Origin: an uncultured Clostridia bacterium | GTDB taxonomy: Bacteria; Bacillota; Clostridia; TANB77; CAG-508 | NCBI GenBank assembly: GCA_963558395.1 | Contig: CAUWGE010000002.1 | Span: forward strand, 899-64,898 | Direction of reading: 5' to 3' | Length of the DNA: 64,000 nt | Shown: one piece after another, positions 1 to 64,000 of the stretch | Layout of the letters: each line of letters opens with the position of its first letter | Numbering within the stretch: the first letter of the stretch is position 1 | The notes under the pieces: generated by a model | The model's database searches: none | What the model saw: the letters and a program-made list of their open reading frames with translations, nothing else | What the model was told of the DNA's origin: nothing | Position numbers and translations under genes: made by a program

Positions 1-6
1 TTAAAT

Positions 7-207
7 ATGAATAAATTAAAAATACCAAAAAATCATAGTGGAATTAGTAAAACTTTAAGATTACCAGAAAATATAGTAGATGATGTACAAAATCTTGCGG
101 ATTTAAAAAATTTATCATTTAATAAAGTGGTAATATCTCTATTAGAATTTAGCTTAAATAATTTAGACGAAAAAGATAAAGAAGAATTAGAGAAATTACA
201 ACAATAA
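7..207 (+). CDS. small hypothetical protein, possible ribbon-helix-helix DNA-binding fold
   Basis: 66-aa ORF. The beta-strand-like 'TLRLP' followed by two short helices resembles CopG/Arc-type proteins. Inference from the sequence pattern only. Confidence 0.3.
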   Translation: MNKLKIPKNHSGISKTLRLPENIVDDVQNLADLKNLSFNKVVISLLEFSLNNLDEKDKEELEKLQQ

Positions 208-213
208 TATCAC

Positions 214-240
214 AAAATAGGCCATAGGCCTATTTTTAAT
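214..240. terminator. bidirectional rho-independent terminator between convergent genes
   Basis: Palindrome AAAATAGGCC-ata-GGCCTATTTTT lies between the 3' ends of ORF 7..207 (+) and ORF 236..490 (-). Confidence 0.5.
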
Positions 241-490
241 ATATATTAATAATTATATCGTTATCCAAAAATAATACAATTTTTTTATCTTCTGCTTGTA
301 TATTATATACTTGATTCAAATTTATTTCAGTGTAATTTTTATTTTCCTCATCTTTCATATTTAAAATATCTGCTTTTATAAAGTAATTAAAATTATTTAA
401 TAAATAATTAGTTTTAAAAAAACCACTAATAGAAATAGTAACATTTTTACTTATATATTTGTCCAATTCCATTTTTAAATCCAAATTCAT
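236..490 (-). CDS. hypothetical protein
   Basis: ORF on the minus strand. The best start is the ATG at 490-488, preceded by GGAGG (MNLDLKMELDK...). No recognisable domain. Confidence 0.35.
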   Translation of the reverse strand: MNLDLKMELDKYISKNVTISISGFFKTNYLLNNFNYFIKADILNMKDEENKNYTEINLNQVYNIQAEDKKIVLFLDNDIIINIY

Positions 491-605
491 AATTAACTCC
501 TTCCAAAATATAAACTTAATATTATTGTGTGAATTTCTTGTTTTATTATACAGTATTAAAACAAAAAATAAATCCAATAAAAATAATTGATAAAATAAAT
601 TATAT

Positions 606-893
606 ATGATAGTATTAAGAAAAAAAGGACGATATATAATGGATGAAAAAGAAGAATTGGAAAAATGGAATAATGACAGACTAAGAGAGCAAGAAGAAAA
701 ACTAGGATTTGATTTAGAAAGTATTGACTATGAAGAAGAGGAAAAAAGGTCTAAAAAACTAGGTAAAAGAATGAAGAGGCTAGAAAAAATATTTAGGATT
801 TTTTCTATTATAATATATGCTGTTGTAATTATAGGCGTGATAATATTTACAATTAGTATGTATGAATCTGCAAAAAGAAAATGGGGAATTTAA
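606..893 (+). CDS. hypothetical membrane-anchored protein (charged N-terminus, C-terminal TM helix)
   Basis: 95-aa ORF with an E/K-rich N-terminal half and a hydrophobic C-terminal segment, IFRIFSIIIYAVVIIGVIIFTI. Confidence 0.35.
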   Translation: MIVLRKKGRYIMDEKEELEKWNNDRLREQEEKLGFDLESIDYEEEEKRSKKLGKRMKRLEKIFRIFSIIIYAVVIIGVIIFTISMYESAKRKWGI

Positions 894-1003
894 AAATACT
901 AATACCAAAAATGTAAATATATGCAAAAAAATGAAAATATAGTATAATATTGTCAAAAGGAGTAAGTAACAGATGATAAAAAACGCTGAAAGCCTTGGGG
1001 CTG

Positions 1004-1024
1004 TATATATATATATATATATAT
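1004..1024. repeat. (TA)10 dinucleotide microsatellite inside an 18-codon upstream ORF (973..1029)
   Basis: A perfect tatatatatatatatatatat tract. The ATG at 973 with an AAGGAG site 9 nt upstream gives the peptide MIKNAESLGAVYIYIYIS. Confidence 0.6.
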
Positions 1025-1060
1025 CGTAAGTTCTAACGAAATAGAGTTATGTAAACGTAG

Positions 1061-1102
1061 AAAAGCTATGTGTTTTAGGTGTACCTAAAATGCATAGCTT
1101 TT
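1061..1102. promoter_or_regulatory. 42-bp near-perfect nested palindrome followed by a T-run (terminator/attenuator or operator) upstream of the SPFH operon
   Basis: AAAAGCTATG-tg-TTTTAGGT|gt|ACCTAAAA-tg-CATAGCTTTT, followed by TTT. Confidence 0.45.
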
Positions 1103-1168
1103 TAGCGTTAAAATCCTTTTTTATAGAAAATTAAAATATAAAAAATATTAAAAAAATAAGGAGGAATT

Positions 1169-2479
1169 ATGGGATTTATTAAAGCATTTGCAGGAAGTTT
1201 AGGAGGAGCACTAGGAGAGCAATGGCAGGACTTTTTTGTTCCAATGCCAAATGTACCAGGAACGGCAGGAATTTTTAGAGCAATAAAAAGAGAAACGAAT
1301 AGTGGAAGGGGTTCAAATACAGAAGGGTCAGCAAATATTATTACAAATGGAAGTAAAATTATTGTACCTGAAGGAACAGCATTAGTAACAATGCAAGATG
1401 GAGGAATAACAGGATTAATAACAGAACCAGGAGGATTTATATTTACTTCATCAGATCCAAACTCAAAATCTATGTTTGCAGGAAATGGAATATTATCTTC
1501 AACATTTGGGCAAAGCTGGGAAAGATTTAAATTTGGAGGACAACCAGGAGTAGAACAGTTAGCATTCTATGTAAATTTGAAAGAAATACCAAACAATAGG
1601 TTTGGTACGCAGTCAGAAATATATTGGGATGATGCATATTTAAATGCTCAAGTAGGAGCTATAACAAGAGGAACATATACTTTAAGAATATTAGACCCAA
1701 TATTATTTATAAAGAATTTTGTACCAGCAAAATATCTACAAGCAAATTCGCCAGTATTTGACTTTGCAGATATGGACAATGATGCAGGAGCACAACTATT
1801 TAATGAAGTAGTAAGTAGCTTATCAGGAGCATTTTCAAATTATACAAATGATCCAAGCAAAGGAAATCGTATAACAAGAATACAAGGAGACCAAATCGGA
1901 TTTGCACAATCATTGTCAAAAGCAGTAGAAGATGGATATTCATGGAGAACCGATAGAGGATTAGAAATTGTAAAAGTAGCAATTCAAACAATTGAATATG
2001 ATGAAGATACAAGAAGATTACTAAGTGATGTAAAAAAAGCAGATGCTTTATCTGGTGCAAGAGGAAACTCATTTATGCAACAATCAGTAGCAAGAGGAAT
2101 GCAAGCAGCAGGAGAAAATCCAAATGGAGGAATTGGTGCAATGGCATTTATGGGAATGGGTGCTAATTCGGTAGGAATAGGAGGACTTAACCAACCTACA
2201 AATCAAGGAGTAATAGGAATTCAAAATCCAAATTTAGCTCCAAATCAAGTACAAAATCCAAACGTAGCTTCACAACAAAATATTCAAGGAGTTCAAGCAA
2301 ATAATCCTATAAATCAAATGCCAAGTGAGCCAGCAGAAAGTAATATGAATGGTCAGCCTGTAAATGTGCAGGAGGAAGACCCTTATGAGAAACTATCTAA
2401 ATTTAAAAAAATGCTAGATGAAGGATTAATTACTCAGGAAGACTATGACGCTCAAAAAAAGAAAATCTTGGGGGTATAA
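1169..2479 (+). CDS. SPFH/band-7-like 'virion core protein-like' protein with a C-terminal SHOCT domain (YdjI-like)
   Basis: The N-terminus MGFIKAFAGSLGG... is typical of the COG4260/YdjI family. There is a Q/N/P-rich linker. The C-terminus KLSKFKKMLDEGLITQEDYDAQKKKILG matches the SHOCT motif. Strong RBS AAGGAGG. Confidence 0.7.
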   Translation: MGFIKAFAGSLGGALGEQWQDFFVPMPNVPGTAGIFRAIKRETNSGRGSNTEGSANIITNGSKIIVPEGTALVTMQDGGITGLITEPGGFIFTSSDPNSKSMFAGNGILSSTFGQSWERFKFGGQPGVEQLAFYVNLKEIPNNRFGTQSEIYWDDAYLNAQVGAITRGTYTLRILDPILFIKNFVPAKYLQANSPVFDFADMDNDAGAQLFNEVVSSLSGAFSNYTNDPSKGNRITRIQGDQIGFAQSLSKAVEDGYSWRTDRGLEIVKVAIQTIEYDEDTRRLLSDVKKADALSGARGNSFMQQSVARGMQAAGENPNGGIGAMAFMGMGANSVGIGGLNQPTNQGVIGIQNPNLAPNQVQNPNVASQQNIQGVQANNPINQMPSEPAESNMNGQPVNVQEEDPYEKLSKFKKMLDEGLITQEDYDAQKKKILGV

Positions 2480-2487
2480 AATAGAAG

Positions 2488-3924
2488 ATGGAAATAATGC
2501 AAGGAGTAAAAGGCGAGCCTAAAATAGTACAAACAGATATAGAATCACAAGATGGGCAAAATAAATGTCCAAGATGTGGAGCAACAGATATTGCCCTGAA
2601 TGCAAAAACAGGACTTCTTAGATGCAATTATTGTAGATATGAATTTTTACCAGAAAAGGTGAAAGGATTAGAAACAAATATAAGCGAAATCAGAGGAGAG
2701 ATTATAGGTTCTGGCGCCAAAGATATAGATGATAGCGAAAATCAAAAAAGCAATGTAAAAACATTTAAATGTAGTAGCTGCGGTGCAGAAGTTGTTATTG
2801 ACGGAAATGAAACAACTCAAGCAAGATGCCACTGGTGCAGAAATACATTATCACTAAATAGTCAAATTCCAAATGGAGCAATACCGGATGTTTTACTACC
2901 ATTTAAACTTACAAAAGAAGAGGCGAAAACACAGATAGAAGAATTTGTAGGAAAAAGAAAATTTTATGCACATCCTAAATTTAAAGAGGAATTTAGCCTA
3001 GATAATATTATGGGAGTATACTTTCCATATATGTTAGTAGATGTAAATGGACACGCACATTTTGAAGGATATGGAGAACATGAAGTTAGAAAATATTTTG
3101 TAAGAAGAGGAGATAATAGAGAACTTAACTATGATGCAGATTTATATGAAATAGAAAGAGATTTTGACTTAAGCATTCAGGACATATCAGTAGAATCTAA
3201 TTCAGATAGGCTAAATAAAGAAAATAATGAAAAAACAAATAATGTTATAAATTCAATAATGCCATTCGATACAGAAAACTGTGTAAGATATAATGCTAAC
3301 TATCTAAAAGGATATACTTCAGAAAAAAGAGATACAAACATAGAAGATTTAAGAAAAATAGTAGATGTACAAAGCAAGGATATTTCAAGGTTTGCAGCAA
3401 ACGATACAATAAAAAAATATGACCGTGGAGTAAACTGGAAAAAACAAGAATTAGATGTAAAAGGAAGGCAATGGAAAACAGCGTATTTGCCAGTATGGCT
3501 TTACAGTTATCAAGAGAAAAAAGAAGATAAGAGCATAATGCATTATGTAGCCGTAAATGCTAGAACTAAGGAAACAATGGGAAGTGTACCAATACATATC
3601 CCTAAATTAATTGGAATGTCTGCGCTAGTAGAATTACTAGGAATTATATTAATGCTTATAGTTGACGTATCTTGGAGTTTTCTATTTGCAATGCTAGGAT
3701 TCATATACTTTTTGATAGTATATTTAAAATATAGAAATACAAATGCTAGACATCATCACGAAATAGAGACAAAAAGAAATATAATTAATCTGAGACAAAA
3801 AGACCAATTAATAAAACATAAAACAGGGCTTAGAAATTCAAAAATGGTAGATTCAAATAATATGGAAGTAACTGGTCAAAATGTGGTTGGAGATGTGGTA
3901 AACAAATTTACCAATATGCTTTAA
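2488..3924 (+). CDS. zinc-ribbon domain membrane protein (YdjG-like partner of the SPFH protein)
   Basis: Two CxxC...CxxC zinc ribbons (CPRCG...CNYCRY and CSSCG...CHWCRN). C-terminal TM helices. Starts 9 bp after the SPFH gene. Confidence 0.55.
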   Translation: MEIMQGVKGEPKIVQTDIESQDGQNKCPRCGATDIALNAKTGLLRCNYCRYEFLPEKVKGLETNISEIRGEIIGSGAKDIDDSENQKSNVKTFKCSSCGAEVVIDGNETTQARCHWCRNTLSLNSQIPNGAIPDVLLPFKLTKEEAKTQIEEFVGKRKFYAHPKFKEEFSLDNIMGVYFPYMLVDVNGHAHFEGYGEHEVRKYFVRRGDNRELNYDADLYEIERDFDLSIQDISVESNSDRLNKENNEKTNNVINSIMPFDTENCVRYNANYLKGYTSEKRDTNIEDLRKIVDVQSKDISRFAANDTIKKYDRGVNWKKQELDVKGRQWKTAYLPVWLYSYQEKKEDKSIMHYVAVNARTKETMGSVPIHIPKLIGMSALVELLGIILMLIVDVSWSFLFAMLGFIYFLIVYLKYRNTNARHHHEIETKRNIINLRQKDQLIKHKTGLRNSKMVDSNNMEVTGQNVVGDVVNKFTNML

Positions 3925-3949
3925 TATATGAACAAAGGGGGGAGAAAAA

Positions 3950-4429
3950 GTGGAAAAAATTATAGAAAAATGTAAAAATACAAAAATACTAGGAGTAATT
4001 GGAGCAATATGTTTAATATTAGGTATGTTTTTACCATATATATCTTTTCATTACTTTGGATACACAAGTTCAATAAAGTTATGTAACTTTTGGCAAGGAA
4101 ACACAATTTTATTCTTAGCCATATTGAATTTGCTATTTATATGCAAAGATTTTATAGAAGAAAAAATACCAAATATCTTTAACAATGAATTTGGAGAAAA
4201 AATAAAAACAGTTAATAATCAAAAATTAACATTAATAGCAACAGTTGGTGCAGCAATTCTTGCACTATACCTAACATGGGGATGGGGACTAGAATTATTT
4301 AAAAATTATAGTATTGGATTTTATTTGCTATGGATAGGAATAATACTTTTAGTAATTTATGCTTTTGTATATAAAGAAGGAAATAAGGAAGTAACAAATA
4401 TTAATCAATATCAAACAAATATAAAATAA
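3950..4429 (+). CDS. small integral membrane protein (YdjH-like position in the operon)
   Basis: 159 aa with four predicted TM segments, directly after the zinc-ribbon gene. Confidence 0.4.
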   Translation: MEKIIEKCKNTKILGVIGAICLILGMFLPYISFHYFGYTSSIKLCNFWQGNTILFLAILNLLFICKDFIEEKIPNIFNNEFGEKIKTVNNQKLTLIATVGAAILALYLTWGWGLELFKNYSIGFYLLWIGIILLVIYAFVYKEGNKEVTNINQYQTNIK

Positions 4430-4468
4430 ATTTTAAAGTATATCAAAGGTTGTAGAAAGGATAAAATT

Positions 4469-5786
4469 ATGAATAAAGTAAAATATTTTATAATAACAAT
4501 AATTAGCATAATAGCAATAATGATGATTCCTGGAATAGTAAATGCAGAATCAAAAGTTACAGTAACTAGGAACATATATTCAAATTTAGGAAGTATGAAA
4601 TTTACATTTAAAGGTTTAAAATTAGACATGACTCATGAATATTTATTTGGACTTACAAAAACAGTAGCAGAAGAAATAAAGTCATGGTTTTCAATAACAG
4701 AATATACTGAATCAAATGCAGTAGTAGATGTAACAACAACAACAAGAGAACTAAGAAATGTTATAAATGCAGTAGATAAAGGATATATAACAATAAAAGA
4801 TAAAACAACGGATACCATTGTACTAAAACCATATGGAGTAGATTTGAAAATACCATTTTTAAGAGTTACTAATTATACTGTAATACCTAATGGAAAGGAA
4901 TTTGATCCATCCGGTGAAAGAGTTCAATTAGCAATAAGGAATGCCCATAATAGTAATATGTACTACCAATATGAAAAGATAACAGATGAAAATATTATAA
5001 AAAAATATAAAGAAAGCAAATGGAGATTTCTTAGAATTAGAAAATTTATTAAAAACTGTACCTCCAGAGTCTAATTGGACAGAATGGGATTTGTGGAATG
5101 GATATGACACTCAAACAGGAATGAATGGATTTGGATATCCAGAACGTAAAGTAGCTGTACCAGATAGTGGACTATATTATATGTGGGTATACAATTCTGG
5201 AAATAATTTGAAAAATATATATGGATATATATTAGTAGATAATTTACAACCAGATATTAATTTAGAAGCAATTTCTTTACCTGCAACAGAAAAAGTTGAA
5301 TTGGGAAAAACTCTAACATTAAAACCAACATTTAATCCATCTAATGCTACAAATAAAATTGTAAAATGGAGCTCAAGTAATGAAGATGTTGCAACTGTTG
5401 ACAATGGAGGAAAAGTAACACCAAAAAAACTTGGTTCAACAGTTATAACAGTAATATCAGAAGATGGAAATAGAAAAGCAACCTGTACAGTTACAGTAGT
5501 AGCAAAACAAGAAAACAATAATGGAAATTCGGGAAGCAACAATTCAGAAAATAACAATAATGGTGGCAACACTGGAAATAATAACAACCAAAACAATGGA
5601 AGTCAAAACAATAGCGGAGGATTTGGTAATAATCAAAACGATAAAAAAGACCCAACAGTGGCAGATAAAGAAATTCCGCAAACAGGAGAAAAAATAGTTG
5701 TAGCAGGATTAACAGCTCTTACTGGAATAGTAGTACTTGGAATAGTTGCATATCACAATGAAAGAAAACTAAAAGATATAAAATAG
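4469..5786 (+). pseudogene. sortase-anchored (IPQTG) surface protein with a Big_2 Ig-like domain and N/G-rich stalk, split by a frameshift at an A7 tract
   Basis: ORF 4469..5074 carries the signal peptide. Frame 0 is open from 5001 and runs into ORF 5091..5786, which ends ...EIPQTGEKIVVAGL... plus a TM helix and KLKDIK. One extra A in the A7 run at 4999-5005 would fuse the two ORFs. Confidence 0.6.
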
Positions 5787-5962
5787 AGCATATATTAAAC
5801 AAATTTGTAAATTAGATTCTAGAAGACGAGGGAATGAACTCTGTATTATGCAGGGATCATTCCTTTTAAATATGCTTTTTTACAGTTATAAGCAAACGAA
5901 AAGTAACAAAAAACACATATTTACATAAAATATATAAGACAGAAGTTTATATGGAGGTAAAT

Positions 5963-6712
5963 ATGTCAAAAACAATTTTAGAAGTAAAAAATCTAGGAAA
6001 AACATATCAAGCAGAAAATGGAGAGATAGAGGCTTTAAAAAATATAAGCTTTAAAGAAAAAGAAGGAGAATTTGTTAGCATAATAGGTCCTAGTGGATGT
6101 GGTAAATCGACTCTTTTATCTATAATAGCAGGACTAGAAAGTAAGAGTTTAGGAGAGAGCTACATAGATGGAAAAGTAGGATATATGCTACAAAAAGATA
6201 ACTTATTAGAATGGAGAACTATATATAAAAATGTTTTGTTAGGATTAGAAATTCAAAATATAAATACAGCAGAAAATAGAAAATATGCAGAGGACCTTTT
6301 AAAAAAATATGGACTATATGAATTTAAAAACAAATATCCGAATCAACTATCAGGAGGAATGAGACAAAGGGTAGCATTAATAAGAACGCTTGCAATAAGG
6401 CCAAAAGTATTGCTATTAGATGAAGCATTTTCAGCACTAGATTATCAAACAAGACTAATGGTTACGAATGATATATATAAAATACTAAAGAATGAAAATA
6501 TAACAGTGCTAATGGTAACACATGATATATCTGAAGCTATATCTATGTCGGATAGAATAATAGTTTTAACAAATAGACCAGCTTCTATAAAAAATATTCA
6601 TGAGATAAATTTTGGAATAAAAGAAAGAACCCCCTTAAATTGTAGGGAAAGTCCAAAATTTAGTGAATATTTTAATATTTTGTGGAAGGAGCTAGATGGA
6701 CATGAAAAATAA
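5963..6712 (+). CDS. ABC transporter ATP-binding protein (NitT/TauT, SsuB-like)
   Basis: Walker A GPSGCGKST, signature LSGGMRQR, Walker B LLLDEAFSALD. GGAGG precedes the ATG at 5963. Confidence 0.85.
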   Translation: MSKTILEVKNLGKTYQAENGEIEALKNISFKEKEGEFVSIIGPSGCGKSTLLSIIAGLESKSLGESYIDGKVGYMLQKDNLLEWRTIYKNVLLGLEIQNINTAENRKYAEDLLKKYGLYEFKNKYPNQLSGGMRQRVALIRTLAIRPKVLLLDEAFSALDYQTRLMVTNDIYKILKNENITVLMVTHDISEAISMSDRIIVLTNRPASIKNIHEINFGIKERTPLNCRESPKFSEYFNILWKELDGHEK

Positions 6713-7515
6713 TAAAGACAAAATAGAAAAAATTTCAGAAGAAAGAAAAAATTATTTATCAAAAGTAAAAAACAGAAAACTTACAATAATATTAACACAA
6801 ATAGGAATTATAATTGCGTTTATAGCATTATGGGAAATATTAGCTAGGTTAGGAAAGATAGACAGCTTTATAATGAGCCAGCCATCAAGAATAGTAAAAA
6901 CATTTTTAAATTTGTCGTCTAATGATTTACTAAAACATGTTGCTATAACGGTTTTAGAAACCATTGTACGGATTTACTTTAGGAACAGTGCTAGGAGTAA
7001 TAATTGCTGTTATTTTATGGTGGTCTCCATTTATATCTAAAGTGTCTGAACCATTTTTAGTAGTATTAAATAGTCTTCCAAAGGTAGCGTTAGGTCCCAT
7101 AATTATAATTTGGGTAGGAGCAGGAATGCCGGCAATTATAGTTATGGCATTGTTAATTTCACTAATAGTTTCTATACTAAATATACTTAATGGATTAATA
7201 AATACAGAGGAAGAAAAAATAAAGATGGCTAAAACACTAAACGCGAGTAAGTGGCAAATTCTTACTAAAATAGTTTTACCATCTAATTTTAAAACTATTT
7301 TTAATACACTAAAAGTAAATATTGGGCTATCTTTAGTTGGTGTAATTTCAGGAGAATTTTTAGTATCAAAAGGAGGTCTGGGATACTTAATAGTATATGG
7401 CGGCCAAGTATTTAAACTAGACTTAGTTATGACTAGTGTAATAATTTTAGGAATAGTAGCAGCTCTTATGTATGAAGGTGTTGAGCTATTAGAAAAGAAA
7501 GTATTTAAGGAATAA
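6696..7515 (+). pseudogene. ABC transporter permease (SsuC/TauC-like), frameshifted near 6960-6970
   Basis: ORF 6696..7040 reads as a permease N-terminus up to ...HVAITVLETIV, then turns to nonsense. ORF 6964..7515, in the +1 frame, continues with GFTLGTVLGVIIAVILWW... and the permease core. Confidence 0.6.
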
Positions 7516-7535
7516 GTATAAATAGGAGGAATGAT

Positions 7536-8549
7536 ATGAGCAGAAAAAAAACAATTTTATTTGAATTATTAATACTTATAATAATTGTTTTACAAATAGT
7601 TTTTATTTTTAAAATAAGAAATTCAAAAGAAGAGAATTTAAAAAGTGTAAAACTAAATGAAGTGACAAGGTCGGTTTTCTATGCACCTCAATATGTAGCA
7701 ATAGCAAATGGATATTTTGAAGAAGAGGGAATAAGTTTAGAAATTACAACAGGGCAAGGAGCTGACAACGTAATGACAGCTATTCTTTCAGGTCAAAGTG
7801 ATATTGGTTTATGTGGACCAGAAGCAGCAATTTACGTATATAATGAAGGAAAAGAAGATTATGCACAAATATTTAGTCAGCTTACTAAAAAAGACGGTTC
7901 ATTTTTAGTAGCAAGGGAAGAAACAAAAAATTTTTCTTGGAATGATTTGATGGGAAAAACAGTAATTCCAGGAAGAAAAGGAGGAGTACCATATATGACA
8001 TTAGAATATGTTCTAAAGCAAAATGGCATAAACCCAAAAACAGATGTAATTTTAGATGATAGCATAAAATTTGACCTTATGGCAGGAGCATTTTCAGCAG
8101 GAAATGCAGACTATGTAACACTTTTTGAACCAACTGCGTCAGGAACAGTAGCAGCAGGAAAAGGATATATTGTAACATCAATAGGTAAAGAAGCAGGAGA
8201 AATACCATATACAGCATATTGTGCAAAGAAAAGTTATATAAATGAAAATGGGGATACAATTTTAGGATTCACAAGAGCAATATACAAAGGAGAACAATGG
8301 GTAAAAGAACATACAGAAAAGGAAATAGGAGAAAAAATCCAAAAATTTTTTCCAGATACAACGCTAGAATCGCTAGAACAATCTATAAAAAGTTATAAAG
8401 AGATAGATGCTTGGTGTAGTGAGCCATATCTAAAAGAAGAAGCGTTTAATAAGCTTCAAGATATAATGAAAGAAGCTGGCGAATTAAAAGAAAAAGCTCC
8501 TTATGAGAAAATAGTAAATAACAATTTTGCGAACAAAGTAAAAGAATAA
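7536..8549 (+). CDS. ABC transporter substrate-binding protein (NMT1/THI5, SsuA/TauA family)
   Basis: N-terminal signal/anchor. Resembles periplasmic-binding-protein-like NMT1 proteins. Third gene of the ABC operon. Confidence 0.75.
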   Translation: MSRKKTILFELLILIIIVLQIVFIFKIRNSKEENLKSVKLNEVTRSVFYAPQYVAIANGYFEEEGISLEITTGQGADNVMTAILSGQSDIGLCGPEAAIYVYNEGKEDYAQIFSQLTKKDGSFLVAREETKNFSWNDLMGKTVIPGRKGGVPYMTLEYVLKQNGINPKTDVILDDSIKFDLMAGAFSAGNADYVTLFEPTASGTVAAGKGYIVTSIGKEAGEIPYTAYCAKKSYINENGDTILGFTRAIYKGEQWVKEHTEKEIGEKIQKFFPDTTLESLEQSIKSYKEIDAWCSEPYLKEEAFNKLQDIMKEAGELKEKAPYEKIVNNNFANKVKE

Positions 8550-8628
8550 ATAAAATTCAAAAAAGCCCTATATATCCTATGATATAAGGGCTTTTAAGAT
8601 GTTTGCTAAGAAGCAAACATAAAGATTG

Positions 8629-8877
8629 TTACTTTTCTTTAGACATTTCTATGATTTTTCTTCTGGCAACTATAAGAGACATTTCGGCTATCTTTACTTT
8701 CTCTTCGGCCTCTGACATTGAAAGACCAAGCATCATGTAGTAACCTACGACATCTGGTCTAGCCTTACGGAGAAGTGCTATAAAAAGCTCTTCAGAAATA
8801 AGACAAGAAGATTTTAATGGACAATCTGCTGAACACTCCCAACACCGTAAATTATTAGTGCAGTTAAAAGAATTCAT
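8629..8877 (-). CDS. small cysteine-rich hypothetical protein
   Basis: 82 aa starting MNSFNCTNNLRCWECSADCPLKSSC...; AAAGGAG lies 9 nt upstream. Confidence 0.4.
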   Translation of the reverse strand: MNSFNCTNNLRCWECSADCPLKSSCLISEELFIALLRKARPDVVGYYMMLGLSMSEAEEKVKIAEMSLIVARRKIIEMSKEK

Positions 8878-9037
8878 AAGTAACACTCCTTTCAGTAATT
8901 AATAAATTAATTATACTACAAATATAGGAAAATAACAAGATTCATACAAATTATGTCAACAAAAAGTTGAGAAATTTATTGCCACAATTTAACCTTGTAT
9001 GTTATAATAGATATTATGTAAAAGGAGATGAATAGTA

Positions 9038-10018
9038 ATGGCAAATATACTCGATTATGTAGATTGGAGAGGAGATCTTTCAATCAAGATAAATAAATTA
9101 AATGAATTAGATAATATGATAATGTCTAGATTATCTTATATGCCTTATTCTCTTATTGATATGAATAAAAAAGAAACAATAAAATCGTTAGGAGAAAAGT
9201 TTAAAAAAATAGATGCAGATGAATTTGGAATGCCTGGAGATAAGCCTTTAATAGAAAAATTATCTAAAAGTAACAGGTTTAAAGACATAGAAATAACAGA
9301 TTATTATTCTAATACAGTTTATGAAAAAGAAGAGCAATTTAGTGCAATAACTATACATCTACCCAATAAAGAAATATACTTATCATATTGTGGAACAGAT
9401 AATACATTAGTAGGATGGAAAGAAGACTTTAATTTGAGTTTTATGATAAATATACCAGCACAAATAGAAGGATTAAAATATGTAGAAAAAATCGCCTCAA
9501 AATATCCGAACAAAATGCATTTGGGAGGACATTCTAAAGGTGGAAATGTTGCAGTATATTCCGCAATATTTGCAAAAAAAGAAATTCAAAATCGTATAAT
9601 AGATGTAACAAACCACGATGGACCAGGATTTGATAAATCTATTATAGAAAGAGGAGAATATAAAAGAGTATTAAATAAAATTTTTACATATATACCTCAA
9701 TCTTCTATTATAGGAAGATTATTAGAACATGAGGAAAAATATAAAATAGTAAAAAGTATCCAAAAGGGAATAATGCAACATGATATTTATTCATGGCAGG
9801 TTTTAGGAACTAAATTTGTTAAATTAAATGAAGTTACTAATGGTAGTGAAATAATTAATGAAACTGTAAGAACATGGTTAAAAAATACAACAATAGAGCA
9901 AAGAGAAAATTTTATAAATATAATATATGAAATTATTTCAGCAACAAATGCTAAAACATTAAAGGAAATATCATTATCAAAATTGAAAAATATGCGGAGT
10001 TATATTAAAATCATATAG
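9038..10018 (+). CDS. Mbeg1-like/DUF2974 lipase-fold alpha/beta hydrolase family protein
   Basis: The N-terminus ILDYVDWRGDL and the GGHSKGGNVAVYSA nucleophile-elbow motif match the Mbeg1-like family. Confidence 0.6.
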   Translation: MANILDYVDWRGDLSIKINKLNELDNMIMSRLSYMPYSLIDMNKKETIKSLGEKFKKIDADEFGMPGDKPLIEKLSKSNRFKDIEITDYYSNTVYEKEEQFSAITIHLPNKEIYLSYCGTDNTLVGWKEDFNLSFMINIPAQIEGLKYVEKIASKYPNKMHLGGHSKGGNVAVYSAIFAKKEIQNRIIDVTNHDGPGFDKSIIERGEYKRVLNKIFTYIPQSSIIGRLLEHEEKYKIVKSIQKGIMQHDIYSWQVLGTKFVKLNEVTNGSEIINETVRTWLKNTTIEQRENFINIIYEIISATNAKTLKEISLSKLKNMRSYIKII

Positions 10019-10114
10019 AGATGTAAAAGAAGAAGATAAAAAAGTTATAGCAAAGATGCTACAATGTTTTATACATGCGGGAATAGAAACATTAAAAGAT
10101 AAAGGAGGAAAGCT

Positions 10115-11068
10115 ATGATAAAAATATATAATACAGATCAAGAAACAAACGAATATAAAGAAATAACTGAATATAAAGACGGAAGTTGGATAAATATGAT
10201 AGACCCAACAGAAAAAGAAATAGAAGAAGTTTGCTCAAAACTGCAGATTCAGCAAGACTTTATAAGATATTCACTAGATAATGAAGAAAAAGCCAGAATT
10301 GATTATGAAGAAGATGATGATACAGTACTGTTTATCATGGATGTACCTGTTAAAGAGAAAGAGCAAGATAGAGAAATATATACAACAATGCCAATAGGAA
10401 TTGTTGTTGTAAGAGATGATTTTATAATTACAGTATCTTTAAAAGAACAAGAAATAATACAATCCTTTATAAGCGGAAAAACAAAAGGATTTGCAACATA
10501 TAAGAAAAGTAGATTTATTCTTCAACTAATGTATAAAAATGCATCAAGTTATTTGAATTACTTAAAACAAATAAATAAAGAAACAGAAGCCGCAGAATTA
10601 AGGCTTAAAGAATCTATGAAAAATCAAGAATTATTAAAATTATTAGACTTAGAAAAATCTTTAGTGTATATTATAACATCATTAAGAGCAAATGAGGCTG
10701 TTATGGAAAGAACAATAAAAATAAAAAATATAAAACTATATGAAGAAGATGAAGATATTTTAGAGGATGCAATAATAGAAAATAAACAGGCAATAGAAAT
10801 GAGCAAGATATATAAAGATGTCTTAGATAGCTCTATGGATGCATATTCTTCAATGATTTCTAATAACTTAAATGAAGTTATGAAATTACTAACTTCTATA
10901 ACAATTATAATTTCAATACCTACATTAATTGCATCACTTTGGGGAATGAATGTAGAAGTGCCATTCGAAGTTCAAAAATATGGATTTTGGATCCTTTGCA
11001 TAATAGCATTTATAGTAACAGCAGTAACTATTCAAATACTTAATAAAAAGGGATTACTTGGAAAATAA
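10115..11068 (+). CDS. corA: CorA-family magnesium/cobalt transporter
   Basis: Two C-terminal TM helices with the GMN signature (LWGMNVEVPF). Acidic cytoplasmic domain. Confidence 0.8.
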   Translation: MIKIYNTDQETNEYKEITEYKDGSWINMIDPTEKEIEEVCSKLQIQQDFIRYSLDNEEKARIDYEEDDDTVLFIMDVPVKEKEQDREIYTTMPIGIVVVRDDFIITVSLKEQEIIQSFISGKTKGFATYKKSRFILQLMYKNASSYLNYLKQINKETEAAELRLKESMKNQELLKLLDLEKSLVYIITSLRANEAVMERTIKIKNIKLYEEDEDILEDAIIENKQAIEMSKIYKDVLDSSMDAYSSMISNNLNEVMKLLTSITIIISIPTLIASLWGMNVEVPFEVQKYGFWILCIIAFIVTAVTIQILNKKGLLGK

Positions 11069-11139
11069 AGTAGAGCTTGATAAAAGCTGAAATCTTTGAT
11101 ATAATAGGAAAATCAAAAAAGAGAAAGGAACTATAAAAA

Positions 11140-12720
11140 ATGTTAATTGCAAATGGAGTGTCTGTAAGATTTGGAAAAAGAGCTCTTTATGAAGACGTAA
11201 ATATAAAATTTAATAAAGGATGCTGCTATGGAATTATAGGTGCAAATGGAACAGGAAAATCTACTTTTTTAAAGGTTTTATCTGGAGAACTAGAGCCAAG
11301 TAAAGGAGATGTTACAAAGGATAGAACAGAGAGAATATCTGTATTAAACCAAAACCACTATGCATTTGAAGAATATACTGTAATAGATACAGTAATAATG
11401 GGAAATAAAGAGTTATATAAAATTAAAACGGAAAAAGACGAAATATATGCTAAACCAGATTTTAATGAAGAAGATGGAATGAAAGCTGCAAAATTAGAAG
11501 AAAGATTTGCGGAATTAGACGGATGGAATGCAGAATCAGATGCGGAGCAACTTTTAAACGATTTAGGAATTTCTCCAGAAAAGCATTATAAACAAATGAG
11601 TGAAATAGAGGCTAAGGAAAAGGTAAAAATATTATTAGCACAAGCTTTATTTGGAAATCCAGACATATTATTACTAGATGAACCTACGAATGACTTGGAT
11701 TTAAAAACAATTTCATGGTTAGAAGAATTTTTGATTAATTTTGAAAATACTGTAATTGTAGTATCACATGATAGATACTTTTTAAATAAAGTATGTACAC
11801 ACATTTGTGATGTGGATTATGGGGAAATAAAGGTCTATCCAGGTAACTATGACTTCTGGTATGAATCAAGTCAATTAATCCAAAAACAAATGAGAGAACA
11901 AAATAAGAAGAAAGAAGAGAAGATAAAGGAGCTTCAAGATTTCATTGCAAGATTTAGTGCAAACGCATCAAAATCTAAGCAAGCAACTTCAAGAAAAAAA
12001 TCACTTGAAAAAATTCAATTAGATGAAATAAAACCATCAAATAGAAAATATCCATATGTAGATTTTAAACCAGATAGGGAACCTGGAAATGAAATACTAG
12101 AAGTAAAGAATTTGTCTAAAACTATAAATGGAGAAAAACTTTTAGATAATATATCTTTTAAAGTAAAAGATAAAGATAAAATAGCAGTATTAGCTGATAA
12201 TGAAAATGCTATAACAGTGCTATTTCAAATACTTGCAGGAGAGCTAGAACCTGACGAGGGAGAAATAAAATGGGGAACCACTATAACGGAAAGCTACTTC
12301 CCAAAAGATAATGGATATTTATTTGATTCAAATGACTCAATAACAGACTGGCTTAGACAGTATTCAAAAGATCCAGATGAAACATATGTAAGAAGCTTTT
12401 TAGGAAGAATGCTATTTTCAGGAGAAGAAGCACTAAAGGCAGTAAATGTTTTGTCAGGAGGAGAAAAAGTTAGATGTGTTCTTTCTAAAGTAATGCTTTC
12501 AGGGGCAAACTTTTTAATATTTGACGAACCAACAAACCATTTAGATATGGAAGCAATAACATCTTTAAATGAAGGGATGAAGAAATTTACAGGTAATTTA
12601 ATATTTTCATCACATGACCATCAACTAATGCAAACAGTTGCAAATAGAATAATTGATATAAAATCAAATGGAATTGTAGACAAGGAACAAAGCTATAATG
12701 AATATTTAGGAATAGAATAA
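11140..12720 (+). CDS. ABC-F family ATPase (tandem ABC domains, no TM domain)
   Basis: Two Walker A motifs (GANGTGKST and a degenerate second one) and two signature motifs (LSGGEKVR). Charged inter-domain linker. 526 aa. Confidence 0.85.
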   Translation: MLIANGVSVRFGKRALYEDVNIKFNKGCCYGIIGANGTGKSTFLKVLSGELEPSKGDVTKDRTERISVLNQNHYAFEEYTVIDTVIMGNKELYKIKTEKDEIYAKPDFNEEDGMKAAKLEERFAELDGWNAESDAEQLLNDLGISPEKHYKQMSEIEAKEKVKILLAQALFGNPDILLLDEPTNDLDLKTISWLEEFLINFENTVIVVSHDRYFLNKVCTHICDVDYGEIKVYPGNYDFWYESSQLIQKQMREQNKKKEEKIKELQDFIARFSANASKSKQATSRKKSLEKIQLDEIKPSNRKYPYVDFKPDREPGNEILEVKNLSKTINGEKLLDNISFKVKDKDKIAVLADNENAITVLFQILAGELEPDEGEIKWGTTITESYFPKDNGYLFDSNDSITDWLRQYSKDPDETYVRSFLGRMLFSGEEALKAVNVLSGGEKVRCVLSKVMLSGANFLIFDEPTNHLDMEAITSLNEGMKKFTGNLIFSSHDHQLMQTVANRIIDIKSNGIVDKEQSYNEYLGIE

Positions 12721-12790
12721 TAATATAAAAATAGGTAAGATTATATAAAACAAAATCTTACCTATTTGTTATTTTTATAGTTAATTATTA

Positions 12791-13855
12791 TTATTTATAT
12801 TTATCTTTTATTTCTTGAATTTTATCGTATTCATTATCAATAATATCTAAAAACATTGCTCCAAGTTCAGGGTCGAACTGTGTACCTAAGTTTTTTTGAA
12901 TTTCATCATGTACTACGTTTAATGGTAAACTATCTCTATAAATTCTTCTTGAAGACATAGCATCAAAAGAATCAGCAATAGCGGCAATTCTTGCAATATA
13001 TGGAATATTATTACCAGATAACCCCTCTGGATATCCACTGCCATCAAATCTTTCATGATGATGCTTAACAATAGGAATAATATCCTTAAACATATCTGTT
13101 TTTTCCAATATATCCACACCTATTTGAGTATGTTTTTTAATTGCTTCATATTCTTCATCAGTTAGCTTACCATTTTTCATAAGAATTGTATCTGGGATAC
13201 CAACTTTACCTACATCATGGAATAGACCACCAATTCTTAATATTTCAAGCTCTTCTTCACTTAAATTCAGTTTTTTACCTAAAAGAACAGAATAAGCAGC
13301 GACTCTGTCAGAATGACCTCTTGTATAAGAATCTTTTGCTTCGACAGTTGCTCTTATCATTTGGATAACCTCAAAATGAGCTTTTTCCAAATCTTGATTA
13401 GCTTTTTCTAAATCATCATTTATTTCTGTAATAGTTTTTCTTTGCTCTAATGCTTTGATACCAGATTCGATTAAGAGTAAAAGCTGGTCAAAATTATCAC
13501 TTTTTTCACAATAACCTTGAATATCTAGCTGCTTTATGGTATCAAGTGGTGGTGCCAAATCTTTATGTCCAGTTAATAGAAGAATATATAAGTCTTTATC
13601 AAATTTTCTAATTTCCTCTACAACCTGATCACCATGAAGAGGAGACATAATAAAGTCAAGTAAAAGTAAATCATACTTGTTAGCTTTCATTTCAGAAATA
13701 GCATCAATAGGATTTGTAAAAGTTTTTAATGCATATCCATGTCTATTTAAAACGACCGTCAATGAGTCTAATATGCCTGGATCGTCATCTACGGCGATTA
13801 TTTTAAAAGGAGAGGTAGCAACCTCTTGCATATATTTTCTCATAAAAACCTCCAT
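12791..13855 (-). CDS. response regulator with REC and HD-GYP phosphodiesterase domains
   Basis: REC domain (IIAVDDDPGIL...LLLLDFIMSP). HD-GYP motifs FHDVGKVGIP and HHHERFDGSGYPEGL. Confidence 0.85.
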   Translation of the reverse strand: MEVFMRKYMQEVATSPFKIIAVDDDPGILDSLTVVLNRHGYALKTFTNPIDAISEMKANKYDLLLLDFIMSPLHGDQVVEEIRKFDKDLYILLLTGHKDLAPPLDTIKQLDIQGYCEKSDNFDQLLLLIESGIKALEQRKTITEINDDLEKANQDLEKAHFEVIQMIRATVEAKDSYTRGHSDRVAAYSVLLGKKLNLSEEELEILRIGGLFHDVGKVGIPDTILMKNGKLTDEEYEAIKKHTQIGVDILEKTDMFKDIIPIVKHHHERFDGSGYPEGLSGNNIPYIARIAAIADSFDAMSSRRIYRDSLPLNVVHDEIQKNLGTQFDPELGAMFLDIIDNEYDKIQEIKDKYK

Positions 13856-13879
13856 TTATTATTTCAATATGTATATATT

Positions 13880-15691
13880 TTAACTCTTTGGCAATAAAAT
13901 ATTAAACCTTGTGCCCTTACCAAGTTCAGAAGAGAAAGTAATATCTCCACCAAAATGGCCCTTAATAGTAGAATACGACATAAACAAACCAAGTCCTGTA
14001 CCATTTTGACCTTTTGTTGTTATCATTTGTGAAAATAGTTTTGATTGAACTTCTTTGCTAATGCCACAACCATGATCTATTATTGAAAATATAATTTTGT
14101 TATCTTTATAATCAACAATTAAATCAATTGAACCATCAGGCCTGCCATTATAGGCCTGTATTGCATTAGAAATCAAGTTATTTATAACTTGTACTAAACT
14201 ATTTATGTTGCCAGTAATTGTTGTATCTGGATTAATCTTAAAATCAATATTTAATGAAACCAAAGCATTTTTTAATTCATGTTTCATTAGTATATTAACT
14301 CTATTTAGTAATTCTTTTATTGTAAAAGTAATCGAAGTATCATTATTCATATTAACAGCTTGCCCCTTAACAGCAGTAATAATATCTGACATATATGAAT
14401 CATAAGTTCTAATTTTATTAACCCATGAACTCATATCTTTAGCAATATCATGATGGTCTTCAATTGTTACTTCAGGGTCATTAATGGAATTATTATATTC
14501 ATTAATTAAATCTTCTAATCCATCAACTGCTCCAGAGATGGACATGATAGGTGTTTTTAAGTTGTGTGCGATTCCTCCAACCATTTGACCTAAGGAAGCT
14601 AAACGTTCCCTTTCCATCAAAGCATTTTGGCTTCTTTCTAGATTTTGCATGTCCAATATGTGCTGAGTAATATCTTTAAATAATATAAGAATTCCAATAC
14701 ACTGGCCATCTTCATATATACCACTAATTTCTACATTGAAGTGCCTTTCAGAGTTAACTAAAGACGCTTCTAAATGGTAAATAGTTTTACTTCTTTTTGA
14801 AGTAACTAGACCTTCTTTTAAAGAACCGGTTTGAGATACTATTTTATCAGAAAAAGAAAGGTCAAATATATTTTTTCCAATTAAATCAGATTTATTCAAG
14901 TTAAATACTTGCTCAAATGGTTTATTACAATCTGAAATAATACAATCTTGATTAAGTACTAAATATAAATCCGACATTTGGTCAACAATTCTTTTTAATG
15001 CAATAGGAGTAACACTTAAAAAATTATATCTAAGTATAGCTACACCAAAGAAAAAGATTGTAATAATAAATGAAATAGGTGTTATATAAATATTTGCATC
15101 AAAGATAGTCATACAGCATATATTTACTACTACTGGAAAAGCTGAACCTATAAGTATTAAAAGAGATTGCTTAGAAAGCATAGATGATTCTTTTATTGAG
15201 GTTCTAAGTAAAATTATTATATCTACTGCAAATAATGCATAAGTATAAAGAGAATGCACAGGAAAATAATTTCCAAAAACAACATTTACAGTATTTACAG
15301 AATAATATTTATAAAATAAGTGATGAAAATCATTTGTCCACAAAACGAACATTGTTATAGTTGGAACAATAAATAATGATAAATACCACTTTTTAAATGT
15401 AATTTCCTTCTTGGAAAAAATATATGCAACAAAGAAAAGGGCAACAGGTGTAAATGCAATTGGCAAATATATAAAATAATCAACATATACTGCAAGGTCA
15501 GGAGACACATAATTAATAATAAGTATCTGAACAATAAGTCCAATACACCATAAAGTCATAAGAAGCATTGTACATTCAAATGCTCTAACCAATTGATTTC
15601 GTTTACTAGCTCTCTTTCTTATAAAATAGAATATTGTTAATTCAGCAATAACTGTTATTATTAATACAATAAAATATCCACCAAATTGCAT
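13880..15691 (-). CDS. sensor histidine kinase (multi-TM sensor, PAS, HisKA, HATPase)
   Basis: About six N-terminal TM helices. A PAS-like region, then the H-box GIAHNLKTP. Probable N/G boxes (NLISNAIQAY, GTGLGL). Starts 10 bp after the NRPS stop. Confidence 0.85.
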   Translation of the reverse strand: MQFGGYFIVLIITVIAELTIFYFIRKRASKRNQLVRAFECTMLLMTLWCIGLIVQILIINYVSPDLAVYVDYFIYLPIAFTPVALFFVAYIFSKKEITFKKWYLSLFIVPTITMFVLWTNDFHHLFYKYYSVNTVNVVFGNYFPVHSLYTYALFAVDIIILLRTSIKESSMLSKQSLLILIGSAFPVVVNICCMTIFDANIYITPISFIITIFFFGVAILRYNFLSVTPIALKRIVDQMSDLYLVLNQDCIISDCNKPFEQVFNLNKSDLIGKNIFDLSFSDKIVSQTGSLKEGLVTSKRSKTIYHLEASLVNSERHFNVEISGIYEDGQCIGILILFKDITQHILDMQNLERSQNALMERERLASLGQMVGGIAHNLKTPIMSISGAVDGLEDLINEYNNSINDPEVTIEDHHDIAKDMSSWVNKIRTYDSYMSDIITAVKGQAVNMNNDTSITFTIKELLNRVNILMKHELKNALVSLNIDFKINPDTTITGNINSLVQVINNLISNAIQAYNGRPDGSIDLIVDYKDNKIIFSIIDHGCGISKEVQSKLFSQMITTKGQNGTGLGLFMSYSTIKGHFGGDITFSSELGKGTRFNILLPKS

Positions 15692-15701
15692 AAGTTCCTC
15701 C

Positions 15702-18700
15702 TCATATGTTTTTTAGTATTTTTTCAATATATTCTTTTGTAATTTCAGGCCAATAGAAATCGGCTTTATCTAAAAATTTCAAAGTAAATGTATTTGTAAT
15801 TTTTAAGTTGGTTTTATATAATAGTTGTTTATCTTTATTCAAATCATTTAAAAGTACACTTACTTTATCAGAATTTGAACTATTAAACAAAACATTATTT
15901 AAATGTCTATTAAATATAAAATCATCTACTACACTTATATCATATCCTAAATTGTTTAAATATTCAATAAATTTCTGTATAAATAAATGTTTCGAATTAT
16001 ATAAATGTAATACAGACATTGGAGAAGTGTAGTATTTCATACAAACAACTATTGACTCAGCAATTTTATCAACAGGACTAAACTCAACATATTTATCTAG
16101 TAAAGAAAGAGGAATTTCTTTTAGATAAATGAATGCTTTTAGCCTATTTAAGAACGCATTATCATTACTGTTTTCTTGAAATTTTCCGTCGCTATATCTA
16201 TTTGTAATATTTCCAATTCTAAGGATGACACCTTTTAATTTTTTAGAAGAGATTTCATCTAAAATAAATTTTTCTGCTTCAAACTTACTTCTAACATAAA
16301 CATTATCTAGAGGTTGCTTTATAAATAGGTTAGTTTCTCCAAAAGAAATAATCTTATTTAACTTAAAAGTACTAGGTACACCAGTTAAAGTATTTCCAGA
16401 AACACTGATTGTTGATGTATGGTATAGTTCCTTATTAAATTCTTCACAAAATTTTACTAGATTTTTAGCACCAGTAACATTAATCTTTTCAAAATCTTTA
16501 TAATAGCCGTAATGTTTAACAGAAGCGGCACAGTTAATAACAGAAGATACTTCTTTTCCAAGAAAATTGTATATTTCGTTAGAAACCTTAAATTTATCAT
16601 TTGTTATATCTCCAGATATAACGAAAAGTCTGGTTCCAAATAAGTTACTTAAATCACTACCAAAATAATATTGGAATTTTCTCTTTAACTTATTTTCAGG
16701 AGAAGTACTAGGGTCTTCTCTTATTAAACAATAGATTTTGATATCATCTATTTTTAATAACTCAGCAAGAACATGAATTCCTAAAAATCCAGTAGCACCA
16801 ACTAACAAAACATTTTTGATGATTTTTTGTTTTAACTTTAATGCTCCAAAAGCAGAATTTTTCTTAAGCAGTTTATCTATTTTCTTAAAATCCTTAGGTG
16901 TATATGTTGGTAAGTTTTCGGTAGTAGAGTTATTTTCAACAAAATTAGCCAAGTCATGAATAGTGTTATTTTTAAATATATCACCATAATTCACAGTAAT
17001 ATTGTTTTTCATCAGCTCAATTTGCATTTTTAAAGCAGATAATGAATCCCCACCAATATCGAAGAAATTATCTTCAGTACTAATTTCTTCAAGAGAAAGA
17101 ATATCTCTCCAAATATTTAATATTTTACTTTCTAGTTCTGATTTAGGACGAACTATTGCAGCTGTTTTAAATACAGGATCAGGAAGAGCTTTTCTATCAA
17201 TTTTTCCATTTGGAGTGTATTTAAAGCTTTCGAGCTGAAGCATATAGTTAGGAACCATATAATTAGGCAATTTTTTTGCTAAAGCTTTTTTTAGTGTAGA
17301 GTATGGAACTCTTCCACTTGCTACAAAATATCCACATAAAAGCTCTCTATTATTAATGGTCTTAACAGTTACAACAGCATCACTAATACCTTCATATGAG
17401 CATATAGCTCTTTCTATTTCACCAAGTTCAATTCTAAGACCGCGAACTTTTACTTGAAAGTCGGTTCTACCTAAACAAATTAATTCACCATTAGGTAATA
17501 GCTTGGCTAAGTCTCCAGAATTGTAAATGATTTCATTATTATACTTAATAAATTTTTCAGAAGTAAGCTCAGGTCTATTTTTATATCCTAAAGTTACACC
17601 ATCTCCGCCAATATACAAAGTCCCTGGAACATAATATGGTACAAAGTTCATATCATTATCTAAAACGAGAACATGAGTGTTTGCAAGAGGAGTACCTATT
17701 GTAATGTCATTTGTATTTGTAAGATCTTTTAAAGTAGAGCCAACAGTAGTTTCGGTTGGACCATACATATTATAAACTTCTGTATCAGATAATTCTTTAA
17801 TTCTTTTAAGTAGCTCTAAAGGAAATGGTTCTCCTATTAATGAAACAATTTTAAGTTCTTTTAAATATGGAAGTTCGTCATTAATAAGTAGTTTAAATTT
17901 AGATGGTGTAGTTTGTATTACATCTACATTATTTTTTAAACAAAGTTCATTTAAAAGAATAGGATTGTTTTGCTCATCATTTGTAGCCATAACAACTTTC
18001 ATACCAGTGCAAAGAGGAAGCAAACTTTCAAAAACAAATATATCAAAACACATAGTTGTTATTGAAACAATAGTTTTTCCTTCTAATGGCATTCTTTCTA
18101 AGCAGCCATATATAAAGTTTACAACATTATATTGCTTTATCATGACTCCTTTAGGCTTACCTGTTGAACCAGATGTATAAATAAGGTAAGCTAAATCTTT
18201 TGGACCTTGCTCTGTGTTAAATTCAGAGTAAGGAAGGTAATTGGCTTTGTCATCAACTAAAAGATAATTAGTAGGTATTAAATCCTTTAAGTTATTTTCG
18301 GTTAGAATTAAATCTACTCCACTATTTTCAATAATATAACTAACTCTTTCTTCTGGATAGGTTGGGTCAATTGGTAAATATCCAGCACCAGATTTCAAAA
18401 TTGCAAGCATAGAGATGATTAAGTTATTTGAACGATTCATCATAATGCCAATGACATCTTTTTTTCCAAAAGTACGAAGTTTATTAGCAAGCCTATTTAT
18501 TTTTACTTCTAATTCTTTATATGTATATTGCTCGTTTTTACATACTAAAGCAATTTTATTTGGAGTAAGTTTAACTTGGTTTTCAAACATATCTATAACT
18601 CTAAAATCTCTAGGATAATCTAAAGTTGGATAAATATAAGGTATCTTAGATAACATTTGAATTTTAGATATTTGAATATCTGGATTTACTAAACAGCTAT

Positions 18701-21700
18701 TTATGATATTAAAATAGCAGTCAAGTAATGTTTTCATAAACTTTTCACTATAAAGATTAGTAGAATATTCTAATCTAAAGTTATAACCTGAACTTATAGG
18801 AGTGATCTCTAAAGAAAAATCAAATTTAGAAGTTTTATTTTCAGGAATAACATATTCTACCTCTTCACCATCAAATGAGAATGAAGGTCTACCACCACTT
18901 TCATAAGTAAAGAGTACATCAAATATAGGGCTTCTACTTGGATCTCTTATTACATTCAAAGTTTTTACTAAATCATCAAAAGGATAAGTTTGATGATTAA
19001 ATGCATTTAAACAATTCTTCTTTACTGCTTCTAAAAATACACTAAATCTACTAGCAGAATGTATGTTTTGCTTTAAAGGTAGAGTATTTACAAACATTCC
19101 AATAACATTAGAAATCTCAGGAGAATTTCTTCCTATAACAGGGCTACCAACTGTAATATCATTTTGCATAGTATATTTATACAAAAGAATATAAAAACAT
19201 GAAAGGAAGAACATATATGGTGTAATATTATATTTTTTGCATAATGTAGATATATCCGAAAGTTTATCTAAAGAAGCATAAACATTAGAACCCTCTTCAG
19301 ATTTTATATTTGTTCTTTCAAACTCAGTAGGCATATTTAAAAGAGGGATACCAGCAGAAAATTGCTCTTTCCAATATAATTTATCATCTTCACTTATAGT
19401 TTCAGAAACAGCATAATCTATATAATCAAGTTCAGATTTTAAAATTTGATTACCATTATATAAATCACACAATTCTTTAGCAAAAATGCTAATAGAAGTT
19501 CCATCACAAATTATATGATGAATATCTAGTTTTAATAAATATGAATCGTCAAAATGGTCTAATTCAACATGAACAAGAGGGGCTTTAGAAAGGTCAAAAG
19601 GCCTAATAAAGTTTTCGTTATCATATTCATTAACTGTTAGATGAAAATCAATATTTTTAACTAGTTTTTGAACTACATCATTATTTTCTAATACAAAATA
19701 TGTTTTAAATGCATCATGCATATTTAAAATTTGTGCTAAGCATTTCTCAAGCTTTGAAATGTCAGGCTTTGATCTAAATTTAACGCCAAAAGGAGTATTA
19801 TATGCCAAACTTTCAGTCTCCATATTTACTGTATAAAATATTCTTCTTTGAGCAGAAGAAACTGGATATGAATCAGCTTCTTTATGCTTTTTTATAACTA
19901 TCTTTTGGTAAGACGATGAATTTTTTTCTTCTAAAAGAGAAGAAAGCTCTTTAATAGAAGGCATGTTATAAATATCTTGAATATTTAACTTTATATTTAA
20001 AGTACTATATATTTCAGAAACTAGTCTTATAACTGAAAGAGAGTCCATACCCCAATCAAAAATATTAGCCGTAGCACTAATTTTATCTGTATCCAGAATG
20101 GGTTTTAAAATATTCTCTAATTTTTTTTCAAAGTCAGTTTCGCAAGGAACAAAATGTTCATGTATAATTTGTATTTCTGGTAAATTCTTTGTATCAATTT
20201 TTCCGTTTAATGTAATAGGAAAAATTGACAGTTGCATAATATGACTAGGAATCATATATTTGGGCAAAGACCTTGCAATAAAATCTTTAACATAATTTTC
20301 ATCCAATTTAGAGTCTGCTTTAATATATGAACAAATACAGTCAATATTGTTTACTTTCTTTATAACAGATATAGCATTTGTAACTTCAGGAATTTGCATG
20401 ATTTTAGATGTTATTTCATCAAGCTCGATACGTAAACCATGGAGCTTAATTTGATTATCTTGCCTTCCTAAGTAAATAAGTTCACCATCACTAGATAATA
20501 TACCTAAGTCTCCGGTATGATAAGTTCCATTAAAATCAAATTTATTAACATATCCTTTTCCTACGCCATCTCCTTTTATTACTATTTCTCCGCAAACGCC
20601 AGAAGGAAGGATATTGCCGAATTTGTTCATAATATAGATTTCAGTATTTAAAAATGGTTTCCCTATTGTAATATTATCATCTTTAACTTTTTTATTAGAA
20701 GCACAAGCAGTGCATTCAGAAGGACCATAACCATTATATATTTTAGCAGAAGTATTTTCTCTTAGCCTCTTATATAAAGAAGGTTTAAAAACTTCTCCAC
20801 CTAACTGAATTACTTTGACATCTTTTAAACAATCAGGTTCTTCTAATAAAAGACTAATTTTAGAAGGTGTACTTAAAATAAAATCAACATGGTTTTCCTT
20901 TATTAATTTGCTAGTAAAAGCAGGAATTTTTTGTTCTTCTTCATCTGCTAAAACAACAGTTTTTCCATCTAAAATAGAAACAAAATTTTCTACTATAAAC
21001 ATATCAAAGGCAACTGTACTAGTACTTAAAAAGTTTTTGCAATCATTAGTTTTTAATAGTTGTTTATAACTATTTAACATATTAATGATACCAATACGTT
21101 TTAATTCAACTCCTTTAGGTTTACCAGTTGAACCAGATGTATATATAATACAAAAGCGATCATCATTTGATGAATCAGCAGGTGAAAAACAAGTAGAAAA
21201 CTGTTTTCGATGTTCGATATTAATAGATGGGTAGTTTATATATAAATTTGTAAGAACAAGTTTGCTAGATGCATTTTCAAGCATATATTGAACCCTATCT
21301 TGTGGAAGGCTAGGATCTATTAACATATAAGAAGCCCCAACTTTTAAAACTCCCCAAATAGCAATTAATAAATCGAATGAACGATTAAACATTATACCAA
21401 CAGAGTCCTGTTTTTCTATTCCATAATTTAAAAGTAAATTTGCAACTTGATTAGACTTTTCATCTAATTCTTTGAAAGTAAGTTTTGCACCTTTAAAAAT
21501 TATAGCAGGTGAATTTTCGTTTAATTTTACAACTTTAGAAAAAAGGCTAATAAGAGAAGTATTTTTGTCATATTTAAATGAAGTATTATTAAAGTCAGAA
21601 ATGATTTTATTATCCTCTGGAGAAGTTACTTCTATGTTAGAAATTTGAGGATTTTGCAATGCAAATTTAGCCATTTCACAAATTCTAGAATGCAAAAGAT

Positions 21701-22904
21701 CTATATCTTTTTCCGAAAATTTAGAAATTTGATAATCATAAAAAATATTTGCTTCTCCTGTACCATCCATATCATAAAAATGTGCATCAATAGAATCACC
21801 AATATTAGAAATTGGCTCCCAAGTAGATTCATAATCAATTTCAGCAGTGTTTTTATTATCTCTAGCATTTTGGTAAGATAGCACAAAATCATATAAGTTG
21901 TCACTTATATCACATGTTTGTTTTATATGTTCTAGTAGTTCTAAATATGGGTATTTTTGGTGTCTAAAGATTGAGGTCTGAATATTCGAGACCTTATTTA
22001 AAAATTCATTAAATTTAAGATTAAAATCAATATCTATTTTAAATGGAACTGTGCTTACAAACATTCCAGAAGTATTTTTTTCAGTAAAATTGCTTCTATT
22101 TAAAACTGGTGTACCTAAAATAGCAGTTTTTGTAGAGTTAATTTTGGCTAAATAAATTGAAAAAATTGCCATAAAAAATGTATAAATAGAGCATTTATTT
22201 TCTTTGCAATATTCTAAAATAGCGTCATAAAGACTTGCTTCAAAAAAACAAATTTTTCGTTTAGAAGCGGAATTACTATTATTTTTATTTTTAGATATAT
22301 AAGTCAGTTCTGGTAAGTTTTCAAAATTACTCTCCCAGAATTCCTTATCTTTTATGAATCTGTTACTTTTTTTATACTCATTGCATGAGGCAATATAGTT
22401 TGTATATAATGGCTTTTTCTCAAAGTTAGTATCATTATGCAAAAGTTTTGTATAAATATCTATGAAAGTTGAGATAAATAGACTCATGCTCCAAGCGTCG
22501 GTAATTAAATGATGAAATATTGGAATAATTCCACCTCTTCCATCAGAAAGAGTAAATAATTTGAATTTATATAAATCCTTATCAATGGTTTCGAAGGGTT
22601 CTGAAATAAGCCTTGTGGTTAAAGCTTTTAAATCATCAATATTATTAAGTGACACGACATCTAGTGTAAAGGGCTTATACTCGGTCAAAAATTGAACTGG
22701 TTTAGCATCTTTTATATCAAAGTGCATACAAGATATTTCAGTAGTTTGCACATAAAGATTTGAGGCCTTTTGCAAAAGAGGAATATTTACTTTTTCATTC
22801 AGTAATAAATATCCACCAATATTATTTATATTGGTACCACTATAAAAGACTTCAGAATTCCAAATGTTTTTTTGCTGGTCTGTTAACTCAAATAAAGAAT
22901 TCAT
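15702..22904 (-). CDS. two-module non-ribosomal peptide synthetase, C-A-T-C-A-T-R, with a terminal thioester reductase
   Basis: C domains HHLITDAWS and HHIICDGTS. A-domain cores IIYTSGSTGKPKGV, YGPSECT, GRQDNQIKLHGLRIELDEI and LIYTSGSTGKPKGV, YGPTETT, GRTDFQVKVRGLRIELGEIE. T domains FDWGMDSLSVI and FFDIGGDSLSAL. C-terminal Rossmann fold VLLVGATGFLGIHV. 2400 aa. Confidence 0.95.
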   Translation of the reverse strand: MNSLFELTDQQKNIWNSEVFYSGTNINNIGGYLLLNEKVNIPLLQKASNLYVQTTEISCMHFDIKDAKPVQFLTEYKPFTLDVVSLNNIDDLKALTTRLISEPFETIDKDLYKFKLFTLSDGRGGIIPIFHHLITDAWSMSLFISTFIDIYTKLLHNDTNFEKKPLYTNYIASCNEYKKSNRFIKDKEFWESNFENLPELTYISKNKNNSNSASKRKICFFEASLYDAILEYCKENKCSIYTFFMAIFSIYLAKINSTKTAILGTPVLNRSNFTEKNTSGMFVSTVPFKIDIDFNLKFNEFLNKVSNIQTSIFRHQKYPYLELLEHIKQTCDISDNLYDFVLSYQNARDNKNTAEIDYESTWEPISNIGDSIDAHFYDMDGTGEANIFYDYQISKFSEKDIDLLHSRICEMAKFALQNPQISNIEVTSPEDNKIISDFNNTSFKYDKNTSLISLFSKVVKLNENSPAIIFKGAKLTFKELDEKSNQVANLLLNYGIEKQDSVGIMFNRSFDLLIAIWGVLKVGASYMLIDPSLPQDRVQYMLENASSKLVLTNLYINYPSINIEHRKQFSTCFSPADSSNDDRFCIIYTSGSTGKPKGVELKRIGIINMLNSYKQLLKTNDCKNFLSTSTVAFDMFIVENFVSILDGKTVVLADEEEQKIPAFTSKLIKENHVDFILSTPSKISLLLEEPDCLKDVKVIQLGGEVFKPSLYKRLRENTSAKIYNGYGPSECTACASNKKVKDDNITIGKPFLNTEIYIMNKFGNILPSGVCGEIVIKGDGVGKGYVNKFDFNGTYHTGDLGILSSDGELIYLGRQDNQIKLHGLRIELDEITSKIMQIPEVTNAISVIKKVNNIDCICSYIKADSKLDENYVKDFIARSLPKYMIPSHIMQLSIFPITLNGKIDTKNLPEIQIIHEHFVPCETDFEKKLENILKPILDTDKISATANIFDWGMDSLSVIRLVSEIYSTLNIKLNIQDIYNMPSIKELSSLLEEKNSSSYQKIVIKKHKEADSYPVSSAQRRIFYTVNMETESLAYNTPFGVKFRSKPDISKLEKCLAQILNMHDAFKTYFVLENNDVVQKLVKNIDFHLTVNEYDNENFIRPFDLSKAPLVHVELDHFDDSYLLKLDIHHIICDGTSISIFAKELCDLYNGNQILKSELDYIDYAVSETISEDDKLYWKEQFSAGIPLLNMPTEFERTNIKSEEGSNVYASLDKLSDISTLCKKYNITPYMFFLSCFYILLYKYTMQNDITVGSPVIGRNSPEISNVIGMFVNTLPLKQNIHSASRFSVFLEAVKKNCLNAFNHQTYPFDDLVKTLNVIRDPSRSPIFDVLFTYESGGRPSFSFDGEEVEYVIPENKTSKFDFSLEITPISSGYNFRLEYSTNLYSEKFMKTLLDCYFNIINSCLVNPDIQISKIQMLSKIPYIYPTLDYPRDFRVIDMFENQVKLTPNKIALVCKNEQYTYKELEVKINRLANKLRTFGKKDVIGIMMNRSNNLIISMLAILKSGAGYLPIDPTYPEERVSYIIENSGVDLILTENNLKDLIPTNYLLVDDKANYLPYSEFNTEQGPKDLAYLIYTSGSTGKPKGVMIKQYNVVNFIYGCLERMPLEGKTIVSITTMCFDIFVFESLLPLCTGMKVVMATNDEQNNPILLNELCLKNNVDVIQTTPSKFKLLINDELPYLKELKIVSLIGEPFPLELLKRIKELSDTEVYNMYGPTETTVGSTLKDLTNTNDITIGTPLANTHVLVLDNDMNFVPYYVPGTLYIGGDGVTLGYKNRPELTSEKFIKYNNEIIYNSGDLAKLLPNGELICLGRTDFQVKVRGLRIELGEIERAICSYEGISDAVVTVKTINNRELLCGYFVASGRVPYSTLKKALAKKLPNYMVPNYMLQLESFKYTPNGKIDRKALPDPVFKTAAIVRPKSELESKILNIWRDILSLEEISTEDNFFDIGGDSLSALKMQIELMKNNITVNYGDIFKNNTIHDLANFVENNSTTENLPTYTPKDFKKIDKLLKKNSAFGALKLKQKIIKNVLLVGATGFLGIHVLAELLKIDDIKIYCLIREDPSTSPENKLKRKFQYYFGSDLSNLFGTRLFVISGDITNDKFKVSNEIYNFLGKEVSSVINCAASVKHYGYYKDFEKINVTGAKNLVKFCEEFNKELYHTSTISVSGNTLTGVPSTFKLNKIISFGETNLFIKQPLDNVYVRSKFEAEKFILDEISSKKLKGVILRIGNITNRYSDGKFQENSNDNAFLNRLKAFIYLKEIPLSLLDKYVEFSPVDKIAESIVVCMKYYTSPMSVLHLYNSKHLFIQKFIEYLNNLGYDISVVDDFIFNRHLNNVLFNSSNSDKVSVLLNDLNKDKQLLYKTNLKITNTFTLKFLDKADFYWPEITKEYIEKILKNI

Positions 22905-23019
22905 TTTTTATACCTCTTGTATTATTAAATTTTAAACATATTATATATATTATTAATGCAAAATGCAATAATAAATGAACATTAAAGTAATAAATTTACG
23001 AGTAAAAGTCAAATATAGA

Positions 23020-23048
23020 TTGACTTAATTTACATAATGATATATAAT
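23020..23048 (+). promoter_or_regulatory. sigma-A-type promoter (TTGACT-17-TATAAT) for the cysteine-rich ORF
   Basis: TTGACT at 23020-23025, a 17-nt spacer, TATAAT at 23043-23048. Confidence 0.45.
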
Positions 23049-23114
23049 TAAAGAGTAACTTGTAGACAAAAAAAGAGAGAAATCTCTGAACTATTATTTA
23101 AGAAAGGGACAATA

Positions 23115-23687
23115 ATGGACACTACAAACAAAAACTTAAATTCAAAAAGCCGCTATGAGTTAAAAATTGAAGGAGAAAATATTACGCTCCTTCAGATTCT
23201 TCCCGAAAAGAGGGAATATCCTTTAAAACGGGTAAGTAAAGAGCTCGTAAGAGCTCAGAGAAAAGAGAAAATTCCTTCCTTCATTTTGAAACTGGGAGAG
23301 GAGTTATATTACTCAGAAATAGCGAAAGACAGTGCTTTTTCGTCTACTGACCTCTTACAGAATCCGCATAAATGTGGAGAATGTGACAGAATGAACTGCT
23401 GTAGTGACGAATGCGGTGGATGCAAGAAGGTTCGAGACGGATGTTTTGGAATTGAAAACTATCCATTTATAATAAGAGGATATGAAACAATTTTTATTGA
23501 GTTTTCATGTTTTGTAGTTAGTGAATGTACTAACTACGAAAGACCAAAAAAGAAAAAGAAAACGCATTTCGACTGCAGATTTTTTTCACAAATTAACGAA
23601 AACACATGTGCATGCAGTAAAACAGGATTTAAGAAAAGAATTAATCCCAGTGAAAACTGCAAAAATTGTCCTGTATTAAATAAGTGA
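23115..23687 (+). CDS. cysteine-rich hypothetical protein with atypical, GC-richer codon usage
   Basis: 190 aa with 17 Cys, including CGECDRMNCCSDECGGCKKVRDGC. Frequent CTC/CCG/CGG/GAC codons that are rare elsewhere in the window. Has its own promoter and terminator. Confidence 0.5.
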   Translation: MDTTNKNLNSKSRYELKIEGENITLLQILPEKREYPLKRVSKELVRAQRKEKIPSFILKLGEELYYSEIAKDSAFSSTDLLQNPHKCGECDRMNCCSDECGGCKKVRDGCFGIENYPFIIRGYETIFIEFSCFVVSECTNYERPKKKKKTHFDCRFFSQINENTCACSKTGFKKRINPSENCKNCPVLNK

Positions 23688-23689
23688 GA

Positions 23690-23726
23690 AAAGGATCCTT
23701 GCCGTTTGGCAAGGGTCCTTTTCAGA
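23690..23726 (+). terminator. rho-independent terminator
   Basis: AAGGATCCTTGCC-gtttg-GGCAAGGGTCCTTTTC: a perfect GC-rich hairpin followed by a T-run. Confidence 0.7.
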
Positions 23727-23845
23727 ATTAATATAAAAAATGCAAAATAAAAAGGCATCTTAGATATAAAATGAAGATAAAATATTGAAAAATATAAAAA
23801 ATTGGTATATTATACAATTAATAAAAAATAATGGAGGAAATATGT

Positions 23846-25588
23846 ATGAGTGAAGAATCAAACTTAATACCAAAAATGAATAATTATAGAGAAATATTAG
23901 AATATGTACAAAAAAATTATGCAGACAATATTGCATATAAATATAAAGAAAATATAATAAAAGATCCACCTAAATATATAGAAAAAAAATATAGTCAAGT
24001 AGTAAAAGATGTAAAAGCACTTGCAACTGCTCTTTTAGACCTGGGCTTTAAGGGAAAGAGGATCGCACTAATTGGTGAAAATAGATATGAGTGGTGCATT
24101 AGTTATTTAGCTGTTACTTGTGGAGGGATGGTAATTGCACCTATGGACAAGTTACTTCCAGATAAAGAAATAACATCTTTGGTAAAAAGAAGTGAAGTTG
24201 ATGCAGTTATTTATGAGAAAAAACATGAAGAACTATTCAAAAAATTAAAAAATGATGGAGAAATAAAGCTAAATACTATAATTTGTATAGATGCAGATGA
24301 AGATGATGAAGATCCAGCAGTAACAAAACTTGAAGATTTAATAAAAAAAGGAAGAAAATTAATAAAAGAAAAAAGTAAACTATATGATGAAGTAGAAATA
24401 GACAATGATGCAATGTCTATAATGCTATTTACATCTGGAACAACAGCAAATGCTAAAATTGTAATGTTATCACAAAATAATATTTGTTCTAATATATATG
24501 CATATCAAAATCACTTTAAAATAAAAGAAGATGACACTTTGTTATCATTTTTACCAATACATCATACCTTTGAAAGCAGTATAACAATATTATATGGATT
24601 TTATAGTGGAGCTACAATTGCATTTTGTGATGGTTTAAGATATATTCAAACAAATTTAAAGGAATATGAAGTATCAATATTTGTTGCTGTACCTTTAGTT
24701 TTAGAAACAATGTATAAAAAAATAAAAAAGGGAATACAAGACCAAGGAAAAACAAAATTAATAGAGACTGTAACTAAAATATCAAATACATTATTAAAAG
24801 CTCATATTGATTTAAGAAAGGTACTTTTCAAAAAAATTACTGATAACTTTGGTGGAAAACTTAGAATGGTACTTTATGGAGCAGCATCTTTAGATAAAGA
24901 TACAATTATAGGATTAAATAATTTTGGAATAAATTCAATTCAAGGCTATGGATTAACTGAAACATCACCTGTACTTACAGCAGAATCAGAAGAAAAGCAT
25001 TGTCCTGGTTCAATAGGATATCCTTTGGACAATGTTGAAATAAAAATTCATAATCCAGATAATGGGGGCGTTGGAGAAATATATGCTAAAGGACCAAACA
25101 TTATGCTAGGATATTATGGAGACGAGAAGAAAACAAAAGAGACTTTTGATGACGGATGGTTTAAAACAGGAGATTATGGATATATAAATAGGGATGGATT
25201 CGTATTTGTAACAGGAAGAAAAAATGATATTATAGTACTTAAAAATGGAAAGAATGTGTATCCACAAGAAATAGAAACATTGATTGCAAAATTACCATAT
25301 GTAGCAGAGTGCATGGTATTTTCAAGAGAAGCAAATTCAACAGATACAATGCTTGTTGCAAAAATTGTATACAATAAAGAAGAGATGGAAAAAGATTATC
25401 CAGATAAAAAAGGAGATTATGAGAAAATAATTTGGAAAGACATAAAAGAAATAAATAAGACATTACCAACTTTTAAGCATATTAAAAAAATCATTGTAAC
25501 AGATAAGCCAATGATAAAGACAACTACACAAAAGGTTAAAAGATATGAAGAAATAAGAAAAACAGAAAGAGAAATGGATAAAGCTTAA
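23846..25588 (+). CDS. long-chain fatty-acid--CoA ligase (AMP-binding/ANL superfamily)
   Basis: AMP-binding motifs LFTSGTTANAKIV, YGLTETS and GWFKTGDYGYI. GGAGG precedes the ATG at 23846. Confidence 0.85.
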   Translation: MSEESNLIPKMNNYREILEYVQKNYADNIAYKYKENIIKDPPKYIEKKYSQVVKDVKALATALLDLGFKGKRIALIGENRYEWCISYLAVTCGGMVIAPMDKLLPDKEITSLVKRSEVDAVIYEKKHEELFKKLKNDGEIKLNTIICIDADEDDEDPAVTKLEDLIKKGRKLIKEKSKLYDEVEIDNDAMSIMLFTSGTTANAKIVMLSQNNICSNIYAYQNHFKIKEDDTLLSFLPIHHTFESSITILYGFYSGATIAFCDGLRYIQTNLKEYEVSIFVAVPLVLETMYKKIKKGIQDQGKTKLIETVTKISNTLLKAHIDLRKVLFKKITDNFGGKLRMVLYGAASLDKDTIIGLNNFGINSIQGYGLTETSPVLTAESEEKHCPGSIGYPLDNVEIKIHNPDNGGVGEIYAKGPNIMLGYYGDEKKTKETFDDGWFKTGDYGYINRDGFVFVTGRKNDIIVLKNGKNVYPQEIETLIAKLPYVAECMVFSREANSTDTMLVAKIVYNKEEMEKDYPDKKGDYEKIIWKDIKEINKTLPTFKHIKKIIVTDKPMIKTTTQKVKRYEEIRKTEREMDKA

Positions 25589-25735
25589 TAAAAAATTAAG
25601 GGAAAGTTAAAGTAAAAATAAAAAGTATTAGTTATAATATGCTTAGAAAAAACGCTAAAAGGATAATCTTTTAAAATAAAGAAACACATTTGCTAATTGT
25701 GATTGCTTTTAGCTAAAGAGGAAAGGAAAATTAAT

Positions 25736-26785
25736 ATGGAAAAAAAGAAAATAGGAGTAGTATTTGGAGGATGTAGTCCAGAACATAATGTGTCTTTAGA
25801 AAGTGCATATAGTGTGATAACAAATATAAATAGAGAAAAATATGATATAGTATTAATAGGAATAACAGAGGATGGAAATTGGTATAAATTTAATGGTAAT
25901 GCAGAAGAAATAAAAAATAATACATGGGAAAATGGAGACTGTGAGAAAGCGATTTTATCATGTAATAGAGAAGACAAGGGAATAATCTGTTTTAAAAATG
26001 GTAATTGTGAAAAAATAAAATTAGATGCAATTTTTCCAGTATTACACGGAGAAAATGGAGAAGATGGGTCTATTCAAGGATTAATCAAATTAGCCGGAAT
26101 ACCTTTAATTGGATGTGGAATTTTAGCCTCAAGTGTAGGAATGGATAAATATGTATCACATAAATTAGTAGAAAGCTATGGAATAAAAGTTGCAAAAAAT
26201 ATAACAATAGACAAAAGTGCTACTGAAAATGAAATTAAGGAAAAAATAAAAGAGTTAGGATATCCTGTATTTGTAAAACCAATGAGGGCAGGTTCATCAT
26301 TTGGAATTACTAAAGTAGAAAGAGAAGAACAAATAGCAAAAGCCTTAGAAGAAGCATTCAAATATGATACAGAAGTTATTATTGAAGAAAACATAGACGG
26401 AAATGAAATTGGGTGTGCTGTGCTTGGAAATGAAAAACTAACAGTTGGAGAAGTGGATGAAATAGAATTGAGTGATGGATTTTTTGATTTTACAGAAAAG
26501 TATACACTGAAAACATCTAAAATTTACGTTCCAGCAAGAATAAGTGAGGAAAAGGCAATAGAAGCAAAAGAAATTGCAAAGAAAATATATAAAATATTAA
26601 AATGTAAAGACTTTGCAAGAGTAGATATGTTTTTAAGCAAAAATGGAGAAATATATTTTAATGAAATAAACTCAATACCAGGATTTACATCACACAGTAG
26701 ATATCCTAGTATGATGAAGGAAGTAGGACTAGACTTTAGTAGCCTTATAGAAAAACTTATAGAAATGAATATACAAAAAAATTAA
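25736..26785 (+). CDS. ddl: D-alanine--D-alanine ligase (DdlA/Van-ligase family)
   Basis: KIGVVFGGCSPEHNVSLESA, LHGENGEDGSIQGL, YPVFVKPMRAGSSFG, GFFDFTEKY, NEINSIPGFTSHSRYP. Collinear with E. coli DdlA and the VanA/B/G ligases. The specificity loop is Ddl-like. Confidence 0.85.
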   Translation: MEKKKIGVVFGGCSPEHNVSLESAYSVITNINREKYDIVLIGITEDGNWYKFNGNAEEIKNNTWENGDCEKAILSCNREDKGIICFKNGNCEKIKLDAIFPVLHGENGEDGSIQGLIKLAGIPLIGCGILASSVGMDKYVSHKLVESYGIKVAKNITIDKSATENEIKEKIKELGYPVFVKPMRAGSSFGITKVEREEQIAKALEEAFKYDTEVIIEENIDGNEIGCAVLGNEKLTVGEVDEIELSDGFFDFTEKYTLKTSKIYVPARISEEKAIEAKEIAKKIYKILKCKDFARVDMFLSKNGEIYFNEINSIPGFTSHSRYPSMMKEVGLDFSSLIEKLIEMNIQKN

Positions 26786-26877
26786 ATTAAAAGTATAATA
26801 ATAGGGAGGGAAATGAATACCTCCCTAAGATTTATTATTTATAACATATAATCTAAAGTATGGAAAGGAAGTTTAGA

Positions 26878-27984
26878 ATGAAAGATAGAGTGTGGGTAGA
26901 AATCAGTAAAGAAAACTTAGAAAACAATATAAATGAAATAAGAAAAATAATGCCTACAAAAGCGAAAATGATGGCTGTTGTAAAAGCAAACGCATATGGC
27001 CATGGAATAATAAATATATCAAAAATGTTAAACAAACTTAATGTAAAGAATTTTGCAGTAGCAACACTTGACGAAGCAATTACATTAAAGAAAAATAAAA
27101 TTAGAGGAAATATACTAATTTTAGGATATACAGACTTTAGTAGAATTAATGAAGTAATTAGATATAATCTAATTCAAACAATTGTAGATGAGGAATATGC
27201 AGAAAAAATAGACAAAATGGAACTAAAAGACAAACTAAGATGCCATGTAAAGATAAATACAGGAATGAATAGAATCGGGGAAGGATTCTGCAACATAGAT
27301 GAACTAGAAAAAATATATAAAATGAAAAATTTAAGTCCAGAAGGTATATTCTCACATTTATGTGTTTCAGATAGTATGAAAGAAGATGACATAAAATTTA
27401 CAAAAGCTCAAATAGACAAATTCTTTTATGCAACGAGGCACCTAGAAGCAAGAGAAATAAATGTAGGAAAAAAACACATACAAGCAAGTTATGGAATAAT
27501 AAACTACCAAGACTTAAAATGTGATTATGTAAGGCCAGGGATAATAATGTATGGTGTACATAGTGGAGAAATAATGAATCCAATAAACTTAAAACCAGTA
27601 TTAAAATTAAAAGCAAGAATTGCAAGTGTAAAAGAAATTGGTGAAGAAGAATATGTGAGTTATGGAAGAACATATAAAGCAACTGAAAAAAGAAAAATAG
27701 CAACCATTACTATTGGATACGCAGATGGATATCCAAGAAGTTTATCAAGTAAAGGAGCAAAAGTTTTAATAAACGGAAAATATGCAACTATAATAGGCAG
27801 AATATGTATGGACCAATGTATAGCCGATGTTACAGACATAGAGAATGTAAAACAAGGAGATGAAGTAACACTAATAGGAGAAGAAAAAGAAATTTCAGCA
27901 GAAAATGTAGCAAATTTAGCTGGGACGATTGCAAATGAATTACTTTGTAGATTAGGTCCTAGAATAAAAATTGTAGAGGTATAG
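26878..27984 (+). CDS. alr: alanine racemase
   Basis: PLP-lysine motif VVKANAYGHG and the C-terminal SYGIINY...DYVRPGIIMYG motif. A GGAAAGGAAG RBS precedes the ATG at 26878. Confidence 0.85.
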   Translation: MKDRVWVEISKENLENNINEIRKIMPTKAKMMAVVKANAYGHGIINISKMLNKLNVKNFAVATLDEAITLKKNKIRGNILILGYTDFSRINEVIRYNLIQTIVDEEYAEKIDKMELKDKLRCHVKINTGMNRIGEGFCNIDELEKIYKMKNLSPEGIFSHLCVSDSMKEDDIKFTKAQIDKFFYATRHLEAREINVGKKHIQASYGIINYQDLKCDYVRPGIIMYGVHSGEIMNPINLKPVLKLKARIASVKEIGEEEYVSYGRTYKATEKRKIATITIGYADGYPRSLSSKGAKVLINGKYATIIGRICMDQCIADVTDIENVKQGDEVTLIGEEKEISAENVANLAGTIANELLCRLGPRIKIVEV

Positions 27985-28165
27985 AAAGTATTGAAATATA
28001 GGTGCCGTATAAATATGAGCATGTATAGATATGGGATTTATAGTGTTTGAAATTATATAGATATTGGAAACGTAGCAATTGTTAGAAATAAAATATACAC
28101 TTGTAAGTTTTATGTAAATATGGTATAATCAAAGAATCTTATATTTTGGAAAAGGAGGAAAATCC

Positions 28166-28735
28166 ATGAAAGAGGTAAACCGGAAATTAACAAAAGTATC
28201 AAGGATAGTAATGGAAAAGAAAAATGTATTTATAATTCTTTTCTCAATAGTCTTAGGAATATTCCTAATTGATATTCGAAAGAAGCATAATTGTGAGATA
28301 AGTATATGGCAACTATTAATGTTGTATATTGTAATCATAGTTACTATAAGTATTTGTTGCAGGATTATAGAACATATAAGAACATGGCATATAATAAATA
28401 AAAGTGATGTAATAATAGTGGAAGATGTAAGTGTGTTAGACCTAATCTGGGCAATGAAAGACTTCTTAAAAGATACCGTTATATTGCTTCCGAAAAATGG
28501 TCGTGTGGTGGATAAAAATCCAAAAGATGTATTTAGTGAAGCTGGATATGAACCATATAGGGGGTTTGTGAAAGAAGCGGTGCAAAATATTAACAGCTAT
28601 CAAATGCCAATACTCATAATTATGAAAAAACGGGAAAAACTTAAAATGGATTGGAACAATCTATCTCATGTGTATATACGAAAGATAGATAAAAGAGAGT
28701 GGAAGAATGTATTGAAAAAGGCATATTACCACTGA
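28166..28735 (+). CDS. hypothetical membrane protein
   Basis: 189 aa with two N-terminal TM helices. RBS AAGGAGG. Confidence 0.4.
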   Translation: MKEVNRKLTKVSRIVMEKKNVFIILFSIVLGIFLIDIRKKHNCEISIWQLLMLYIVIIVTISICCRIIEHIRTWHIINKSDVIIVEDVSVLDLIWAMKDFLKDTVILLPKNGRVVDKNPKDVFSEAGYEPYRGFVKEAVQNINSYQMPILIIMKKREKLKMDWNNLSHVYIRKIDKREWKNVLKKAYYH

Positions 28736-28911
28736 GTTTTCAAAAAAAGAGAATATAGGGGCTGCTTTATCCAGATTTCTGGGTAAGCAAGCCTTCTTTT
28801 TATAGAATAATAATAAAGATATATTTCAAAAGCTTATAAAATTAATAAAATATTAAACTTTTACTTTGCTTGTATTGAAATTATTTAAAAATCAGTGTAT
28901 AATATACTCAT

Positions 28912-28988
<77 letters not shown>

Positions 28989-29247
28989 AGTTAAAATAGA
29001 TAAATAAATCCTTGTAATTACTGAAATACCAGCATTGCAAGGATTTGTTTTATAAGTAATGCAAATTTTCTAACTAAAATAATGTACTCATGGCATTTTT
29101 GTTGGCAAGATTTGTTCTTTTCCTTTGAAGCATATCATGAAATAAAATTATAAAGGAAAAAGTATTTACAACAAATTTAAATTGGTATATAATGTAAATA
29201 ATTAATTCAATAAATTTTATCTAAACATCCCCAAAAGAAAGGAATAA

Positions 29248-30783
29248 ATGTTATCAATAATAAAAAGTATGGCACTACTTGGACTAAATGGATATCTTGT
29301 AGATATCCAAATAGATGTGTCACAAGGCCTTCCGTACTTTGGCATTGTTGGGCTTCCAGACACAAGTGTAAAGGAGGCAAAAGAAAGAGTAAAAGCAGCT
29401 ATAAAAAATTCAGGTTATGAAATTTTAAATAGAAAAATTATAGTAAATTTAGCACCAGCAGATAGAAAGAAGGAAGGTTCATTATTCGATTTGCCAATTG
29501 CAGTAGGAATACTTGCCTGTAATAAAATTGTAGAATATAGAATGTTAAAAGATACAATTATTATAGGAGAACTTTCTTTAGATGGAAGAATAAACAAAAT
29601 AAATGGAGCATTGCCAATATGTATAGAGGCTAGAAAACTAAATGCCAAAAGAATAATTTTACCAGTAGAAAATGCTAAAGAAGCATCAGTTGTTCAGGGA
29701 ATAAAAGTGATAGGTGTAAAGACACTAAAAGAGGCAATAAAATACTTGAGAAATGAAATAATAATAGAAGAAAATAAAAACAATATAGAAGAACTCCTTA
29801 AAGTGAAAAATAATTATGCACTTGACTTTTCAGAAGTAAAAGGACAAGAAAATATAAAAAGAGCAATAGAAATTGCAGCGGCAGGAGGGCATAATTTGCT
29901 TATGATAGGTAGTGCACGGAAGTGGAAAAACAATGCTTGCTAAAAGAATACCTACAATACTTCCTAAAATGACAGTAGAAGAAGCTTTAGAAACAACAAA
30001 AATTCACAGTATAGCAGGAAACATTCAGAAAAATGAATCAATAATGATAGAAAGACCATTTAGGGCGCCACACCATACAATATCTACAACAGCATTAATA
30101 GGAGGAGGAAATATTCCTAAACCGGGAGAGATAAGCTTAGCACATAATGGAGTGTTATTTTTAGATGAACTTCCAGAGTTTAATAGAAATTCTCTAGAGG
30201 TATTAAGAGGACCACTAGAGGATAAAAATGTTACAATAAGTAGACTATATGCAAGTCTAACATATCCATGTAATTTTATGTTAGTTGCATCCATGAATCC
30301 ATGTCCATGCGGATTTTACGGCTGTGAAGATAAGAAGTGCACATGTTCTAAAACAGATATAAATAATTATATGGGAAGAATAAGTGGACCATTGCTTGAT
30401 AGAATAGATATTCAAATTGAAGTAGGACATCTAAAATATGATGAGCTAAACAGTATAAGAAATATAGAAAATTCAGAAACTATACGGAATAAGGGTTAAC
30501 AAAGCAAGAACACTACAACAAGAAAGGTACAAAGATGAAAATCTTTATTCTAATTCTCAGTTAACACCAAAGCTTATAGAAAAATATTGTAAGATAGAAG
30601 GGAAAGCTAAGGAGATTTTAGAAATAGCATTTTCTAAATTAGGTCTTTCTGCTAGAGCATATAATAAAATCCTAAAAGTAGCAAGAACAATAGCTGACTT
30701 AGAACAAGAGAATAATATTAAAGAAAAGCATATAGCAGAGGCAATTCAATATAGAAGTTTAGATAAAAAATACTGGAATCATT
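29248..30783 (+). pseudogene. comM: YifB/ComM family Mg-chelatase-like ATPase split by two frameshifts
   Basis: ChlI_N-like N-terminus. The Walker A is disrupted (…[12 protein letters not shown] in one frame and [10 protein letters not shown] in another, near 29925). A second shift near 30485 leaves the conserved C-terminus (…[13 protein letters not shown]…AEAIQYRSLD) as an unlisted third piece. Confidence 0.7.
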
Positions 30784-30793
30784 AAAAAAGAAG

Positions 30794-31174
30794 ATGGAGG
30801 TAAATAGTATAGGAATAGGAAATGATATAGGCAAAAAAGGTGAAAAGCTTGCCAAAGAATATTTAGAACAAAATAACTATAAAATTCTAACAACAAACTT
30901 TTATTGCAGACAAGGAGAAATCGATATAATTGCTAAGAAAGAAGACACAGTAATTTTTGTAGAGGTTAAAACTAGGTCGAACAATGCATATGGAAAACCA
31001 GCAGAGGCTATAACGAAAAAGAAGAAGATAAGAATGTTAAAAGCCATTAATTATTACCTATATAAATATGATGTAAGAGAATATGTTCGCATAGATGCAA
31101 TAGAAGTTAGCTTTAAGGAAAATAAATGGAATATTAATCATATAAAAAATGCTATATGGGAAGATGAAATTTAG
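30794..31174 (+). CDS. YraN family (UPF0102) endonuclease-like protein
   Basis: GEKLAKEYLEQNNYKIL...GEIDIIAKKEDTVIFVEVKTR matches the YraN pattern. It typically follows comM/yifB. Confidence 0.7.
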   Translation: MEVNSIGIGNDIGKKGEKLAKEYLEQNNYKILTTNFYCRQGEIDIIAKKEDTVIFVEVKTRSNNAYGKPAEAITKKKKIRMLKAINYYLYKYDVREYVRIDAIEVSFKENKWNINHIKNAIWEDEI

Positions 31175-31241
31175 AGAAAATAAGTATTGCAAAATTAAAA
31201 AGATACATATATAATGTATAAAAACCATATAGGGGGAATAT

Positions 31242-32657
31242 ATGATGAAGAAAAATGAAACAAATTCTACACCAGAAAACGAAGCTTTGCAAAAAGAAAA
31301 AACTGTAAAAACAAAAGAAACTAAGCCAACAAAAAAAGAAAAATCTAAAGAACCAAGAGAAAAAAAGAGCAAAGCAAGTGGTAGCTATGTAACAGGAATT
31401 ATAGGAGCAATAGTAGGAGGAATTATTGCAACAATTCCATGGGTTTTAATGTATGTATATGGTAATATGATGTTATCAGCACTAGCAATCCTTATAGCAG
31501 CAGGAGAATTGCTTGGATACAAGCTTTTAAAAGGCAAAATGACAAAGGCTGTGCCAATTATAATTATGGCAATAGCAATTGTAATCGTATCAGTAACTAC
31601 ACTATTAGTAATACCAAGCGTGCTATTATATAATGAAGGAGTTGTAGTAAGTGTAAATACCTTAAAAGTACTATATGCAGATAGTGAGTTTACAGGAGCT
31701 ATAACACAAGATTTCATATTAGCAGTTGTATTTACTATATTAGGAGCAAGTGTTATTACAGCAAATATTAAAAAGCAAATTGCAGAAGGAACAGCAGGCA
31801 GATTAGAGGATTTTAGTAAAGAAGAGCTAGAAGAAAAAAAGAATTTAGCAATTCAAAAAATAAAACCAATATTTGAAAAGTTTAATGCAACAACAAAAGA
31901 ACATGGAATTTCAAAACAAGAACTATTTGCGGAATTTGAAGAGTCTGAAGAACTAAAGGCTAGCTTTAATTTTCTAAAGTCAATTAAAATAATAAACAAA
32001 GAAAAAGGAAAATATTACTTTTCAGAAGAAGTAGCTGAAAAACCGATTGAAATAAAGAAAAGCAAGAAAACGCATATAATAATAGCTTGTGCATTAGTAA
32101 TAATAATAGCTTTAGGTGTTGGAATAGGGATAGCCACAAATAAAGGTTTACTAGGAAATAATGAAGTTATAACAGATGGAATGTTGAGCTTTGAAATAAA
32201 TAAAAGCTGGACTGCATATAGCAATTATTATAATAGTGGATGGAGCTATTATAAATTCATAAACTCAGTTCCATTAGCAGATGATGCTAATGTTAATGAA
32301 ATAGCGTATGATGAATATCCAGCATACTTAAATGTTAGTTATTATGAAATTACAGCTGAAGATATTTCATCAATTGAAGATGTACAAAAGAATATGAAAG
32401 AATATGCAGAAAGTATGGAAGAACCACCAGCAGAGTATAAAGATGAAATAGTAAAAACATCAAAAGGTTATGATATGCTAAAAATAAGAACAGTATTTAA
32501 AGGAGACTATGATTGTGTAGAATATGCATATTATATTTTAAATGGAAAAAATTTAGCAACAGTAGATACATATTCATTTAACATGAAAGATGATGAATCA
32601 ATACAAAAAACAGCAGAAGAAATAGCAAATACACTTGAATGGAAAGAAGCGGAATAA
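31242..32657 (+). CDS. hypothetical polytopic membrane protein with a K/E-rich N-terminus
   Basis: 471 aa with several TM helices and a C-terminal soluble domain. RBS GGGGG. Confidence 0.45.
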   Translation: MMKKNETNSTPENEALQKEKTVKTKETKPTKKEKSKEPREKKSKASGSYVTGIIGAIVGGIIATIPWVLMYVYGNMMLSALAILIAAGELLGYKLLKGKMTKAVPIIIMAIAIVIVSVTTLLVIPSVLLYNEGVVVSVNTLKVLYADSEFTGAITQDFILAVVFTILGASVITANIKKQIAEGTAGRLEDFSKEELEEKKNLAIQKIKPIFEKFNATTKEHGISKQELFAEFEESEELKASFNFLKSIKIINKEKGKYYFSEEVAEKPIEIKKSKKTHIIIACALVIIIALGVGIGIATNKGLLGNNEVITDGMLSFEINKSWTAYSNYYNSGWSYYKFINSVPLADDANVNEIAYDEYPAYLNVSYYEITAEDISSIEDVQKNMKEYAESMEEPPAEYKDEIVKTSKGYDMLKIRTVFKGDYDCVEYAYYILNGKNLATVDTYSFNMKDDESIQKTAEEIANTLEWKEAE

Positions 32658-32707
32658 GTAATAATAATAAATATGAAAAGGCATAAGAATATATAAAGTA
32701 AAATCTA

Positions 32708-32740
32708 ATAAACAGGTGGCAATATTGTCACCTGTTTATA
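32708..32740 (+). terminator. rho-independent terminator
   Basis: AAACAGGTG-gcaatattgt-CACCTGTTTATAT. Confidence 0.55.
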
Positions 32741-32823
32741 TATAAAGCAAAGAGGAGATAATTTATAAAAAATACATAGTAATGAGATGTATGAGGTTTT
32801 TTGTAAATATTTCAATACAACTA

Positions 32824-32853
32824 TTGACATTTGTACCAATTTTGTGGTATCAT
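32824..32853 (+). promoter_or_regulatory. promoter of the tRNA-Arg/tRNA-Pro operon (TTGACA-18-TATCAT with TG)
   Basis: TTGACA at 32824-32829, an 18-nt spacer, then tgGTATCAT. About 25 nt upstream of the first tRNA. Confidence 0.5.
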
Positions 32854-32881
32854 AATTTATGTCGTAAGAATTATAATATTT

Positions 32882-32958
32882 GGGTCAGTAGCTCAGTTGG
32901 ATAGAGCATCGGCCTTCTAAGCCGAGGGTCGGGGGTTCGAATCCCTCCTGGCTCACCA
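32882..32958 (+). tRNA. tRNA-Arg (anticodon TCT)
   Basis: GGGTCAGTAGCTCAGTTGGATAGAGCA…; anticodon loop CTTCTAA; T-loop GGTTCGAATCC; CCA end. Confidence 0.8.
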
Positions 32959-32986
32959 TATTTTATTATAGTCTTATGTACATTAT

Positions 32987-33062
32987 CGAGGTGTAGCGCA
33001 GTTGGTAGCGCGCGTGGTTTGGGACCATGAGGTCGCAGGTTCGATCCCTGTCACCTCGACCA
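32987..33062 (+). tRNA. tRNA-Pro (anticodon TGG); its 3' end is the integration site of the downstream element
   Basis: CGAGGTGTAGCGCAGTTGGTAGCGC…; anticodon loop TTTGGGA; T-loop GGTTCGATCC; acceptor CACCTCG-A-CCA. Confidence 0.85.
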
Positions 33063-33075
33063 CTTTTTTGCCCTT

Positions 33076-33260
33076 TTTCAAGGGAATTTAAGAGAATTTG
33101 AAGAAATTCAAAAGTTATAAATTATGCTATTTTTCAATAAAAATGAAGAATAGCATAATTTTTTAAAGTTCAGAAAAATGCTATAAAATTTGCTTATTTT
33201 CTTCAAGAAAAAGTTTCAAGAAAATTTTTATAATTTTTCAAGAAAGTTTCAAGGAAAAAT
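33076..33260. repeat. array of GTTTCAAG(A/G)AAA direct repeats plus an 11-bp inverted repeat upstream of repA (iteron or arm-site-like)
   Basis: TTTCAAGGGAA (33076), GTTTCAAGAAAA (33213), GTTTCAAGGAAA (33247), ATTATGCTATT…AATAGCATAAT (33121-33161). The 15-mer AAGTTTCAAGGAAAA recurs at 42867-42881. Confidence 0.55.
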
Positions 33261-33310
33261 ATCAAGTTGTTTTAAAGTTCTTCAGATAAATAGAAAGGAG
33301 AACTTTTTTT

Positions 33311-34216
33311 ATGGAATTTAAACCTTATAAAGATAATGAATATTTAGAAAATTCATATTATAAAATACCACAAGAACTATTTGTAAGTTCTTTATATAAA
33401 GATAAAATAAATTCAGATAGTAAAATACTATATGCTTTTTTACTAGACAGATTATCACTATCTCAAAAAAATCACTGGATAGATGAAGAAAGAAATATAT
33501 ATTTAATTTTTACAAGAGAAGAAGTACAAGAAAAATTGAATTTATCTGACAAGACTGCAACAAAAGCATTCAAACAGTTAGGTGATGTAGGACTTGTACA
33601 AGAGAAAAGACAAGGATTAGGAAGGCCTAATTTAATATATGTTGGAAAAATACAACATGAAGAAACGGAAAATTTACGTTTCTTGATTCGTAAAAATTAC
33701 GATTCTGGAAACGAAGATATTACGAATCTTGAATCGGAGAATTTACGAGGAATCGATACTAATAATATCAAAACTAATATAATCAATACTGATTCTATCA
33801 ATCCTAATAGCGATGATGAACTTCATTTAAAAGAAATAAAAGATAAATGCAAACTAGATGAATTTCCTCAAGAAGAAAAAACTATCTTAGAAGATGTTAT
33901 TGATAGCCTATATTATAAAGATAATTTGAAAGTTGGGAGTGTAACAGTTAATCACTACAAAATATTAGATAAATTAAAACTTATTGTTAAAGAAAATTTA
34001 ATACAGTTATTAGATATATTAAAAAATATACCTAATATACAAAATGCTAAAAATTATTTGATGATTTGCTTATATAATAATTTAGGAAATACACATATTA
34101 CTATCCCAAAGAAAAAAGAGAATACTACTTCATATAATGGAAGGGACTATGAAAATGGCTCACTTGATTTTCTATATGCTAACTTTGCTTATGATAACGA
34201 AGCAGTAACTTCGTAG
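33311..34216 (+). CDS. replication initiator protein A (RepA_N family)
   Basis: The N-terminal YYKIPQELF…SDSKILYAFLLDRLSLSQKN…RPNLIYVGK is typical of Firmicutes RepA_N initiators. Confidence 0.8.
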   Translation: MEFKPYKDNEYLENSYYKIPQELFVSSLYKDKINSDSKILYAFLLDRLSLSQKNHWIDEERNIYLIFTREEVQEKLNLSDKTATKAFKQLGDVGLVQEKRQGLGRPNLIYVGKIQHEETENLRFLIRKNYDSGNEDITNLESENLRGIDTNNIKTNIINTDSINPNSDDELHLKEIKDKCKLDEFPQEEKTILEDVIDSLYYKDNLKVGSVTVNHYKILDKLKLIVKENLIQLLDILKNIPNIQNAKNYLMICLYNNLGNTHITIPKKKENTTSYNGRDYENGSLDFLYANFAYDNEAVTS

Positions 34217-34420
34217 GCATAGCTTTGATATGAAATTGCCAGCCATACTTATATGGGCAATTTCACTATAAATTATAATGACAAGTTCATTATAATTTAT
34301 AGCCTAAAAATGTTAAGGCATTTTTAGGAAAGCCTCGCAGAGCACACAGATAAGTTTGAAAAACTTGTCTAGTGTGTTAGACAAATAAATTTGTTTCGAG
34401 CAAGAAAGGACTTCGGAGCA

Positions 34421-35644
34421 ATGAGTTATGCAATAGTAAGAAATGAAAAATTAACAAGGAGCCAAGCTAATGGAATATGTGTTCATAATGATAGAAAAGC
34501 AAAAAATCATTCAAATAAGGAAATAGATATTAGCAAATCAAACTTAAATTATTACTTCAAGCAAAATGAATTAAGTTACACAAAAGAATTTGACAAACTA
34601 AAGAAGAAATACAATTTACAAGGACAAATAAGAAGCAACAGCATAATAATGTGCGAAATGATATTTACATCAGATAAAGAATTCTTTGATACAATTGGAA
34701 TGGAAGAAACTAAAAGATATTTTGAAGAAAGTTACAAGTTTATTTGTAATTATAAAAATCTCGGAGAGAAAAATATAATATCAGCTGTAGTTCATTTTGA
34801 TGAAACAACTCCACATATGCATTTGATTTATATTCCAGTAATCCAAACAAAAGATAAAGATGGACATGAAATTGATAAAGTATGTTGTAGGGATTTTTGG
34901 AAAGGTAGAGATAGTTATAGAAATTTGCAAAATGCTTTTCACGAATATATAACTGGCAAAGGATTTGACTTGCAAAGAGGATTACCTGCAGAAGAAACTA
35001 AAAGAAAAAATGAAACAATTCAAAATTATAAACAAATAACTAATTTTGAAAATACAAAAAGGGTTTTAGAAAATATAACATTAGAATTACCTAAAACGCC
35101 TAATATTAAAGAGTTTAAAAGAGCTATATTTAATCGTGATGAAAAAATAGAAAATGCAATAATAAAACCTAGAGATGAACTAATCCAAAAGCTTTATCAA
35201 GAAAACAAGACATTGCATAAAGAATTATCAAGACAAGTAAATACAGTAGATTTTGCAGAAAATTTCAAGGAAGATTATATAAAAATGACAGAAAAGAACA
35301 TAAATTTAAGGCTCTCAAATAGTTTGCTTAAAGAAGAATTGGAAAATAAAGAAAAAGAACTGGAATTAAAGTATGAAAGTAAAGCCTATAATATGGAACA
35401 TGAATATAAAAAAGAAATCCATAAATTAAAGCAGAAAAATAAGAACTTAAATAAAATGATTGATAAATTTAAAGTGACTTTAAAAAGATTTATTAAATGG
35501 CTTTGCCATAAGTTTTCATATCCGTCTGAGGATGAACTTGTACGAGATTTTGAGAAAGAAACATATAATAACTTTAATTTTGAAAAACAACTCGATATAA
35601 ATGAATTTAAGGAGAAAGAAAACGATTTTGATAGAGAATATTGA
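34421..35644 (+). CDS. MobV/Pre family relaxase (plasmid recombination/mobilization protein)
   Basis: MSYAIVRNEKLTRSQANGICVHNDRK…SNKEIDISKSNLNYYF matches the Mob_Pre N-terminal relaxase motifs. Coiled-coil C-terminus. Confidence 0.8.
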   Translation: MSYAIVRNEKLTRSQANGICVHNDRKAKNHSNKEIDISKSNLNYYFKQNELSYTKEFDKLKKKYNLQGQIRSNSIIMCEMIFTSDKEFFDTIGMEETKRYFEESYKFICNYKNLGEKNIISAVVHFDETTPHMHLIYIPVIQTKDKDGHEIDKVCCRDFWKGRDSYRNLQNAFHEYITGKGFDLQRGLPAEETKRKNETIQNYKQITNFENTKRVLENITLELPKTPNIKEFKRAIFNRDEKIENAIIKPRDELIQKLYQENKTLHKELSRQVNTVDFAENFKEDYIKMTEKNINLRLSNSLLKEELENKEKELELKYESKAYNMEHEYKKEIHKLKQKNKNLNKMIDKFKVTLKRFIKWLCHKFSYPSEDELVRDFEKETYNNFNFEKQLDINEFKEKENDFDREY

Positions 35645-35698
35645 AGAGAGCAAATTTATGAACTGCTCTCTTTAATGCACTTTGCAATTTATGAACAA

Positions 35699-37432
35699 TT
35701 ATATACTTATTGAAAATTCTTCATTTTCATATAACATTTTGTATTCACAACTTGTACTAATTAATTCTTTATGAGTACCATTAGCAATGATTTTATGATT
35801 ATGTAATAAATATATATTATCTGAATCAACAATTGTACTTAATCTATGAGCTACTATAACAACAGTATGATCTTTAGATAATTCCTTTATAACATTTTTA
35901 ATTCTTTCTTGGTTGTTGTTATCTAAGCTACTCGTAGCTTCATCTAATAATATAATTTTTGATTTTCTAATCAAAGCTCTAGCAATAGCTATTCTTTGTT
36001 TTTGACCACCACTTAATATAACACCATTTTCTCCAACTAAAGTATTATACGCATCTTTCATTGCCATTATATCATCATGTATTTGAGATTTTTTACATAC
36101 TTCAATTATTTCTTCATCAGTTGCTTCTGGTTTTGCTAGTTTAATATTTTCTTTAATTGACAAATTAAAGATATATGGAGATTGAGAAACAATAGAAATA
36201 TTATTTCTAATTGTGTTTTCAGATAATTCATTAATATCAGTATCATCTATTAAAATTTTACCACTATTTAATTTATAATTTTTTCCTATTAGTTTTAATA
36301 TTGTTGATTTACCTTCTCCACTTTTTCCAACAAATGCTACCATAGTATTAGGTTTTATTTCAAAACTTAAATCTTTAAATAATTCTTTATTATTATATTG
36401 AAAATTTACATCTTGAAATTTTATTTTACCTATTATATCTGTTAACTGGGTATCACCATATGAGTCTTTGGTAAATGTATTATAATCGATAATATCAAAA
36501 ACTCTTATTGCAGATACTTTTCCATCAGCAAATTTCTCTCTTATTTCTGATATATAATCTATTAAATTTAATACTTTATTCTTATATAAAAATATTATCA
36601 AGAAAGAGCTGATTTGTAGTGTATTATTTGTTATAAAATAAATAGAAAGAATTATAAATATAAAATCTAATATATGTTGAAAAGTTTTAATATATCTATT
36701 CCAAGTTCTTCTTGTATGAGTCTTTTTTATATCATAACTTATTACATCTTTTTGTTTAATATTTATTCTATCTAATAAGGTATCTTTTAAATTTAAATTT
36801 TGAACTTCTCTAATTCCTCTTATTACATCTGTGTATATACCTACTATTTCTTCATCTTTTTGTTTATACTTGGCTTTTACATTTTTATAGTAAAATAATT
36901 TTTTAGAAGTCAATATATATACTAATATAATATTTAATATCAAAAACAATCCAAGATATTTATTAAGATATAATACATATATAATAAAGCTTAAATTTAG
37001 AATAATCCCTGATAAATCATCTGTTATATAATCAAATAATTCAGATAATTCAGATGTATCTTTATTTAATCTTGAGATAAATATACCTGAATTAGTATTA
37101 TCATAATTTTTTAACTCAAAATTAGTTAAGCTTTGTATCATATCGTGTTTTAAATCAAAATTCACTTTTCCGTTGAGTTTTAAAACTGCTCTTGACCATA
37201 GATTAGTAACTATTTCTATTACAATTCGCAATATCATAAGGAAAAGTGCAATTTTTAATATATTAGATTTATCAAAATTTTCAAAATATCCTAACATCTT
37301 TCCTTCGTAAATAGGCGAAAGTAATGATATTCCAGCATATCCTAAACTTAATATAATAACTATAATACATAGAAATTTGTATTTTTTATAATATTTAATT
37401 AATTTTATTAAACTTTTCGTGTCTTTTTTCAT
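35699..37432 (-). CDS. ABC exporter, fused six-TM permease and ATPase (no peptidase domain)
   Basis: N-terminal TM domain. Walker A GKSGEGKST, signature LSGGQKQRIAIARAL, Walker B ILLDEATSSLD. Confidence 0.85.
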   Translation of the reverse strand: MKKDTKSLIKLIKYYKKYKFLCIIVIILSLGYAGISLLSPIYEGKMLGYFENFDKSNILKIALFLMILRIVIEIVTNLWSRAVLKLNGKVNFDLKHDMIQSLTNFELKNYDNTNSGIFISRLNKDTSELSELFDYITDDLSGIILNLSFIIYVLYLNKYLGLFLILNIILVYILTSKKLFYYKNVKAKYKQKDEEIVGIYTDVIRGIREVQNLNLKDTLLDRINIKQKDVISYDIKKTHTRRTWNRYIKTFQHILDFIFIILSIYFITNNTLQISSFLIIFLYKNKVLNLIDYISEIREKFADGKVSAIRVFDIIDYNTFTKDSYGDTQLTDIIGKIKFQDVNFQYNNKELFKDLSFEIKPNTMVAFVGKSGEGKSTILKLIGKNYKLNSGKILIDDTDINELSENTIRNNISIVSQSPYIFNLSIKENIKLAKPEATDEEIIEVCKKSQIHDDIMAMKDAYNTLVGENGVILSGGQKQRIAIARALIRKSKIILLDEATSSLDNNNQERIKNVIKELSKDHTVVIVAHRLSTIVDSDNIYLLHNHKIIANGTHKELISTSCEYKMLYENEEFSISI

Positions 37433-37437
37433 TCCTG

Positions 37438-37944
37438 TTATTCCTTTATTAAATTCATTTTAATTAATGCATCTTCTAAACATTCATTTTTATCAATAAA
37501 TATAATATTTTTTATATTGTATTCTCTTATTCTAGGATACCATAAATTAACTTTATCTTTTATTGCTTGAGCCCATTCTTCGGTATTTCCTCTATCTATA
37601 CATCTTTGTTTTAAAACATCTCCAGAATCTAATTTAGGATAAGCTAAATAGAAACTAATATTATTTTTATTAAAATATTCTAATAACTTCCAATGCATAG
37701 ATGTTAAAACTATATCATATTTTTTTCTAGCCTCTAAAATAGCTTTAATATAGTTTTCAGGAAATTTATCATTTGGTATTCTTTCTTTTTTCCCTTTGTT
37801 AGTCTCTATTTCTTCAAGCGTCATTTTATTTTTATACTTCCATTGATATAAACTTGACTCTAAATCTATTATATTATCATATTTTTGTGCTAATGTTGTT
37901 TTTCCTAATGCTGTAAATCCTGCTATAATAATTCCTTGTTTCAT
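37438..37944 (-). CDS. small P-loop NTPase/kinase-like protein
   Basis: Walker A IIIAGFTALGKTTLA near the N-terminus. 168 aa. Stop lies 5 bp before the ABC exporter start. Confidence 0.5.
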   Translation of the reverse strand: MKQGIIIAGFTALGKTTLAQKYDNIIDLESSLYQWKYKNKMTLEEIETNKGKKERIPNDKFPENYIKAILEARKKYDIVLTSMHWKLLEYFNKNNISFYLAYPKLDSGDVLKQRCIDRGNTEEWAQAIKDKVNLWYPRIREYNIKNIIFIDKNECLEDALIKMNLIKE

Positions 37945-38046
37945 AAATACTCCCTTTTTTACAAATTTTAGTCGATACCTTTATTTTTTTTGATTTTCGT
38001 TTAAACTATCTGGTAATTTATCTATAATCAAGTTACAGTCAAGTTA

Positions 38047-38123
38047 AAATTATCCGGAAAATTATCCGATACTTTTTGAAAATTATCCGATACTTTATCC
38101 GGTACTTCCGGATAAAGTATCGG
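38047..38123. promoter_or_regulatory. three AATTATCCG(A/G) direct repeats and a 16-bp perfect inverted repeat (putative operator)
   Basis: aattatccggaaa, aattatccgatacttttt, aattatccgatactttatccgg. CCGATACTTTATCCGG-tactt-CCGGATAAAGTATCGG at 38087-38123. Confidence 0.5.
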
Positions 38124-38132
38124 AACAAATAA

Positions 38133-39791
38133 CTATTTTTTTGCCCATACTGGATAACGAGTTGTTCCAATATTCTTTATTTTTTCTTGTTTCTTCTGTA
38201 AGCAAACATTCACAAGATACTTTATTTTTGTTTTCTTTTGCTCTTTGTTTAGATGGTCAGGCAATTTGCTTATCAATAATTCATCTAAATCTTTCTTTGT
38301 AATACTTCCAAAGTCATTTATATATTTCAAAACTAAATCTTTATAATATTGATCATTGAATCCGGATTTTTTAGTATAGGAAACTTTATCATCAACAATT
38401 TCAGAGATTTGTTTAGAAACATATATATTAGGATATCTTCCTTCAATTAAATTGTCTTTACGAAGAATATCGGATTGCTCTTTAGATATTGGGATATTTT
38501 TTTGTACTCTATCTAAAAGCATAACTTCTTGTAGGCTTAAATCAGTTTTTTCAAATAATACTTGAGAGTATTTTTCATCTAGAATTTTACCATATATAGT
38601 TACTTTTACTCTATCTTTTTCACTTAAGTCATAATCTGGCATAGGGAAGAATCTTTCTCTTAACTTTTCAAAACTTCTTCTTATTCCCATACCTGCGGTA
38701 TCAATCATATTTAAATTAACCATTGCTTGTGCTAAAAATTGATTTCTATAATATGGTGGAACATAACCCTCATTTATAATTAAAGTATCGACTGATTGAG
38801 GTATAAATCTCCCTTCATTCAATATCATTAATTTATCTCTCATTTCGATAATGTTTACTCTTCCACCTTTTCTATAGTCTTGATGTGCAATGGCATTATT
38901 TAATAACTCACGAAGAATATTTATATCATATTTATCTACTTCATTTGGAAAAAGTGTTGTTTGACTTGGCATATATCTATATCTCAAATTTCTGATTTTT
39001 TCACTAGCTTTATCCATTGTAATAATAAATGGAATTGTAAAATGTTCATAGTCAATAATATCCGTACCTTCTTGTAATTTCCAAGTTATATAAGGAATAT
39101 AATTATCAACATATGTATTTGTATCTTCACTTCCTAATAATAGCCATGCAGCACGAGTTACTTTACCATTTAACAAAACTTTTGCTTTATTTAAAAAGGT
39201 AATATCATCCATTTTATCAATTTCATCTGCAATTTCTTTATTTTCATTTTTCTTTTTAAATTGTTCTCTAGCTTTTAATATAGCATTTTTATCTAAATCA
39301 TCAACTGTTAAGTCACTAATAATTTGTCTTGTCCAATCAACATTTACTGTAGATAATATTGTATCTCTTTTTACATCATTTAAAGGAATTAGTGACTCAT
39401 CATTTCTATCGTAAGCAATGTTTTTCCAAGTAGTTGGTACTCCAATTGCTGCAGGAATTTTAAACATTATAACTCTATTACTATCAATTTCAAATTCATA
39501 TATATCCATAAATGTCATATTATCATTAGTTGATTGAGTTATTTCTTTTTTCAAGCTGTTTAAATTAGCACCTTTTCTATAATTAGTATTTACAAATTCA
39601 TGAGTTTTATCACTTACTCCAAATACAAGCCAAGCATATTGTTTTCCTACTAAATTAGCACCATTACTTAATGCAGAAAAATATCTTCCAAGTTCATTAA
39701 AATCAAAATTATTTTTAGCTTCCTTATATTCAACATATTCTTTTTCGTTTTCTTTAATTAAAGAAAGTAATATATTTTTTATTTCTTCCAT
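38133..39791 (-). CDS. Schlafen/AlbA_2-like putative DNA-binding domain protein with a C-terminal HATPase_c_4/RecG-wHTH-like region (annotated family 'ATP-dependent DNA helicase RecG domain protein')
   Basis: The N-terminus EYVEYKEAKNNFDFNELGRYFSALSNGANLVGKQYAWLVFGVSDK fits the AlbA_2 pattern. 552 aa. Second gene of a two-gene minus-strand operon. Confidence 0.5.
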   Translation of the reverse strand: MEEIKNILLSLIKENEKEYVEYKEAKNNFDFNELGRYFSALSNGANLVGKQYAWLVFGVSDKTHEFVNTNYRKGANLNSLKKEITQSTNDNMTFMDIYEFEIDSNRVIMFKIPAAIGVPTTWKNIAYDRNDESLIPLNDVKRDTILSTVNVDWTRQIISDLTVDDLDKNAILKAREQFKKKNENKEIADEIDKMDDITFLNKAKVLLNGKVTRAAWLLLGSEDTNTYVDNYIPYITWKLQEGTDIIDYEHFTIPFIITMDKASEKIRNLRYRYMPSQTTLFPNEVDKYDINILRELLNNAIAHQDYRKGGRVNIIEMRDKLMILNEGRFIPQSVDTLIINEGYVPPYYRNQFLAQAMVNLNMIDTAGMGIRRSFEKLRERFFPMPDYDLSEKDRVKVTIYGKILDEKYSQVLFEKTDLSLQEVMLLDRVQKNIPISKEQSDILRKDNLIEGRYPNIYVSKQISEIVDDKVSYTKKSGFNDQYYKDLVLKYINDFGSITKKDLDELLISKLPDHLNKEQKKTKIKYLVNVCLQKKQEKIKNIGTTRYPVWAKK

Positions 39792-39813
39792 TTAGAATCC
39801 CTCCAATTCAGTA

Positions 39814-40680
39814 TTAATTTTCTTCCTCTTGAGCTCTTTTTCTAAAACTATAAACATTAGCTTTATTCTTGCATTGTGGTGTATCATATTCTGCCTTTGA
39901 GTTTTTAGGTATAAAAGCTTTATGGCAAAATTTACAAATCTTAAGCATAATCGTATCTTGTGATAAATTTACTAAAAAATTCAAATCTATTGCTTGTTTT
40001 AAATAACCATAAACTAAACCTATTTCATTATTATGCAAGCTATCTATATTAGTATAAAGATTATTTATTGCTATAAGTGGAGAATAATTCATTAAGTGAC
40101 GTTCTTCTACAAAGTGAACTAAATGTTCATAAAGAATTTTTGCATATTGTAAAATCATATCAACAGGTTCTCCATAGTTTTTAGAGAAAATTAAAAATTC
40201 ATTTAGCTCTGGTGTAAGATATTTTTCCATAATTCTAGGAGATATATCTTTTCTACATTTTGCAATAAGTTCTTTAATTTGATTACTATTTAGTTTTGGC
40301 ATAAAGAAATTTAAGTATTCTTCTAATTTCATATTTGTTATATGATCTTCGTAATTAATTAAATTATAATCTCTTAAAGCAACAGTATCATCTAACACAT
40401 AATATCTATTAACTGGAAAATCAGCCATAAATCCAAATAAGCCATAGTTTCGTACATAATCTAAAATTTCTATATCTTCAACTTCTTCATTGTAATATAC
40501 TTTTTTTCCAATATTTAAAATATCTATTAAATATCTATCTATCCAATCAGAAAAAGTTGAAGCATGATTTTTAGCTCCTTTTTCTGGTAGAACATATCTT
40601 TTTCCGTTTATTTCTTCGATTACATATCTGTCAAAAGCTAGGCAGAAACGTTGATTTTCTATATAAAAATTAGCTTTCAT
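39814..40680 (-). CDS. hypothetical protein with a C-terminal CxxC…C zinc-finger-like tail
   Basis: 288 aa with no recognisable domain. C-terminus CKFCHKAFIPKNSKAEYDTPQCKNK. Stop lies 22 bp before the AlbA_2-like gene. Confidence 0.4.
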   Translation of the reverse strand: MKANFYIENQRFCLAFDRYVIEEINGKRYVLPEKGAKNHASTFSDWIDRYLIDILNIGKKVYYNEEVEDIEILDYVRNYGLFGFMADFPVNRYYVLDDTVALRDYNLINYEDHITNMKLEEYLNFFMPKLNSNQIKELIAKCRKDISPRIMEKYLTPELNEFLIFSKNYGEPVDMILQYAKILYEHLVHFVEERHLMNYSPLIAINNLYTNIDSLHNNEIGLVYGYLKQAIDLNFLVNLSQDTIMLKICKFCHKAFIPKNSKAEYDTPQCKNKANVYSFRKRAQEEEN

Positions 40681-40723
40681 TTTCCACTCCTAAAAAATAT
40701 TTAAATTTTTCGTTGTAATCACT

Positions 40724-40751
40724 TGACAAATTATAAAGATTACGTTATAAT
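40724..40751 (+). promoter_or_regulatory. consensus sigma-A promoter (TTGACA-17-TATAAT) flanked by an inverted repeat, driving the xis-int leader
   Basis: TTGACA at 40723-40728, a 17-nt spacer, TATAAT at 40746-40751. GTAATCACTTG (40715) and CAAGTAATTAC (40762) flank it. Confidence 0.5.
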
Positions 40752-40834
40752 CTGATAAAATCAAGTAATTACTTGTTGATATATATAGATTACAATAATT
40801 ACTTTAAAAAGTCAATAGAATTACCCAAAATTCT

Positions 40835-41040
40835 TTAAATAGCACATTGAAAATTGAATATTTCAGTTGTTAGATACAGCATAATGAGACACTTGCATAG
40901 CCTTAACTCATCGTATAGGGTGCAACTCGGACGGAGTCGGAGTGGTGAAATTCCAGTGGAGTAATGTAAATTACCATCTAATAATTCCCAGATGATGAGG
41001 GACAAGGAAAATATCATCATAAATAAAGCACGAAAGGAGA
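40835..41040 (+). other. GC-enriched, hairpin-rich ~200-nt leader between the promoter and xis (possible regulatory RNA)
   Basis: Local GC clearly above the surroundings (…GGGTGCAACTCGGACGGAGTCGGAGTGGTGAAATTCCAGTGG…). GATGATGA…TCATCATC hairpin. The 61-aa ORF here looks spurious. Confidence 0.2.
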
Positions 41041-41047
41041 AAAACTT

Positions 41048-41242
41048 ATGGAAAACGAAATCAAATTTTATACTACAGCAGATGTAAGAAGAATATTAGG
41101 AATAGGAAATAAAACATGTTTAGACTTATTCCATCGTTCTGATTTTCCTTGCATTAAAGTCGGAAAATCATTTAAAGTTGCTGTAAGTTCATTTAATGAA
41201 TACGTAAGTACACGTAGAGTTTTAAGTGAAGTAAATGAGTAA
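41048..41242 (+). CDS. xis: excisionase/HTH_17 DNA-binding protein
   Basis: A 64-aa helix-turn-helix protein (TTADVRRILGIGNKTCLDLF) just upstream of the integrase. Confidence 0.65.
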   Translation: MENEIKFYTTADVRRILGIGNKTCLDLFHRSDFPCIKVGKSFKVAVSSFNEYVSTRRVLSEVNE

Positions 41243-41414
41243 GATTACAACAGATAAAAAAAGAAGATTTAAATATGCGACATTTAAACCTTCAAACTAC
41301 TATTTTAAATCGAATACAAGAAAACTCTTGTTATAGTATTGAAATAATTATACACAAAAAATCAAAATATATCAAGAGTTTTCCTTAAATTTAACAAGAA
41401 AGGAAAGCAAAGAA

Positions 41415-42809
41415 ATGAATAAAGTAAAAGGAATTACAGTAGGAACGTATTTAACGAAAACAATTAAAAATTCAAAAAATAAAGGTTTATCTAGCAAAGA
41501 AATTTGTAACAATTGTAAGATGAAAGATAAATGTAAATATAGACAAATAACAAAATTTGAGAATGGAAAAGTTATTGATAATAATGTAGAATGTGATTCT
41601 TTCTATTTTTCTATAACACCAAAGGCGATAGTAACAACAGGTAGAGATACAGTTACAGGAAAAAGAACTACTAAAACATTTGTAGGAAAGAATGAGAAAG
41701 AAGCATTTAATAAAGCATTGTCATTCCAAATTGAAATGGAAGAAAATCAAGAATTTAGAATAATTACTAAAAGTAATAAAACAATAATTGATCTTGTAAA
41801 AAATAAAATTGAAGAAGATTATAAATTAGGCAAGATAATTAAAGCAACACATAAAAGAAAATCAGATACAGTAAAGAAACTAGCTAAAGAGAAATTTACT
41901 AACAAACCTATTTCAAAAGTTACAAGAGATGAAGTAGTTAAATATTTAGAGAGTTTGAAAACCTATTCTAAAAGTACAATAAAACAAAATTATGAACTAT
42001 TATGTATGGCATTTGGACAAGCAAAATATGAAAATATCATAACAGATAATTTTATGGAAGGCTATAATCGAGTTGAAAAGCCAAAAAGTGAATATAAAAG
42101 TCATCATAGAGTTTCACTAACAGTTGATGAGCAAAAGAAACTGGTTGATTACTTAAATAATGCAAGTTATAAAGAATGTCGACACAAATATATTTTGTTA
42201 CTATTATTGAGTACAGGAATGAGAATAGGAGAGGCTTTAGTTTTAGATTATGATAAAGATATAGATTTAGAAAACAGAAAAATCTATATTAGAAGAACTC
42301 AAACAAAAGATAATAATGGCAAAGCAATTATAGGAAATACTACAAAAACAAATACAGGTAAAAGAATTTTGAATATGAATAATATAATTTATCAAATTAT
42401 TCAAGGTACTTTAGAACATAAGGTTGATAATAAAGAACATTTATTATTTTGCAAAGAAGATAGAACAATGTATGTAGAAAATTCTATAAATAGCAGTCTA
42501 AAAAGAATTGCATTAGATTTGAATATTGGAATCTATGAAGAAGAAAATACAAAAGGAAAATTAGTTAAAAAGACTGATATTCATACCCATATGTTAAGAG
42601 GAACATTTGCAACTAGATGTGCAGAGGCTAAAATTGCTCCAGCAGTTCTAAAAAAGATATTAGGTCATACTGATATTACTGTCACAATGAAATACTACGT
42701 TGATGTAGATGTTGAATTTGAAAAGGCAGAAAATAAAAATGTTGAAGATTATTTAATAGATAAAGAGATATTTAATATAGATACAGATTATGATTATGAC
42801 TATGATTAA
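41415..42809 (+). CDS. int: tyrosine-type site-specific integrase
   Basis: Catalytic-domain motifs LLLSTGMRIGEALVL, HTHMLRGTFATR and ILGHTDITVTMKYY (R…HxxR…Y). Next to the right-hand direct repeat. Confidence 0.85.
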   Translation: MNKVKGITVGTYLTKTIKNSKNKGLSSKEICNNCKMKDKCKYRQITKFENGKVIDNNVECDSFYFSITPKAIVTTGRDTVTGKRTTKTFVGKNEKEAFNKALSFQIEMEENQEFRIITKSNKTIIDLVKNKIEEDYKLGKIIKATHKRKSDTVKKLAKEKFTNKPISKVTRDEVVKYLESLKTYSKSTIKQNYELLCMAFGQAKYENIITDNFMEGYNRVEKPKSEYKSHHRVSLTVDEQKKLVDYLNNASYKECRHKYILLLLLSTGMRIGEALVLDYDKDIDLENRKIYIRRTQTKDNNGKAIIGNTTKTNTGKRILNMNNIIYQIIQGTLEHKVDNKEHLLFCKEDRTMYVENSINSSLKRIALDLNIGIYEEENTKGKLVKKTDIHTHMLRGTFATRCAEAKIAPAVLKKILGHTDITVTMKYYVDVDVEFEKAENKNVEDYLIDKEIFNIDTDYDYDYD

Positions 42810-42822
42810 AAACACAAAAGAG

Positions 42823-42890
42823 AAACCTTGAAACCTTACTAAAATTTATCAGAATTAATTTTATTAAAGTTTCAAGGAAAAGTTTCAAAG
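42823..42890. repeat. right-end copies of the GTTTCAAGGAAAA motif (two direct, one inverted)
   Basis: aaaccttgaaacctt (inverted copy) and AGTTTCAAGGAAAAGTTTCAAAG. Shares a 15-mer with the left end. Confidence 0.5.
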
Positions 42891-43003
42891 TAAAAAACAA
42901 GACTTTAAAATACTTGATAAATAAAGAAAAATAGCAATTGGCTAGAGTACCTCACCTCGACCATATTTATAGGAAGTCCAACCTTAAATAGGGACATTAA
43001 AGA

Positions 43004-43036
43004 AAAGACTTGGGCAAATTCCAAGTCTTTTTTCTA
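43004..43036 (+). terminator. rho-independent terminator just outside the right-hand direct repeat
   Basis: AGACTTGG-gcaaatt-CCAAGTCTTTTTTCT. Confidence 0.6.
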
Positions 43037-43055
43037 TAAAAAAGAGGTAATTGTT

Positions 43056-43745
43056 ATGAAAATTTTAGAATTCATTTTAAGTAATAGGGACTATTTAGAA
43101 GATTTAATTACAAGAAGTACTTATCATTCAAATGCTATTGAAGGAAGTACACTTACTTATGCTGAAACATATGCTATTCTTTATAATGACAATAGCTTTA
43201 AAATTGAAGGAAAAGAGCCAAGAGAAATATATGAGGCTATTAATCATAAAAAGGCTTTAGAATTAGCTTTTAAAAAATTACAAAATAATGAAGAATTTGA
43301 TGAAAGATTTATAAAGAATTTAAATGAAACTATAAATAGAGATATTAAAGATGCAGAAGGTTATAGGACTGTACAAGTATTTATACGAGGTAGTGAACAT
43401 ATTCCACCACAACCTGAAAAAGTACCAAATTTAATGATGTATTATATATATAATTATAATCATGATGAGCAAGATATATTCAATAAAATTGCTAGATATC
43501 ATATTGAATTTGAAAAAATACATCCTTTTGAAGATGGAAATGGAAGAACAGGAAGATTACTTATAAATTATGAATTGTTGAAAAATGATTTACCACCTAT
43601 TGTTATAGCAAAAGAAGATAGAATAAAATATTTTGAATTTTTAAGAAATACTGAAGTCAATGGATTAGCCGAATGGCTAAAAGAATTACCCGATAGAGAA
43701 TCGGAGAGAATGGAGAAGTTTGGATATAAAGTTAACTTAGTTTAA
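43056..43745 (+). CDS. Fic/DOC family protein, class II (intramolecular inhibitory motif)
   Basis: Fic motif HPFEDGNGRTGR. N-terminal SNAIEG matches the (S/T)xxxE(G/N) auto-inhibitory motif. RBS AAGAGG. Confidence 0.8.
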   Translation: MKILEFILSNRDYLEDLITRSTYHSNAIEGSTLTYAETYAILYNDNSFKIEGKEPREIYEAINHKKALELAFKKLQNNEEFDERFIKNLNETINRDIKDAEGYRTVQVFIRGSEHIPPQPEKVPNLMMYYIYNYNHDEQDIFNKIARYHIEFEKIHPFEDGNGRTGRLLINYELLKNDLPPIVIAKEDRIKYFEFLRNTEVNGLAEWLKELPDRESERMEKFGYKVNLV

Positions 43746-43860
43746 AATAATGTTTAAAATGTAGAAAAGTTAACATATTTATGAAAAATATAAAAATGGA
43801 GCGGAAAAATTAGTAAAATTCTTCTGCTCCATTTTTTATAAAGGTTGCTATACTATAAAT

Positions 43861-45510
43861 CTACTTTGTACCCCTTGCAATAATCTGATTATGAGGGCTA
43901 TAAGTATCTTTAGAAAGAAGTGTTCTTGAAACTTCTTTTCCATTTAGTTTTAAAACCTTATAAGCTACTGATGTAGAACCATTAGAACCAGCTTGAACAA
44001 CTTTAGTTTTTCCTTTTGCAAGAGAAGAATCAGTTGTATATACAGTAGAATACTTTACAGTTCCAGTTTTATAAGAAATAAGTTCAACATCATATTCAAC
44101 ATCTTCTTTGCAGCCATAAACGCTAATATATAATTTTTTATTAGAAGTTTTGGCAACTAATTTTATAGGATATTTTCTGCTATTTTTAAACTTAAAATCT
44201 GGTGCACCCCAAGATACAGTTGCATCTAATCCAATAGGAACATATCCCACAGTAAACATATGATTTACTCTATTTACAATATCTAAATTGGCTTTTAAAA
44301 CAGCATTGTATAATGTACTAGATACCTGGCAAATTCCTCCGCCATAGTCACTTGATGTAGTACCATTTGCATATACACCAGCTATTTTAAAACCAGCTTG
44401 TGGAGTACGTTTTCCAACAGTTCCATTAAAAGAAAATACTTCTCCAGGCATAAGCACAGTACCATTTATTTTAGAAGCAGCTAAAGCAATATTTGTAGAA
44501 CGATTTGCACTACTTGTAGAGTAGTTTGTAGAATAAGAAGCTAGTAAATCTGGAAAAGCTTCCATTCCTAAATCATCAGTCGTAACTTTAGGATAAAGTG
44601 TTTTTAATGGAATTGTACAAGTATCTACATTATTTGCTGCTATATTTTTAGCTTCATCCATTGAAATATTAAAATCTAAACCGGTTTCAGAAGAAAATAC
44701 AGCAAATGGATTTTGTGTATAATATGCATCTTTAGGCTCTTTATAAATTTCAGAATGAATCTTTTCTATGTTAATAGGTTCAGCATCTTTGGTATCTAGT
44801 GGAAGAGGTATTGAATCGGTAGAGAAAGCATTAGCTGTCATTTTATCAATAATTAAATTTTTTAATTCCTCTTTTTTTACTACATATCCAGATTTTCCAG
44901 CTGTAATAATTAAATTATTTCCTTCAATAGCATAAGATGCCTCTGTTAATCTTCCATCTAAAGTTGCATTAATTTGGTCTGTAATTGCATTAAGTGAATC
45001 CAAACTATATAAAAACTCTGGATTTATATTCTTCTTTTGTAGTAAAGAAGTTAATATATCAAAATTATTTTTGAATATATGACCAGTCCTACCAATTGAG
45101 TAAGCCTTAGAAATAGAATCATCTATATTATAAGAACAACCTAATTCAGCTGGTAAAGCATTAAAAATTTGTTCATTATTACTGAAAACTAAATTAGTAT
45201 TTAAGCGTTCATTTAATAAACTAGAAACTTTCTCTTTAGCTTCATCTTTAGTAAGATTAGATACATCTATTCCTAAAATTGATATTCCAGAAATTATTTT
45301 ATTACTATTCATATTTAAAATTGCAAAAATAGTTGAAAATATTGTTAAAAGAATTATAAAAACAATTAAACAAATAATTATAATAATTGATTTTTTACTT
45401 TTGGGTCTATTTTCTTTTGGGCTACTATTTTTTATAATCTGTTCAGCTTCTTTTAGCATTTGAGTAGCTTGGACAGAAGGGTCATTAGAGTTAAAAAGTA
45501 TCGCGTTCAT
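43861..45510 (-). CDS. VanW family protein (membrane-anchored; function unknown)
   Basis: N-terminal TM anchor. Conserved VanW core …GGGICQVSSTLYNAVLKANLDIV…. Confidence 0.7.
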   Translation of the reverse strand: MNAILFNSNDPSVQATQMLKEAEQIIKNSSPKENRPKSKKSIIIIICLIVFIILLTIFSTIFAILNMNSNKIISGISILGIDVSNLTKDEAKEKVSSLLNERLNTNLVFSNNEQIFNALPAELGCSYNIDDSISKAYSIGRTGHIFKNNFDILTSLLQKKNINPEFLYSLDSLNAITDQINATLDGRLTEASYAIEGNNLIITAGKSGYVVKKEELKNLIIDKMTANAFSTDSIPLPLDTKDAEPINIEKIHSEIYKEPKDAYYTQNPFAVFSSETGLDFNISMDEAKNIAANNVDTCTIPLKTLYPKVTTDDLGMEAFPDLLASYSTNYSTSSANRSTNIALAASKINGTVLMPGEVFSFNGTVGKRTPQAGFKIAGVYANGTTSSDYGGGICQVSSTLYNAVLKANLDIVNRVNHMFTVGYVPIGLDATVSWGAPDFKFKNSRKYPIKLVAKTSNKKLYISVYGCKEDVEYDVELISYKTGTVKYSTVYTTDSSLAKGKTKVVQAGSNGSTSVAYKVLKLNGKEVSRTLLSKDTYSPHNQIIARGTK

Positions 45511-45642
45511 AAAATCTCTCCTAAAATCTTCTATATTATATTAAACAATAAATAAAAATATTTGTAAATATAAAATTGTATTTTTTACTTTATTTTTTGA
45601 TATACTATTGATATAATATGAGAAAAGTTTTAGGGAGGTTAT

Positions 45643-47028
45643 ATGGAAGAGTTATTAAGAAATAGAAAATCAGGATGGGAAGAAATTTCAGAAGAAGAAA
45701 AAGAAAAGATATTTAAATTTACAGACGAGTATATTGAGTTTATGAATTCTGCAAAAACAGAAAGAGAGATAGTTAAAAAAACAGAAGAAATAGTAAGAAA
45801 AAATGGGTTCAAATCTTTGGAAGAATATTCTGAATTATATCCAGGAGATAAGGTATATTATATAAATAGAGAAAAAAATATTTATATAGCAGTAATAGGA
45901 GAAGAGAACTTAGAAGGTGGCATAAACATTGTAGGGGCACATGCAGATTCACCTAGATTAGATTTAAAACCAAATCCATTATATCAAGATGGAAACTTGG
46001 CATATTTAAAAACACATTATTATGGAGGAATAAAGAAATATCAATGGACAGCAATTCCACTTGCAATTCATGGAGTTATAGTAAAAGGAAATGGAGAGAA
46101 AGTATATATTTCACTAGGTGAAAACGATGATGAACCAGTGTTTACAATTACCGATTTATTACCTCATTTAGCTAAAGAACAGCAACAAAAGAAAGTGTCA
46201 GAAGCAATTAATGCAGAGAATTTATCTTTATTGATAGGAAGTATTCCAAGCAAAGATGATAAAGATTCAAAAGATAGAGTAAGAGACAATATTTTAAGAT
46301 TATTAAATAGAAAATATGGTATTACAGAAGAAGACTTTGTAAGCAGTGAACTAGAAGTAGTACCAGCATTTAAAGCTAGGACACTTGGGCTAGATGAAAG
46401 CTTAATTAGTGCATATGGACAAGATGATAAAGTATGTGTATATACATCTTTAAGAGCAATACTAAATATAGAGAAACCTAAAAAAACAGCAGTATGCTTA
46501 TTTTCAGATAAAGAAGAAATCGGAAGCATGGGAAACACTGGAATGGAATCACATGTATTTGACACATTTATATCAGAATTACTTAACAAAACAAGAATTA
46601 ATAGACCAAACTTGCTTGACAAAGTATTTTGTAATTCAAAAATGTTATCAGCAGATGTTGATGCTGGTGTGGACCCATTATATATTTCTGTTTCAGATAC
46701 AAATAATGCGGGATTTTTAGGATTAGGAGTAAGCTTAAACAAATATACAGGTTCTGGTGGTAAATATAATGCTTCTGATGCAAACGCAGAATATGTGGGA
46801 GAAATAAGAAGAGTATTTAAGAAAAATGGCATTAGATATCAAGTTGCAGAGCTTGGCAAGACAGATGTTGGAGGAGGAGGAACAATAGCATATATTTTAG
46901 CAAATAAAGGAGTAGATGTTATTGACTGTGGAGTACCGGTTCTTTCTATGCATTCACCATATGAAGTTACTTGCAAATATGATATATATTATGCATATAA
47001 AGCATATGAGGCATTTTTTAATATGTAA
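45643..47028 (+). CDS. M18 family aminopeptidase
   Basis: GAHADSPRLDLKPNP, the usual M18 Asp/His metal ligands and …PVLSMHSPYE…. RBS GGGAGG. Confidence 0.75.
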   Translation: MEELLRNRKSGWEEISEEEKEKIFKFTDEYIEFMNSAKTEREIVKKTEEIVRKNGFKSLEEYSELYPGDKVYYINREKNIYIAVIGEENLEGGINIVGAHADSPRLDLKPNPLYQDGNLAYLKTHYYGGIKKYQWTAIPLAIHGVIVKGNGEKVYISLGENDDEPVFTITDLLPHLAKEQQQKKVSEAINAENLSLLIGSIPSKDDKDSKDRVRDNILRLLNRKYGITEEDFVSSELEVVPAFKARTLGLDESLISAYGQDDKVCVYTSLRAILNIEKPKKTAVCLFSDKEEIGSMGNTGMESHVFDTFISELLNKTRINRPNLLDKVFCNSKMLSADVDAGVDPLYISVSDTNNAGFLGLGVSLNKYTGSGGKYNASDANAEYVGEIRRVFKKNGIRYQVAELGKTDVGGGGTIAYILANKGVDVIDCGVPVLSMHSPYEVTCKYDIYYAYKAYEAFFNM

Positions 47029-47220
47029 TTACATTTTAAATTGAATCTGAACTATTAAACCAAAAAGTTTAGTAAGGCAGATTCTTTTTTTATGTGAATT
47101 TTATGTGAAAAGATGTAATATTTGTTGAAACGAAAAAAATATAATGATAAGATTGACTGGAAAATTGAGAAAGTGTTAGGAAAACACATGGTACAAAATG
47201 TTAATAAGGAGGAACGAAAA

Positions 47221-48444
47221 ATGTTGCAGGTAAAAAATGTAACAAAAAGGTATGGCAGCTTTTTAGCAGTTGACAACATTAGTTTTGAAATAAAAGACAA
47301 TGAAATTATAGGTTTTTTAGGCCCAAATGGTGCAGGAAAAAGTACAACAATGAATATGATAACAGGATACATAGAACCAACAAAGGGAAAAATTATAGTA
47401 AATGGAAAAGATATAGCAAAAGAGCCTAATAAAGTCAAAAAGCAAATTGGATATATGCCAGAAAGTGTTCCATTATATCAAGAACTTACTGTTAGAGAAT
47501 TTGTGAATTATATGGCAGATTTAAAATATGTAAAAAGAAAAGATAAAAAAGCAGAAGTAGATAAAGTTTTAAATCAAGTTGGAATAGATAAAGTACAAAA
47601 TAAGTTAATAAAAAAACTATCTAGAGGATATAAACAAAGAGTAAGTTTAGCAGGAGCACTTATTGGAAATCCGGAAATCTTAATTCTAGATGAGCCAACA
47701 GTAGGACTAGACCCAAAACAAATAACTGAAATAAGAGAGCTAATAAAGAGCTTGGGAAAAAAGCATACTGTAATTTTAAGTTCACACATTTTGTCTGAAG
47801 TAAGTCAAATTTGTGAAAAAGTAATAATTATAAATAAAGGAAAAATACTTGCAATAGATACGCCTAAAAATTTAGAGGAACAGTTTAAAGAAAAAAATAG
47901 CATATATGTAACTGTTGAGGATAAAGAAGAAAAACTAGAAAAAGTTACAAATAAAATTGCAGGAATAAAGGAAATAAGAAAAACAAGGGCAAACCCAAAT
48001 GGAAGCATAGAATATTTGTTAATTGCAGAAGATGGAGTAGACTTAAGAAAGGAAATTTTTGAATCATTCCCTAAAAACAATATTAATATAGTAGAATTAA
48101 AAAATGTAGAATCCACACTTGAGGATGCTTTCTTAAAACTAATTAATGATAAAGAAGAAGAAATTAAAACTCAAATTGAAGAAGAGGAAATTAAGAAGAA
48201 AAAAAGAGATGCCGAATTAGAAAAAATGAATAAAGAGGAAAGAAAAAAGGCTATAAAAGAAGACAAAAAGATAGAAAAACAAAGAAAAAAAGAAGCGTTT
48301 GATAAAGAATGGGAAGAGGATAAGAAATTAGCTAAAGAAGAGAAAGAAAGAGTAAAAGCAGAAAAGGATGAGCTTAAGGAAAAAAATAAAAAGATAAAAA
48401 AAGACAAGAAGGAAAAAACAAAAAAAGAAGGAGGTAAAAAATAA
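47221..48444 (+). CDS. ABC transporter ATP-binding protein (ABC-2/GldA-like) with a ~110-aa K/E-rich low-complexity tail
   Basis: Walker A GPNGAGKST, signature LSRGYKQR, Walker B LILDEPTVGLD. AAGGAGG precedes the ATG at 47221. The tail is KEEEIKTQIEEEEIKKKKRD…KKEGGKK. Confidence 0.8.
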   Translation: MLQVKNVTKRYGSFLAVDNISFEIKDNEIIGFLGPNGAGKSTTMNMITGYIEPTKGKIIVNGKDIAKEPNKVKKQIGYMPESVPLYQELTVREFVNYMADLKYVKRKDKKAEVDKVLNQVGIDKVQNKLIKKLSRGYKQRVSLAGALIGNPEILILDEPTVGLDPKQITEIRELIKSLGKKHTVILSSHILSEVSQICEKVIIINKGKILAIDTPKNLEEQFKEKNSIYVTVEDKEEKLEKVTNKIAGIKEIRKTRANPNGSIEYLLIAEDGVDLRKEIFESFPKNNINIVELKNVESTLEDAFLKLINDKEEEIKTQIEEEEIKKKKRDAELEKMNKEERKKAIKEDKKIEKQRKKEAFDKEWEEDKKLAKEEKERVKAEKDELKEKNKKIKKDKKEKTKKEGGKK

Positions 48445-49127
48445 TGTGGGCGATTATTAAAAAAGAATTTAAATCATATTTTCTATCTCCAATAGGATAT
48501 ATATATATAGGAATATTTTTGTTAATGTGTAGTGTGTTTTTTTATTTAGATGTATATTACTATTCAAGTACAGATTTTACATATATGTTTGGTTCAGTAG
48601 CTACAATACTTACATTTATAGTTCCGCTTATAACTATGAGAATGTTTTCGGAAGAAAGAAAAAATGGTACAGAGCAATTACTTTTAACATCTCCTAGAAG
48701 TATTTCATCAGTAGTAATTGGAAAATTTATTGCAGCAGCATTAGTAGTACTTGTATCAGTAGTATTTACTCTTATATACTATGGAATATTATGCTACTTT
48801 GGAGAGCCTCAATTAGGAAAATCATTAATAGCAATTTTGGGATTTGCACTTCTTGCAATTGCGTATATATCATTTGGAATGTTTGCATCAAGCTTAACAG
48901 AAAATCAAATAATTGCAGCTGTAATTTCAGTAGGATTCTTCTTATTATCATGGTTCTTGCCAAATTTCAGCAGCAGTTTTTCAGACTTCTCTTTAATGAA
49001 TGCATTTTATATGTCATTTATAAATGGAGCAATTTCAATACAAAATTTAGTACTATTAGTATCTTTTGCAGCATTATTTGTTATATTCACAATAATGGTA
49101 ATGCAAAGAAGAAAAAGTGTTAAATAA
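48444..49127 (+). CDS. ABC-2 family transporter permease
   Basis: Six TM helices. The start overlaps the ATPase stop (ATAATG). Confidence 0.7.
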   Translation: MWAIIKKEFKSYFLSPIGYIYIGIFLLMCSVFFYLDVYYYSSTDFTYMFGSVATILTFIVPLITMRMFSEERKNGTEQLLLTSPRSISSVVIGKFIAAALVVLVSVVFTLIYYGILCYFGEPQLGKSLIAILGFALLAIAYISFGMFASSLTENQIIAAVISVGFFLLSWFLPNFSSSFSDFSLMNAFYMSFINGAISIQNLVLLVSFAALFVIFTIMVMQRRKSVK

Positions 49128-49145
49128 TTGAAGGGAGAAGGTAGA

Positions 49146-50609
49146 ATGAAAAAATTTATACATACAATAAAAACAAAATGGATAAAAGATACAACTCTTA
49201 CAATTGCCTTGGTAGCGATACTAATAGCGGTATTTATATTTGTAAATTTGCTTTTTATAAAATTAGACTTAGCTCCACTTGATTTTACGGCAGAAAAAAT
49301 TTATAGTTTATCAGATGAGTCAAAAGAGCAAATAAAAAATGTAGGACAAAATGTAACATTATTCTTTTTTGGATATGATGAAGACTCATCAGTAGTAACA
49401 CTTGCAAAAAGATATACTGATGTAAATGATAAAATAAAAATACAAGTAATAAATACTTCTGAAAGACCAGACTTAGCAGCAACTTATGGAGTTAGTACAA
49501 GTAGTAAACTAGTTGCTATACAAGCAAGTGAAAGATATAAAATAATAGATTCAAGTGAAATGTATACATATGATACAACAACATATGAAACAATAGATAT
49601 TACAGAGCAAAAACTAACAAATGGAATTTTAGATGTAACCGTATTAAAGAAACCACAAATATATTTTTTAGCAGGACATGGAGAATATGGAATAAATTCA
49701 TCAGCTCCAATGGCAACACTTGGAACATACATTGTAAACGATATAAATGATGTGAAGACTTTAGACTTACTTACTTCAGATATGCCAGAAATATGTGATG
49801 CTTTAGTAATTGCAAATCCAACAAGTGACTTTACAGATTTAGAAACAGAAAAAATCACTAATTATATAAATAATGGTGGAGACATATTATGGATGCAAGA
49901 CCCATATGCATTTAATCAAGAAAATAAAGAAATAGGGCAATTCCCAAATGTTAATAAAGTACTTTCATTATATGGAATCAAATTTTCAAAAGGTGTAGTT
50001 TGTGAAGAAGAAACGTCACACATGGTAGCAAATAGTCCAGATTTAATTATTCCAAACATGACATATAATAGTATTGTAAAAGACATATATACAGATGGTT
50101 CAATTATACTTATGGACTCAGGAAAAATAGAAACAGTTTCAGATGAAGAATTAGAAAAATTAGGAGTTACAGCAAGTGCATTCCTAAAATCAAGTGATAA
50201 ATCTTTTTATAGAGAAGATATAAATTCAGATATTACAAAAAGATTAGATACAGATGAAAATGGTCCATTTGTTTTAGGTGAAATATTAACTAAAAAGATA
50301 TCAGAAGAAAAAAGCTCTACACTTGTAGCATACTCAAATGGATTGTTTGCGACAAACTATCAAGTAAACTTTTCAGGAACAGTTACAATTCCGTTAGCAC
50401 TAAGAAACAATAAAGATATTGTATTAAATACAATTGCATATTTATCTAATAGAGAAGATACGATTAGAATTAGAAAAAATACAGGTCAAGTAGCATATAC
50501 AGCAACAGAGAGCCAAAATAGAATAGTATTATGGACAATATTTACTATACCAGTAATAATAATAATAACTGGAATTATTGTTGCTATTGTAAGAAAAAGA
50601 AGAAAATAG
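49146..50609 (+). CDS. GldG-like ABC-transport auxiliary protein (Gldg family/DUF4350-like)
   Basis: N-terminal TM, a large extracytoplasmic domain and a C-terminal TM anchor with an RKRRK tail. Third gene of the ABC-2 operon. Confidence 0.6.
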   Translation: MKKFIHTIKTKWIKDTTLTIALVAILIAVFIFVNLLFIKLDLAPLDFTAEKIYSLSDESKEQIKNVGQNVTLFFFGYDEDSSVVTLAKRYTDVNDKIKIQVINTSERPDLAATYGVSTSSKLVAIQASERYKIIDSSEMYTYDTTTYETIDITEQKLTNGILDVTVLKKPQIYFLAGHGEYGINSSAPMATLGTYIVNDINDVKTLDLLTSDMPEICDALVIANPTSDFTDLETEKITNYINNGGDILWMQDPYAFNQENKEIGQFPNVNKVLSLYGIKFSKGVVCEEETSHMVANSPDLIIPNMTYNSIVKDIYTDGSIILMDSGKIETVSDEELEKLGVTASAFLKSSDKSFYREDINSDITKRLDTDENGPFVLGEILTKKISEEKSSTLVAYSNGLFATNYQVNFSGTVTIPLALRNNKDIVLNTIAYLSNREDTIRIRKNTGQVAYTATESQNRIVLWTIFTIPVIIIITGIIVAIVRKRRK

Positions 50610-50760
50610 AATAAAGTAGCACTATATTTAAAAAATATAGTGCTATTCTTACTCTAGAAAGAATAAAAGAAAGTATAAAAATTTGGAAATGCCTCATTTG
50701 TTTTACTTGCAAAAAATAAAAAACTAGTATAAAATAATAAAAAATATATGAGGAAAAACT

Positions 50761-51933
50761 ATGGATAATAAAGTAAGAGTAAACTTCAAAGATAAAAAAA
50801 TTTCAAAGAAGAAATTAGCATTAGTAATATCATTAGGAATATTAATTATAATAGCGATTGTTATAACATCTTTATACATTGCAAATATAAATGTAAGAAA
50901 CTGGATGGATATGTATATATTTAGAAAAAACGTAATAGAGGAAAGACTAGACACTATTGACTTAGAAAATGAAAATTCATCAATATATGCATATGACAAT
51001 CACATAGTAATTTTAGAAAATAATGTACTTAGTTTTTATAATCAAGTAGGCAAAAAAGAAACTTCTATAAATGTATCTATAACTACACCAATTTTTGAAT
51101 CAAGCGGAAACTATTTACTAGTTGCCGACAAAGGAGGAAAGAATGTATATTTAATATATAATACAAGCCTTCAATGGCAAAAAACTATGGATGGAAATGT
51201 TTCAGAAGCGGTAGTTAACAAAAATGGAGCAGTGGGAGTAGTACTTACAGGAACAACATATAAGTCAGTAATTGTAATGTATGGAATAACAGGAAATGAA
51301 GAATTTAAAACATATTTGTCATCTACAATAGCAGTAGATATAGCAATTTCAGAAAATAGCCAAAATTTAAGCTTTGCAGAAATAAATACATCTGGAACAA
51401 TAATTGATTCAGTTGTAAAAACAATTTCAGTAGAAAAAGCAAAAAACTCACCTGCAGAAGCAATTATAAATACTTATAAACCTGAAAGTAATAGTATAAT
51501 TGTAAAATTAAAATACAATAAAGAAAAATTGATTTGCCAATATGATAATTCAGTATATATGTTAAATGATGGGAATAGTACTAAACTTCTTGAAATAAAT
51601 AATAATTCATTGTTTGTAGATATAAATGTTTTAGGATATATATGTAACCTTGTAGAAAATCAAGCAGGAATACTTACAAGTGAATATGAACTAAAGATTA
51701 TGGATGTAGATAACAAAAAAGAGAGTTCATATATATTAAATTCTATGCCTAAAAGTCTATATTGTAGCAATAACATAATAGGAATAAATATGGGAAATGA
51801 TATAGAATTTGTAAATCATAATGGATGGTTAATAAAATCATTTTCATCAAAGCAGAGCTTTAAAGATGTAGTTATAGGGGAAAAAATAATAGGTATAGTT
51901 TATAAAGACAGAGTGGAACTAATAACAATATAA
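50761..51933 (+). CDS. hypothetical membrane-anchored protein with a repetitive beta-rich ectodomain
   Basis: 390 aa with one N-terminal TM segment. No recognised domain. Confidence 0.4.
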   Translation: MDNKVRVNFKDKKISKKKLALVISLGILIIIAIVITSLYIANINVRNWMDMYIFRKNVIEERLDTIDLENENSSIYAYDNHIVILENNVLSFYNQVGKKETSINVSITTPIFESSGNYLLVADKGGKNVYLIYNTSLQWQKTMDGNVSEAVVNKNGAVGVVLTGTTYKSVIVMYGITGNEEFKTYLSSTIAVDIAISENSQNLSFAEINTSGTIIDSVVKTISVEKAKNSPAEAIINTYKPESNSIIVKLKYNKEKLICQYDNSVYMLNDGNSTKLLEINNNSLFVDINVLGYICNLVENQAGILTSEYELKIMDVDNKKESSYILNSMPKSLYCSNNIIGINMGNDIEFVNHNGWLIKSFSSKQSFKDVVIGEKIIGIVYKDRVELITI

Positions 51934-51988
51934 GTTTTACACAAACTCTTTATAAAATGTGAATAAGCCAAATGAAAAGGAGAGAAAA

Positions 51989-52636
51989 ATGGTAATTGAT
52001 ATTATAATTATAGCAGTTATGGCAGGAGCCATATTTTTGGGAGTAAAAAAAGGTCTGATTTCATGTTTAATAGATGTATTAGCAGTAATAATTGCATTAG
52101 TGTTAGCAATTATGCTTTGTAAGCCAATAAGTAATTTTATAATTAAAAATACGAATTTTGATGAAACAATAAAAAATGCAATTGTAGAAAACATACCTTT
52201 AAATGATGCGGATTTTAAAGTACAAGAAAATGCGAATTTACCAAAACCAGTTGTGGACTATATAAATGGAATAACTGAAAATGCTACTGGTGCAAAAGAT
52301 GAAGCAATAAATACTATTGCAAATGAACTTACAAGCGGAATAATTATGGTAATTGCTTTTGTAGGAATATTTATAATTGTAAGGTTAGTTTTAGTATTAA
52401 TCAAAATAGTATCAAAATTAATTGATAAGATACCAGGGCTTAAACAAATAAATAAGCTTGGTGGAGGAATATGTGGAGCAGTAGAAGGAGCAATAATTGT
52501 ATATGCAATATTTGCTGTTATTTCAATAATTTCACCAATGATTGCCGAGACAAACATAATAGAACTTATACAAGAGTCTAATATTGGTTCAGCGATGTAT
52601 AATAATAATGCAGTACTAAAGTTTATTTATAAATAA
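51989..52636 (+). CDS. cvpA: CvpA family membrane protein
   Basis: MVIDIIIIAVMAGAIFLGVKKGLISCLIDVLAVIIALVLA is typical of CvpA. AAAGGAG RBS. Confidence 0.7.
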   Translation: MVIDIIIIAVMAGAIFLGVKKGLISCLIDVLAVIIALVLAIMLCKPISNFIIKNTNFDETIKNAIVENIPLNDADFKVQENANLPKPVVDYINGITENATGAKDEAINTIANELTSGIIMVIAFVGIFIIVRLVLVLIKIVSKLIDKIPGLKQINKLGGGICGAVEGAIIVYAIFAVISIISPMIAETNIIELIQESNIGSAMYNNNAVLKFIYK

Positions 52637-52757
52637 ACTTTAGCAATTACTAGAAAAATCTTAAGAAAATATATCTTGATATTTGAATGAATTTTTGCTA
52701 TACTGTATAAAGTTTAAAACATACCTTTAAAGCTAAGCGAGAAAGGATATAATTAAT

Positions 52758-54041
52758 ATGAGTAAAAAGGTTAAGGAAACAAAAGTTAATAAAAAGAAAA
52801 AATCACATATAGTTCTAAAAATATTTCTTATAATACTTTTAATAGCATTAATTGTAGGCGGAATATTTGCATATAAAGTATATAAGAACGGAGGAGGCCT
52901 TACTGGTATAGTAACAACATTAATAGGTACTGACCCAGAAAAAGCAAAGAATATGCCAGACTTTTATTGCTTGCTAATGGGTAAAAGTCAAAATATGACA
53001 GATACAATAATAGTCGCAAAATATAGTCCAAATACAGGAAATGCTGCACTTTTATCAATACCAAGAGATAGCTTTGTAGGAAAGAATAAAAAAGCAGCAA
53101 CTGCTTCAGATAAAATAAACTCAAAATATCAAATTAGTCCACAAAAAACATTAGATGCGGTAAATGATTTGACAGGACTTAATATAAAATACTATGTTAC
53201 AATAGATACAGCAGCACTTAGACATCTAGTTGATGCAATTGGAGGAGTAACTTTTAATGTTCCAATAAATATGGATTATGATGACAGTTCTCAAGATTTA
53301 TATATTCATTTAAAAGCAGGAGAACAACTTTTAAATGGAGAACAAGCAGAATGGGTAGTAAGATTTAGACACAATAATAATGGAACATCTTATCCAGTGA
53401 GTTATGGAGATAATGACCTAGGAAGAATGAGAACTCAAAGAGAATTTATTATGGAAGTAGCAAAACAGACATTAAAAATTGAAAACATAACAAAAATAAA
53501 TGAGATTTTAAAAATTGCAGAAGAAGAAGTTGAAACAAATATTGACTGGAATACAATGTCAAATTATATACCTGCATTAATGAATTTTAAACCAGAGAAT
53601 ATTAGAACAGAAACGTTACCAGGTGTTCCAGAATACTGTAATGGAGTAGCAGTATATTTAGTAAATGAAACAAAATCCAAAGAATTAGTAAATGAGTTAT
53701 TTCTAACAGATGAAGGAAATACAAGTGAAAATGGTGAAATAAATACTAATGAGGTTAATACTGGTAAAGTAGAAGAAAAAACTTTTAAAGTAGAAATTTT
53801 AAATGGAACGGGAAGTTCTACGAAACTTCAAAAAGCAATAGAACAATTAAAAGCACAAGGATATAAAGTAACAAAACAAGGAACGACTAATATAGCTTCA
53901 GAAACCACAATTATAAATCGAACTCAAAATACATCTAAAGAAGAAAATTCATTAAAAGCACTTCTAGGAGCAGGTGTTCCTATAACAGGTGAGAATAATT
54001 CAAATGTAGACTTTACAATTATTTTAGGTAGAGATTATTAA
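52758..54041 (+). CDS. LCP family (LytR-CpsA-Psr) cell-envelope phosphotransferase
   Basis: N-terminal TM. The LCP core DTIIVAKYSPNTGNAALLSIPRDSFV…GGVTFNVP and a C-terminal LytR_C-like domain. Confidence 0.8.
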   Translation: MSKKVKETKVNKKKKSHIVLKIFLIILLIALIVGGIFAYKVYKNGGGLTGIVTTLIGTDPEKAKNMPDFYCLLMGKSQNMTDTIIVAKYSPNTGNAALLSIPRDSFVGKNKKAATASDKINSKYQISPQKTLDAVNDLTGLNIKYYVTIDTAALRHLVDAIGGVTFNVPINMDYDDSSQDLYIHLKAGEQLLNGEQAEWVVRFRHNNNGTSYPVSYGDNDLGRMRTQREFIMEVAKQTLKIENITKINEILKIAEEEVETNIDWNTMSNYIPALMNFKPENIRTETLPGVPEYCNGVAVYLVNETKSKELVNELFLTDEGNTSENGEINTNEVNTGKVEEKTFKVEILNGTGSSTKLQKAIEQLKAQGYKVTKQGTTNIASETTIINRTQNTSKEENSLKALLGAGVPITGENNSNVDFTIILGRDY

Positions 54042-54079
54042 AAAAAGAGGATTAAGGAAGCCTTAATCCTCAAATAAAT

Positions 54080-55402
54080 TTATTTCTTTTTTGACCTTCT
54101 TGTCATACAGATTATTATTACTAGTAATAAAATAAATAAAATCCCAAGCAATAAAATGAAATTCATAGTACTAGAGCTATATACATCATGTGAAGCCATT
54201 AAATCAGTAGAATAATCAATTCCATCAATCGTATAAGTAATTGTAGCTACTACTTGACCTTTAGAAATAGGAGCGAAAGTATTTTTAAAACTAATTTTAG
54301 GAGTTATATCCAATACATTTTCGCTTTTTGTAAGGCAAGTAAGGGTAGATGCACAAATTAAATCCAAAGTGCTTGTTTCTTTAGTTCCATTTATAATAGT
54401 AATAGTTTTAAATATATCTCCATTTTTTATTAATGTCGAAGCCTTATAATTGTTAAAACCATAATCAAATAACTTTATACAATCACTTTCTCTTGTAGAA
54501 GTTCCATCTTCTAATTTTTCACCACCAAGAATTACTGCAATTAAGTGTGAATCGTCTTTTTTGGCAGTGGCTATTATACAAGACTTAGCAGGGTCTGTAT
54601 ATCCAGTCTTCATCCCAGTTGCATATTTGTAATAGTATTTACTTTCTGACCTTAAAAGTGGATTTGTAGTTTTATATTCAGTAAAGTTATTTACTGCGTT
54701 TTCTGGCAAGGAATAAGAAGCTTTTGCACAAATACTAGTTATAATAGAATTACTATATGCATATTTTCCTATTAATGCTAAGTCATAGGCAGTAGAATAA
54801 TGAGCTTCATTATGAATTCCATTAGGATTTACAAAGTTTGTATCTAAAGTGCCAAGCTCTTTTGCTTTTTGGTTCATCATTTCTGAAAATTTGGTTATAC
54901 TGTTTTCAAATTCTGTTTTAGCTTCATTTGAAGAATCAAGTAAATGATTTGAATTATTCTTATTTACAATATATTCTGCTAAAGCATATGCCGCATCATT
55001 TGCAGAATATATAAGAGTAAGATTTAAAAGTTGTTCTACTGTAAAAACTTGACCAGGTTTAATAAAACCAACTGAATAAGTTGCAGGAACAGAGTTAACC
55101 GCATAATGACTAATTTTTACTTTATCTTGCAGATTACAATTTTCTACTGTTAAAATAGCAGTCATAACTTTGGTTGTACTTGCTGGAAATAACCTTTCTT
55201 TAGAATTTTTCTCAAATAAAATTTTTCCAAATTTTGCATCAATTAAAATAGCCGCATTAGATTTTACATCTGGTTCATTACTTTCTGCTTCTAATGTATT
55301 TAAATCACTGCTAATATTAAAATCAGTAGCATTAACAACTAATGAACTCAATATAGTAATTAACAAAAAACAAAGTAAAAAAATTTTTTTTAATAATTTC
55401 AT
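54080..55402 (-). CDS. D-alanyl-D-alanine carboxypeptidase (PBP5/DacF-like serine peptidase S11)
   Basis: Signal peptide, SxxK active-site motif PASTTKVMT and a C-terminal membrane anchor. Confidence 0.8.
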   Translation of the reverse strand: MKLLKKIFLLCFLLITILSSLVVNATDFNISSDLNTLEAESNEPDVKSNAAILIDAKFGKILFEKNSKERLFPASTTKVMTAILTVENCNLQDKVKISHYAVNSVPATYSVGFIKPGQVFTVEQLLNLTLIYSANDAAYALAEYIVNKNNSNHLLDSSNEAKTEFENSITKFSEMMNQKAKELGTLDTNFVNPNGIHNEAHYSTAYDLALIGKYAYSNSIITSICAKASYSLPENAVNNFTEYKTTNPLLRSESKYYYKYATGMKTGYTDPAKSCIIATAKKDDSHLIAVILGGEKLEDGTSTRESDCIKLFDYGFNNYKASTLIKNGDIFKTITIINGTKETSTLDLICASTLTCLTKSENVLDITPKISFKNTFAPISKGQVVATITYTIDGIDYSTDLMASHDVYSSSTMNFILLLGILFILLLVIIICMTRRSKKK

Positions 55403-55487
55403 GTTAGCTCCTTAAAAATATACAAAAAATATAATAACAATAATTTGATAATAAATCAAGTATAAAACTTGAAGAAAGGGTAATTTT

Positions 55488-56148
55488 ATGAAGGATTTTA
55501 TATTAAATTTAACCAAAAAACAAAAGATTATTGCAATAGTAATTCTTATTTTAAGTTCAATAGTATTATTCACAATTATATACAAAAATTTATATGCGGA
55601 AGAAGATTTAGAAGAGGAGGTTATTCTTACAAATGAAATAAATATTGTAAAAGAAAATGTTGCAGAAGATAAAAAAGAAGAAAAAGTAATTGTACATGTA
55701 GTAGGCGAGGTAAATGAACCAGGTGTAGTGTCACTTATAGAAGGATCAAGGATAATTGACGCAATAAATGCAGCAGGAGGAAAAACAGAAGAAGCAGATT
55801 TGTCTAAAATAAATTTGGCGTATATAGTAGAAGATGGCACACAAATATATATACCAAGAATAGGTGAAAATATGAATGAAACAGAGTTTATTTCAGGAGA
55901 TGCAGGAAAACGGTGTTATATCGGGAAAAAGTTCAGAGGTAGAAGAACAAACAAATGCAAAAGTTAATATTAATACCGCAAGTAAAGAAAAACTAGAAAC
56001 ACTTCCAGGAATAGGAGAAACAACAGCACAAAAAATAATAGATTATAGAGAACAAAATGGAAAGTTTAAAACAGTAGAAGACTTATTAAATGTAACAGGA
56101 ATAGGAGAAGCTAAATTTAATAATTTAAAAGACAAAATAGTAGTATAA
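55488..56148 (+). pseudogene. comEA: ComEA competence protein (SLBB plus helix-hairpin-helix), frameshifted near 55880-55915
   Basis: ORF 55488..55967 carries the TM and SLBB domains (VHVVGEVNEPGVVS). ORF 55876..56148 carries the HhH domains (KVNINTASKEKLETLPGIGETTAQKII) in another frame. Confidence 0.65.
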
Positions 56149-56212
56149 GTTATTAATTTAGCATATTATTGGCATAAATGCCTAAAAAATAAGACGTAAA
56201 GAGTAAAAGGTG

Positions 56213-56241
56213 TTTACATAAGAGATAAAATATGGTATAAT
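56213..56241 (+). promoter_or_regulatory. extended -10 promoter (TTTACA-17-TGgTATAAT), followed by the GGGTCaatGGACCC palindrome
   Basis: tttaca at 56213-56218, TGGTATAAT at 56233-56241, and the inverted repeat GGGTC…GACCC at 56268-56281. Confidence 0.45.
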
Positions 56242-56322
56242 AATAGCGAAACTTTTGACAAAAACAGGGTCAATGGACCCACTTTCTGCTATAATAAAAA
56301 AGAAAAAACGGAGGAATACAAG

Positions 56323-56922
56323 ATGCAAGATGAAAAAAATGACACCAGCAAGGTATTCTTGGCTGGCCAAATTTTTGGTCAGCTAGTACTAGACCACATA
56401 ACCGGCGAAAGGCGGTTCTATGGTGGAAAGGTATATGTAAATATTGATGGGAAAGAATGTTTTGTCCCAATCATGGCAACAGAAGAAGTTCTAAAAAAAT
56501 GTAACCTTTCACCAAGCCTGTTGGGTAATAAATGGGTCAAAATCGAAGGATTTTTAAACTCATTTAAGCCGCAAAATGGACAAACTAAAATCTTTGTCTA
56601 TGTTTCTCGTATAAGCATTGCGAGAAGTGAAGAAGAAAGATTTTACCAAAATGCGGTATATCTGTCAGGAAAAGTGAAATCCAAACCAATTTCTTGGAAA
56701 AATAAATCCAAGAATCGGGAGAAAGCTGAATTTTGGATGGAGGTTCAGCGTTACAATACAATGGTGGACCAGATACCGGTGTATTGTAAGGGGAAAACTG
56801 CAAAAAAAGCAACTCACTTTTTCATAAATAAGGAAGTGAGTCTGAAAGGACAGTTAAACACAAGATGTGGAACGTCTTGTGAGCCCAGCTGTGAAGTTTG
56901 GGCAAAAGAATTAGAAGTATAA
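56323..56922 (+). CDS. hypothetical protein, GC-atypical, with two OB-fold/SSB-like segments and a Cys-rich C-terminus
   Basis: 199 aa. The nucleotide composition is noticeably more GC-rich than the flanks (…GGCTGGCCAAATTTTTGGTCAGC…ACCGGCGAAAGGCGG…). Segments VFLAGQIFGQLVLDHITGERRFYGGKVYVN and NAVYLSGKVKSKPISW…EFWMEVQR resemble SSB N-termini. Confidence 0.4.
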   Translation: MQDEKNDTSKVFLAGQIFGQLVLDHITGERRFYGGKVYVNIDGKECFVPIMATEEVLKKCNLSPSLLGNKWVKIEGFLNSFKPQNGQTKIFVYVSRISIARSEEERFYQNAVYLSGKVKSKPISWKNKSKNREKAEFWMEVQRYNTMVDQIPVYCKGKTAKKATHFFINKEVSLKGQLNTRCGTSCEPSCEVWAKELEV

Positions 56923-56933
56923 AAATAGCAGAA

Positions 56934-56992
56934 AGATGGAGGGCTTAGCGAAGATACTGTTTCAGTAGCATCGCTTTAGGCCCTCTCTTTAA
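56934..56992 (+). terminator. long GC-rich hairpin terminator
   Basis: GGAGGGC-ttagcgaagatactgtttcagtagcatcgcttta-GGCCCTCTCTTT. Confidence 0.55.
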
Positions 56993-57060
56993 TTTGTTAT
57001 AACAGAAATTAAAAATTCTATCCAAATAATATATCTAAAAAATGTTTACTTATAATTATT

Positions 57061-57882
57061 TTGTTCCATATATTCTTTTTCAATATCATATATACTTTGC
57101 TTGTGTATGCTAAAGACAATAGATTTACAAATTACCAAGTAGACATTAATAGTTTATATGATATAAAAGAATATATTCCCGTCGAAGAAGAACTTTCACA
57201 GATAGATAAATATCAAGGGTTTTATGTAGGAAGATATGAGACAGGAATGTCCGAAAATATACCAAAGGTATCAGATGTAGATACTGAAGGAGATGTAATA
57301 AATATAAATAATAGTGAACTTAAATATAATAATAGAACAATAAAGCCAGTTATTATGCAAGGAAAAGAAGTTTGGAACTTTATAGATAGAGATAATGCAG
57401 ATAAAATATCAAGAAAAATTGCAAATAACGAAAGTGTAAAAAGTGGACTAATTACAGGAAAACAGTGGGATACAATGTTAGCATGGTTTATAGAAAGTGG
57501 AATATATAATAACAGCAGTGAAGCAGACAAATACTATGCGGAAATTGGAAATTTTTATAATTCAGAATATACCATAAATGGCTTGCATGGAATAGAGAAA
57601 GATAATATAGTTAGTTGGAATAATGGAGAATATCATAAAGCTACAAAAGAAAAAGCATATTTAGGGTCAGGAGTTCATAATAATAGTAAAGTAAATAATA
57701 TTTATGATGTATATGGAAACCTTTGGGAGAAAACGACAGAAACAGATAAGGATGGAAAAATGATACAAAGAGGTATAGGTGCAAATGCTGGTTCAAACAA
57801 GGCAGCTGGGGTGCATAGGCATGGAGATAAAGATGAAGCGGGAAGTGTCGGAGGATTTAGAATAGTTTTATATGTATTATAA
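57061..57882 (+). CDS. FGE-sulfatase/SUMF1-domain (DUF323-like) protein
   Basis: YDVYGNLWEKT matches the FGE GN(V/L)WEW motif, and GGFRIV the conserved C-terminal RGG…FR. The N-terminal start is uncertain. Confidence 0.5.
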   Translation: MFHIFFFNIIYTLLVYAKDNRFTNYQVDINSLYDIKEYIPVEEELSQIDKYQGFYVGRYETGMSENIPKVSDVDTEGDVININNSELKYNNRTIKPVIMQGKEVWNFIDRDNADKISRKIANNESVKSGLITGKQWDTMLAWFIESGIYNNSSEADKYYAEIGNFYNSEYTINGLHGIEKDNIVSWNNGEYHKATKEKAYLGSGVHNNSKVNNIYDVYGNLWEKTTETDKDGKMIQRGIGANAGSNKAAGVHRHGDKDEAGSVGGFRIVLYVL

Positions 57883-58021
57883 AATTATTTAAAATAATGC
57901 AAGTTGAAGAGCAAGTAATTAAGTTGAAAATTACTTGCTCTTCATGATATAATAAAACCACAAATTAGTAAGGTTATAGAAATTAAAACATAAAATTTAG
58001 ATATAAAGAGAGGAGAAGATT

Positions 58022-58822
58022 TTGAATAAAGAGAGTTTGCGTTTAACAACAGCACAATTTGCAAAATTACATAATGTAAACAAGCGTACACTTCATTATT
58101 ATGATAAAATAGGCTTGTTTTCTCCTAATAATAAAGGTGAAAATAATTATCGATATTATGATGCTTTACAAAGTATAAACTTTGAATATATACGTATGTT
58201 TAAAGAATTAAACATGACTATAAGTGAAATAAAAGATTATGTAGAAAATCCAAATGAAAAAGAATTTATTAAAATTATAGATGAAAAATCTTGTGAAATA
58301 GAAAAGGAAATAAAAAAATTAAATAGAATAAAAAGATTACTTAATGATAAAAAAGAGCAACTGATACTTAGTATGGGAAAAGAAAATATGACAATTCAAG
58401 TCATTCAATGTGAACAAGAAGAATTATTAACAGTACCATTTGCATTTAAAGATGAAGATTTGCAAAATCTGTTTTCATATATAAAAGAAAAGTGGGGAAT
58501 AGAACAATGTAGAGCAGGTGTAGGCAGTTATATTTCTTTAGAGAAAGTTAAAAATAAAAAATTTGAAGAATATGATGGATTATTTACCCCCAGTTTAAAC
58601 AAAAACGGAAGGACTGTTACAAAAATTAAAGGAAAATACTTATGTGGATATATAAAAGGAAGTTGGGATAAGTTACCTATGATGTATGAAAAAATGTTAG
58701 AATATGCAGAGAAAAATAATCTGCAATTAACAGGAGATGCTTATGAAAAGGGACTAAATGATTTTGCTATTAGTAATGAAGAAGAATATGTTACACAAAT
58801 TTTAATAAAAATTGAAGAATAA
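58022..58822 (+). CDS. MerR family transcriptional regulator with a GyrI-like effector-binding domain (BmrR/TipA-like)
   Basis: MerR HTH LTTAQFAKLHNVNKRTLHYYDKIGLFSP, a coiled-coil, then a GyrI-like C-terminal domain. Confidence 0.75.
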   Translation: MNKESLRLTTAQFAKLHNVNKRTLHYYDKIGLFSPNNKGENNYRYYDALQSINFEYIRMFKELNMTISEIKDYVENPNEKEFIKIIDEKSCEIEKEIKKLNRIKRLLNDKKEQLILSMGKENMTIQVIQCEQEELLTVPFAFKDEDLQNLFSYIKEKWGIEQCRAGVGSYISLEKVKNKKFEEYDGLFTPSLNKNGRTVTKIKGKYLCGYIKGSWDKLPMMYEKMLEYAEKNNLQLTGDAYEKGLNDFAISNEEEYVTQILIKIEE

Positions 58823-58880
58823 TACTTGACTTTACACTTACTAGATACTTTATACTAAAAGTAGAAAAGGAGTGTATTGT

Positions 58881-59522
58881 ATGAAAAAAGAGATATTATT
58901 TAGAGAATTTAAAGAGGAAGATTCAAAAGTAATTGAAGAAATTATTATAGAGGCATGGAAATATAATGACCTTTGTTCTTCAAAAATTGCACACAAGATG
59001 GCAAAAGTATTTTTAAGCAGTTGTTTAACAAATCAAACTTATACGCAAGTAGCATTATTAAATAATGAGCCAATTGAAGTAATAATGGCAAAAGACACTA
59101 AATCACATAAATGTCCTTTAAAATATAAAATAAGACAGGCAAAGGACATAATATCGTTATACTTATCAAAAGAAGGAAGAAAGACATCAAAAATCTTTTC
59201 AAATGTAAGTGAAATTGATAAAGAACTTTTAAATGAATGTAAAAAGGAATACGAAGGAGAAGTAGCATTTTTTGCAATATCTAGTAAAGCTCGTGGAAAT
59301 GGAATTGGGAAGGAAATGTTTGGTGATATGTTAAAATATATGAAATCACAAAACGTTAATAATTTTTACTTATATACTGATACAAGTTGTAACTATGGAT
59401 TTTATGAACATCAAGGTATGAAGAGGTGCGCTGAAAAATCGCAAAATTTTGTTATCAATGGACAAGATGCAAAAATGACATTTTTTATATATGATTTCTG
59501 TATTAACGAAATTATGAAATAA
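58881..59522 (+). CDS. GNAT family N-acetyltransferase
   Basis: Motif A FFAISSKARGNGIGKEMF. AAGGAG precedes the ATG at 58881. Confidence 0.7.
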   Translation: MKKEILFREFKEEDSKVIEEIIIEAWKYNDLCSSKIAHKMAKVFLSSCLTNQTYTQVALLNNEPIEVIMAKDTKSHKCPLKYKIRQAKDIISLYLSKEGRKTSKIFSNVSEIDKELLNECKKEYEGEVAFFAISSKARGNGIGKEMFGDMLKYMKSQNVNNFYLYTDTSCNYGFYEHQGMKRCAEKSQNFVINGQDAKMTFFIYDFCINEIMK

Positions 59523-59590
59523 TAAAAATTGACAAAATATAAAATCATTAAAATGAATGATGTATGAAAAAATAAAGGGGGAAAATTGAT

Positions 59591-60124
59591 ATGGAAAGAA
59601 AAGTGATTTTATATATTTCACAGAGTTTAGATGGATTCATTGCAGACAATACAGGTAGAGTAGATTGGATTATTGGCAATAATAAAGAGTATATTAGTGA
59701 TTATGGATATGAAAGCTTTATAAAAAATATAGATACAGTTATTTTAGGTGCAAATACATATAAACAGATAAAAAATGAATTATCACCAGACAAATGGGTT
59801 TATGAAGACTTACAAAGTTATGTTTTTACTAATGAAAAAAGTAAAAATACTGAAAATATAAAATTTGTTAATATGAATATAGAAGAACTAATAGAGAGAT
59901 TAAAACAAGAAAAAGGAAAAAACATATGGATATGTGGAGGAGCAAATTTGGTAAATCAATGTTTAAAAAATGATTTAATTGATGAATACCAGATTACAAC
60001 TGTTCCAGTAATTCTAGGAAACGGAATTAGACTGTTTGAGAAAAATGGTAAAAAAATAAAACTAGAATTGAAAGAAATAAAAGAAGAAAATGGATTAGTA
60101 ATTGGAAGATATACTAAGGAGTAA
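59591..60124 (+). CDS. dihydrofolate reductase family protein (RibD C-terminal-like)
   Basis: MERKVILYISQSLDGFIADNTGRVDWI…ICGGANLVNQ matches the RibD_C/DHFR-like family. Confidence 0.7.
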   Translation: MERKVILYISQSLDGFIADNTGRVDWIIGNNKEYISDYGYESFIKNIDTVILGANTYKQIKNELSPDKWVYEDLQSYVFTNEKSKNTENIKFVNMNIEELIERLKQEKGKNIWICGGANLVNQCLKNDLIDEYQITTVPVILGNGIRLFEKNGKKIKLELKEIKEENGLVIGRYTKE

Positions 60125-60158
60125 ATTCTGTGTATGTTACAAAATTTAAAATGTAAAA

Positions 60159-60192
60159 ATAAAACGCTTGATATATAAGCGTTTTATAAATT
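60159..60192 (+). terminator. rho-independent terminator
   Basis: AAAACGCTT-gatatata-AAGCGTTTTAT. Confidence 0.5.
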
Positions 60193-60210
60193 AATATAAA
60201 ATATTTTAAA

Positions 60211-60236
60211 ATAAAAAAAGAGGCTAAAGCCTCTGA
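60211..60236 (-). terminator. rho-independent terminator of the minus-strand initiator tRNA
   Basis: Hairpin AGAGGC-taaa-GCCTCT, followed on the minus strand by TTTTTTTA. Confidence 0.55.
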
Positions 60237-60239
60237 AAT

Positions 60240-60315
60240 TGGTTGCGGGGGAAGGACTCGAACCTCCGACCTTTGGGTTATGAGCCCAACGAGCTGCCAA
60301 CTGCTCCACCCCGCG
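60240..60315 (-). tRNA. initiator tRNA-fMet (anticodon CAT)
   Basis: Minus strand: CGCGGGGTGGAGCAGTTGGCAGCTCGTTGGGCTCATAACCCAAAGGTCGGAGGTTCGAGTCCTTCCCCCGCAACCA. Has the C1·A72 mismatch and three G-C pairs in the anticodon stem, the initiator hallmarks. Confidence 0.85.
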
Positions 60316-60541
60316 ATGTGTTGACTTTTATATTATACATCTTAGAAGCCAAACTTGTCAATAGTTTTTCGAAAATTAACAAAAAATGTATGATAAAAAG
60401 TAGATATTACTATATTATATGATAATTAACAAAAAATATTACAAAAATATTTTGCTACGCATTTAATAAATTTACTAGTTGTAAAAGAAGTATAGATATG
60501 ATATTATAAGCGAAAGATTAAAATACGAGGAGAAAAATATT

Positions 60542-61420
60542 ATGAAGGATAAGAAAGATAAGAAGAAAAAGAAAATGAAACTACAAAGAATTATAAAACT
60601 TGCATATAAAGAAAATAAACGAAGTTCATTACTTTTATACATGATTTTAAGAGCATTAGTTATCGTTTGTATGATTTTGCAAATTTTACATGGAAACTTT
60701 GGAAATGCCATGCTTTGCATGTTATCTTTAATATTACTATTGGTTCCTTTATTTGTTCAAAATAGATTCAAAATAACACTTCCAAATGGGCTAGAGATAG
60801 CGATATATTTATTTATATTTTCCGCAGAAATATTAGGAGAAATACACAATTTTTATGGAGTAATTCCTTTTTGGGATACAATGCTTCACACAATAAATGG
60901 ATTTTTGGCAGCAGCAGTAGGATTCTCAATAGTAGATTTATTAAATAAAAACAGCAAAAGCTTTAAACTTTCACCAATATATTTATGTATAGTGGCATTT
61001 TGCTTTTCAATGACAATTGGAGTAATATGGGAATTTTTTGAATTTGGAATGGACAGCTTCTTCAAAACAGATATGCAAAAAGATAGAATTATAGAGACAA
61101 TTTCATCAGTAGAATTAAATGAACTTGGAAAAAATGAAGCAGTTGTACTAGAGAATATAGGAGGAACAATTATACTTGGAAAAAACGGAGAAGTACTTCA
61201 AGTAGTTGATGGGGGATATTTAGATATTGGAATAATAGATTCAATGAAAGATTTAATAGTAAACTTTGTTGGAGCATTTGTATTTTCTATATTTGGATAT
61301 ATAACATTAAGAAAAAATAAAAATAATTTTATTCAAAACTTTGTACCAACAAGAGAAAAGCGAAAAATACCTAAATCAGTAAAAAAAGAGTTAAAAAAAT
61401 ATGATATAAAGACAGAATAA
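60542..61420 (+). CDS. hypothetical polytopic membrane protein with a K-rich N-terminus
   Basis: 292 aa with several TM helices and a WEFFEFGMD motif. AGGAG RBS. Confidence 0.45.
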   Translation: MKDKKDKKKKKMKLQRIIKLAYKENKRSSLLLYMILRALVIVCMILQILHGNFGNAMLCMLSLILLLVPLFVQNRFKITLPNGLEIAIYLFIFSAEILGEIHNFYGVIPFWDTMLHTINGFLAAAVGFSIVDLLNKNSKSFKLSPIYLCIVAFCFSMTIGVIWEFFEFGMDSFFKTDMQKDRIIETISSVELNELGKNEAVVLENIGGTIILGKNGEVLQVVDGGYLDIGIIDSMKDLIVNFVGAFVFSIFGYITLRKNKNNFIQNFVPTREKRKIPKSVKKELKKYDIKTE

Positions 61421-61437
61421 AGATATTAGAGGCAAAA

Positions 61438-63324
61438 ATGGGAAAGAAACTATTAATAACAGAAAAGCCTTCGGTAGCAATGGAATTTGCAAAGGCATTA
61501 AAAATAAATACAACTAGAAAAAATGGTTACCTAGAATCAGAAAAATGGATAATAACTTGGTGCGTAGGCCATTTAGTAACAATGAGCTATCCAGAAAAAT
61601 ACAATGAAAACCTTAAATTCTGGAGGTTAGACACATTGCCATTCATTCCAAAAGAGTGGAAATATGAAATAATACCAGCTGTTGAAAATCAATTTAATAT
61701 TGTAAAAGGTTTACTTCAAAGAGAAGATGTAGAAGAAATATACAATGCAGGTGACTCCGGAAGGGAAGGAGAATATATACAAAGATTAGTTTTTATGATG
61801 GCGAAACCAAACCCAAAAGCAGAAATTAAGAGGGTGTGGATTGACTCACAAACAGAAGAAGAAATAAAAAGAGGAATAGAAGAAGCAAAAGACTCATCTG
61901 AATATGATAGCCTATCAGATAGTGCCTATTTAAGAGCAAAAGAAGATTATCTAATAGGAATTAACTTTTCGAGAATGTTATCTATAATATATGGAAGGAG
62001 ACTCGCAAAAGAAATAAATGAAGAAAGAGCATCAATTTCAGTTGGTAGAGTAATGACTTGTGTATTAGGCATGATTGTCGAAAGAGAAAGAGAAATAAGG
62101 AACTTTGTAAAAGTACCATTTTATAAAATAGTAGGTAATTTTGAAAAACTTTCTGCAGAATGGAAAGTTTCAGAAGGCTCAAAACTATGGCAATCTATGA
62201 AACTATATAATGAGACAGGATTTAAAAAAGAAATTGATGCAAAAGAATTTATAAAATCACTTGAGGGGAAAAAAGCAATTGTAGAAGAAGTTAAGAAGAG
62301 CAAACAAAAAGAAAATGCACCAATGCTTTTTAATCTAGCAGAAATTCAAAATGAATGTACAAAAAGATTTAAAATAAAACCAGATGAAACTTTAGAAATA
62401 ATACAAAATTTATATGAAAAAAAACTAGTTACATATCCAAGAACGGATGCAAGAGTGTTATCTTCAGCAGTAGCGAAAGTAATAAACAAAAATTTAAATG
62501 GAATAGCAGTAGGATACAAAGATGAGGAAATACAAGGCTATATAAAGCAGATGAAAGATGAAAATTATAGTACCAATCTTCTAAAAACAAAATATGTAAA
62601 TGATAGTAAAATAACAGACCATTATGCAATAATTCCAACAGGAAAAGGATATGAAAATTTAGAAAAACTACCAGAATTGCAAAAAAAGGTATATAATTTA
62701 ATTGTAAAAAGATTTTTAGCTATATTTTATCCAGCAGCAGAGTTTAATAAAATGAATGTAACAATAAATGTAGACGGAGAGAAATTCTATGCAAGTACAA
62801 AAATTTGTACTAAAAAAGGTTACTTGGATATATTGAAAAAAGGTAACCAGGAAGAGCAAAATATAGAAAATATTAATGTGAAAAAAGGAGAAGAACTTGC
62901 AATAGAAGGTTACAGCATAAAAGAATCAGAGACGACTCCTCCTACTAGATATAATTCAGGTTCGATAATTTTGGCGATGGAAAATGCAGGGAAGCTTATA
63001 GAAGATGAAGAATTAAGAGAACAAATAAAAGGTGCAGGAATTGGGACAAGTGCAACTAGAGCAGAAATAATAAAGAAACTAGAAAAAATTAAATATATAG
63101 AAATAAATACGAAGACACAAATAATAGTTCCAAGCCAAAAAGGTGAATATATATATGATATTGTAAAAATGTCAATGCCGGATATGTTAAACCCAAAACT
63201 TACAGCGAGTTGGGAAAAAGGACTAGATATGGTTGCCAAAAAAGACATAAAAGCAGAAGTCTTTATGACCAAATTAGAAGGTTACATAAATAGTAAATTT
63301 GACAAATTAGTAATTAGAAGATAA
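61438..63324 (+). CDS. topB: DNA topoisomerase III (type IA)
   Basis: Toprim N-terminus KKLLITEKPSVA, the active-site region, and Topo IA core motifs through the C-terminus. Confidence 0.85.
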   Translation: MGKKLLITEKPSVAMEFAKALKINTTRKNGYLESEKWIITWCVGHLVTMSYPEKYNENLKFWRLDTLPFIPKEWKYEIIPAVENQFNIVKGLLQREDVEEIYNAGDSGREGEYIQRLVFMMAKPNPKAEIKRVWIDSQTEEEIKRGIEEAKDSSEYDSLSDSAYLRAKEDYLIGINFSRMLSIIYGRRLAKEINEERASISVGRVMTCVLGMIVEREREIRNFVKVPFYKIVGNFEKLSAEWKVSEGSKLWQSMKLYNETGFKKEIDAKEFIKSLEGKKAIVEEVKKSKQKENAPMLFNLAEIQNECTKRFKIKPDETLEIIQNLYEKKLVTYPRTDARVLSSAVAKVINKNLNGIAVGYKDEEIQGYIKQMKDENYSTNLLKTKYVNDSKITDHYAIIPTGKGYENLEKLPELQKKVYNLIVKRFLAIFYPAAEFNKMNVTINVDGEKFYASTKICTKKGYLDILKKGNQEEQNIENINVKKGEELAIEGYSIKESETTPPTRYNSGSIILAMENAGKLIEDEELREQIKGAGIGTSATRAEIIKKLEKIKYIEINTKTQIIVPSQKGEYIYDIVKMSMPDMLNPKLTASWEKGLDMVAKKDIKAEVFMTKLEGYINSKFDKLVIRR

Positions 63325-63459
63325 AAAAATAATATGACCATAGATAGGCTTAAAAAGCTGGCAAATGCGTTAGTTACCAATAAATTACACTAGACATTTT
63401 TTAGCTAATATGGTATAACTAAAAAAGTATAATTTTATTTAAGGAGGGGAGTCCAATTA

Positions 63460-64000
63460 GTACCTTAAAAAAAGCTGTGATAGGTTTTAGAAAGATAGTA
63501 AAGTTAGCTATTATTTTGACAATTGCAGCAGTAGTAATACTAGGAATAATAAAGGTTTCATATAAGCAAACTTATAGTGTAAGCCTAAATGGAGAAATAA
63601 TAGGTTATACACAAAACAAAATTAGTTTACAAAAGAGAATTAATGATTATATAAATTCAGGAGATAACAGTGAAATTGCATTTGTAGAGGTAAAAGATAT
63701 GCCAGAATACAAAGCATGTTTGCTGAAAAAGGGAATAGAAACAAACGATGATGAAATTTTTCAAAAAGTAACCTCATCAGGAACACCATACTATAAATAT
63801 TATGCAATAACAGAGGATGATGAAGAAAAGGCATATGTTGCTGAATTTTCAGAAGCTGAAGATGTTGTAAATCAATTAAAAGAAAAGTCTAGTACAAATG
63901 CAGATAAGATAGGAATTGTGGAAAAATATTCTACTGAGAAAAAAGAATATACACCTATTGAAACTTGTGTAGCAAATTTATATAAGAAAAAAGAACCTGT
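63460..64000 (+). CDS. partial ORF that runs off the window end (membrane-anchored protein, N-terminal TM)
   Basis: Open frame from about 63460 (VIGFRKIVKLAIILTIAAVVILGII…) to the window edge, preceded by GGAGGGGAG. No stop codon is reached. Confidence 0.3.

Follow-up and report, generated by a model that had tools for sequence, protein, structure and literature searches.

The NRPS Gene and Its Domains

The window, meaning the whole 64-kb stretch of DNA that was analyzed, carries on its minus strand an NRPS gene with genes for a sensor histidine kinase and a response regulator, and on its plus strand a divergent ligase-like gene (Table 1). The NRPS is encoded by a single unbroken ORF of 2400 codons, which could not have arisen by chance since the DNA is only 28% GC. 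Pfam was run on the full protein and on five sub-pieces of it, and the order C-A-T-C-A-T-R originally predicted for the 2400-aa synthetase was confirmed by these matches together with motifs; the terminal reductase and the N-terminal C domain were both found. AMP-binding in A1 spans aa 458-785 (E 4e-69), A2 is made up of AMP-binding (aa 1440-1774) and AMP-binding_C (aa 1829-1901), and NAD_binding_4 covers aa 2034-2285. All catalytic motifs are intact: HHLITD at 131 (C1) and HHIICD at 1129 (C2), TSGSTGKPK in both A domains (589 and 1577), the carrier serines within GMDSL (955) and GGDSL (1954), and GATGFLG at 2036 and YVRSK at 2203 in the reductase. The protein has the C-linked A-T modules, and its reductase the GxxGxxG and Tyr/Lys pair, of a reductase-terminated dimodular NRPS. 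A cluster of 99%-identical NRPS proteins holds 41 member sequences, on contigs of up to 98 kb. No phosphopantetheinyl transferase was found within the 64-kb window.

Table 1. Positions of the genes, protein domains and signals of the NRPS locus within the window.
Feature	Position (nt)	Strand	Basis
Terminator hairpin, 12-bp perfect stem and T run	12722..12765	-	Fold -16.1 kcal/mol, z = -6.0
Response regulator, REC + HD-GYP	12791..13855	-	Pfam Response_reg + HD_5
Sensor histidine kinase, HisKA_7TM + PAS + HisKA + HATPase_c	13880..15691	-	Pfam
NRPS gene, 2400 aa, C1-A1-T1-C2-A2-T2-R	15702..22904	-	ORF, Pfam domains, motifs
R, terminal NAD(P)H thioester reductase, aa 2034-2400	15705..16805	-	NAD_binding_4, E 4e-42
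T2, carrier domain, aa 1927-1989, Ser1954	16938..17126	-	Pfam PP-binding; GGDSL motif
A2, adenylation domain, aa 1440-1901, code DIFQSIMVGK	17202..18587	-	Pfam, code extraction
C2, condensation domain, aa 1010-1420, HHIICDG	18645..19877	-	Pfam, E 1e-91
T1, carrier domain, aa 929-990, Ser955	19935..20120	-	Pfam PP-binding; GMDSL motif
A1, adenylation domain, aa 458-905, code DMVLQGGACK	20190..21533	-	Pfam, code extraction
C1, starter-position condensation domain, aa 6-431, HHLITDA	21612..22889	-	Pfam, E 8e-66
Conserved NRPS-operon promoter, TTGCAT, 17 nt spacer, TATAAT	22940..22968	-	8-locus alignment
Long-chain acyl-CoA-ligase-like gene, divergent; possible, facultative acyl-CoA supplier	23846..25588	+	AMP-binding + AMP-binding_C_3

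A Predicted Three-Gene Operon

The kinase and the regulator were absent from the original prediction for this locus. The kinase start lies 10 nt past the NRPS stop, and a GAGGAGG ribosome-binding site overlaps that stop, an arrangement predicted to couple the two translationally. The first ATG of the regulator follows the kinase stop codon by 24 nt; its true start is probably at 13843, giving 350 aa, since GGAGG precedes the second ATG and relatives are 350 aa long. The motifs LLLLDF, FHDVGK and HHERFDGSGYP were read directly from the regulator and provide the REC acceptor Asp, the HD and the HHExxDGxGYP of an RpfG-type HD-GYP protein. The NCBIfam model for NosR-family c-di-GMP phosphodiesterases scores 204 bits, under its cut-off of 400, and by its motifs the regulator is assigned to the c-di-GMP phosphodiesterase type. 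Upstream of the NRPS, the hexamers TTGCAT and TATAAT are invariant across 8 aligned loci, indicating that the gene has its own conserved sigma-70-type promoter. NRPS, kinase and regulator, in that order, are predicted to form a three-gene operon closed by a strong hairpin.

Conservation of the NRPS, Kinase and Regulator

In 33 of 33 related loci, the kinase gene immediately follows the NRPS, with gaps of 4-119 nt, across NRPS identities from 74% down to 37%. The pairing also occurs in a three-module variant and in loci with entirely different flanks; in L028, L034 and the three-module variant, all other neighbors have changed and the NRPS-kinase adjacency has been retained. Of 31 assessable loci, 29 also have the regulator next to the kinase. 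The constant partners of the NRPS are the kinase and the HD-GYP regulator, not the ligase. No description of such a constant partnership was found in the literature searched, and no named characterized relative was among the results of the homologue search for the NRPS. All 36 related loci belong to uncultured Clostridia of 25-31% GC, and the 25 loci from GTDB all come from MAGs of Clostridia or Bacillota, whose source-naming titles indicate the gut (Hadza, Sheep_Jejunum, MGBC, Lapin).

The Neighboring Ligase-Like Gene

The divergent gene had been proposed to supply the acyl starter. A ligase-like gene is indeed present, with AMP-binding (E 6e-68) and AMP-binding_C_3 in Pfam, and the start given for it at 23846 is probably correct, as a GGAGG stands 8 nt before it and close homologues have a length of 580 aa; the longest ORF runs from 23831. 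In NCBIfam it scores best with the long-chain-fatty-acid--CoA ligase subfamily PRK06187 (275 bits, vs a cut-off of 476), no equivalog was reached, and its closest solved (PDB) relatives are CoA ligases. As a supplier, however, it is not a constant partner, since an orthologue adjoins the NRPS in only 12 of 32 assessable loci.

A dedicated role, in which the ligase supplies the acyl starter and forms the biosynthetic unit together with the NRPS, seems rather unlikely. The enzyme is of the CoA-ligase type and not adenylate-only, the two genes have a promoter region in common, and they are adjacent in two deep clades, that of the window and that of locus L035 (identity 42% for the NRPS and 60% for the ligase). 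The neighbors ABC-F, CorA, Tex and HtrA are nevertheless about as syntenic, at the same depth, so that adjacency of NRPS and ligase alone says little. In the 20 assessable loci from which the ligase is absent, the NRPS and the kinase are present in every case. The ligase is also more conserved (77-84%) than the NRPS (68-74%), as a housekeeping enzyme would be, and in the window species only, a 190-aa gene, equipped with a promoter and terminator of its own, intervenes between the two. Judged by its domains and distribution, the ligase should be able to make acyl-CoA, yet appears dispensable in most relatives.

C1 as a Candidate Lipo-Initiation Domain

An N-terminal C domain had been taken to imply an N-acyl starter; the domain is real and resembles that of SrfA-A, and acylation itself is plausible. 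C1 begins at residue 6, at the extreme N terminus of the protein, and neither the protein nor the DNA close by provides a carrier or loading module ahead of it; among ORFs of at least 100 aa in the 64-kb window, there is no further NRPS, ACP, PKS or loading module. Compared with the lipo-initiation C domain of SrfA-A, in an uncurated version of its sequence, C1 aligns over its full length (residues 3 to 427) with 30% identity and 202 bits, vs 72 bits for C1 against its own C2; C2 scores 96 bits against that version of SrfA-A. The blocks LTDxQKxIW, HHxIxD, RFxKDKxFW, GMFVSTVP and RHQKYPY are common to C1 and the SrfA-A starter domain. The solved starter C domains RzmA and CDA-C1 give only about 32 bits with C1, and the TycC elongation domain scores higher (94 bits). 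The active-site motif of C1 is HHxxxDA, where SrfA-A has the canonical HHxxxDG. The form HHxxxD[A/S] is kept in C1 among 173 two-module homologues, and the canonical HHxxxDG of C2 is found in 169 of the 173. C1 is plausibly a lipo-initiation domain, and because it resembles that of surfactin and its motif is conserved, the product is best read as a reductively released N-acyl dipeptide.

Adenylation Codes and Substrates

The Stachelhaus codes of both A domains, suggested earlier as a check, were obtained by aligning the domains to GrsA and anchoring on motifs, followed by a check against the family alignment. The A1 code DMVLQGGACK is near-universal in the NRPS family. The A2 code DIFQSIMVGK shares 6 of 10 positions with the glycine-type code DILQLGMVWK, which some relatives bear at that module, and neither code agrees with any known to us in more than 6 of the 10 positions. 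Both incorporated amino acids are predicted to be neutral, and the A2 pocket resembles one of the glycine type whose floor has been opened.

Release Chemistry

The terminal NAD(P)-dependent reductase with GATGFLG, as originally described, is borne out by the Pfam match and by alignment to known structures. R aligns end to end with the solved Mru_0351 PCP-R (6VTJ, E 1e-50) and with AusA-R (4F6L, E 4e-33, 118 bits), and the Tyr and Lys of the catalytic triad are kept (Y2203xxxK2207). AusA releases its product by two-electron reduction (PMC8210680). A four-electron reduction, which would yield an N-acyl dipeptide alcohol, is improbable here: aldehyde and alcohol release by R domains have so far been indistinguishable from sequence or structure (PMC8024701), and the alcohol-forming MxaA-R is a detectable relative of R (78 bits), but the nearest functionally characterized R domain is that of AusA, which forms an aldehyde, and the characterized gut relatives give aldehydes (PMC8518294, PMC8210680).

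The aldehyde had also been expected to cyclize to a pyrazinone or dihydropyrazinone. The two halves of that claim clash, as N-acylation leaves no free amine and an N-capped aldehyde is unable to close the ring. A pyrazinone would have to come from a C1 that does not acylate, with a free-amine dipeptide aldehyde cyclizing as for AusA and most characterized gut clusters. We consider this very improbable. Pyrazinones are the usual products isolated from such NRPSs (PMC12327764), the HHxxxDA motif is non-canonical, and the top NCBIfam model for the NRPS is AusA (NF047350), with 1292 bits over aa 794-2395. That score is nevertheless under the cut-off of 2500, and C1 and A1 lie outside the match; given the extra N-terminal C domain, the NRPS was rejected as an AusA equivalog. 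C1 is moreover full length, both of its catalytic histidines are kept in the two-module homologues examined, and it resembles the SrfA-A lipo-initiation domain.

In the favored route to an N-acylated product, C1 would take an acyl-CoA, without need of a dedicated carrier protein, and N-acylate the first amino acid, loaded on T1 by A1. C2 would couple this acylated residue to the second amino acid on T2, and R would reduce the thioester with NAD(P)H to free a linear N-acyl dipeptide aldehyde, which would remain linear because its amine is capped. An N-acyl tail is known to stabilize a peptide aldehyde (PMC8210680). NRPSs of gut Clostridia are confirmed by the literature to make protease-inhibiting dipeptide aldehydes, N-acylated ones included (PMC8518294, PMC8210680); N-octanoyl-Met-Phe-H is assigned to the Clostridium NRPS cluster BGC0001686 (PMC8518294).

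Relation to Known Systems

Several characterized systems share parts of this architecture. A family of gut Clostridia NRPSs is reported (Guo et al. 2017, Cell 168:517) to produce dipeptide aldehydes and pyrazinones. By description, its N-acylated subclass (e.g., BGC0001686) resembles the present NRPS in being dimodular with a reductase end and an N-terminal C domain, in its origin from gut anaerobes, and in the expected product class, N-acyl dipeptide aldehydes. It differs in coming from cultured Lachnospiraceae/Clostridium isolates, whereas the loci here belong to uncultured Clostridia of low GC, and in the constant kinase and HD-GYP partners seen here, none of which were found described for that family in the literature searched. 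The ruminopeptin (rup) pathway of Ruminococcus bromii is said to be the subject of Schneider and Balskus 2018, Tetrahedron 74:3215. Its reported Leu-Glu aldehyde would need a basic pocket residue, and neither A code here has one. The GC content of the loci here is also far below that of R. bromii, about 41%. The predicted product class is alike: ruminopeptin is a predicted N-acylated dipeptide aldehyde of a gut NRPS that was accessed without isolation (PMC8518294, PMC12327764).

AusA/PznA, the aureusimine synthetase of Staphylococcus aureus, shares the A-T-C-A-T-R core, and its R domain (4F6C/4F6L) is homologous, with the catalytic Tyr and Lys conserved. It differs in being without an N-terminal C domain, in releasing free-amine aldehydes that become pyrazinones, and in its partner, the PPTase AusB and not a kinase. 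Mru_0351 PCP-R of Methanobrevibacter ruminantium, likewise a gut (rumen) anaerobe, is the solved structure nearest to T2-R (aa 1972-2397); it comes from an archaeal NRPS of four modules without an assigned product, and so is no guide to release chemistry. The NRPS of the window is placed in the known gut-bacterial kind and most likely makes a fatty-acylated dipeptide aldehyde; its link to c-di-GMP signaling is an undescribed lead.

A Possible Link to c-di-GMP Signaling

Since the regulator lacks a DNA-binding output, the kinase-regulator pair does not resemble an ordinary cluster-situated transcription switch. In the working model, lipopeptide synthesis would be tied to a c-di-GMP signaling module, with the membrane-embedded kinase as candidate sensor of the lipophilic product. 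We judge it probable, from gene content and domain order, that the three-gene operon makes a linear N-acyl dipeptide aldehyde and is tied to such a module.

The Xanthomonas Rpf/DSF system comprises the acyl-CoA ligase RpfB, the signal synthase RpfF, the sensor kinase RpfC and the HD-GYP regulator RpfG. By analogy, both systems bring together a synthase for a lipid-type signal, a membrane kinase and a REC-HD-GYP regulator, with an acyl-CoA ligase alongside. The synthases are non-homologous, a crotonase in Rpf/DSF and an NRPS here; RpfC is a hybrid kinase, whereas the kinase here is of the HisKA_7TM/PAS type, and the link between product and kinase proposed here comes from gene linkage.

Peptide aldehydes from gut NRPSs are known as potent inhibitors of host cathepsins. 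Linkage of the synthetase to the kinase and the regulator, down to 37% NRPS identity, offers a testable hypothesis of a native role in self-signaling or lifestyle control. A more specific version, speculative and on present evidence unlikely, is that the aldehyde is not primarily an inhibitor of host proteases but a self-made lipophilic signal that would be read by the 7-TM kinase, with the HD-GYP regulator setting c-di-GMP. If true, the locus would encode a quorum-sensing or lifestyle circuit built on an NRPS, a functional analogue of Rpf/DSF kept throughout a whole order of uncultured gut Clostridia, in which variation of the second amino acid would give signal specificity.

It is quite possible, though not what we favor, that the kinase and regulator respond to some outside cue that has nothing to do with the NRPS product and are joined to the synthetase only through an old operon. 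Two-component systems often sit beside biosynthetic genes, the whole neighborhood is syntenic, and the HisKA_7TM domain has no known ligand (PMC5847659). Against this, NRPS-kinase adjacency outlasts the change of all other neighbors, and the kinase start appears coupled to the NRPS stop. In addition, the 7-TM region diverges slightly more where A-domain codes differ (rho -0.22 after controls, over pairs that are non-independent and phylogenetically confounded), whereas the PAS region of the kinase shows no such trend (rho -0.06). The unit to clone and express is the NRPS with the kinase and the regulator, the ligase being optional.

Domain Architecture and Relatives of the Synthetase

The gene for the non-ribosomal peptide synthetase (NRPS) is a single unbroken open reading frame of 2400 codons in an AT-rich window (GC approximately 28%). 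The two-module C-A-T-C-A-T-R protein of 2400 aa that the original prediction described is borne out by agreement between the Pfam domain order (see table) and the catalytic signatures, which are complete: two HHxxxD motifs, two TSGSTGKPK loops, two carrier serines, GATGFLG, and YVRSK. Annotation by profile HMM, which could have refuted the prediction, found both the N-terminal condensation domain and the terminal reductase. The latter had been read as an NAD(P)-dependent thioester reductase from its GATGFLG motif, and this assignment is upheld by the NAD_binding_4 match and by end-to-end alignment of the C-terminal 430 residues with two NRPS reductase domains of solved structure, Mru_0351 PCP-R (6VTJ; E 1e-50) and AusA-R (4F6L; E 4e-33), in both of which the catalytic Tyr and Lys are kept. 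Among open reading frames of at least 100 aa in the 64 kb, none was found for a PPTase, carrier protein, thioesterase, exporter, or further NRPS/PKS.

Coordinates of the synthetase domains and of other features in the window
Feature	Position	Strand or location	Source
NRPS	15702..22904	minus	
Condensation (C1)	aa 6-431	NRPS	Pfam, whole protein and five sub-pieces
AMP-binding (A1)	aa 458-785	NRPS	Pfam
PP-binding (T1)	aa 929-990	NRPS	Pfam
Condensation (C2)	aa 1010-1420	NRPS	Pfam
AMP-binding (A2)	aa 1440-1774	NRPS	Pfam
AMP-binding_C (A2)	aa 1829-1901	NRPS	Pfam
PP-binding (T2)	aa 1927-1989	NRPS	Pfam
NAD_binding_4 (R)	aa 2034-2285	NRPS	Pfam
Operon promoter	22968..22940		
Kinase	13880..15691	minus	
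Regulator	12791..13855 (start probably 13843)	minus	
ABC-F/CorA	11140..12720, 10115..11068		
Spacer ORF	23115..23687	between NRPS and ligase	
Ligase	23846..25588	plus	
D-Ala-D-Ala ligase and alanine racemase	25703..27984	plus	
Split ComM/YifB-type ATPase	29248..29943, 29912..30499	plus	
tRNA-Arg and tRNA-Pro	32882..33062		
Probable mobilisable element	about 33100..43750	adjoining the tRNAs	
pemK RNA motif	40881..40959	probable mobilisable element	Rfam
Tyrosine integrase	41415..42809	probable mobilisable element	

More than 1200 NRPS homologues were recovered at E <= 1e-50. The 99%-identical cluster holds 41 member sequences, on contigs of up to 98 kb, annotated [quoted passage not shown] A homologue search from P0113, a 38%-identical relative, did not lead to any gut isolate that is named or characterised. 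The 36 related loci sampled for gene linkage have GC contents of 25-31%; all those with titles come from uncultured Clostridia or Bacillota MAGs, several naming gut sources (Hadza, sheep jejunum, MGBC, Lapin). The NRPS is an uncharacterised representative of the reductase-terminated dimodular NRPSs of gut Clostridia, probably of the N-acyl subclass.

The First Condensation Domain and the Predicted Product

C1 occupies the extreme N terminus of the NRPS, where there is no source of an aminoacyl or peptidyl donor for it. A full-length alignment of C1 with the SrfA-A lipo-initiation C domain scored 202 bits at 30% identity, compared with control scores of 72 bits for C1 against C2 of the same NRPS and 96 bits for C2 against SrfA-A; not being drawn from a database search, the apparent likeness counts as a lead. 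Solved structures are more equivocal: C1 scored 94 bits with a TycC elongation domain and approximately 32 bits with the starter domains of RzmA and CDA-C1. Its HHxxxD motif is kept across the 173 two-module homologues examined, the next residue always being A or S and not G; C2 has the canonical HHxxxDG in 169 of them.

A C domain in the first module usually signifies N-acylated products (PMC2812497), and a Clostridium NRPS cluster produces N-octanoyl-Met-Phe-H (PMC8518294). Together with the C1 data, this literature makes N-acylation the best reading of the predicted product. The original prediction had coupled an N-acyl starter with cyclisation to pyrazinones. N-acyl capping removes the amine that pyrazinone formation requires, so the two statements cannot both be true; the N-acyl starter is retained, and pyrazinone formation is excluded for an N-capped aldehyde. 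An N-acyl tail stabilises the aldehyde (PMC8210680), and sequence does not separate aldehyde from alcohol release (PMC8024701).

Adenylation Domain Specificity Codes

Stachelhaus codes for both A domains, whose extraction had been suggested as a check, were obtained by anchoring on GrsA and confirmed by family alignment: DMVLQGGACK for A1 and DIFQSIMVGK for A2. Charged pocket residues are absent from both, and therefore both substrates are probably neutral. The A1 code is not known to match any other at more than 4 of 10 positions, and neither code yielded an amino-acid assignment. The A2 code shares 6 of 10 positions with a glycine-type code, and its pocket looks like a glycine pocket (DILQLGMVW) with an opened floor (W331G).

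The A1 code is near-universal in the NRPS family, occurring in module 1, in module 2 (locus L033), or in both (L026), while partner-module codes vary: DIFQSIMVG, DIFQSAMVG, DIFQSLGVA, DVWYLGGIC, and the canonical glycine code DILQLGMVW. Module shuffling was seen in loci L026, L028, L030, L033, and L034 and among proteins P0033-P0061. The canonical glycine module is the last module in some relatives, three-module variants of approximately 3500 aa exist, and P0063 (2687 aa) has an additional N-terminal C-like region. In all the shuffled relatives inspected, the kinase gene is still next.

Genes for a D-Ala-D-Ala ligase (Ddl) and an alanine racemase (Alr) lie directly 3′ of the divergent ligase gene and also occur in the same-species locus L031. 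They were considered as a D-alanine supply, an idea that was dropped since these genes are not found nearby in relatives sharing the A2 code; none of the 25 GTDB loci searched had Ddl/Alr within 10 kb of the NRPS.

A Constant NRPS-Kinase-HD-GYP Operon

The new and useful observation is a constant operon that opens with the NRPS and also encodes a histidine kinase and an HD-GYP protein. The TGA stop codon of the NRPS overlaps a GAGGAGG ribosome-binding site, and the kinase start follows 10 nt on. The kinase comprises a HisKA_7TM membrane region, PAS, HisKA, and HATPase_c (Pfam). The first ATG of the regulator is 24 nt past the kinase stop codon, its start probably being the second ATG; the protein combines REC with HD_5, and clear HD and HHERFDGSGYP motifs mark it as an HD-GYP protein. 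The operon promoter (TTGCAT-17-TATAAT) is conserved in eight related loci. The operon ends 3′ of the regulator in an AT-rich terminator, a hairpin with a perfect 12-bp stem and a T run behind it (-16.1 kcal/mol, z = -6.0), which was missed by the automatic scan, found by reading, and confirmed by folding. Rfam gave no riboswitch or RNA leader for the operon, its matches in the window being tRNAs and a pemK motif elsewhere.

The kinase lies directly 3′ of the NRPS, 4-119 nt away, in all 33 loci that extend far enough, which represent 31 distinct NRPS sequences with identities from 74% down to 37%. This adjacency holds in the three-module L034 and where all other neighbours differ (L028, L034). 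Of 31 assessable loci, 29 have the regulator beside the kinase; it is 5 kb further on in L032 and absent within 5 kb in L034. The ABC-F ATPase is 83-95% identical across the clade, and it and the CorA transporter remain near the operon where NRPS identity is only 40-46% (L026, L030), which argues that the locus is old, vertically inherited chromosome and not a mobile island.

Because the output of the regulator is HD-GYP and not DNA-binding, the pair is unlike a conventional cluster-situated transcriptional regulator. The membrane-embedded HisKA_7TM sensor of the kinase, a domain for which no ligand is known (PMC5847659), would suit a lipophilic ligand. Across 25 loci, the 7-TM region (aa 1-230) has diverged faster than the kinase core, with identities to the window of 36-75% vs. 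65-82%. In an exploratory covariation test that took kinase-core, regulator, and NRPS R-domain identity as controls, the 7-TM region was slightly less conserved between loci with differing A-domain codes (Spearman -0.22), and the PAS region showed no such effect (Spearman -0.06); as the pairs lack phylogenetic independence, the covariation is only a hint. A literature search returned no paper tying peptide-aldehyde NRPSs to c-di-GMP, HD-GYP, or two-component systems. The cluster is of moderate interest as described, and would be of high interest if the product does signal to the kinase.

The Divergent Ligase and Other Neighbouring Genes

The divergent AMP-binding gene is present as originally predicted, and its start is probably real, since a GGAGG precedes it by 8 nt and the homologous proteins have a length of 580 aa. 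It encodes AMP-binding and AMP-binding_C_3 domains; its best NCBIfam model is a long-chain-fatty-acid--CoA ligase subfamily, at a score below the cut-off, and its closest solved relatives are CoA ligases. Of 32 assessable loci, 12 have an orthologue beside the NRPS in divergent orientation, namely 11 of the 12 assessable ones from the window's own clade plus L035 (NRPS 42%, ligase 60% identical), and so the adjacency is old but facultative. The ligase is more conserved than the NRPS (77-84% vs. 68-74%). The ABC-F, CorA, Tex, and HtrA-like genes show synteny as deep, which makes adjacency by itself weak evidence for a role. Supply of the acyl starter by the ligase, as first proposed, is biochemically plausible, but the gene is not supported as a necessary part of the system.

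In the more distant loci L026, L027, L032, L033, and L035, a divergent gene upstream of the NRPS encodes an HtrA-like trypsin/PDZ serine protease, the order in L035 being HtrA, ligase, NRPS. Its position beside a predicted protease-inhibitor synthetase is curious and could be plain synteny.

A near-consensus promoter and a ribosome-binding site precede the ORF that separates NRPS and ligase, and its terminator is strong (-28.3 kcal/mol, z = -6.75). The ORF is identical across many samples of the window's species and absent from the spacer of every relative, and is outside the conserved NRPS system. In its family of about 400 representative clusters, Cys and Gly/Asp/Lys/Arg positions are invariant and a His is nearly so; there was no match in Pfam, NCBIfam, or PDB sequences, and essentially none in PHROGs.

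Elsewhere in the window, a ComM/YifB-type Mg-chelatase-like ATPase is split between two overlapping ORFs, the ChlI N-terminal part first and then Mg_chelatase residues 32-206; the cause is a sequencing error or else a frameshift that made it a pseudogene. A probable integrated mobilisable element carries RepA_N, a Mob_Pre relaxase, an ABC exporter, a Schlafen/AlbA_2 protein, and a Fic protein, and inside it, at 36-40 kb, GC falls to 22-26%.

Follow-up and report, generated by a model that had tools for sequence, protein, structure and literature searches.

A GC-enriched gene beside an NRPS in an uncultured Clostridia bacterium belongs to an unannotated family of four-cysteine proteins

An AT-rich stretch of DNA from an uncultured Clostridia bacterium carries, between an NRPS gene and an AMP-ligase gene, a short gene whose base composition differs from that of its surroundings. 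This raises the question of whether the gene was recently acquired, whether it serves the NRPS pathway, or whether its composition has another explanation. The analysis was conducted on a window of 64,000 nucleotides, the whole stretch of DNA considered here, and on homologous loci in other genomes. The features of the locus are listed in table 1.

Table 1. Positions of the cassette, its sequence elements and its neighbours in the window
Feature	Position	Strand	Basis or remark
NRPS C-A-T-C-A-T-R, 2400 aa	15702..22904	-	domain search
Within-species divergence island, coincides with cassette	22980..23704	.	strain comparison
Sigma-70 (sigma-A) type promoter, TTGACT-17-TATAAT	23020..23048	+	11/12 consensus match
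Spacer motif TTTACATAA, common to family	23029..23037	+	inside promoter spacer
Leader stem-loop AGAGA-GAAA-TCTCT	23074..23087	+	in MFE; invariant among strains
Fold-back 5' arm, TTATTTAA (23094..23101) and GGGACAAT (23106..23113)	23094..23113	+	inverted repeat I17, MFE, duplex energies
Protein-coding gene, 190 aa, ATG start	23115..23687	+	ORF call, homologues, core dN/dS, AF2 model
Conserved family core, residues ~30-150	23202..23564	+	family alignment
Cys-rich tail	residues 151-190	+	specific to window species
Fold-back 3' arm, ATTGTCCT (23665..23672) and TTAAATAA (23676..23683)	23665..23683	+	within last ORF codons
Intrinsic terminator: 16-bp GC-rich stem, one G-U pair, GUUU loop, U run	23688..23726	+	hairpin prediction, inverted repeat I3, MFE
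AMP-ligase	23831..25588		position of neighbour gene

The gene and the neighbouring NRPS

The 190-aa ORF that an earlier note on this DNA had pointed out is present on the plus strand and is a genuine protein-coding gene. The product is hydrophilic, of a soluble type and cytoplasmic; the cysteine clusters quoted in that note were found within it, and the total number of cysteines is 14 where 17 had been counted. The proposed deviation in codon usage is real: the gene has a GC content of 0.346 and a GC3 of 0.314, compared with a median GC3 of 0.149 in the 47 other ORFs of the window (robust z 5.6, binomial p = 3e-8), and only one ORF in the window has a higher GC3. The GC-ending codons that had been singled out are used (three CTC, one CCG, one CGG and seven GAC), and they are rare in the genes next to the family genes at the homologous loci described below (CTC 0.02 of Leu codons, CGG 0.01 of Arg codons).

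The genes around the cassette encode the NRPS, a histidine kinase, the AMP-ligase, Ddl and Alr. AusA-type dimodular NRPSs with a terminal reductase belong to dipeptide aldehyde and pyrazinone pathways (PMC8210680). The A-T-C-A-T-R modules of the window NRPS match the AusA (aureusimine) model NF047350 with 1292 bits, which is below the equivalog cut-off; the window NRPS has an extra C domain at its N-terminus. The gene had been described as lying inside the NRPS locus, which is correct by position, but it runs divergently to the NRPS, with a promoter and a terminator of its own. A role as an accessory protein of the NRPS pathway (self-resistance or immunity, supply of a metal or Fe-S cofactor, or regulation of the cluster) would be in line with the location between NRPS and AMP-ligase and with one other species (loci L023/L053), in which an AMP-ligase homologue (41% identity) also adjoins the family gene. 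However, the ligase of L053 is convergent and unlinked to an NRPS, and a tblastn search with the window NRPS against 44 family loci from other species (410 kb) returned no match, so that the proposed co-occurrence with homologous NRPS genes was found in none of them. The neighbourhoods of the family are otherwise unrelated, with no conserved gene order around it, and the family is far commoner than this cluster type appears in the sampled loci. Within the 44 loci examined the four-cysteine gene is not a component of AusA-type clusters. Overall, the cassette is independent and monocistronic, its tie to the NRPS is adjacency alone and an accessory role, immunity included, is very improbable, which frees the annotation of the NRPS cluster of one misleading candidate.

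An unannotated family with a predicted metal site

The window protein had no match in Pfam, NCBIfam, PHROGs, PADLOC or the PDB sequences, and a comparison of 46 family members with Pfam, NCBIfam, PHROGs and PADLOC revealed nothing consistent. A PDB sequence search with the single protein and with a profile gave chance matches only. A word-indexed search of 5.8 billion proteins retrieved the protein's own cluster alone when the single sequence was used, and only 5-10 unnamed relatives when profiles were used. An exhaustive phmmer search, in contrast, identified at least 400 homologous cluster representatives (50% identity) at E <= 1e-3 and 197 at E <= 1e-10, which share 35-46% identity with the window protein across residues 30-150. 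The family is thus visible only by exhaustive search, and the claim that the protein has no recognisable family holds for the curated libraries but not beyond them. All relatives found by exhaustive HMMER search are unannotated, and every known host of the family to date is an AT-rich, uncultured member of the gut or rumen Clostridia. The homologues do not represent a known housekeeping family, nor are they tied to NRPS loci. Within the window the family HMM matches this ORF alone (4.5e-48). No domain fusions were found among the 10 longest family members, and scanning of a viral contig collection gave no confirmed relative.

The similarity core that the window protein shares with many family members spans ~115 aa. 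Four cysteines (C87, C90, C103 and C138) occur without exception in 148 family members, at least 90% of which also share H85, D98, G101, G102, K105, R107, E114 and E124; the window protein carries all of these residues, and they are invariant across its 14 sequenced variants. The resulting signature, HKCxxC...SDExGGCxKVR...GYETF...C, has no Pfam or NCBIfam model. An AF2 model based on a shallow alignment reached a pLDDT of 36 only and was unusable, whereas the model based on the 148 sequences reached 84.4, with values above ~90 for residues 11-150, and the invariant cysteines fall inside the confidently modelled core. A Foldseek search of this model against the PDB and BFVD gave no match (best E 0.4-1.3, TM <= 0.21). 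Zinc ribbons, treble clefs, WhiB-like and ferredoxin-like proteins are small Cys4 proteins that bind zinc or Fe-S clusters. The window protein resembles them in its four conserved candidate cysteine ligands, arranged as a CxxC knuckle and two distal cysteines, in a conserved histidine nearby, in its small size and in its cytoplasmic location. It differs from the known Cys4 families in that it has no sequence or profile match in Pfam, NCBIfam or the PDB. To our knowledge, no known family has its C-x2-C-x12-C-x34-C spacing or its SAASDExGGCxKVR and GYETF motifs. The metal or Fe-S role suggested earlier is therefore plausible on the strength of the four invariant cysteines and H85, and the protein is predicted to bind zinc or an Fe-S cluster. 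The analysis thus delimits a sizeable family with an invariant Cys4 set and a confidently predicted fold, and since nothing related is found in Pfam, NCBIfam, the PDB or BFVD, its structure and biochemistry clearly merit study.

Expression signals and folding of the transcript

The anatomy of the cassette is largely common to the family and consists of a promoter with a spacer motif, covarying leader stem-loops and a terminator; the window cassette has a promoter with a 17-nt spacer that contains ACATAA, a leader hairpin before the Shine-Dalgarno sequence and a hairpin terminator. The promoter given in the earlier note was located and reads TTGACT-TAATTTACATAATGATA-TATAAT in full. All 13 strain sequences compared have the same two hexamers, with the spacer differing at five positions. 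A near-consensus promoter with a 17-nt spacer precedes 30 out of 34 family genes (nine of them perfect) compared with 21% of controls (p = 3e-12), and the ACATAA motif is present in the spacer of 17 out of 20 family promoters compared with about 2 out of 57 true controls. The conserved spacer motif is probably an operator, and the protein itself may bind it as a putative ligand of its own promoter. As a regulon motif TTTACATAA was dropped, because it is not enriched within the window (six matches, 4.3 expected).

Two leader hairpins of the family covary: 84.7% of cells are paired compared with 28-49% when the partners are slid, 8 out of 11 pairs have changes on both sides, and only 0-1 out of 500 shuffles were as good. 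These values were obtained by explicit pair counting; RNAalifold on the whole leader alignment gave no consensus structure. The stem-loop in the window leader is by position the equivalent of the second family hairpin (GAGAC-nnnn-GTCTC) and is misaligned in the MAFFT alignment. Canonical family members have a strong Shine-Dalgarno sequence, and strong hairpins are found downstream of most family genes. The terminator of the window cassette had been called a perfect GC hairpin; its stem is indeed strong and is followed by a T run (stem-loop at 23688..23723), but the G-U pair makes it imperfect.

The transcript is also unusually structured. The folding z of the whole transcript is -7.6, and that of the ORF is -6.5 when compared with dinucleotide shuffles; two runs with synonymous-codon shuffles gave -4.1 and -6.5. 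Of the 41 other genes of the window, 39 have values from -2.7 to +0.9, and only those at 35699 (z -3.8) and 56323 (z -9.7) fall outside this range. All haplotypes of the window species are structured (z -3.0 to -6.5). Many family members have a GC-enriched coding region rich in RNA helices: the mean z of family genes is -2.5 compared with -0.25 in neighbouring genes (p = 9e-7), and 13 out of 35 family genes but none of 38 controls fall below -3. Across the family a higher GC3 goes with more excess structure (rho -0.37, p = 0.03). Part of the excess synonymous GC serves RNA structure and is not a mark of foreign origin, but structure does not explain all of the enrichment, since some GC-rich members (L015, L017 and L020) have no excess structure. 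Conserved specific helices inside the ORF found no support in the comparison of haplotypes, in which 19 MFE pairs are broken, 8 are changed on one side and 2 are compensatory, and substitutions between haplotypes do not shun paired positions. What is kept is a folding tendency, because the specific MFE pairs differ between haplotypes; quasi-palindrome template switching, or another mutational process, could be the source of this tendency.

A structured non-coding RNA might itself be the functional product, with the ORF incidental, since structured RNA genes of AT-rich genomes are typically GC-rich islands that have a consensus promoter and a terminator, and the z of the transcript is extreme. 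This is hardly credible given the strong purifying selection on the protein core while synonymous sites vary freely, the amino acid motifs kept across 148 sequences whose DNA has diverged, the confident AF2 model, the strong Shine-Dalgarno sequence of canonical members and the differing helices of the haplotypes. Rfam gave nothing at the gathering threshold and chance-level matches only at E <= 1, and no match on eight canonical family loci. The RNA may nevertheless have a dual role, coding and structural.

In every haplotype the leader, including the Shine-Dalgarno sequence AGGGA (23105..23109, covered by the GGGACAAT segment), is complementary to the last 25 nt of the ORF, which predicts a fold-back of the mRNA. 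The duplex between leader and 3' end has an energy of -18.8 kcal/mol without the terminator, compared with -6.8 +/- 2.3 for shuffled 3' ends (0 out of 300 as good), and ranges from -12.2 to -21.4 across haplotypes. No other segment of the ORF pairs better with the leader than the 3' arm, which also ranks first among 25 family 3' ends. Across the family the preference for own over swapped 5'-3' pairing is marginal (p = 0.048), and clear pairing is absent in about half of the members; in one subgroup the arms read CCAATAAT/ATTATTGG, a position also taken by the variants CCAATAAC/GTTATTGG and CTAGTAATCAAA/TTTGATTACTAG.

In hok mRNA a 5'-3' fold-back between tac and fbi closes the mRNA and hides the Shine-Dalgarno sequence (PMC9841398). 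The window mRNA is similar in the complementarity of its leader, Shine-Dalgarno sequence included, to its 3' end, in a compact and very stable predicted fold and in a constitutive-looking promoter. It differs in that the 3' arm lies inside the ORF and in that hok encodes a hydrophobic peptide of <60 aa, whereas the window gene encodes a soluble Cys4 protein of 190 aa. The hallmarks of type I toxin-antitoxin systems, a small hydrophobic toxin and a cis antisense RNA, are absent from the window gene: no convincing antisense RNA gene was found at the cassette (best minus-strand promoter match 9/12, no Rfam match).

The promoter spacer, the leader hairpins, the predicted fold-back that would hide the Shine-Dalgarno sequence and the highly structured ORF jointly suggest post-transcriptional control, a design known mainly from tiny toxin genes that would here serve a protein of ordinary size. 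With moderate confidence we favour the reading that the cassette is an independent unit of an unannotated Clostridia family, from which a metal-binding protein would be made on a strongly transcribed, translationally gated and stable mRNA. The near-consensus sigma-A promoter would drive strong transcription, the resulting mRNA would be compact, nuclease-resistant and closed to translation by the fold-back, and protein output would be set post-transcriptionally by opening or processing of the fold-back, a gating logic that would resemble that of hok-type mRNAs. A wider proposal, offered tentatively and more likely wrong than right, is that AT-rich gut Clostridia have on their chromosomes a hitherto overlooked class of "locked-mRNA" modules, to which these cassettes belong, with a consensus promoter, a GC-enriched, hyper-structured transcript, closure by fold-back and burst release of a metal-binding protein of new fold. 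Closure would then be released by processing, stress or a factor acting in trans, and the design may be common to unrelated genes, for example the gene at 56323..56922 of the window and a gene in L016 that is rich in cysteines. A shared design of this kind would account for one class of GC-rich islands in genomes of low GC content, which at present are taken for horizontal transfers.

Origin of the GC enrichment and variation within the species

Recent horizontal acquisition, as the earlier note proposed on account of the codon usage, would mean that a moron-like cassette from a donor of higher GC content was dropped between the NRPS and the ligase. Phage morons are by definition single ORFs that are flanked by a promoter and a terminator of their own and differ in composition from the adjacent genes (PMC4378225), and the window cassette shares with them its sigma-70 promoter, single ORF, intrinsic terminator, odd composition and position between unrelated genes. 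The codon shift is general, unlike that expected from selection for optimal codons. The tree of the family genes does not follow synteny (the neighbours of L015 and L020 are 72-80% identical and their family genes 49%, the neighbours of L013 and L015 are 48% identical and their family genes 67.5%), and the two tested species groups with GC-rich copies (the window species and L023/L053) are those with hyperdivergent cassettes. In contrast to a moron, however, the cassette is chromosomal, lies among housekeeping genes without prophage context, has no confirmed viral relative and no family-wide PHROG match, and belongs to a gene family that also conserves the promoter, the leader and the 3' elements. 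A search for an IS200/IS605-like or other mobile element revealed no Pfam transposase, terminal ends or target duplication; the repeats that flank the cassette are weak and AT-rich only. Homology spans the -35 hexamer to the terminator, and conservation stops at these two points, by which mobile-element ends were rejected. In all strains sampled the gene occupies one and the same site (its 29 protein variants form a single 90% cluster, and several of them recur on many contigs, the two commonest on 50 and 65), and two old haplotypes are equally GC-rich. Raised GC is found in about two-thirds of family members although all hosts have a GC content of 23-33%, the flanks of all 44 loci from other species fall in the same range with no higher-GC home found, and synonymous GC is employed in RNA helices. 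Judged from these comparisons, the raised GC content appears as a long-standing family trait and not as evidence of recent transfer here, and recent acquisition from a foreign donor is unlikely. Composition-based transfer calls in low-GC gut bacteria may mislead for the same reason, because the GC-rich island at this locus is a family trait partly tied to RNA structure.

Within the species the cassette coincides with an island of divergence, with 68 differences in about 900 bp compared with 0-5 per 300 bp in the flanks, and a dS of 0.24-0.26 compared with 0.005-0.03 for neighbouring genes. The alleles are mosaic and represent two old allelic lineages of the cassette that were shuffled by recombination. 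Purifying selection on the core (aa 53-142) is strong (dN/dS about 0.06, dS 0.10-0.22), and the termini around it evolve fast (dN/dS about 0.45). A selfish or conflict cassette (a toxin, addiction or phage-defence module) would be one candidate cause of this polymorphism: the locked mRNA would hold expression off, and conflict would drive allelic diversity and exchange between lineages. The predicted fold-back over the Shine-Dalgarno sequence, similar to the tac/fbi logic of hok (PMC9841398), the hyperdivergent mosaic alleles with fast termini and a conserved core, the tandem or paired paralogues of the family gene in some genomes and the discordance between gene tree and synteny are all consistent with such a module. 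It is nonetheless improbable: there is neither a partner gene nor a convincing antisense promoter, no family-wide PADLOC match was found, type I toxins are small membrane peptides and not soluble Cys4 proteins of 190 aa, and three other species groups have cassettes that diverge no more than the flanks do. The last result also rules out hyperdivergence as a trait of the family.

Other sources of the divergence were considered. A target of a diversity-generating retroelement was rejected on the balanced spectrum of changes (35 transitions and 30 transversions) and on the lack of a repeat of the gene in the window, and a paralogous donor cassette was ruled out within the window. Locus L031, a candidate sister-species orthologue at 65% identity, turned out to be an indel-ridden long-read contig of the same species.

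The ORF and its protein family

The sequence features listed in the earlier note were confirmed with the exception of the cysteine count, and it is their interpretation that has to be revised. The target protein contains 14 cysteines instead of the 17 claimed and the cysteine clusters cited were correct. The claimed TTGACT-17-TATAAT promoter is present upstream of the ORF, and the hairpin that follows it is indeed a GC-rich stem-loop, although one G-U pair makes it less than perfect (table). The composition is atypical as described: the target has a GC of 0.346 and a GC3 of 0.314, compared with a median GC3 of 0.149 across the 47 other ORFs of the window (robust z 5.6, binomial p 3e-8), and only ORF 56323..56922 has a higher GC3.

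Features of the target cassette
Feature	Coordinates	Strand	Description
Promoter	23020..23048	+	TTGACT-17-TATAAT
Leader hairpin 2	23074..23087		AGAGA-GAAA-TCTCT
ORF	23115..23687	+	190 aa, 14 cysteines
Predicted fold-back pair 1	23094..23101 with 23676..23683		TTATTTAA (leader) with TTAAATAA (ORF end); inverted repeat, MFE
Predicted fold-back pair 2	23106..23113 with 23665..23672		GGGACAAT (covers the Shine-Dalgarno sequence) with ATTGTCCT (ORF end); inverted repeat, MFE
Terminator	23688..23723		16-bp GC-rich stem-loop after the stop codon, one G-U pair

The description of the protein as having no recognisable family holds for the curated libraries, which returned no match, and a word-indexed search recovered its own cluster only. 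The target is not an orphan, however: an exhaustive phmmer search of 1.84 billion representatives identified 400 relatives (197 at E<=1e-10) of 150-310 aa that share 35-46% identity with the target across residues 30-150. Four cysteines (C87, C90, C103, and C138) are invariant among 148 aligned members, and H85, D98, G101, G102, K105, V106, R107, I113, E114, G122, and E124 are at least 90% conserved. The family consensus is PSFVLK...LYY...HxCxxCxRLSAASDExGGCxKVR...IExYPWIxxGYETFN...FVVxxCxHYE; the ten remaining cysteines and the Cys-rich tail of the target are species-specific. Family members had no consistent match in Pfam, NCBIfam, PHROGs, or PADLOC, and the ten longest members checked contain no Pfam domains. 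An AlphaFold model based on the deep alignment (pLDDT 84.4, pTM 0.74, residues 11-150 mostly >90) had no Foldseek match in the PDB or BFVD (best E 0.4-1.3, TM <=0.21). The target is a member of a previously undescribed family of Cys4 proteins whose own conserved expression cassette travels along with it, and the protein probably binds zinc or an Fe-S cluster.

The target ORF is a real gene. The species is represented by one 90%-identity cluster with 29 protein variants, the two commonest of which occur on 50 and 65 contigs; several variants are found on many contigs. None of the 14 cysteines changes across the variants, and the interval between the NRPS and AMP-ligase genes is the constant site of the gene in contigs of the window's species. 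A comparison of the two main haplotypes gave a dS of 0.10-0.22 and a dN of only 0.005-0.014 within the core (aa 53-142, ratio ~0.06), and a dN/dS of ~0.45 in the N- and C-terminal parts.

Composition, variation, and genomic context

Family loci were taken from species-representative genomes (16) and, for other species, from metagenomes (28); the last three metagenome loci, L029-L031, belong to the window's own species. One of these (L031, VOFC01001020.1) displayed an apparent target identity of 65%, which was rejected as an assembly artefact in which indels lower the identity; homopolymer indels also fragment its NRPS into many ORFs. All named locus sources are uncultured Clostridia from the guts of human, rabbit, and ruminant, and the flanking GC is 23-33% without exception.

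The raised GC characterises the family as such. At about two-thirds of the loci, family genes stand out as GC islands (GC 0.36-0.44, GC3 0.28-0.49) among genes with a GC3 of 0.12-0.19, and the codon shift is general in family genes, with all C- and G-ending codons enriched and A-ending codons depleted. No higher-GC home (host, phage, or plasmid) was found for the family, the target is fixed in the window's species, and its two old haplotypes are equally GC-rich. Recent horizontal acquisition, as proposed previously, is therefore not the best reading, and the target is no fresh import. In comparisons across species, the tree of the family gene is at odds with the genes that flank it.

Within the species, the window and strain L007 differ at 68 positions in the cassette region (23015-23900) and at 0-5 positions per 300 bp in the flanks, and the dS of the target is 0.24-0.26 versus 0.005-0.03 in neighbouring genes. 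Strains L009 and L010 are almost identical to the window over 5 kb on each side of the gene, yet they differ from it at 20 sites in the 3' half of the gene, and at most of those sites their base is that of the other haplotype; recombination has therefore made the alleles mosaic. Neither a DGR-like mutation bias in the target nor a donor copy within the window was found. Cassette hyperdivergence is not a general pattern: divergence relative to the flanks is not raised in three other species groups, and one group (L023/L053) resembles the window.

The neighbouring NRPS is AusA-like (C-A-T-C-A-T-R), and AusA-like enzymes release dipeptide aldehydes (PMC8210680). An NRPS-linked role for the target did not survive a co-occurrence check: a tblastn search with the window NRPS had no match in 410 kb of other-species family loci, so the link is positional only, and the target as an NRPS accessory is rejected. 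Neighbourhoods of family genes are unconserved, with only traces of local synteny, and in some genomes the family gene is present as tandem or paired paralogues. In L020 (5651..8483), a locus of another species, tandem paralogues (6944..7606 and 7794..8483) are divergent from an adjoining CotJA spore-coat domain gene, which is the sole hint of a sporulation context.

The NRPS interior contains a minor divergence peak (17300..18200, <=10 differences per 300 bp) even in strains that are otherwise identical in the flanks, which suggests that one of the NRPS domains contains a recombination tract. The AMP-ligase gene (23831..25588) is split into two ORF calls in L005 and L009 (181+391 aa; 272+292 aa), reflecting either pseudogenisation or assembly error. 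A 4-nt indel at its start (23828..23831) means that the window's ligase ATG (23831) is missing in most strains, which begin at the equivalent of 23846.

Promoter, leader, and mRNA folding

A near-consensus sigma-70 promoter precedes 30 out of 34 distinct family genes, with a 17-nt spacer throughout and a perfect TTGACA-17-TATAAT in nine; 21% of 294 control genes reach the same score (p=3e-12). The spacer itself is conserved (ATTtACATAAAaTG). Its ACATAA motif occurs in 17 out of 20 family promoters and in 10 out of 65 other strong promoters, eight of which proved to be family promoters, leaving ~2/57 true controls. In the window's species both hexamers are invariant and the spacer varies at five positions. 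Family leaders contain two stem-loops, the second of which is retained in the target (table). When pairs were counted on a MAFFT alignment, 84.7% of cells were paired versus 28-49% with slid partners, and 8 out of 11 pairs were changed on both sides (observed values attained in 0-1 out of 500 shuffles). Most family genes have a strong hairpin terminator downstream, and members of one subfamily have a common terminator whose core is conserved.

The whole target transcript (23055..23725) has an MFE of -189.7 versus -133.7 +/- 7.3 kcal/mol for dinucleotide shuffles (z -7.6). The ORF alone reached z -6.5 with dinucleotide shuffles and z -4.1 and -6.5 in two runs of synonymous-codon shuffles, while 39 out of 41 other window genes lie between z -2.7 and +0.9 (dinucleotide shuffles); the gene at 35699 has z -3.8. 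Family members have a mean z of -2.5 versus -0.25 in neighbouring genes (p=9e-7), and 13 out of 35 members but 0 out of 38 controls fall below -3. GC3 and z are correlated (rho -0.37, p=0.03), and some GC-rich members lack excess structure. All target haplotypes are structured (z -3.0 to -6.5). Between them, 19 MFE pairs are broken, 8 changed on one side, and 2 compensatory, and substitutions do not avoid paired sites. The persistent feature of the target mRNA is a folding tendency, not one conserved structure.

The predicted duplex between leader and ORF end, with the terminator left out, has an energy of -18.8 kcal/mol versus -6.8 +/- 2.3 for shuffled 3' ends (0/300 as stable) and is kept in every haplotype (-12.2 to -21.4 kcal/mol). 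The ORF end is the best partner for the target leader anywhere along the ORF, and the target's own 3' end is the best among 25 family 3' ends. In a subfamily, CCAATAAT adjoining the Shine-Dalgarno sequence pairs with ATTATTGG upstream of the terminator; CCAATAAC/GTTATTGG and another 12-nt pair occur as variants at this position. Duplexes between 5' and 3' ends are more stable in the family (-13.9 kcal/mol) than in non-family genes (-9.2 kcal/mol; p=3e-8), and a test of own versus swapped ends inside the family was marginal only (p=0.048). The target fold-back is predicted to hide the ribosome-binding site.

Proposed mode of action and other loci

We infer that the target most likely acts through strong transcription of the cassette into a compact, stable mRNA, which would be translationally closed, so that protein output would be set post-transcriptionally. 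The nearest analogies are hok-type mRNAs and phage morons (as defined in PMC4378225), although defining features of both are missing from the target cassette. The leader/ORF-end design resembles the tac/fbi fold-back known from hok mRNA (PMC9841398).

A second GC-rich monocistronic cassette (56215..56990) contains ORF 56323..56922 (+, 199 aa, GC 0.377, GC3 0.35), with a TTTACA-17-TATAAT promoter (extended -10 TG), a leader of ~80 nt, and, downstream, a terminator formed by a long hairpin. Its folding exceeds that of the target (z -9.7 with dinucleotide, -9.6 with synonymous shuffles), and its only matches are weak and sub-threshold (SSB-like PRK05813 and a PHROG of unknown function). In L016, another species' locus, a 389-aa ORF (6237..7406, -) with 19 cysteines and a GC of 0.44 is divergent from the family gene, has no Pfam match, is conserved in four related contigs, and has a synonymous-shuffle z of -5.8. 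There are hints that genes both GC-rich and hyper-structured may form a wider class in these genomes. A third high-GC3 ORF (28166..28735, +, GC3 0.295, 189 aa, membrane-like) had no family match; its promoter spacer contains the reverse complement of TTTACATAA, and neither its folding (z -1.3 to -1.4) nor its divergence (dS 0.028) stands out.

Full strain divergence sets in at about 32615..33700, just before and downstream of two tRNAs (32882..32955 and 32987..33059), where other strains carry a Fic-domain gene on some contigs and an rve integrase gene on one; the pattern suggests a hot spot for integration next to tRNA genes. When window position ~29015 is compared with L005 15934..16864, L005 has a ~1.4-kb insertion with a DUF2207_C gene and an ORF of 131 aa; neither the window nor the other strains have this insertion. 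At 40881..40959 (+) lies an Rfam pemK RNA cis-regulatory element (RF02913), scoring 51.9 bits, above the gathering score.

Follow-up and report, generated by a model that had tools for sequence, protein, structure and literature searches.

The locus considered here raises the question whether the DNA that follows a tRNA-Pro gene in a gut bacterium, an uncultured member of the Clostridia, is a mobile element and, if so, of what kind, and by what steps it would move. We analysed the whole available stretch of 64 kb, to which we refer as the window and in whose coordinates all positions are given. An earlier inspection of the letters (the original prediction) had proposed an integrative mobilizable element (IME) of ~9.9 kb in the 3′-end of tRNA-Pro; this reading is now supported by an empty site, an oriT, a sibling contig with an attP junction and the position of a terminator. 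We are highly confident that the segment 33063–42963 (9,901 bp) is an intact IME that inserted site-specifically at the 3′-end of tRNA-Pro(TGG). The 9.9-kb island is well preserved and recently mobile, and it belongs to a known type of element.

The tRNA-Pro target and the ends of the element

32987–33062, plus strand: tRNA-Pro(TGG), the integration target, still intact after the insertion (ARAGORN; Rfam tRNA, 67 bits)
33051–33062, plus strand: attL core, left copy of the 12-bp repeat TCACCTCGACCA
42952–42963, plus strand: attR core, right copy of the 12-bp repeat
43003–43036, plus strand: host terminator, a hairpin with a T-run outside the element (terminator scan)

Both copies of the exact 12-bp direct repeat claimed earlier were found, the second being located 9,901 bp downstream of the tRNA-Pro 3′-end, and there is no third copy in the window. 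The repeat is not scattered over the window as a motif of many unrelated loci would be, and chance matches to TCACCTCGACCA appeared in 0 of 100 dinucleotide-preserving shuffles. The left copy is made of the last 12 nt of tRNA-Pro, i.e. the last base of the T-stem, the 3′ strand of the acceptor stem, the discriminator and CCA. It is not possible to extend the repeat, as the neighbouring bases differ on either side. Since the obligatory identity of the core shrinks to CCTCGACCA across the family (comparison with L045 and L073–L079), we place the crossover within this shorter sequence.

An empty tRNA-Pro site, to be sought in related genomes according to the original prediction, was found in metagenome contigs (L001/L004 and L002/L006) with flanks 100% identical to those of the window. 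The order in the empty site is left flank, tRNA-Pro (identical in sequence to that of the window), one core TCACCTCGACCA, directly TATTTATAGGAAGTCC, the hairpin and a Fic gene; therefore, the ends of the element are fixed to the base. The element is present in 18 of the 24 contigs that were read for the left-flank gene, and three of them are empty; in the same species the site is occupied in L005 by a different member of the family. The terminator-like hairpin reported after the right copy is present, and the idea that it was the former terminator of the tRNA operon gains support from the empty site, where it lies 41 nt past the CCA of tRNA-Pro, as expected.

Integration, transfer and cargo

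The RepA_N initiator, the MobV relaxase, the excisionase-type protein and the tyrosine integrase, which had been placed between the repeat copies, were all recovered with Pfam and NCBIfam. Integration and excision involve the following features.

33210–33258, plus strand: P′ arm-type integrase sites, direct repeats AAAGTTTCAAG(A/G)AAA at 33210–33225 and 33243–33258
41048–41242, plus strand: xis, putative excisionase, an HTH_17 protein of 64 aa (Pfam PF12728, 28.6 bits; cut-off 27)
41415–42809, plus strand: int, tyrosine integrase of 464 aa (Pfam PF00589 Phage_integrase, E-value 1e-25)
42866–42894, plus strand: P arm-type integrase sites, two direct repeats AAAGTTTCAAGGAAAAGTTTCAAAGTAAA

The closest solved relative of the integrase is Int of Tn1549 (6EN0/6EMZ; E-value 7e-18 for 6EN0), with catalytic residues aligned. 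The R...HxxR...H...Y set is complete, and across 13 homologues no change was seen in its residues R270, H392, R395, H418 and Y427/Y428. In contrast to the integrases of the Tn1549/Tn916 type, which are permissive for AT-rich targets, the window Int is strictly specific for the tRNA 3′-end and has an N-terminal region of ~130 aa with four invariant Cys. The fold of this region is predicted at low confidence (pLDDT 34–64, with only a beta-beta-beta-alpha topology), and no sequence similarity to known arm-binding domains was detected in it. The identification of the 64-aa protein as an excisionase is borderline, drawing on the HTH_17 match and on gene position; in relatives xis directly precedes int in every case.

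The core lies between arm-type repeats, a layout known from systems of the lambda/Tn916 type, and the exact 14-mer AGTTTCAAGGAAAA occurs in the 64 kb at 33245 and 42868 only. In relatives the arm-type repeats have the same offsets, while their sequence varies with the integrase lineage. The right end carries the repeat in relatives too: in ~73 of 79 related loci, int is followed by a copy of the core, 140–180 bp past its stop codon. Int is predicted to bind the arm-type repeats and to recombine attP with attB within CCTCGACCA; the tRNA would be left intact by this reaction, as the element brings its own copy of the tRNA 3′-end.

For transfer, an oriT nick site had been expected near mobV, and an oriT of the pMV158 type was indeed found.

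34340–34385, plus strand: oriT of the pMV158 (MOBV1) type (alignment with the published pMV158 oriT)
34421–35644, plus strand: mobV, MOBV1 relaxase of 407 aa from ATG (Pfam Mob_Pre, E-value 1e-44); with an alternative upstream start, the TTG at 34391, the protein would have 417 aa

Situated 45 nt ahead of mobV, the oriT can be aligned with that published for pMV158, GCACACACTTTATGAATATAAAGTATAGTGTG/TTATACTTTAC (PMC5863519). Its layout is that of pMV158, GAGCACAC...hairpin...TAGTGTG/TTA, with an IR1/IR3 hairpin at 34342–34377 and IR2 arms TTGTCTA/TAGACAA around the loop GTGTGT; the predicted nick falls between G34376 and T34377 in the conserved TAGTGTG/TTA nick region. The DNA hairpin has a folding energy of −9.9 kcal/mol (z = −4.07). 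Of 22 mob homologues, 21 have TAGTGTGTTA conserved ahead of them, and changes in the arms are compensatory. The relaxase scores 133.8 bits with the NCBIfam MobV model (cut-off 100), and its domain aligns with MobM of pMV158 (structure 4LVI, E-value 3e-26), the HxDE..PHxH motif included: VHFDETTPHMH falls on VHLDESTPHMH, and H22 of the query (VHNDR) falls in KHNER of MobM on the residue that we take to be its nucleophile, His22. A histidine nucleophile is described in PMC5863519. The identity of the window MobV to plasmid MobV proteins is only about 31%, and pMV158 itself, unlike the window element, replicates by the rolling-circle mode (RepB) and has no integrase.

The absence of conjugation genes, asserted for the element in the original prediction, holds and extends to the whole 64-kb window. 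None of the nine element ORFs of at least 64 aa matches T4SS or coupling-protein families (Pfam, NCBIfam, PHROG), and with Pfam and NCBIfam we saw no genes for a VirB4-type ATPase, a coupling protein or a mating pore between the repeats; a reading of the segment as an ICE was rejected on these grounds. Because an IME without T4SS or coupling protein needs a borrowed mating pore, we suppose that the MobM-like relaxase would nick oriT at GTGTG/T and pilot the plus strand through the pore of a co-resident conjugative element. No such helper element was identified.

Genes for capsid, terminase, portal, primase-helicase or packaging redirection were not found either (Pfam, NCBIfam, PHROG), and the canonical MOBV1 relaxase with its oriT is conserved throughout the family. 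It is, thus, extremely improbable that the segment is a phage satellite or a defective prophage, whose integrase would serve lysogeny and which would move by transduction and not by conjugation, even though prophages and satellites, too, typically combine an excisionase with a tyrosine integrase that targets a tRNA gene. Some PHROG matches were seen, including the integrase and a DnaD-like helicase loader; altogether they were limited to the integrase, a replication-initiator-like family, a ‘DNA helicase’ (the Schlafen/AlbA_2 protein described below) and families of unknown function. A nucleotide search of the plasmid collection gave no match.

The cargo is situated between mobV and a conserved gene for a protein of 288 aa.

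35699–37432, minus strand: ABC exporter of 577 aa, permease fused to ATPase (Pfam ABC_membrane and ABC_tran)
37438–37944, minus strand: P-loop protein of 168 aa (phrog_4182, unknown function, E-value 2.5e-26; GxxxxGKT in the translation)
38086–38124, minus strand: hairpin with a 17-bp stem, just past the stop codon of the 552-aa gene (terminator scan)
38133–39791, minus strand: Schlafen/AlbA_2 and HATPase_c_4 protein of 552 aa (Pfam PF04326, PF13749)

On sequence comparison with relatives this slot is exchangeable; a beta-lactamase-family gene is present in one relative. The ABC exporter is MsbA/bacteriocin-exporter-like, scoring under every equivalog cut-off, and its gene has the lowest G+C content of the region, about 20%. 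The P-loop protein has no Pfam match, and the Schlafen/AlbA_2 protein gave no convincing match to a defence system. The hairpin at 38086–38124, which sits within TTATCCG repeats at 38046–38107 (repeat D18), is likely to be the terminator of the 552-aa gene.

Predicted replication module, possible circular form and relatives

33311–34216, plus strand: repA, full-length RepA_N initiator of 301 aa (Pfam PF06970, E-value 2e-22)
33664–33750, plus strand: iteron cluster inside repA (inverted repeat I3), candidate oriV

The RepA_N domain scores 79 bits (cut-off 30), and the N-terminal winged-helix DNA-binding domain, shared with RepA_N theta plasmids of the pSK41, pTZ2162 and pAD1 type, matches the pSK41/pTZ2162 RepA structures 4PTA/4PT7 with E-values from 2.5e-23 to about 1e-22. 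Similarity to plasmid proteins is at most 40% and confined to the N-terminal half. The cluster has five TTACG/CGTAA units, at 33674, 33689, 33697, 33720 and 33743 (gene positions 364–433); such plasmids, too, have repeats in the central portion of rep. In diverged relatives the spacing of the iterons is kept with the unit switched to TTACAG/CTGTAA. By analogy with the RepA_N plasmid paradigm, the cluster would be an origin, through which the initiator could copy the excised circle. In contrast to the plasmids, however, the replicon of the window is part of a 9.9-kb integrating element, and its replication is a prediction.

Evidence for an excised form comes from a sibling element, L088, with an Int 96.5% identical to that of the window. 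It was assembled as a contig of 8,569 bp with a terminal overlap of 49 bp, in the order RepA, Mob, other cargo, the 288-aa protein, Xis, Int and core; the Int-core-RepA (attP) junction is present and the tRNA is absent. This circular-type contig lends some support to replication of the circle, but could instead be a collapsed tandem repeat. The excised circles that had been proposed have a candidate in this sibling contig; the exact attP junction of the window allele was not found in a scan of JGI metagenomes.

The circular-type contig of ~8.5 kb, along with the full length of the RepA_N initiator and the conservation of its iterons, could also be explained by an integrative plasmid (episome), that is, an excised RepA_N theta plasmid that persists and has the chromosomal copy as one of its two stable states. 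With its 301 aa the initiator is plasmid-like in comparison with the RepA_N proteins of streptococcal IMEs, which have only ~100 aa and are thought to serve another role (PMC5357655). We see here a serious possibility, which on balance we doubt: nearly all family-bearing contigs show the integrated form beside tRNA-Pro, the circular-type contig is a single one and perhaps a collapsed tandem, and neither partition nor toxin-antitoxin genes were detected (Pfam, NCBIfam). Moreover, the plasmid reading overlaps the IME explanation rather than excludes it.

As to the IME family itself, we collected 607 integrase homologues and 79 loci in about 74 species, whose members live in human, rabbit, chicken and ruminant guts. 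A tRNA-Pro(TGG) is located 7–11 kb upstream and in the same orientation at a minimum of 29 loci, and the core usually tracks the variant of the host tRNA (TCG..., or ..CCCC.. in L087). Tandem arrays are common. The full element is present in L010 and L015 (98.6–98.7% identical) and in L014 (95.9%), the representative genomes of other species, where it adjoins tRNA-Pro within flanks that have no similarity to those of the window. Given copies at least 98.6% identical next to unrelated flanks, intact backbone ORFs with preserved catalytic motifs, and the fact that strains whose flanks are 100% identical differ in whether the site is empty, holds this element or holds another one, it is very unlikely that the segment is a fixed genomic island, a decayed and immobile remnant with relic repeats, for which one could cite the absence of the exact attP junction of the window copy from one metagenome scan.

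The arm-type sites, the repA iterons, the tandem arrays, the size of the family, the conserved 288-aa gene and the pemK leader described below had gone unmentioned in the original prediction.

The family is a large, undescribed group of MOBV1 IMEs, a known kind of element. With the MOBV1 IMEs of Firmicutes, such as streptococcal IME_Class_10/IMESag-rpsI and those of Faecalibacterium (PMC5357655, PMC5090054, PMC12084326), the window element has in common small size (5–18 kb), the integrated state, a tyrosine integrase, a MobV relaxase with oriT, lack of T4SS and coupling protein, exchangeable cargo and frequent tandem accretion at one att site. It differs from them by its target, the 3′-end of tRNA-Pro(TGG) and not rpsI or other described sites, by a pemK motif in the xis–int leader, which is accompanied by an orphan gene for a 288-aa (or DUF6076) protein, and by its host, which belongs to an uncultured Clostridia lineage of the gut with low G+C. 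Where the window element has a full-length 301-aa RepA_N with internal iterons, the streptococcal class combines a MobT/RCR protein with a RepA_N fragment of ~100 aa.

The NBU1 and NBU2 elements of Bacteroides are likewise IMEs of about 10 kb that insert into a tRNA 3′-end with a tyrosine integrase and a short common core, and their transfer depends on a conjugative transposon; unlike the window element, they belong to another phylum and have another relaxase family and tRNA target (Leu/Ser). We know of no RepA_N replicon or pemK leader in them. Tn4451 has a MobV-type relaxase (TnpZ) and a large serine recombinase (TnpX), with no tRNA target. Tn4451 and Tn4453 of clostridia have been named as MOBV1 IMEs (PMC12084326). 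A TnpV gene adjoins mob in the relatives L005, L091 and L092 and is absent from the window element.

The pemK leader of the xis–int operon

39814–40680, minus strand: backbone gene for P288, an orphan protein of 288 aa with a zinc-ribbon motif (CxxC...C) at its C-terminus; the gene is divergent from xis
40723–40751, plus strand: promoter of the xis–int operon, TTGACA-17-TATAAT
40881–40959, plus strand: pemK RNA motif (Rfam RF02913) in the xis 5′ leader, 51.9 bits (gathering score 34.8)

The promoter is the sole 12/12 match to the consensus in the region. The pemK motif was detected in the relatives L045 and L087 as well (52.5 and 53.4 bits), and a purpose-built model found 44 copies, all 44 upstream of xis homologues. 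The alignment, itself fitted to the model, comprises 35 distinct sequences; 99.2% of its cells are paired, and 13 of the 23 pairs show covariation, with changes on both sides. The covariation score was reached by 0 of 500 shuffles, and slid controls fall to 30–45% paired. P288 is kept adjoining xis in relatives (28–100% identity). It has no Pfam domain, and none of its 272 homologues is named; an AF2 model (pTM 0.82) has no fold match in PDB. We consider it a candidate regulator.

The layout of the operon suggests that the consensus promoter would drive a long leader with the pemK motif and then xis and int, with the divergent zinc-ribbon protein probably helping to set the switch for excision. 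More tentatively, and with more doubt than belief, we propose that the leader and the divergent zinc-ribbon protein (the 288-aa family or DUF6076) make up an unrecognised excision switch for the integrated element; a constant pairing of the pemK motif with one of these two proteins is part of this proposal and just as uncertain. The switch could work by protein–RNA interaction or ligand sensing; another option is a role of the motif as structured single-stranded DNA within the strand that is transferred. If true, this would be the first function for the pemK motif.

The kind of element found here, a MOBV1 IME, is already well known. The most interesting by-product of the analysis is the recognition of the orphan pemK RNA as the leader of xis–int, which puts a function-less motif into a precise and testable context, the leader of an excision operon. 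The family is large and the element evidently active, in hosts that are uncultured Clostridia with small genomes and almost no known mobile-element biology; the family could possibly serve as a chassis for genetic tools. One fixed docking site, tRNA-Pro(TGG), combined with swappable cargo makes a plausible route of gene exchange among these gut bacteria.

Target site and boundaries of the element

The original prediction placed an exact 12-bp direct repeat at 33051-33062 and 42952-42963, with a RepA_N initiator, a MobV relaxase, an excisionase and a tyrosine integrase between the copies. We recovered the repeat as well as the genes: the 12-mer TCACCTCGACCA (the core) occurs in the 64-kb window in exactly two copies, at these positions, and it appeared in none of 100 dinucleotide-preserving shuffles.

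Features of the candidate integrative mobilizable element (IME) and its target site
32882-32958 (+), tRNA-Arg(TCT), ARAGORN
32987-33062 (+), tRNA-Pro(TGG), ARAGORN
33311-34216 (+), repA, RepA_N initiator, PF06970 (Pfam/NCBIfam)
34421-35644 (+), mob, Mob_Pre/MobV relaxase (Pfam/NCBIfam)
35699-37432 (-), ABC exporter, MsbA/bacteriocin-exporter-like, scoring under every equivalog cut-off
37438-37944 (-), P-loop protein of 168 aa (ORF)
38133-39791 (-), Schlafen/AlbA_2 + HATPase_c_4 protein (Pfam), strong hairpin after the gene
39814-40680 (-), P288, protein of 288 aa lacking any family match
41048-41242 (+), xis, HTH_17 excisionase-type protein (Pfam/NCBIfam)
41415-42809 (+), int, tyrosine integrase (Pfam/NCBIfam)

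The left core copy (attL) makes up the final 12 nt of tRNA-Pro, CCA included; since the bases neighbouring the two copies are unlike, the repeat is exactly 12 bp. We gathered metagenome contigs of the same organism by exact-protein look-up of two flanking genes. In contigs L001/L004 and L002/L006 a 471-aa gene, both tRNAs and a Fic gene are contiguous, with no element between them; this is the empty tRNA-Pro site (attB) anticipated in related genomes. Its sequence, ...GGTTCGATCCCTGTCACCTCGACCA/TATTTATAGGAAGTCCAACC...AAAAGACTTGGGCAAATTCCAAGTCTTTTTTCT...ATG(Fic), is that of the window left flank, a single core and the right flank, and the 5-kb flanks of these contigs have 100% identity to the window. 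Given an empty site with one core and identical flanks, the element is 9,901 bp long, 33063-42963 by convention. In the empty site 41 nt separate the tRNA CCA from the hairpin at 43003-43036, in agreement with the earlier suggestion that this hairpin served as terminator of the tRNA operon before the insertion. We read 24 contigs retrieved with the left-flank gene: 18 carried the element, three were empty, two had another relative, of the L005 type, at the same site and one ended at the tRNAs. Metagenomes such as ERZ1764589 and ERZ1764601 contain the element. The G+C content goes from ~29% in the flanks to 20-27% within the element, and the GC skew is reversed across the minus-strand cargo.

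The Fic-domain host gene directly right of attB (43056-43745, +) gave a strong PADLOC match to the candidate defence family PDC-S04 (E 2.6e-65). Elsewhere in the host DNA, a ComM/Mg-chelatase-like gene at 29248-29943 (+) and the next ORF appear as two overlapping ORFs (231 and 188 aa) in all contigs of the species, e.g. at 6094-6789 and 6779-7345 in the empty-site contig L001; this gene may be frameshifted or split. We also observed, in this small low-G+C genome of gut Clostridia, a non-ribosomal peptide synthetase of 2,400 aa (15702-22904, -), with condensation, AMP-binding, PP-binding and reductase-type domains (precomputed Pfam matches for the fetched locus L003).

Replication, mobilization and cargo

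The RepA protein matches PF06970 and also the N-terminal domains of staphylococcal RepA proteins whose structures are solved. Five TTACG/CGTAA units are located in the middle of repA (33674, 33689, 33697, 33720 and 33743); from a G+C content of ~28%, CG-containing words should be rare in the host genome. In diverged relatives the iteron spacing is retained, with the unit changed to TTACAG/CTGTAA. Origins of RepA_N plasmids sit inside the rep gene (cited in PMC5357655), and because of this we infer, by analogy, that the iteron cluster is likely to function as oriV.

The relaxase scores above the NCBIfam MobV equivalog cut-off and can be aligned to the relaxase domain of MobM (4LVI, E 3e-26); its His22 (VHNDR) and the VHFDETTPHMH stretch are counterparts of the MobM catalytic and metal-binding motifs. 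A search for an oriT nick site near mobV had been proposed, and a pMV158-type candidate, GAGCACACAGATAAGTTTGAAAAACTTGTCTAGTGTGTTAGACAAATAAA, was found 45 nt upstream of the mob ATG. In the pMV158 oriT (GCACACACTTTATGAATATAAAGTATAGTGTG/TTATACTTTAC) the IR1/IR3 hairpin ends at the nick and IR2 spans it (PMC5863519), a layout paralleled by the candidate. Folded as single-stranded DNA, the candidate has an energy of -9.9 kcal/mol (z = -4.07). The sequence TAGTGTGTTA is present upstream of 21/22 mob homologues, down to 34% identity, and the hairpin arms show compensatory changes among homologues, e.g. ...AGTGTTG-TAGTGTGTTA-CAACAC... On this comparison the nick is predicted at G34376/T34377 of the + strand. 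We found no genes for a T4SS or a coupling protein, either in the element or in the rest of the 64-kb window; thus a helper is required for transfer, as originally proposed. No helper conjugative element was identified.

Relatives differ in what occupies the cargo slot, which lies between mob and P288. A defence-system reading of the cargo was not supported: the PADLOC matches of the ABC exporter are those of a generic ATPase, and that of the Schlafen protein is marginal. Between the Schlafen-like and the P-loop/ABC genes, a run of TTATCCG-containing repeats (38046-38124) ends in a hairpin with a 17-bp stem, which is probably a terminator and possibly an operator too. In L091, an integrated relative at tRNA-Pro (Int 75%), the slot holds a gene of the Beta-lactamase family (PF00144; 4131-5219, -).

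The element family and its movement

A search with the integrase gave 607 homologues at E <= 1e-10, the closest cluster alone having 809 member sequences. Scanning one genome per GTDB species, we collected 79 loci in ~74 assemblies, all from uncultured gut Clostridia ('Clostridium sp. CAG:793'-like) of humans, rabbits, chickens and ruminants. Complete genomes with family members exist too, among them the closed MAG OZ006978.1 (L019). At least 29 loci with a sufficiently long flank have tRNA-Pro(TGG) 7-11 kb before int, oriented the same way. Relatives lacking the right-end repeat, an outcome named in advance as evidence against the prediction, were not what we saw: in ~73 of the 79 loci a core TC[A/G]CCTCGACCA lies 140-180 bp past the int stop codon. 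The core mostly follows the host tRNA variant, with TCGCC... in both copies, or TCACCCCGACCA in both copies of the relative L087. Exceptions are L045, with TCG... in attL versus TCA... in the right copy (attR), and L073-L079, with ACACC... in attR; they limit the obligatory identity, hence the crossover, to CCTCGACCA.

Near-identical copies of the whole element (98.6-98.7% identity in L010 and L015, 95.9% in L014) were observed in representatives of other species, where the flanks have no detectable similarity to the window flanks; these sequence comparisons are evidence for recent horizontal movement. Other relatives retain just two backbone blocks, RepA-Mob and P288-leader-Xis-Int, with different cargo.

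A test for excised circular forms had been proposed as well. The junction (attP) predicted for the window element is ...GGCTAGAGTACC-TCACCTCGACCA-CTTTTTTGCCC..., and this exact junction had zero matches when JGI metagenome contigs were scanned. With a less strict pattern we obtained three matches in metagenome contigs, the sole informative one being L088 (OIWT01005861.1, 1-8569). This contig of 8,569 bp has a 49-bp non-repetitive terminal overlap and is thus a circular-type contig of 8,520 bp. RepA (92%) and Mob (93%) come first, different cargo of 2.8 kb next, then P288 (98%), Xis (100%) and Int (96.5%), and finally the core followed by the left end of the element. A tRNA is absent, and the contig carries the attP junction of a sibling element. 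Two readings fit L088: an excised circle, which may be replicating, or a tandem that has collapsed. No terminal overlap was present in any other fetched locus (L001-L092), the ~10-kb L091 and L092 included; in L092, where RepA comes after Int, the arrangement is that of a circle or of a tandem array. No record was identical in sequence to the window integrase, so it represents an allele with slight differences; RepA and flanking genes served as queries instead.

Elements are often arrayed in tandem as core-element-core-element (L010, L011, L017, L018, L023, L028/L060, L034, L038 and L053), in agreement with the accretion known for Firmicute IMEs (PMC5357655, PMC12084326). The tRNA-Pro site is a hotspot: in these loci and in L063, two or three elements stand in tandem with core copies between them, either related ones or members of other families, and recurrent post-core sequences (e.g. 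GAAAAAGGAGCTTTTT) suggest that more element families use it. At the attB of the window element, contig L005 of the same species (flanks 99.9% identical) carries a different family member (11810-21416) with RepA_N, Mob_Pre, TnpV, DUF6664, DUF6076, Xis and Int; its Int has 455 aa, and it has 21 bp (TCACCTCGACCATATTTATAG) in common with attB, versus 12 for the window element.

A recently integrated known plasmid was considered and rejected, since a plasmid collection gave no nucleotide match to the element and only remote protein matches (Mob <=31%; RepA <=40%, N-terminal half only). All testable features of an IME were found (recombinase, att sites, empty site, relaxase with oriT, T4SS absence); the element did not show those of an ICE or prophage. 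Among described elements, MOBV1 IMEs of streptococci and Faecalibacterium come closest; the window element differs from them in the tRNA-Pro target, the full-length RepA_N replicon, the pemK leader with its partner gene and the host lineage. The element represents a large family that has not been described before, within a known kind, and would be unsurprising to a specialist.

Integrase, arm-type sites and the xis-int leader

Integrase residues 158-440 align with the Tn1549 Int (6EN0, E 7e-18). Among 13 homologues R270, H392, R395, H418 and Y427/Y428 are invariant, as are C31, C34, C40 and C60 of the N-terminal extension. Residues 1-130 (41415-41800) had no family match, and the AF2 model of this domain is of low confidence, with only a beta-beta-beta-alpha topology visible. 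The candidate arm-type site sequence for this domain is AAAGTTTCAAGGAAA. An exact 14-mer, AGTTTCAAGGAAAA, has just two occurrences in the window, at 33245 and 42868, and near-copies are seen at 33212 and 42881. The 25 relatives compared have a pair of direct repeats to the left of the attR core, at distances of ~87 and ~75 bp, and between two and four to the right of the attL core, at 140-195 bp; their sequence varies by integrase lineage (TTTCAAGGAAA, TTTCAACAA, TTCTACAAA, TCTGGAA, TGTTCCGCAA). Such a layout is the pattern expected of arm-type sites of a heterobivalent integrase.

The sole 12/12 sigma-70 consensus in the region, TTGACA-17-TATAAT (40723-40751), faces xis; the leader of the operon spans 40723-41050. 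Between this promoter and xis lies the pemK RNA motif (Rfam RF02913; 40881-40959, +; 51.9 bits versus a gathering score of 34.8), which Rfam also detects in relatives L045 (9434-9531) and L087 (9463-9580). It is an orphan candidate cis-regulatory RNA, found in the element family only upstream of xis homologues. With our own covariance model, built on 19 family sequences, we detected 44 copies among 81 sources, each of them in the orientation of int and just upstream of a xis homologue; approximately half of the integrase family has no such leader. In an alignment of 35 distinct sequences, fitted to the model, 99.2% of cells were paired and 13/23 pairs had changes on both sides; in this fitted alignment the covariation score was reached by 0/500 shuffles, and slid controls dropped to 30-45% paired. 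The RNA falls into three length classes set apart by an insert in the first helix, the window copy being of the shortest class. In the window's clade two further covarying hairpins are located between the RNA and the RBS, and a U-run terminator is absent.

A divergent ORF is present 77-324 nt upstream of the RNA in 39/39 copies with enough flank. It belongs to the P288 family in 25 of them; the P288 model has no match in the other 14, of which the seven scanned against Pfam were all DUF6076 proteins. P288 has 272 homologues, all unnamed, and no match in Pfam, NCBIfam or PADLOC; its AF2 model is confident (pTM 0.82), with no PDB match by Foldseek. Relatives of the gene at the P288 position were also seen in L005 (18784-19887, -) and other loci. 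P288 and DUF6076 have in common only a 37-column CxxC...C zinc-ribbon signature (35% hhalign probability). In the literature searched we found no function for pemK RNA or DUF6076 and no mention of DUF6076. We consider the link of the pemK RNA with xis and int to be the one lead worth pursuing.
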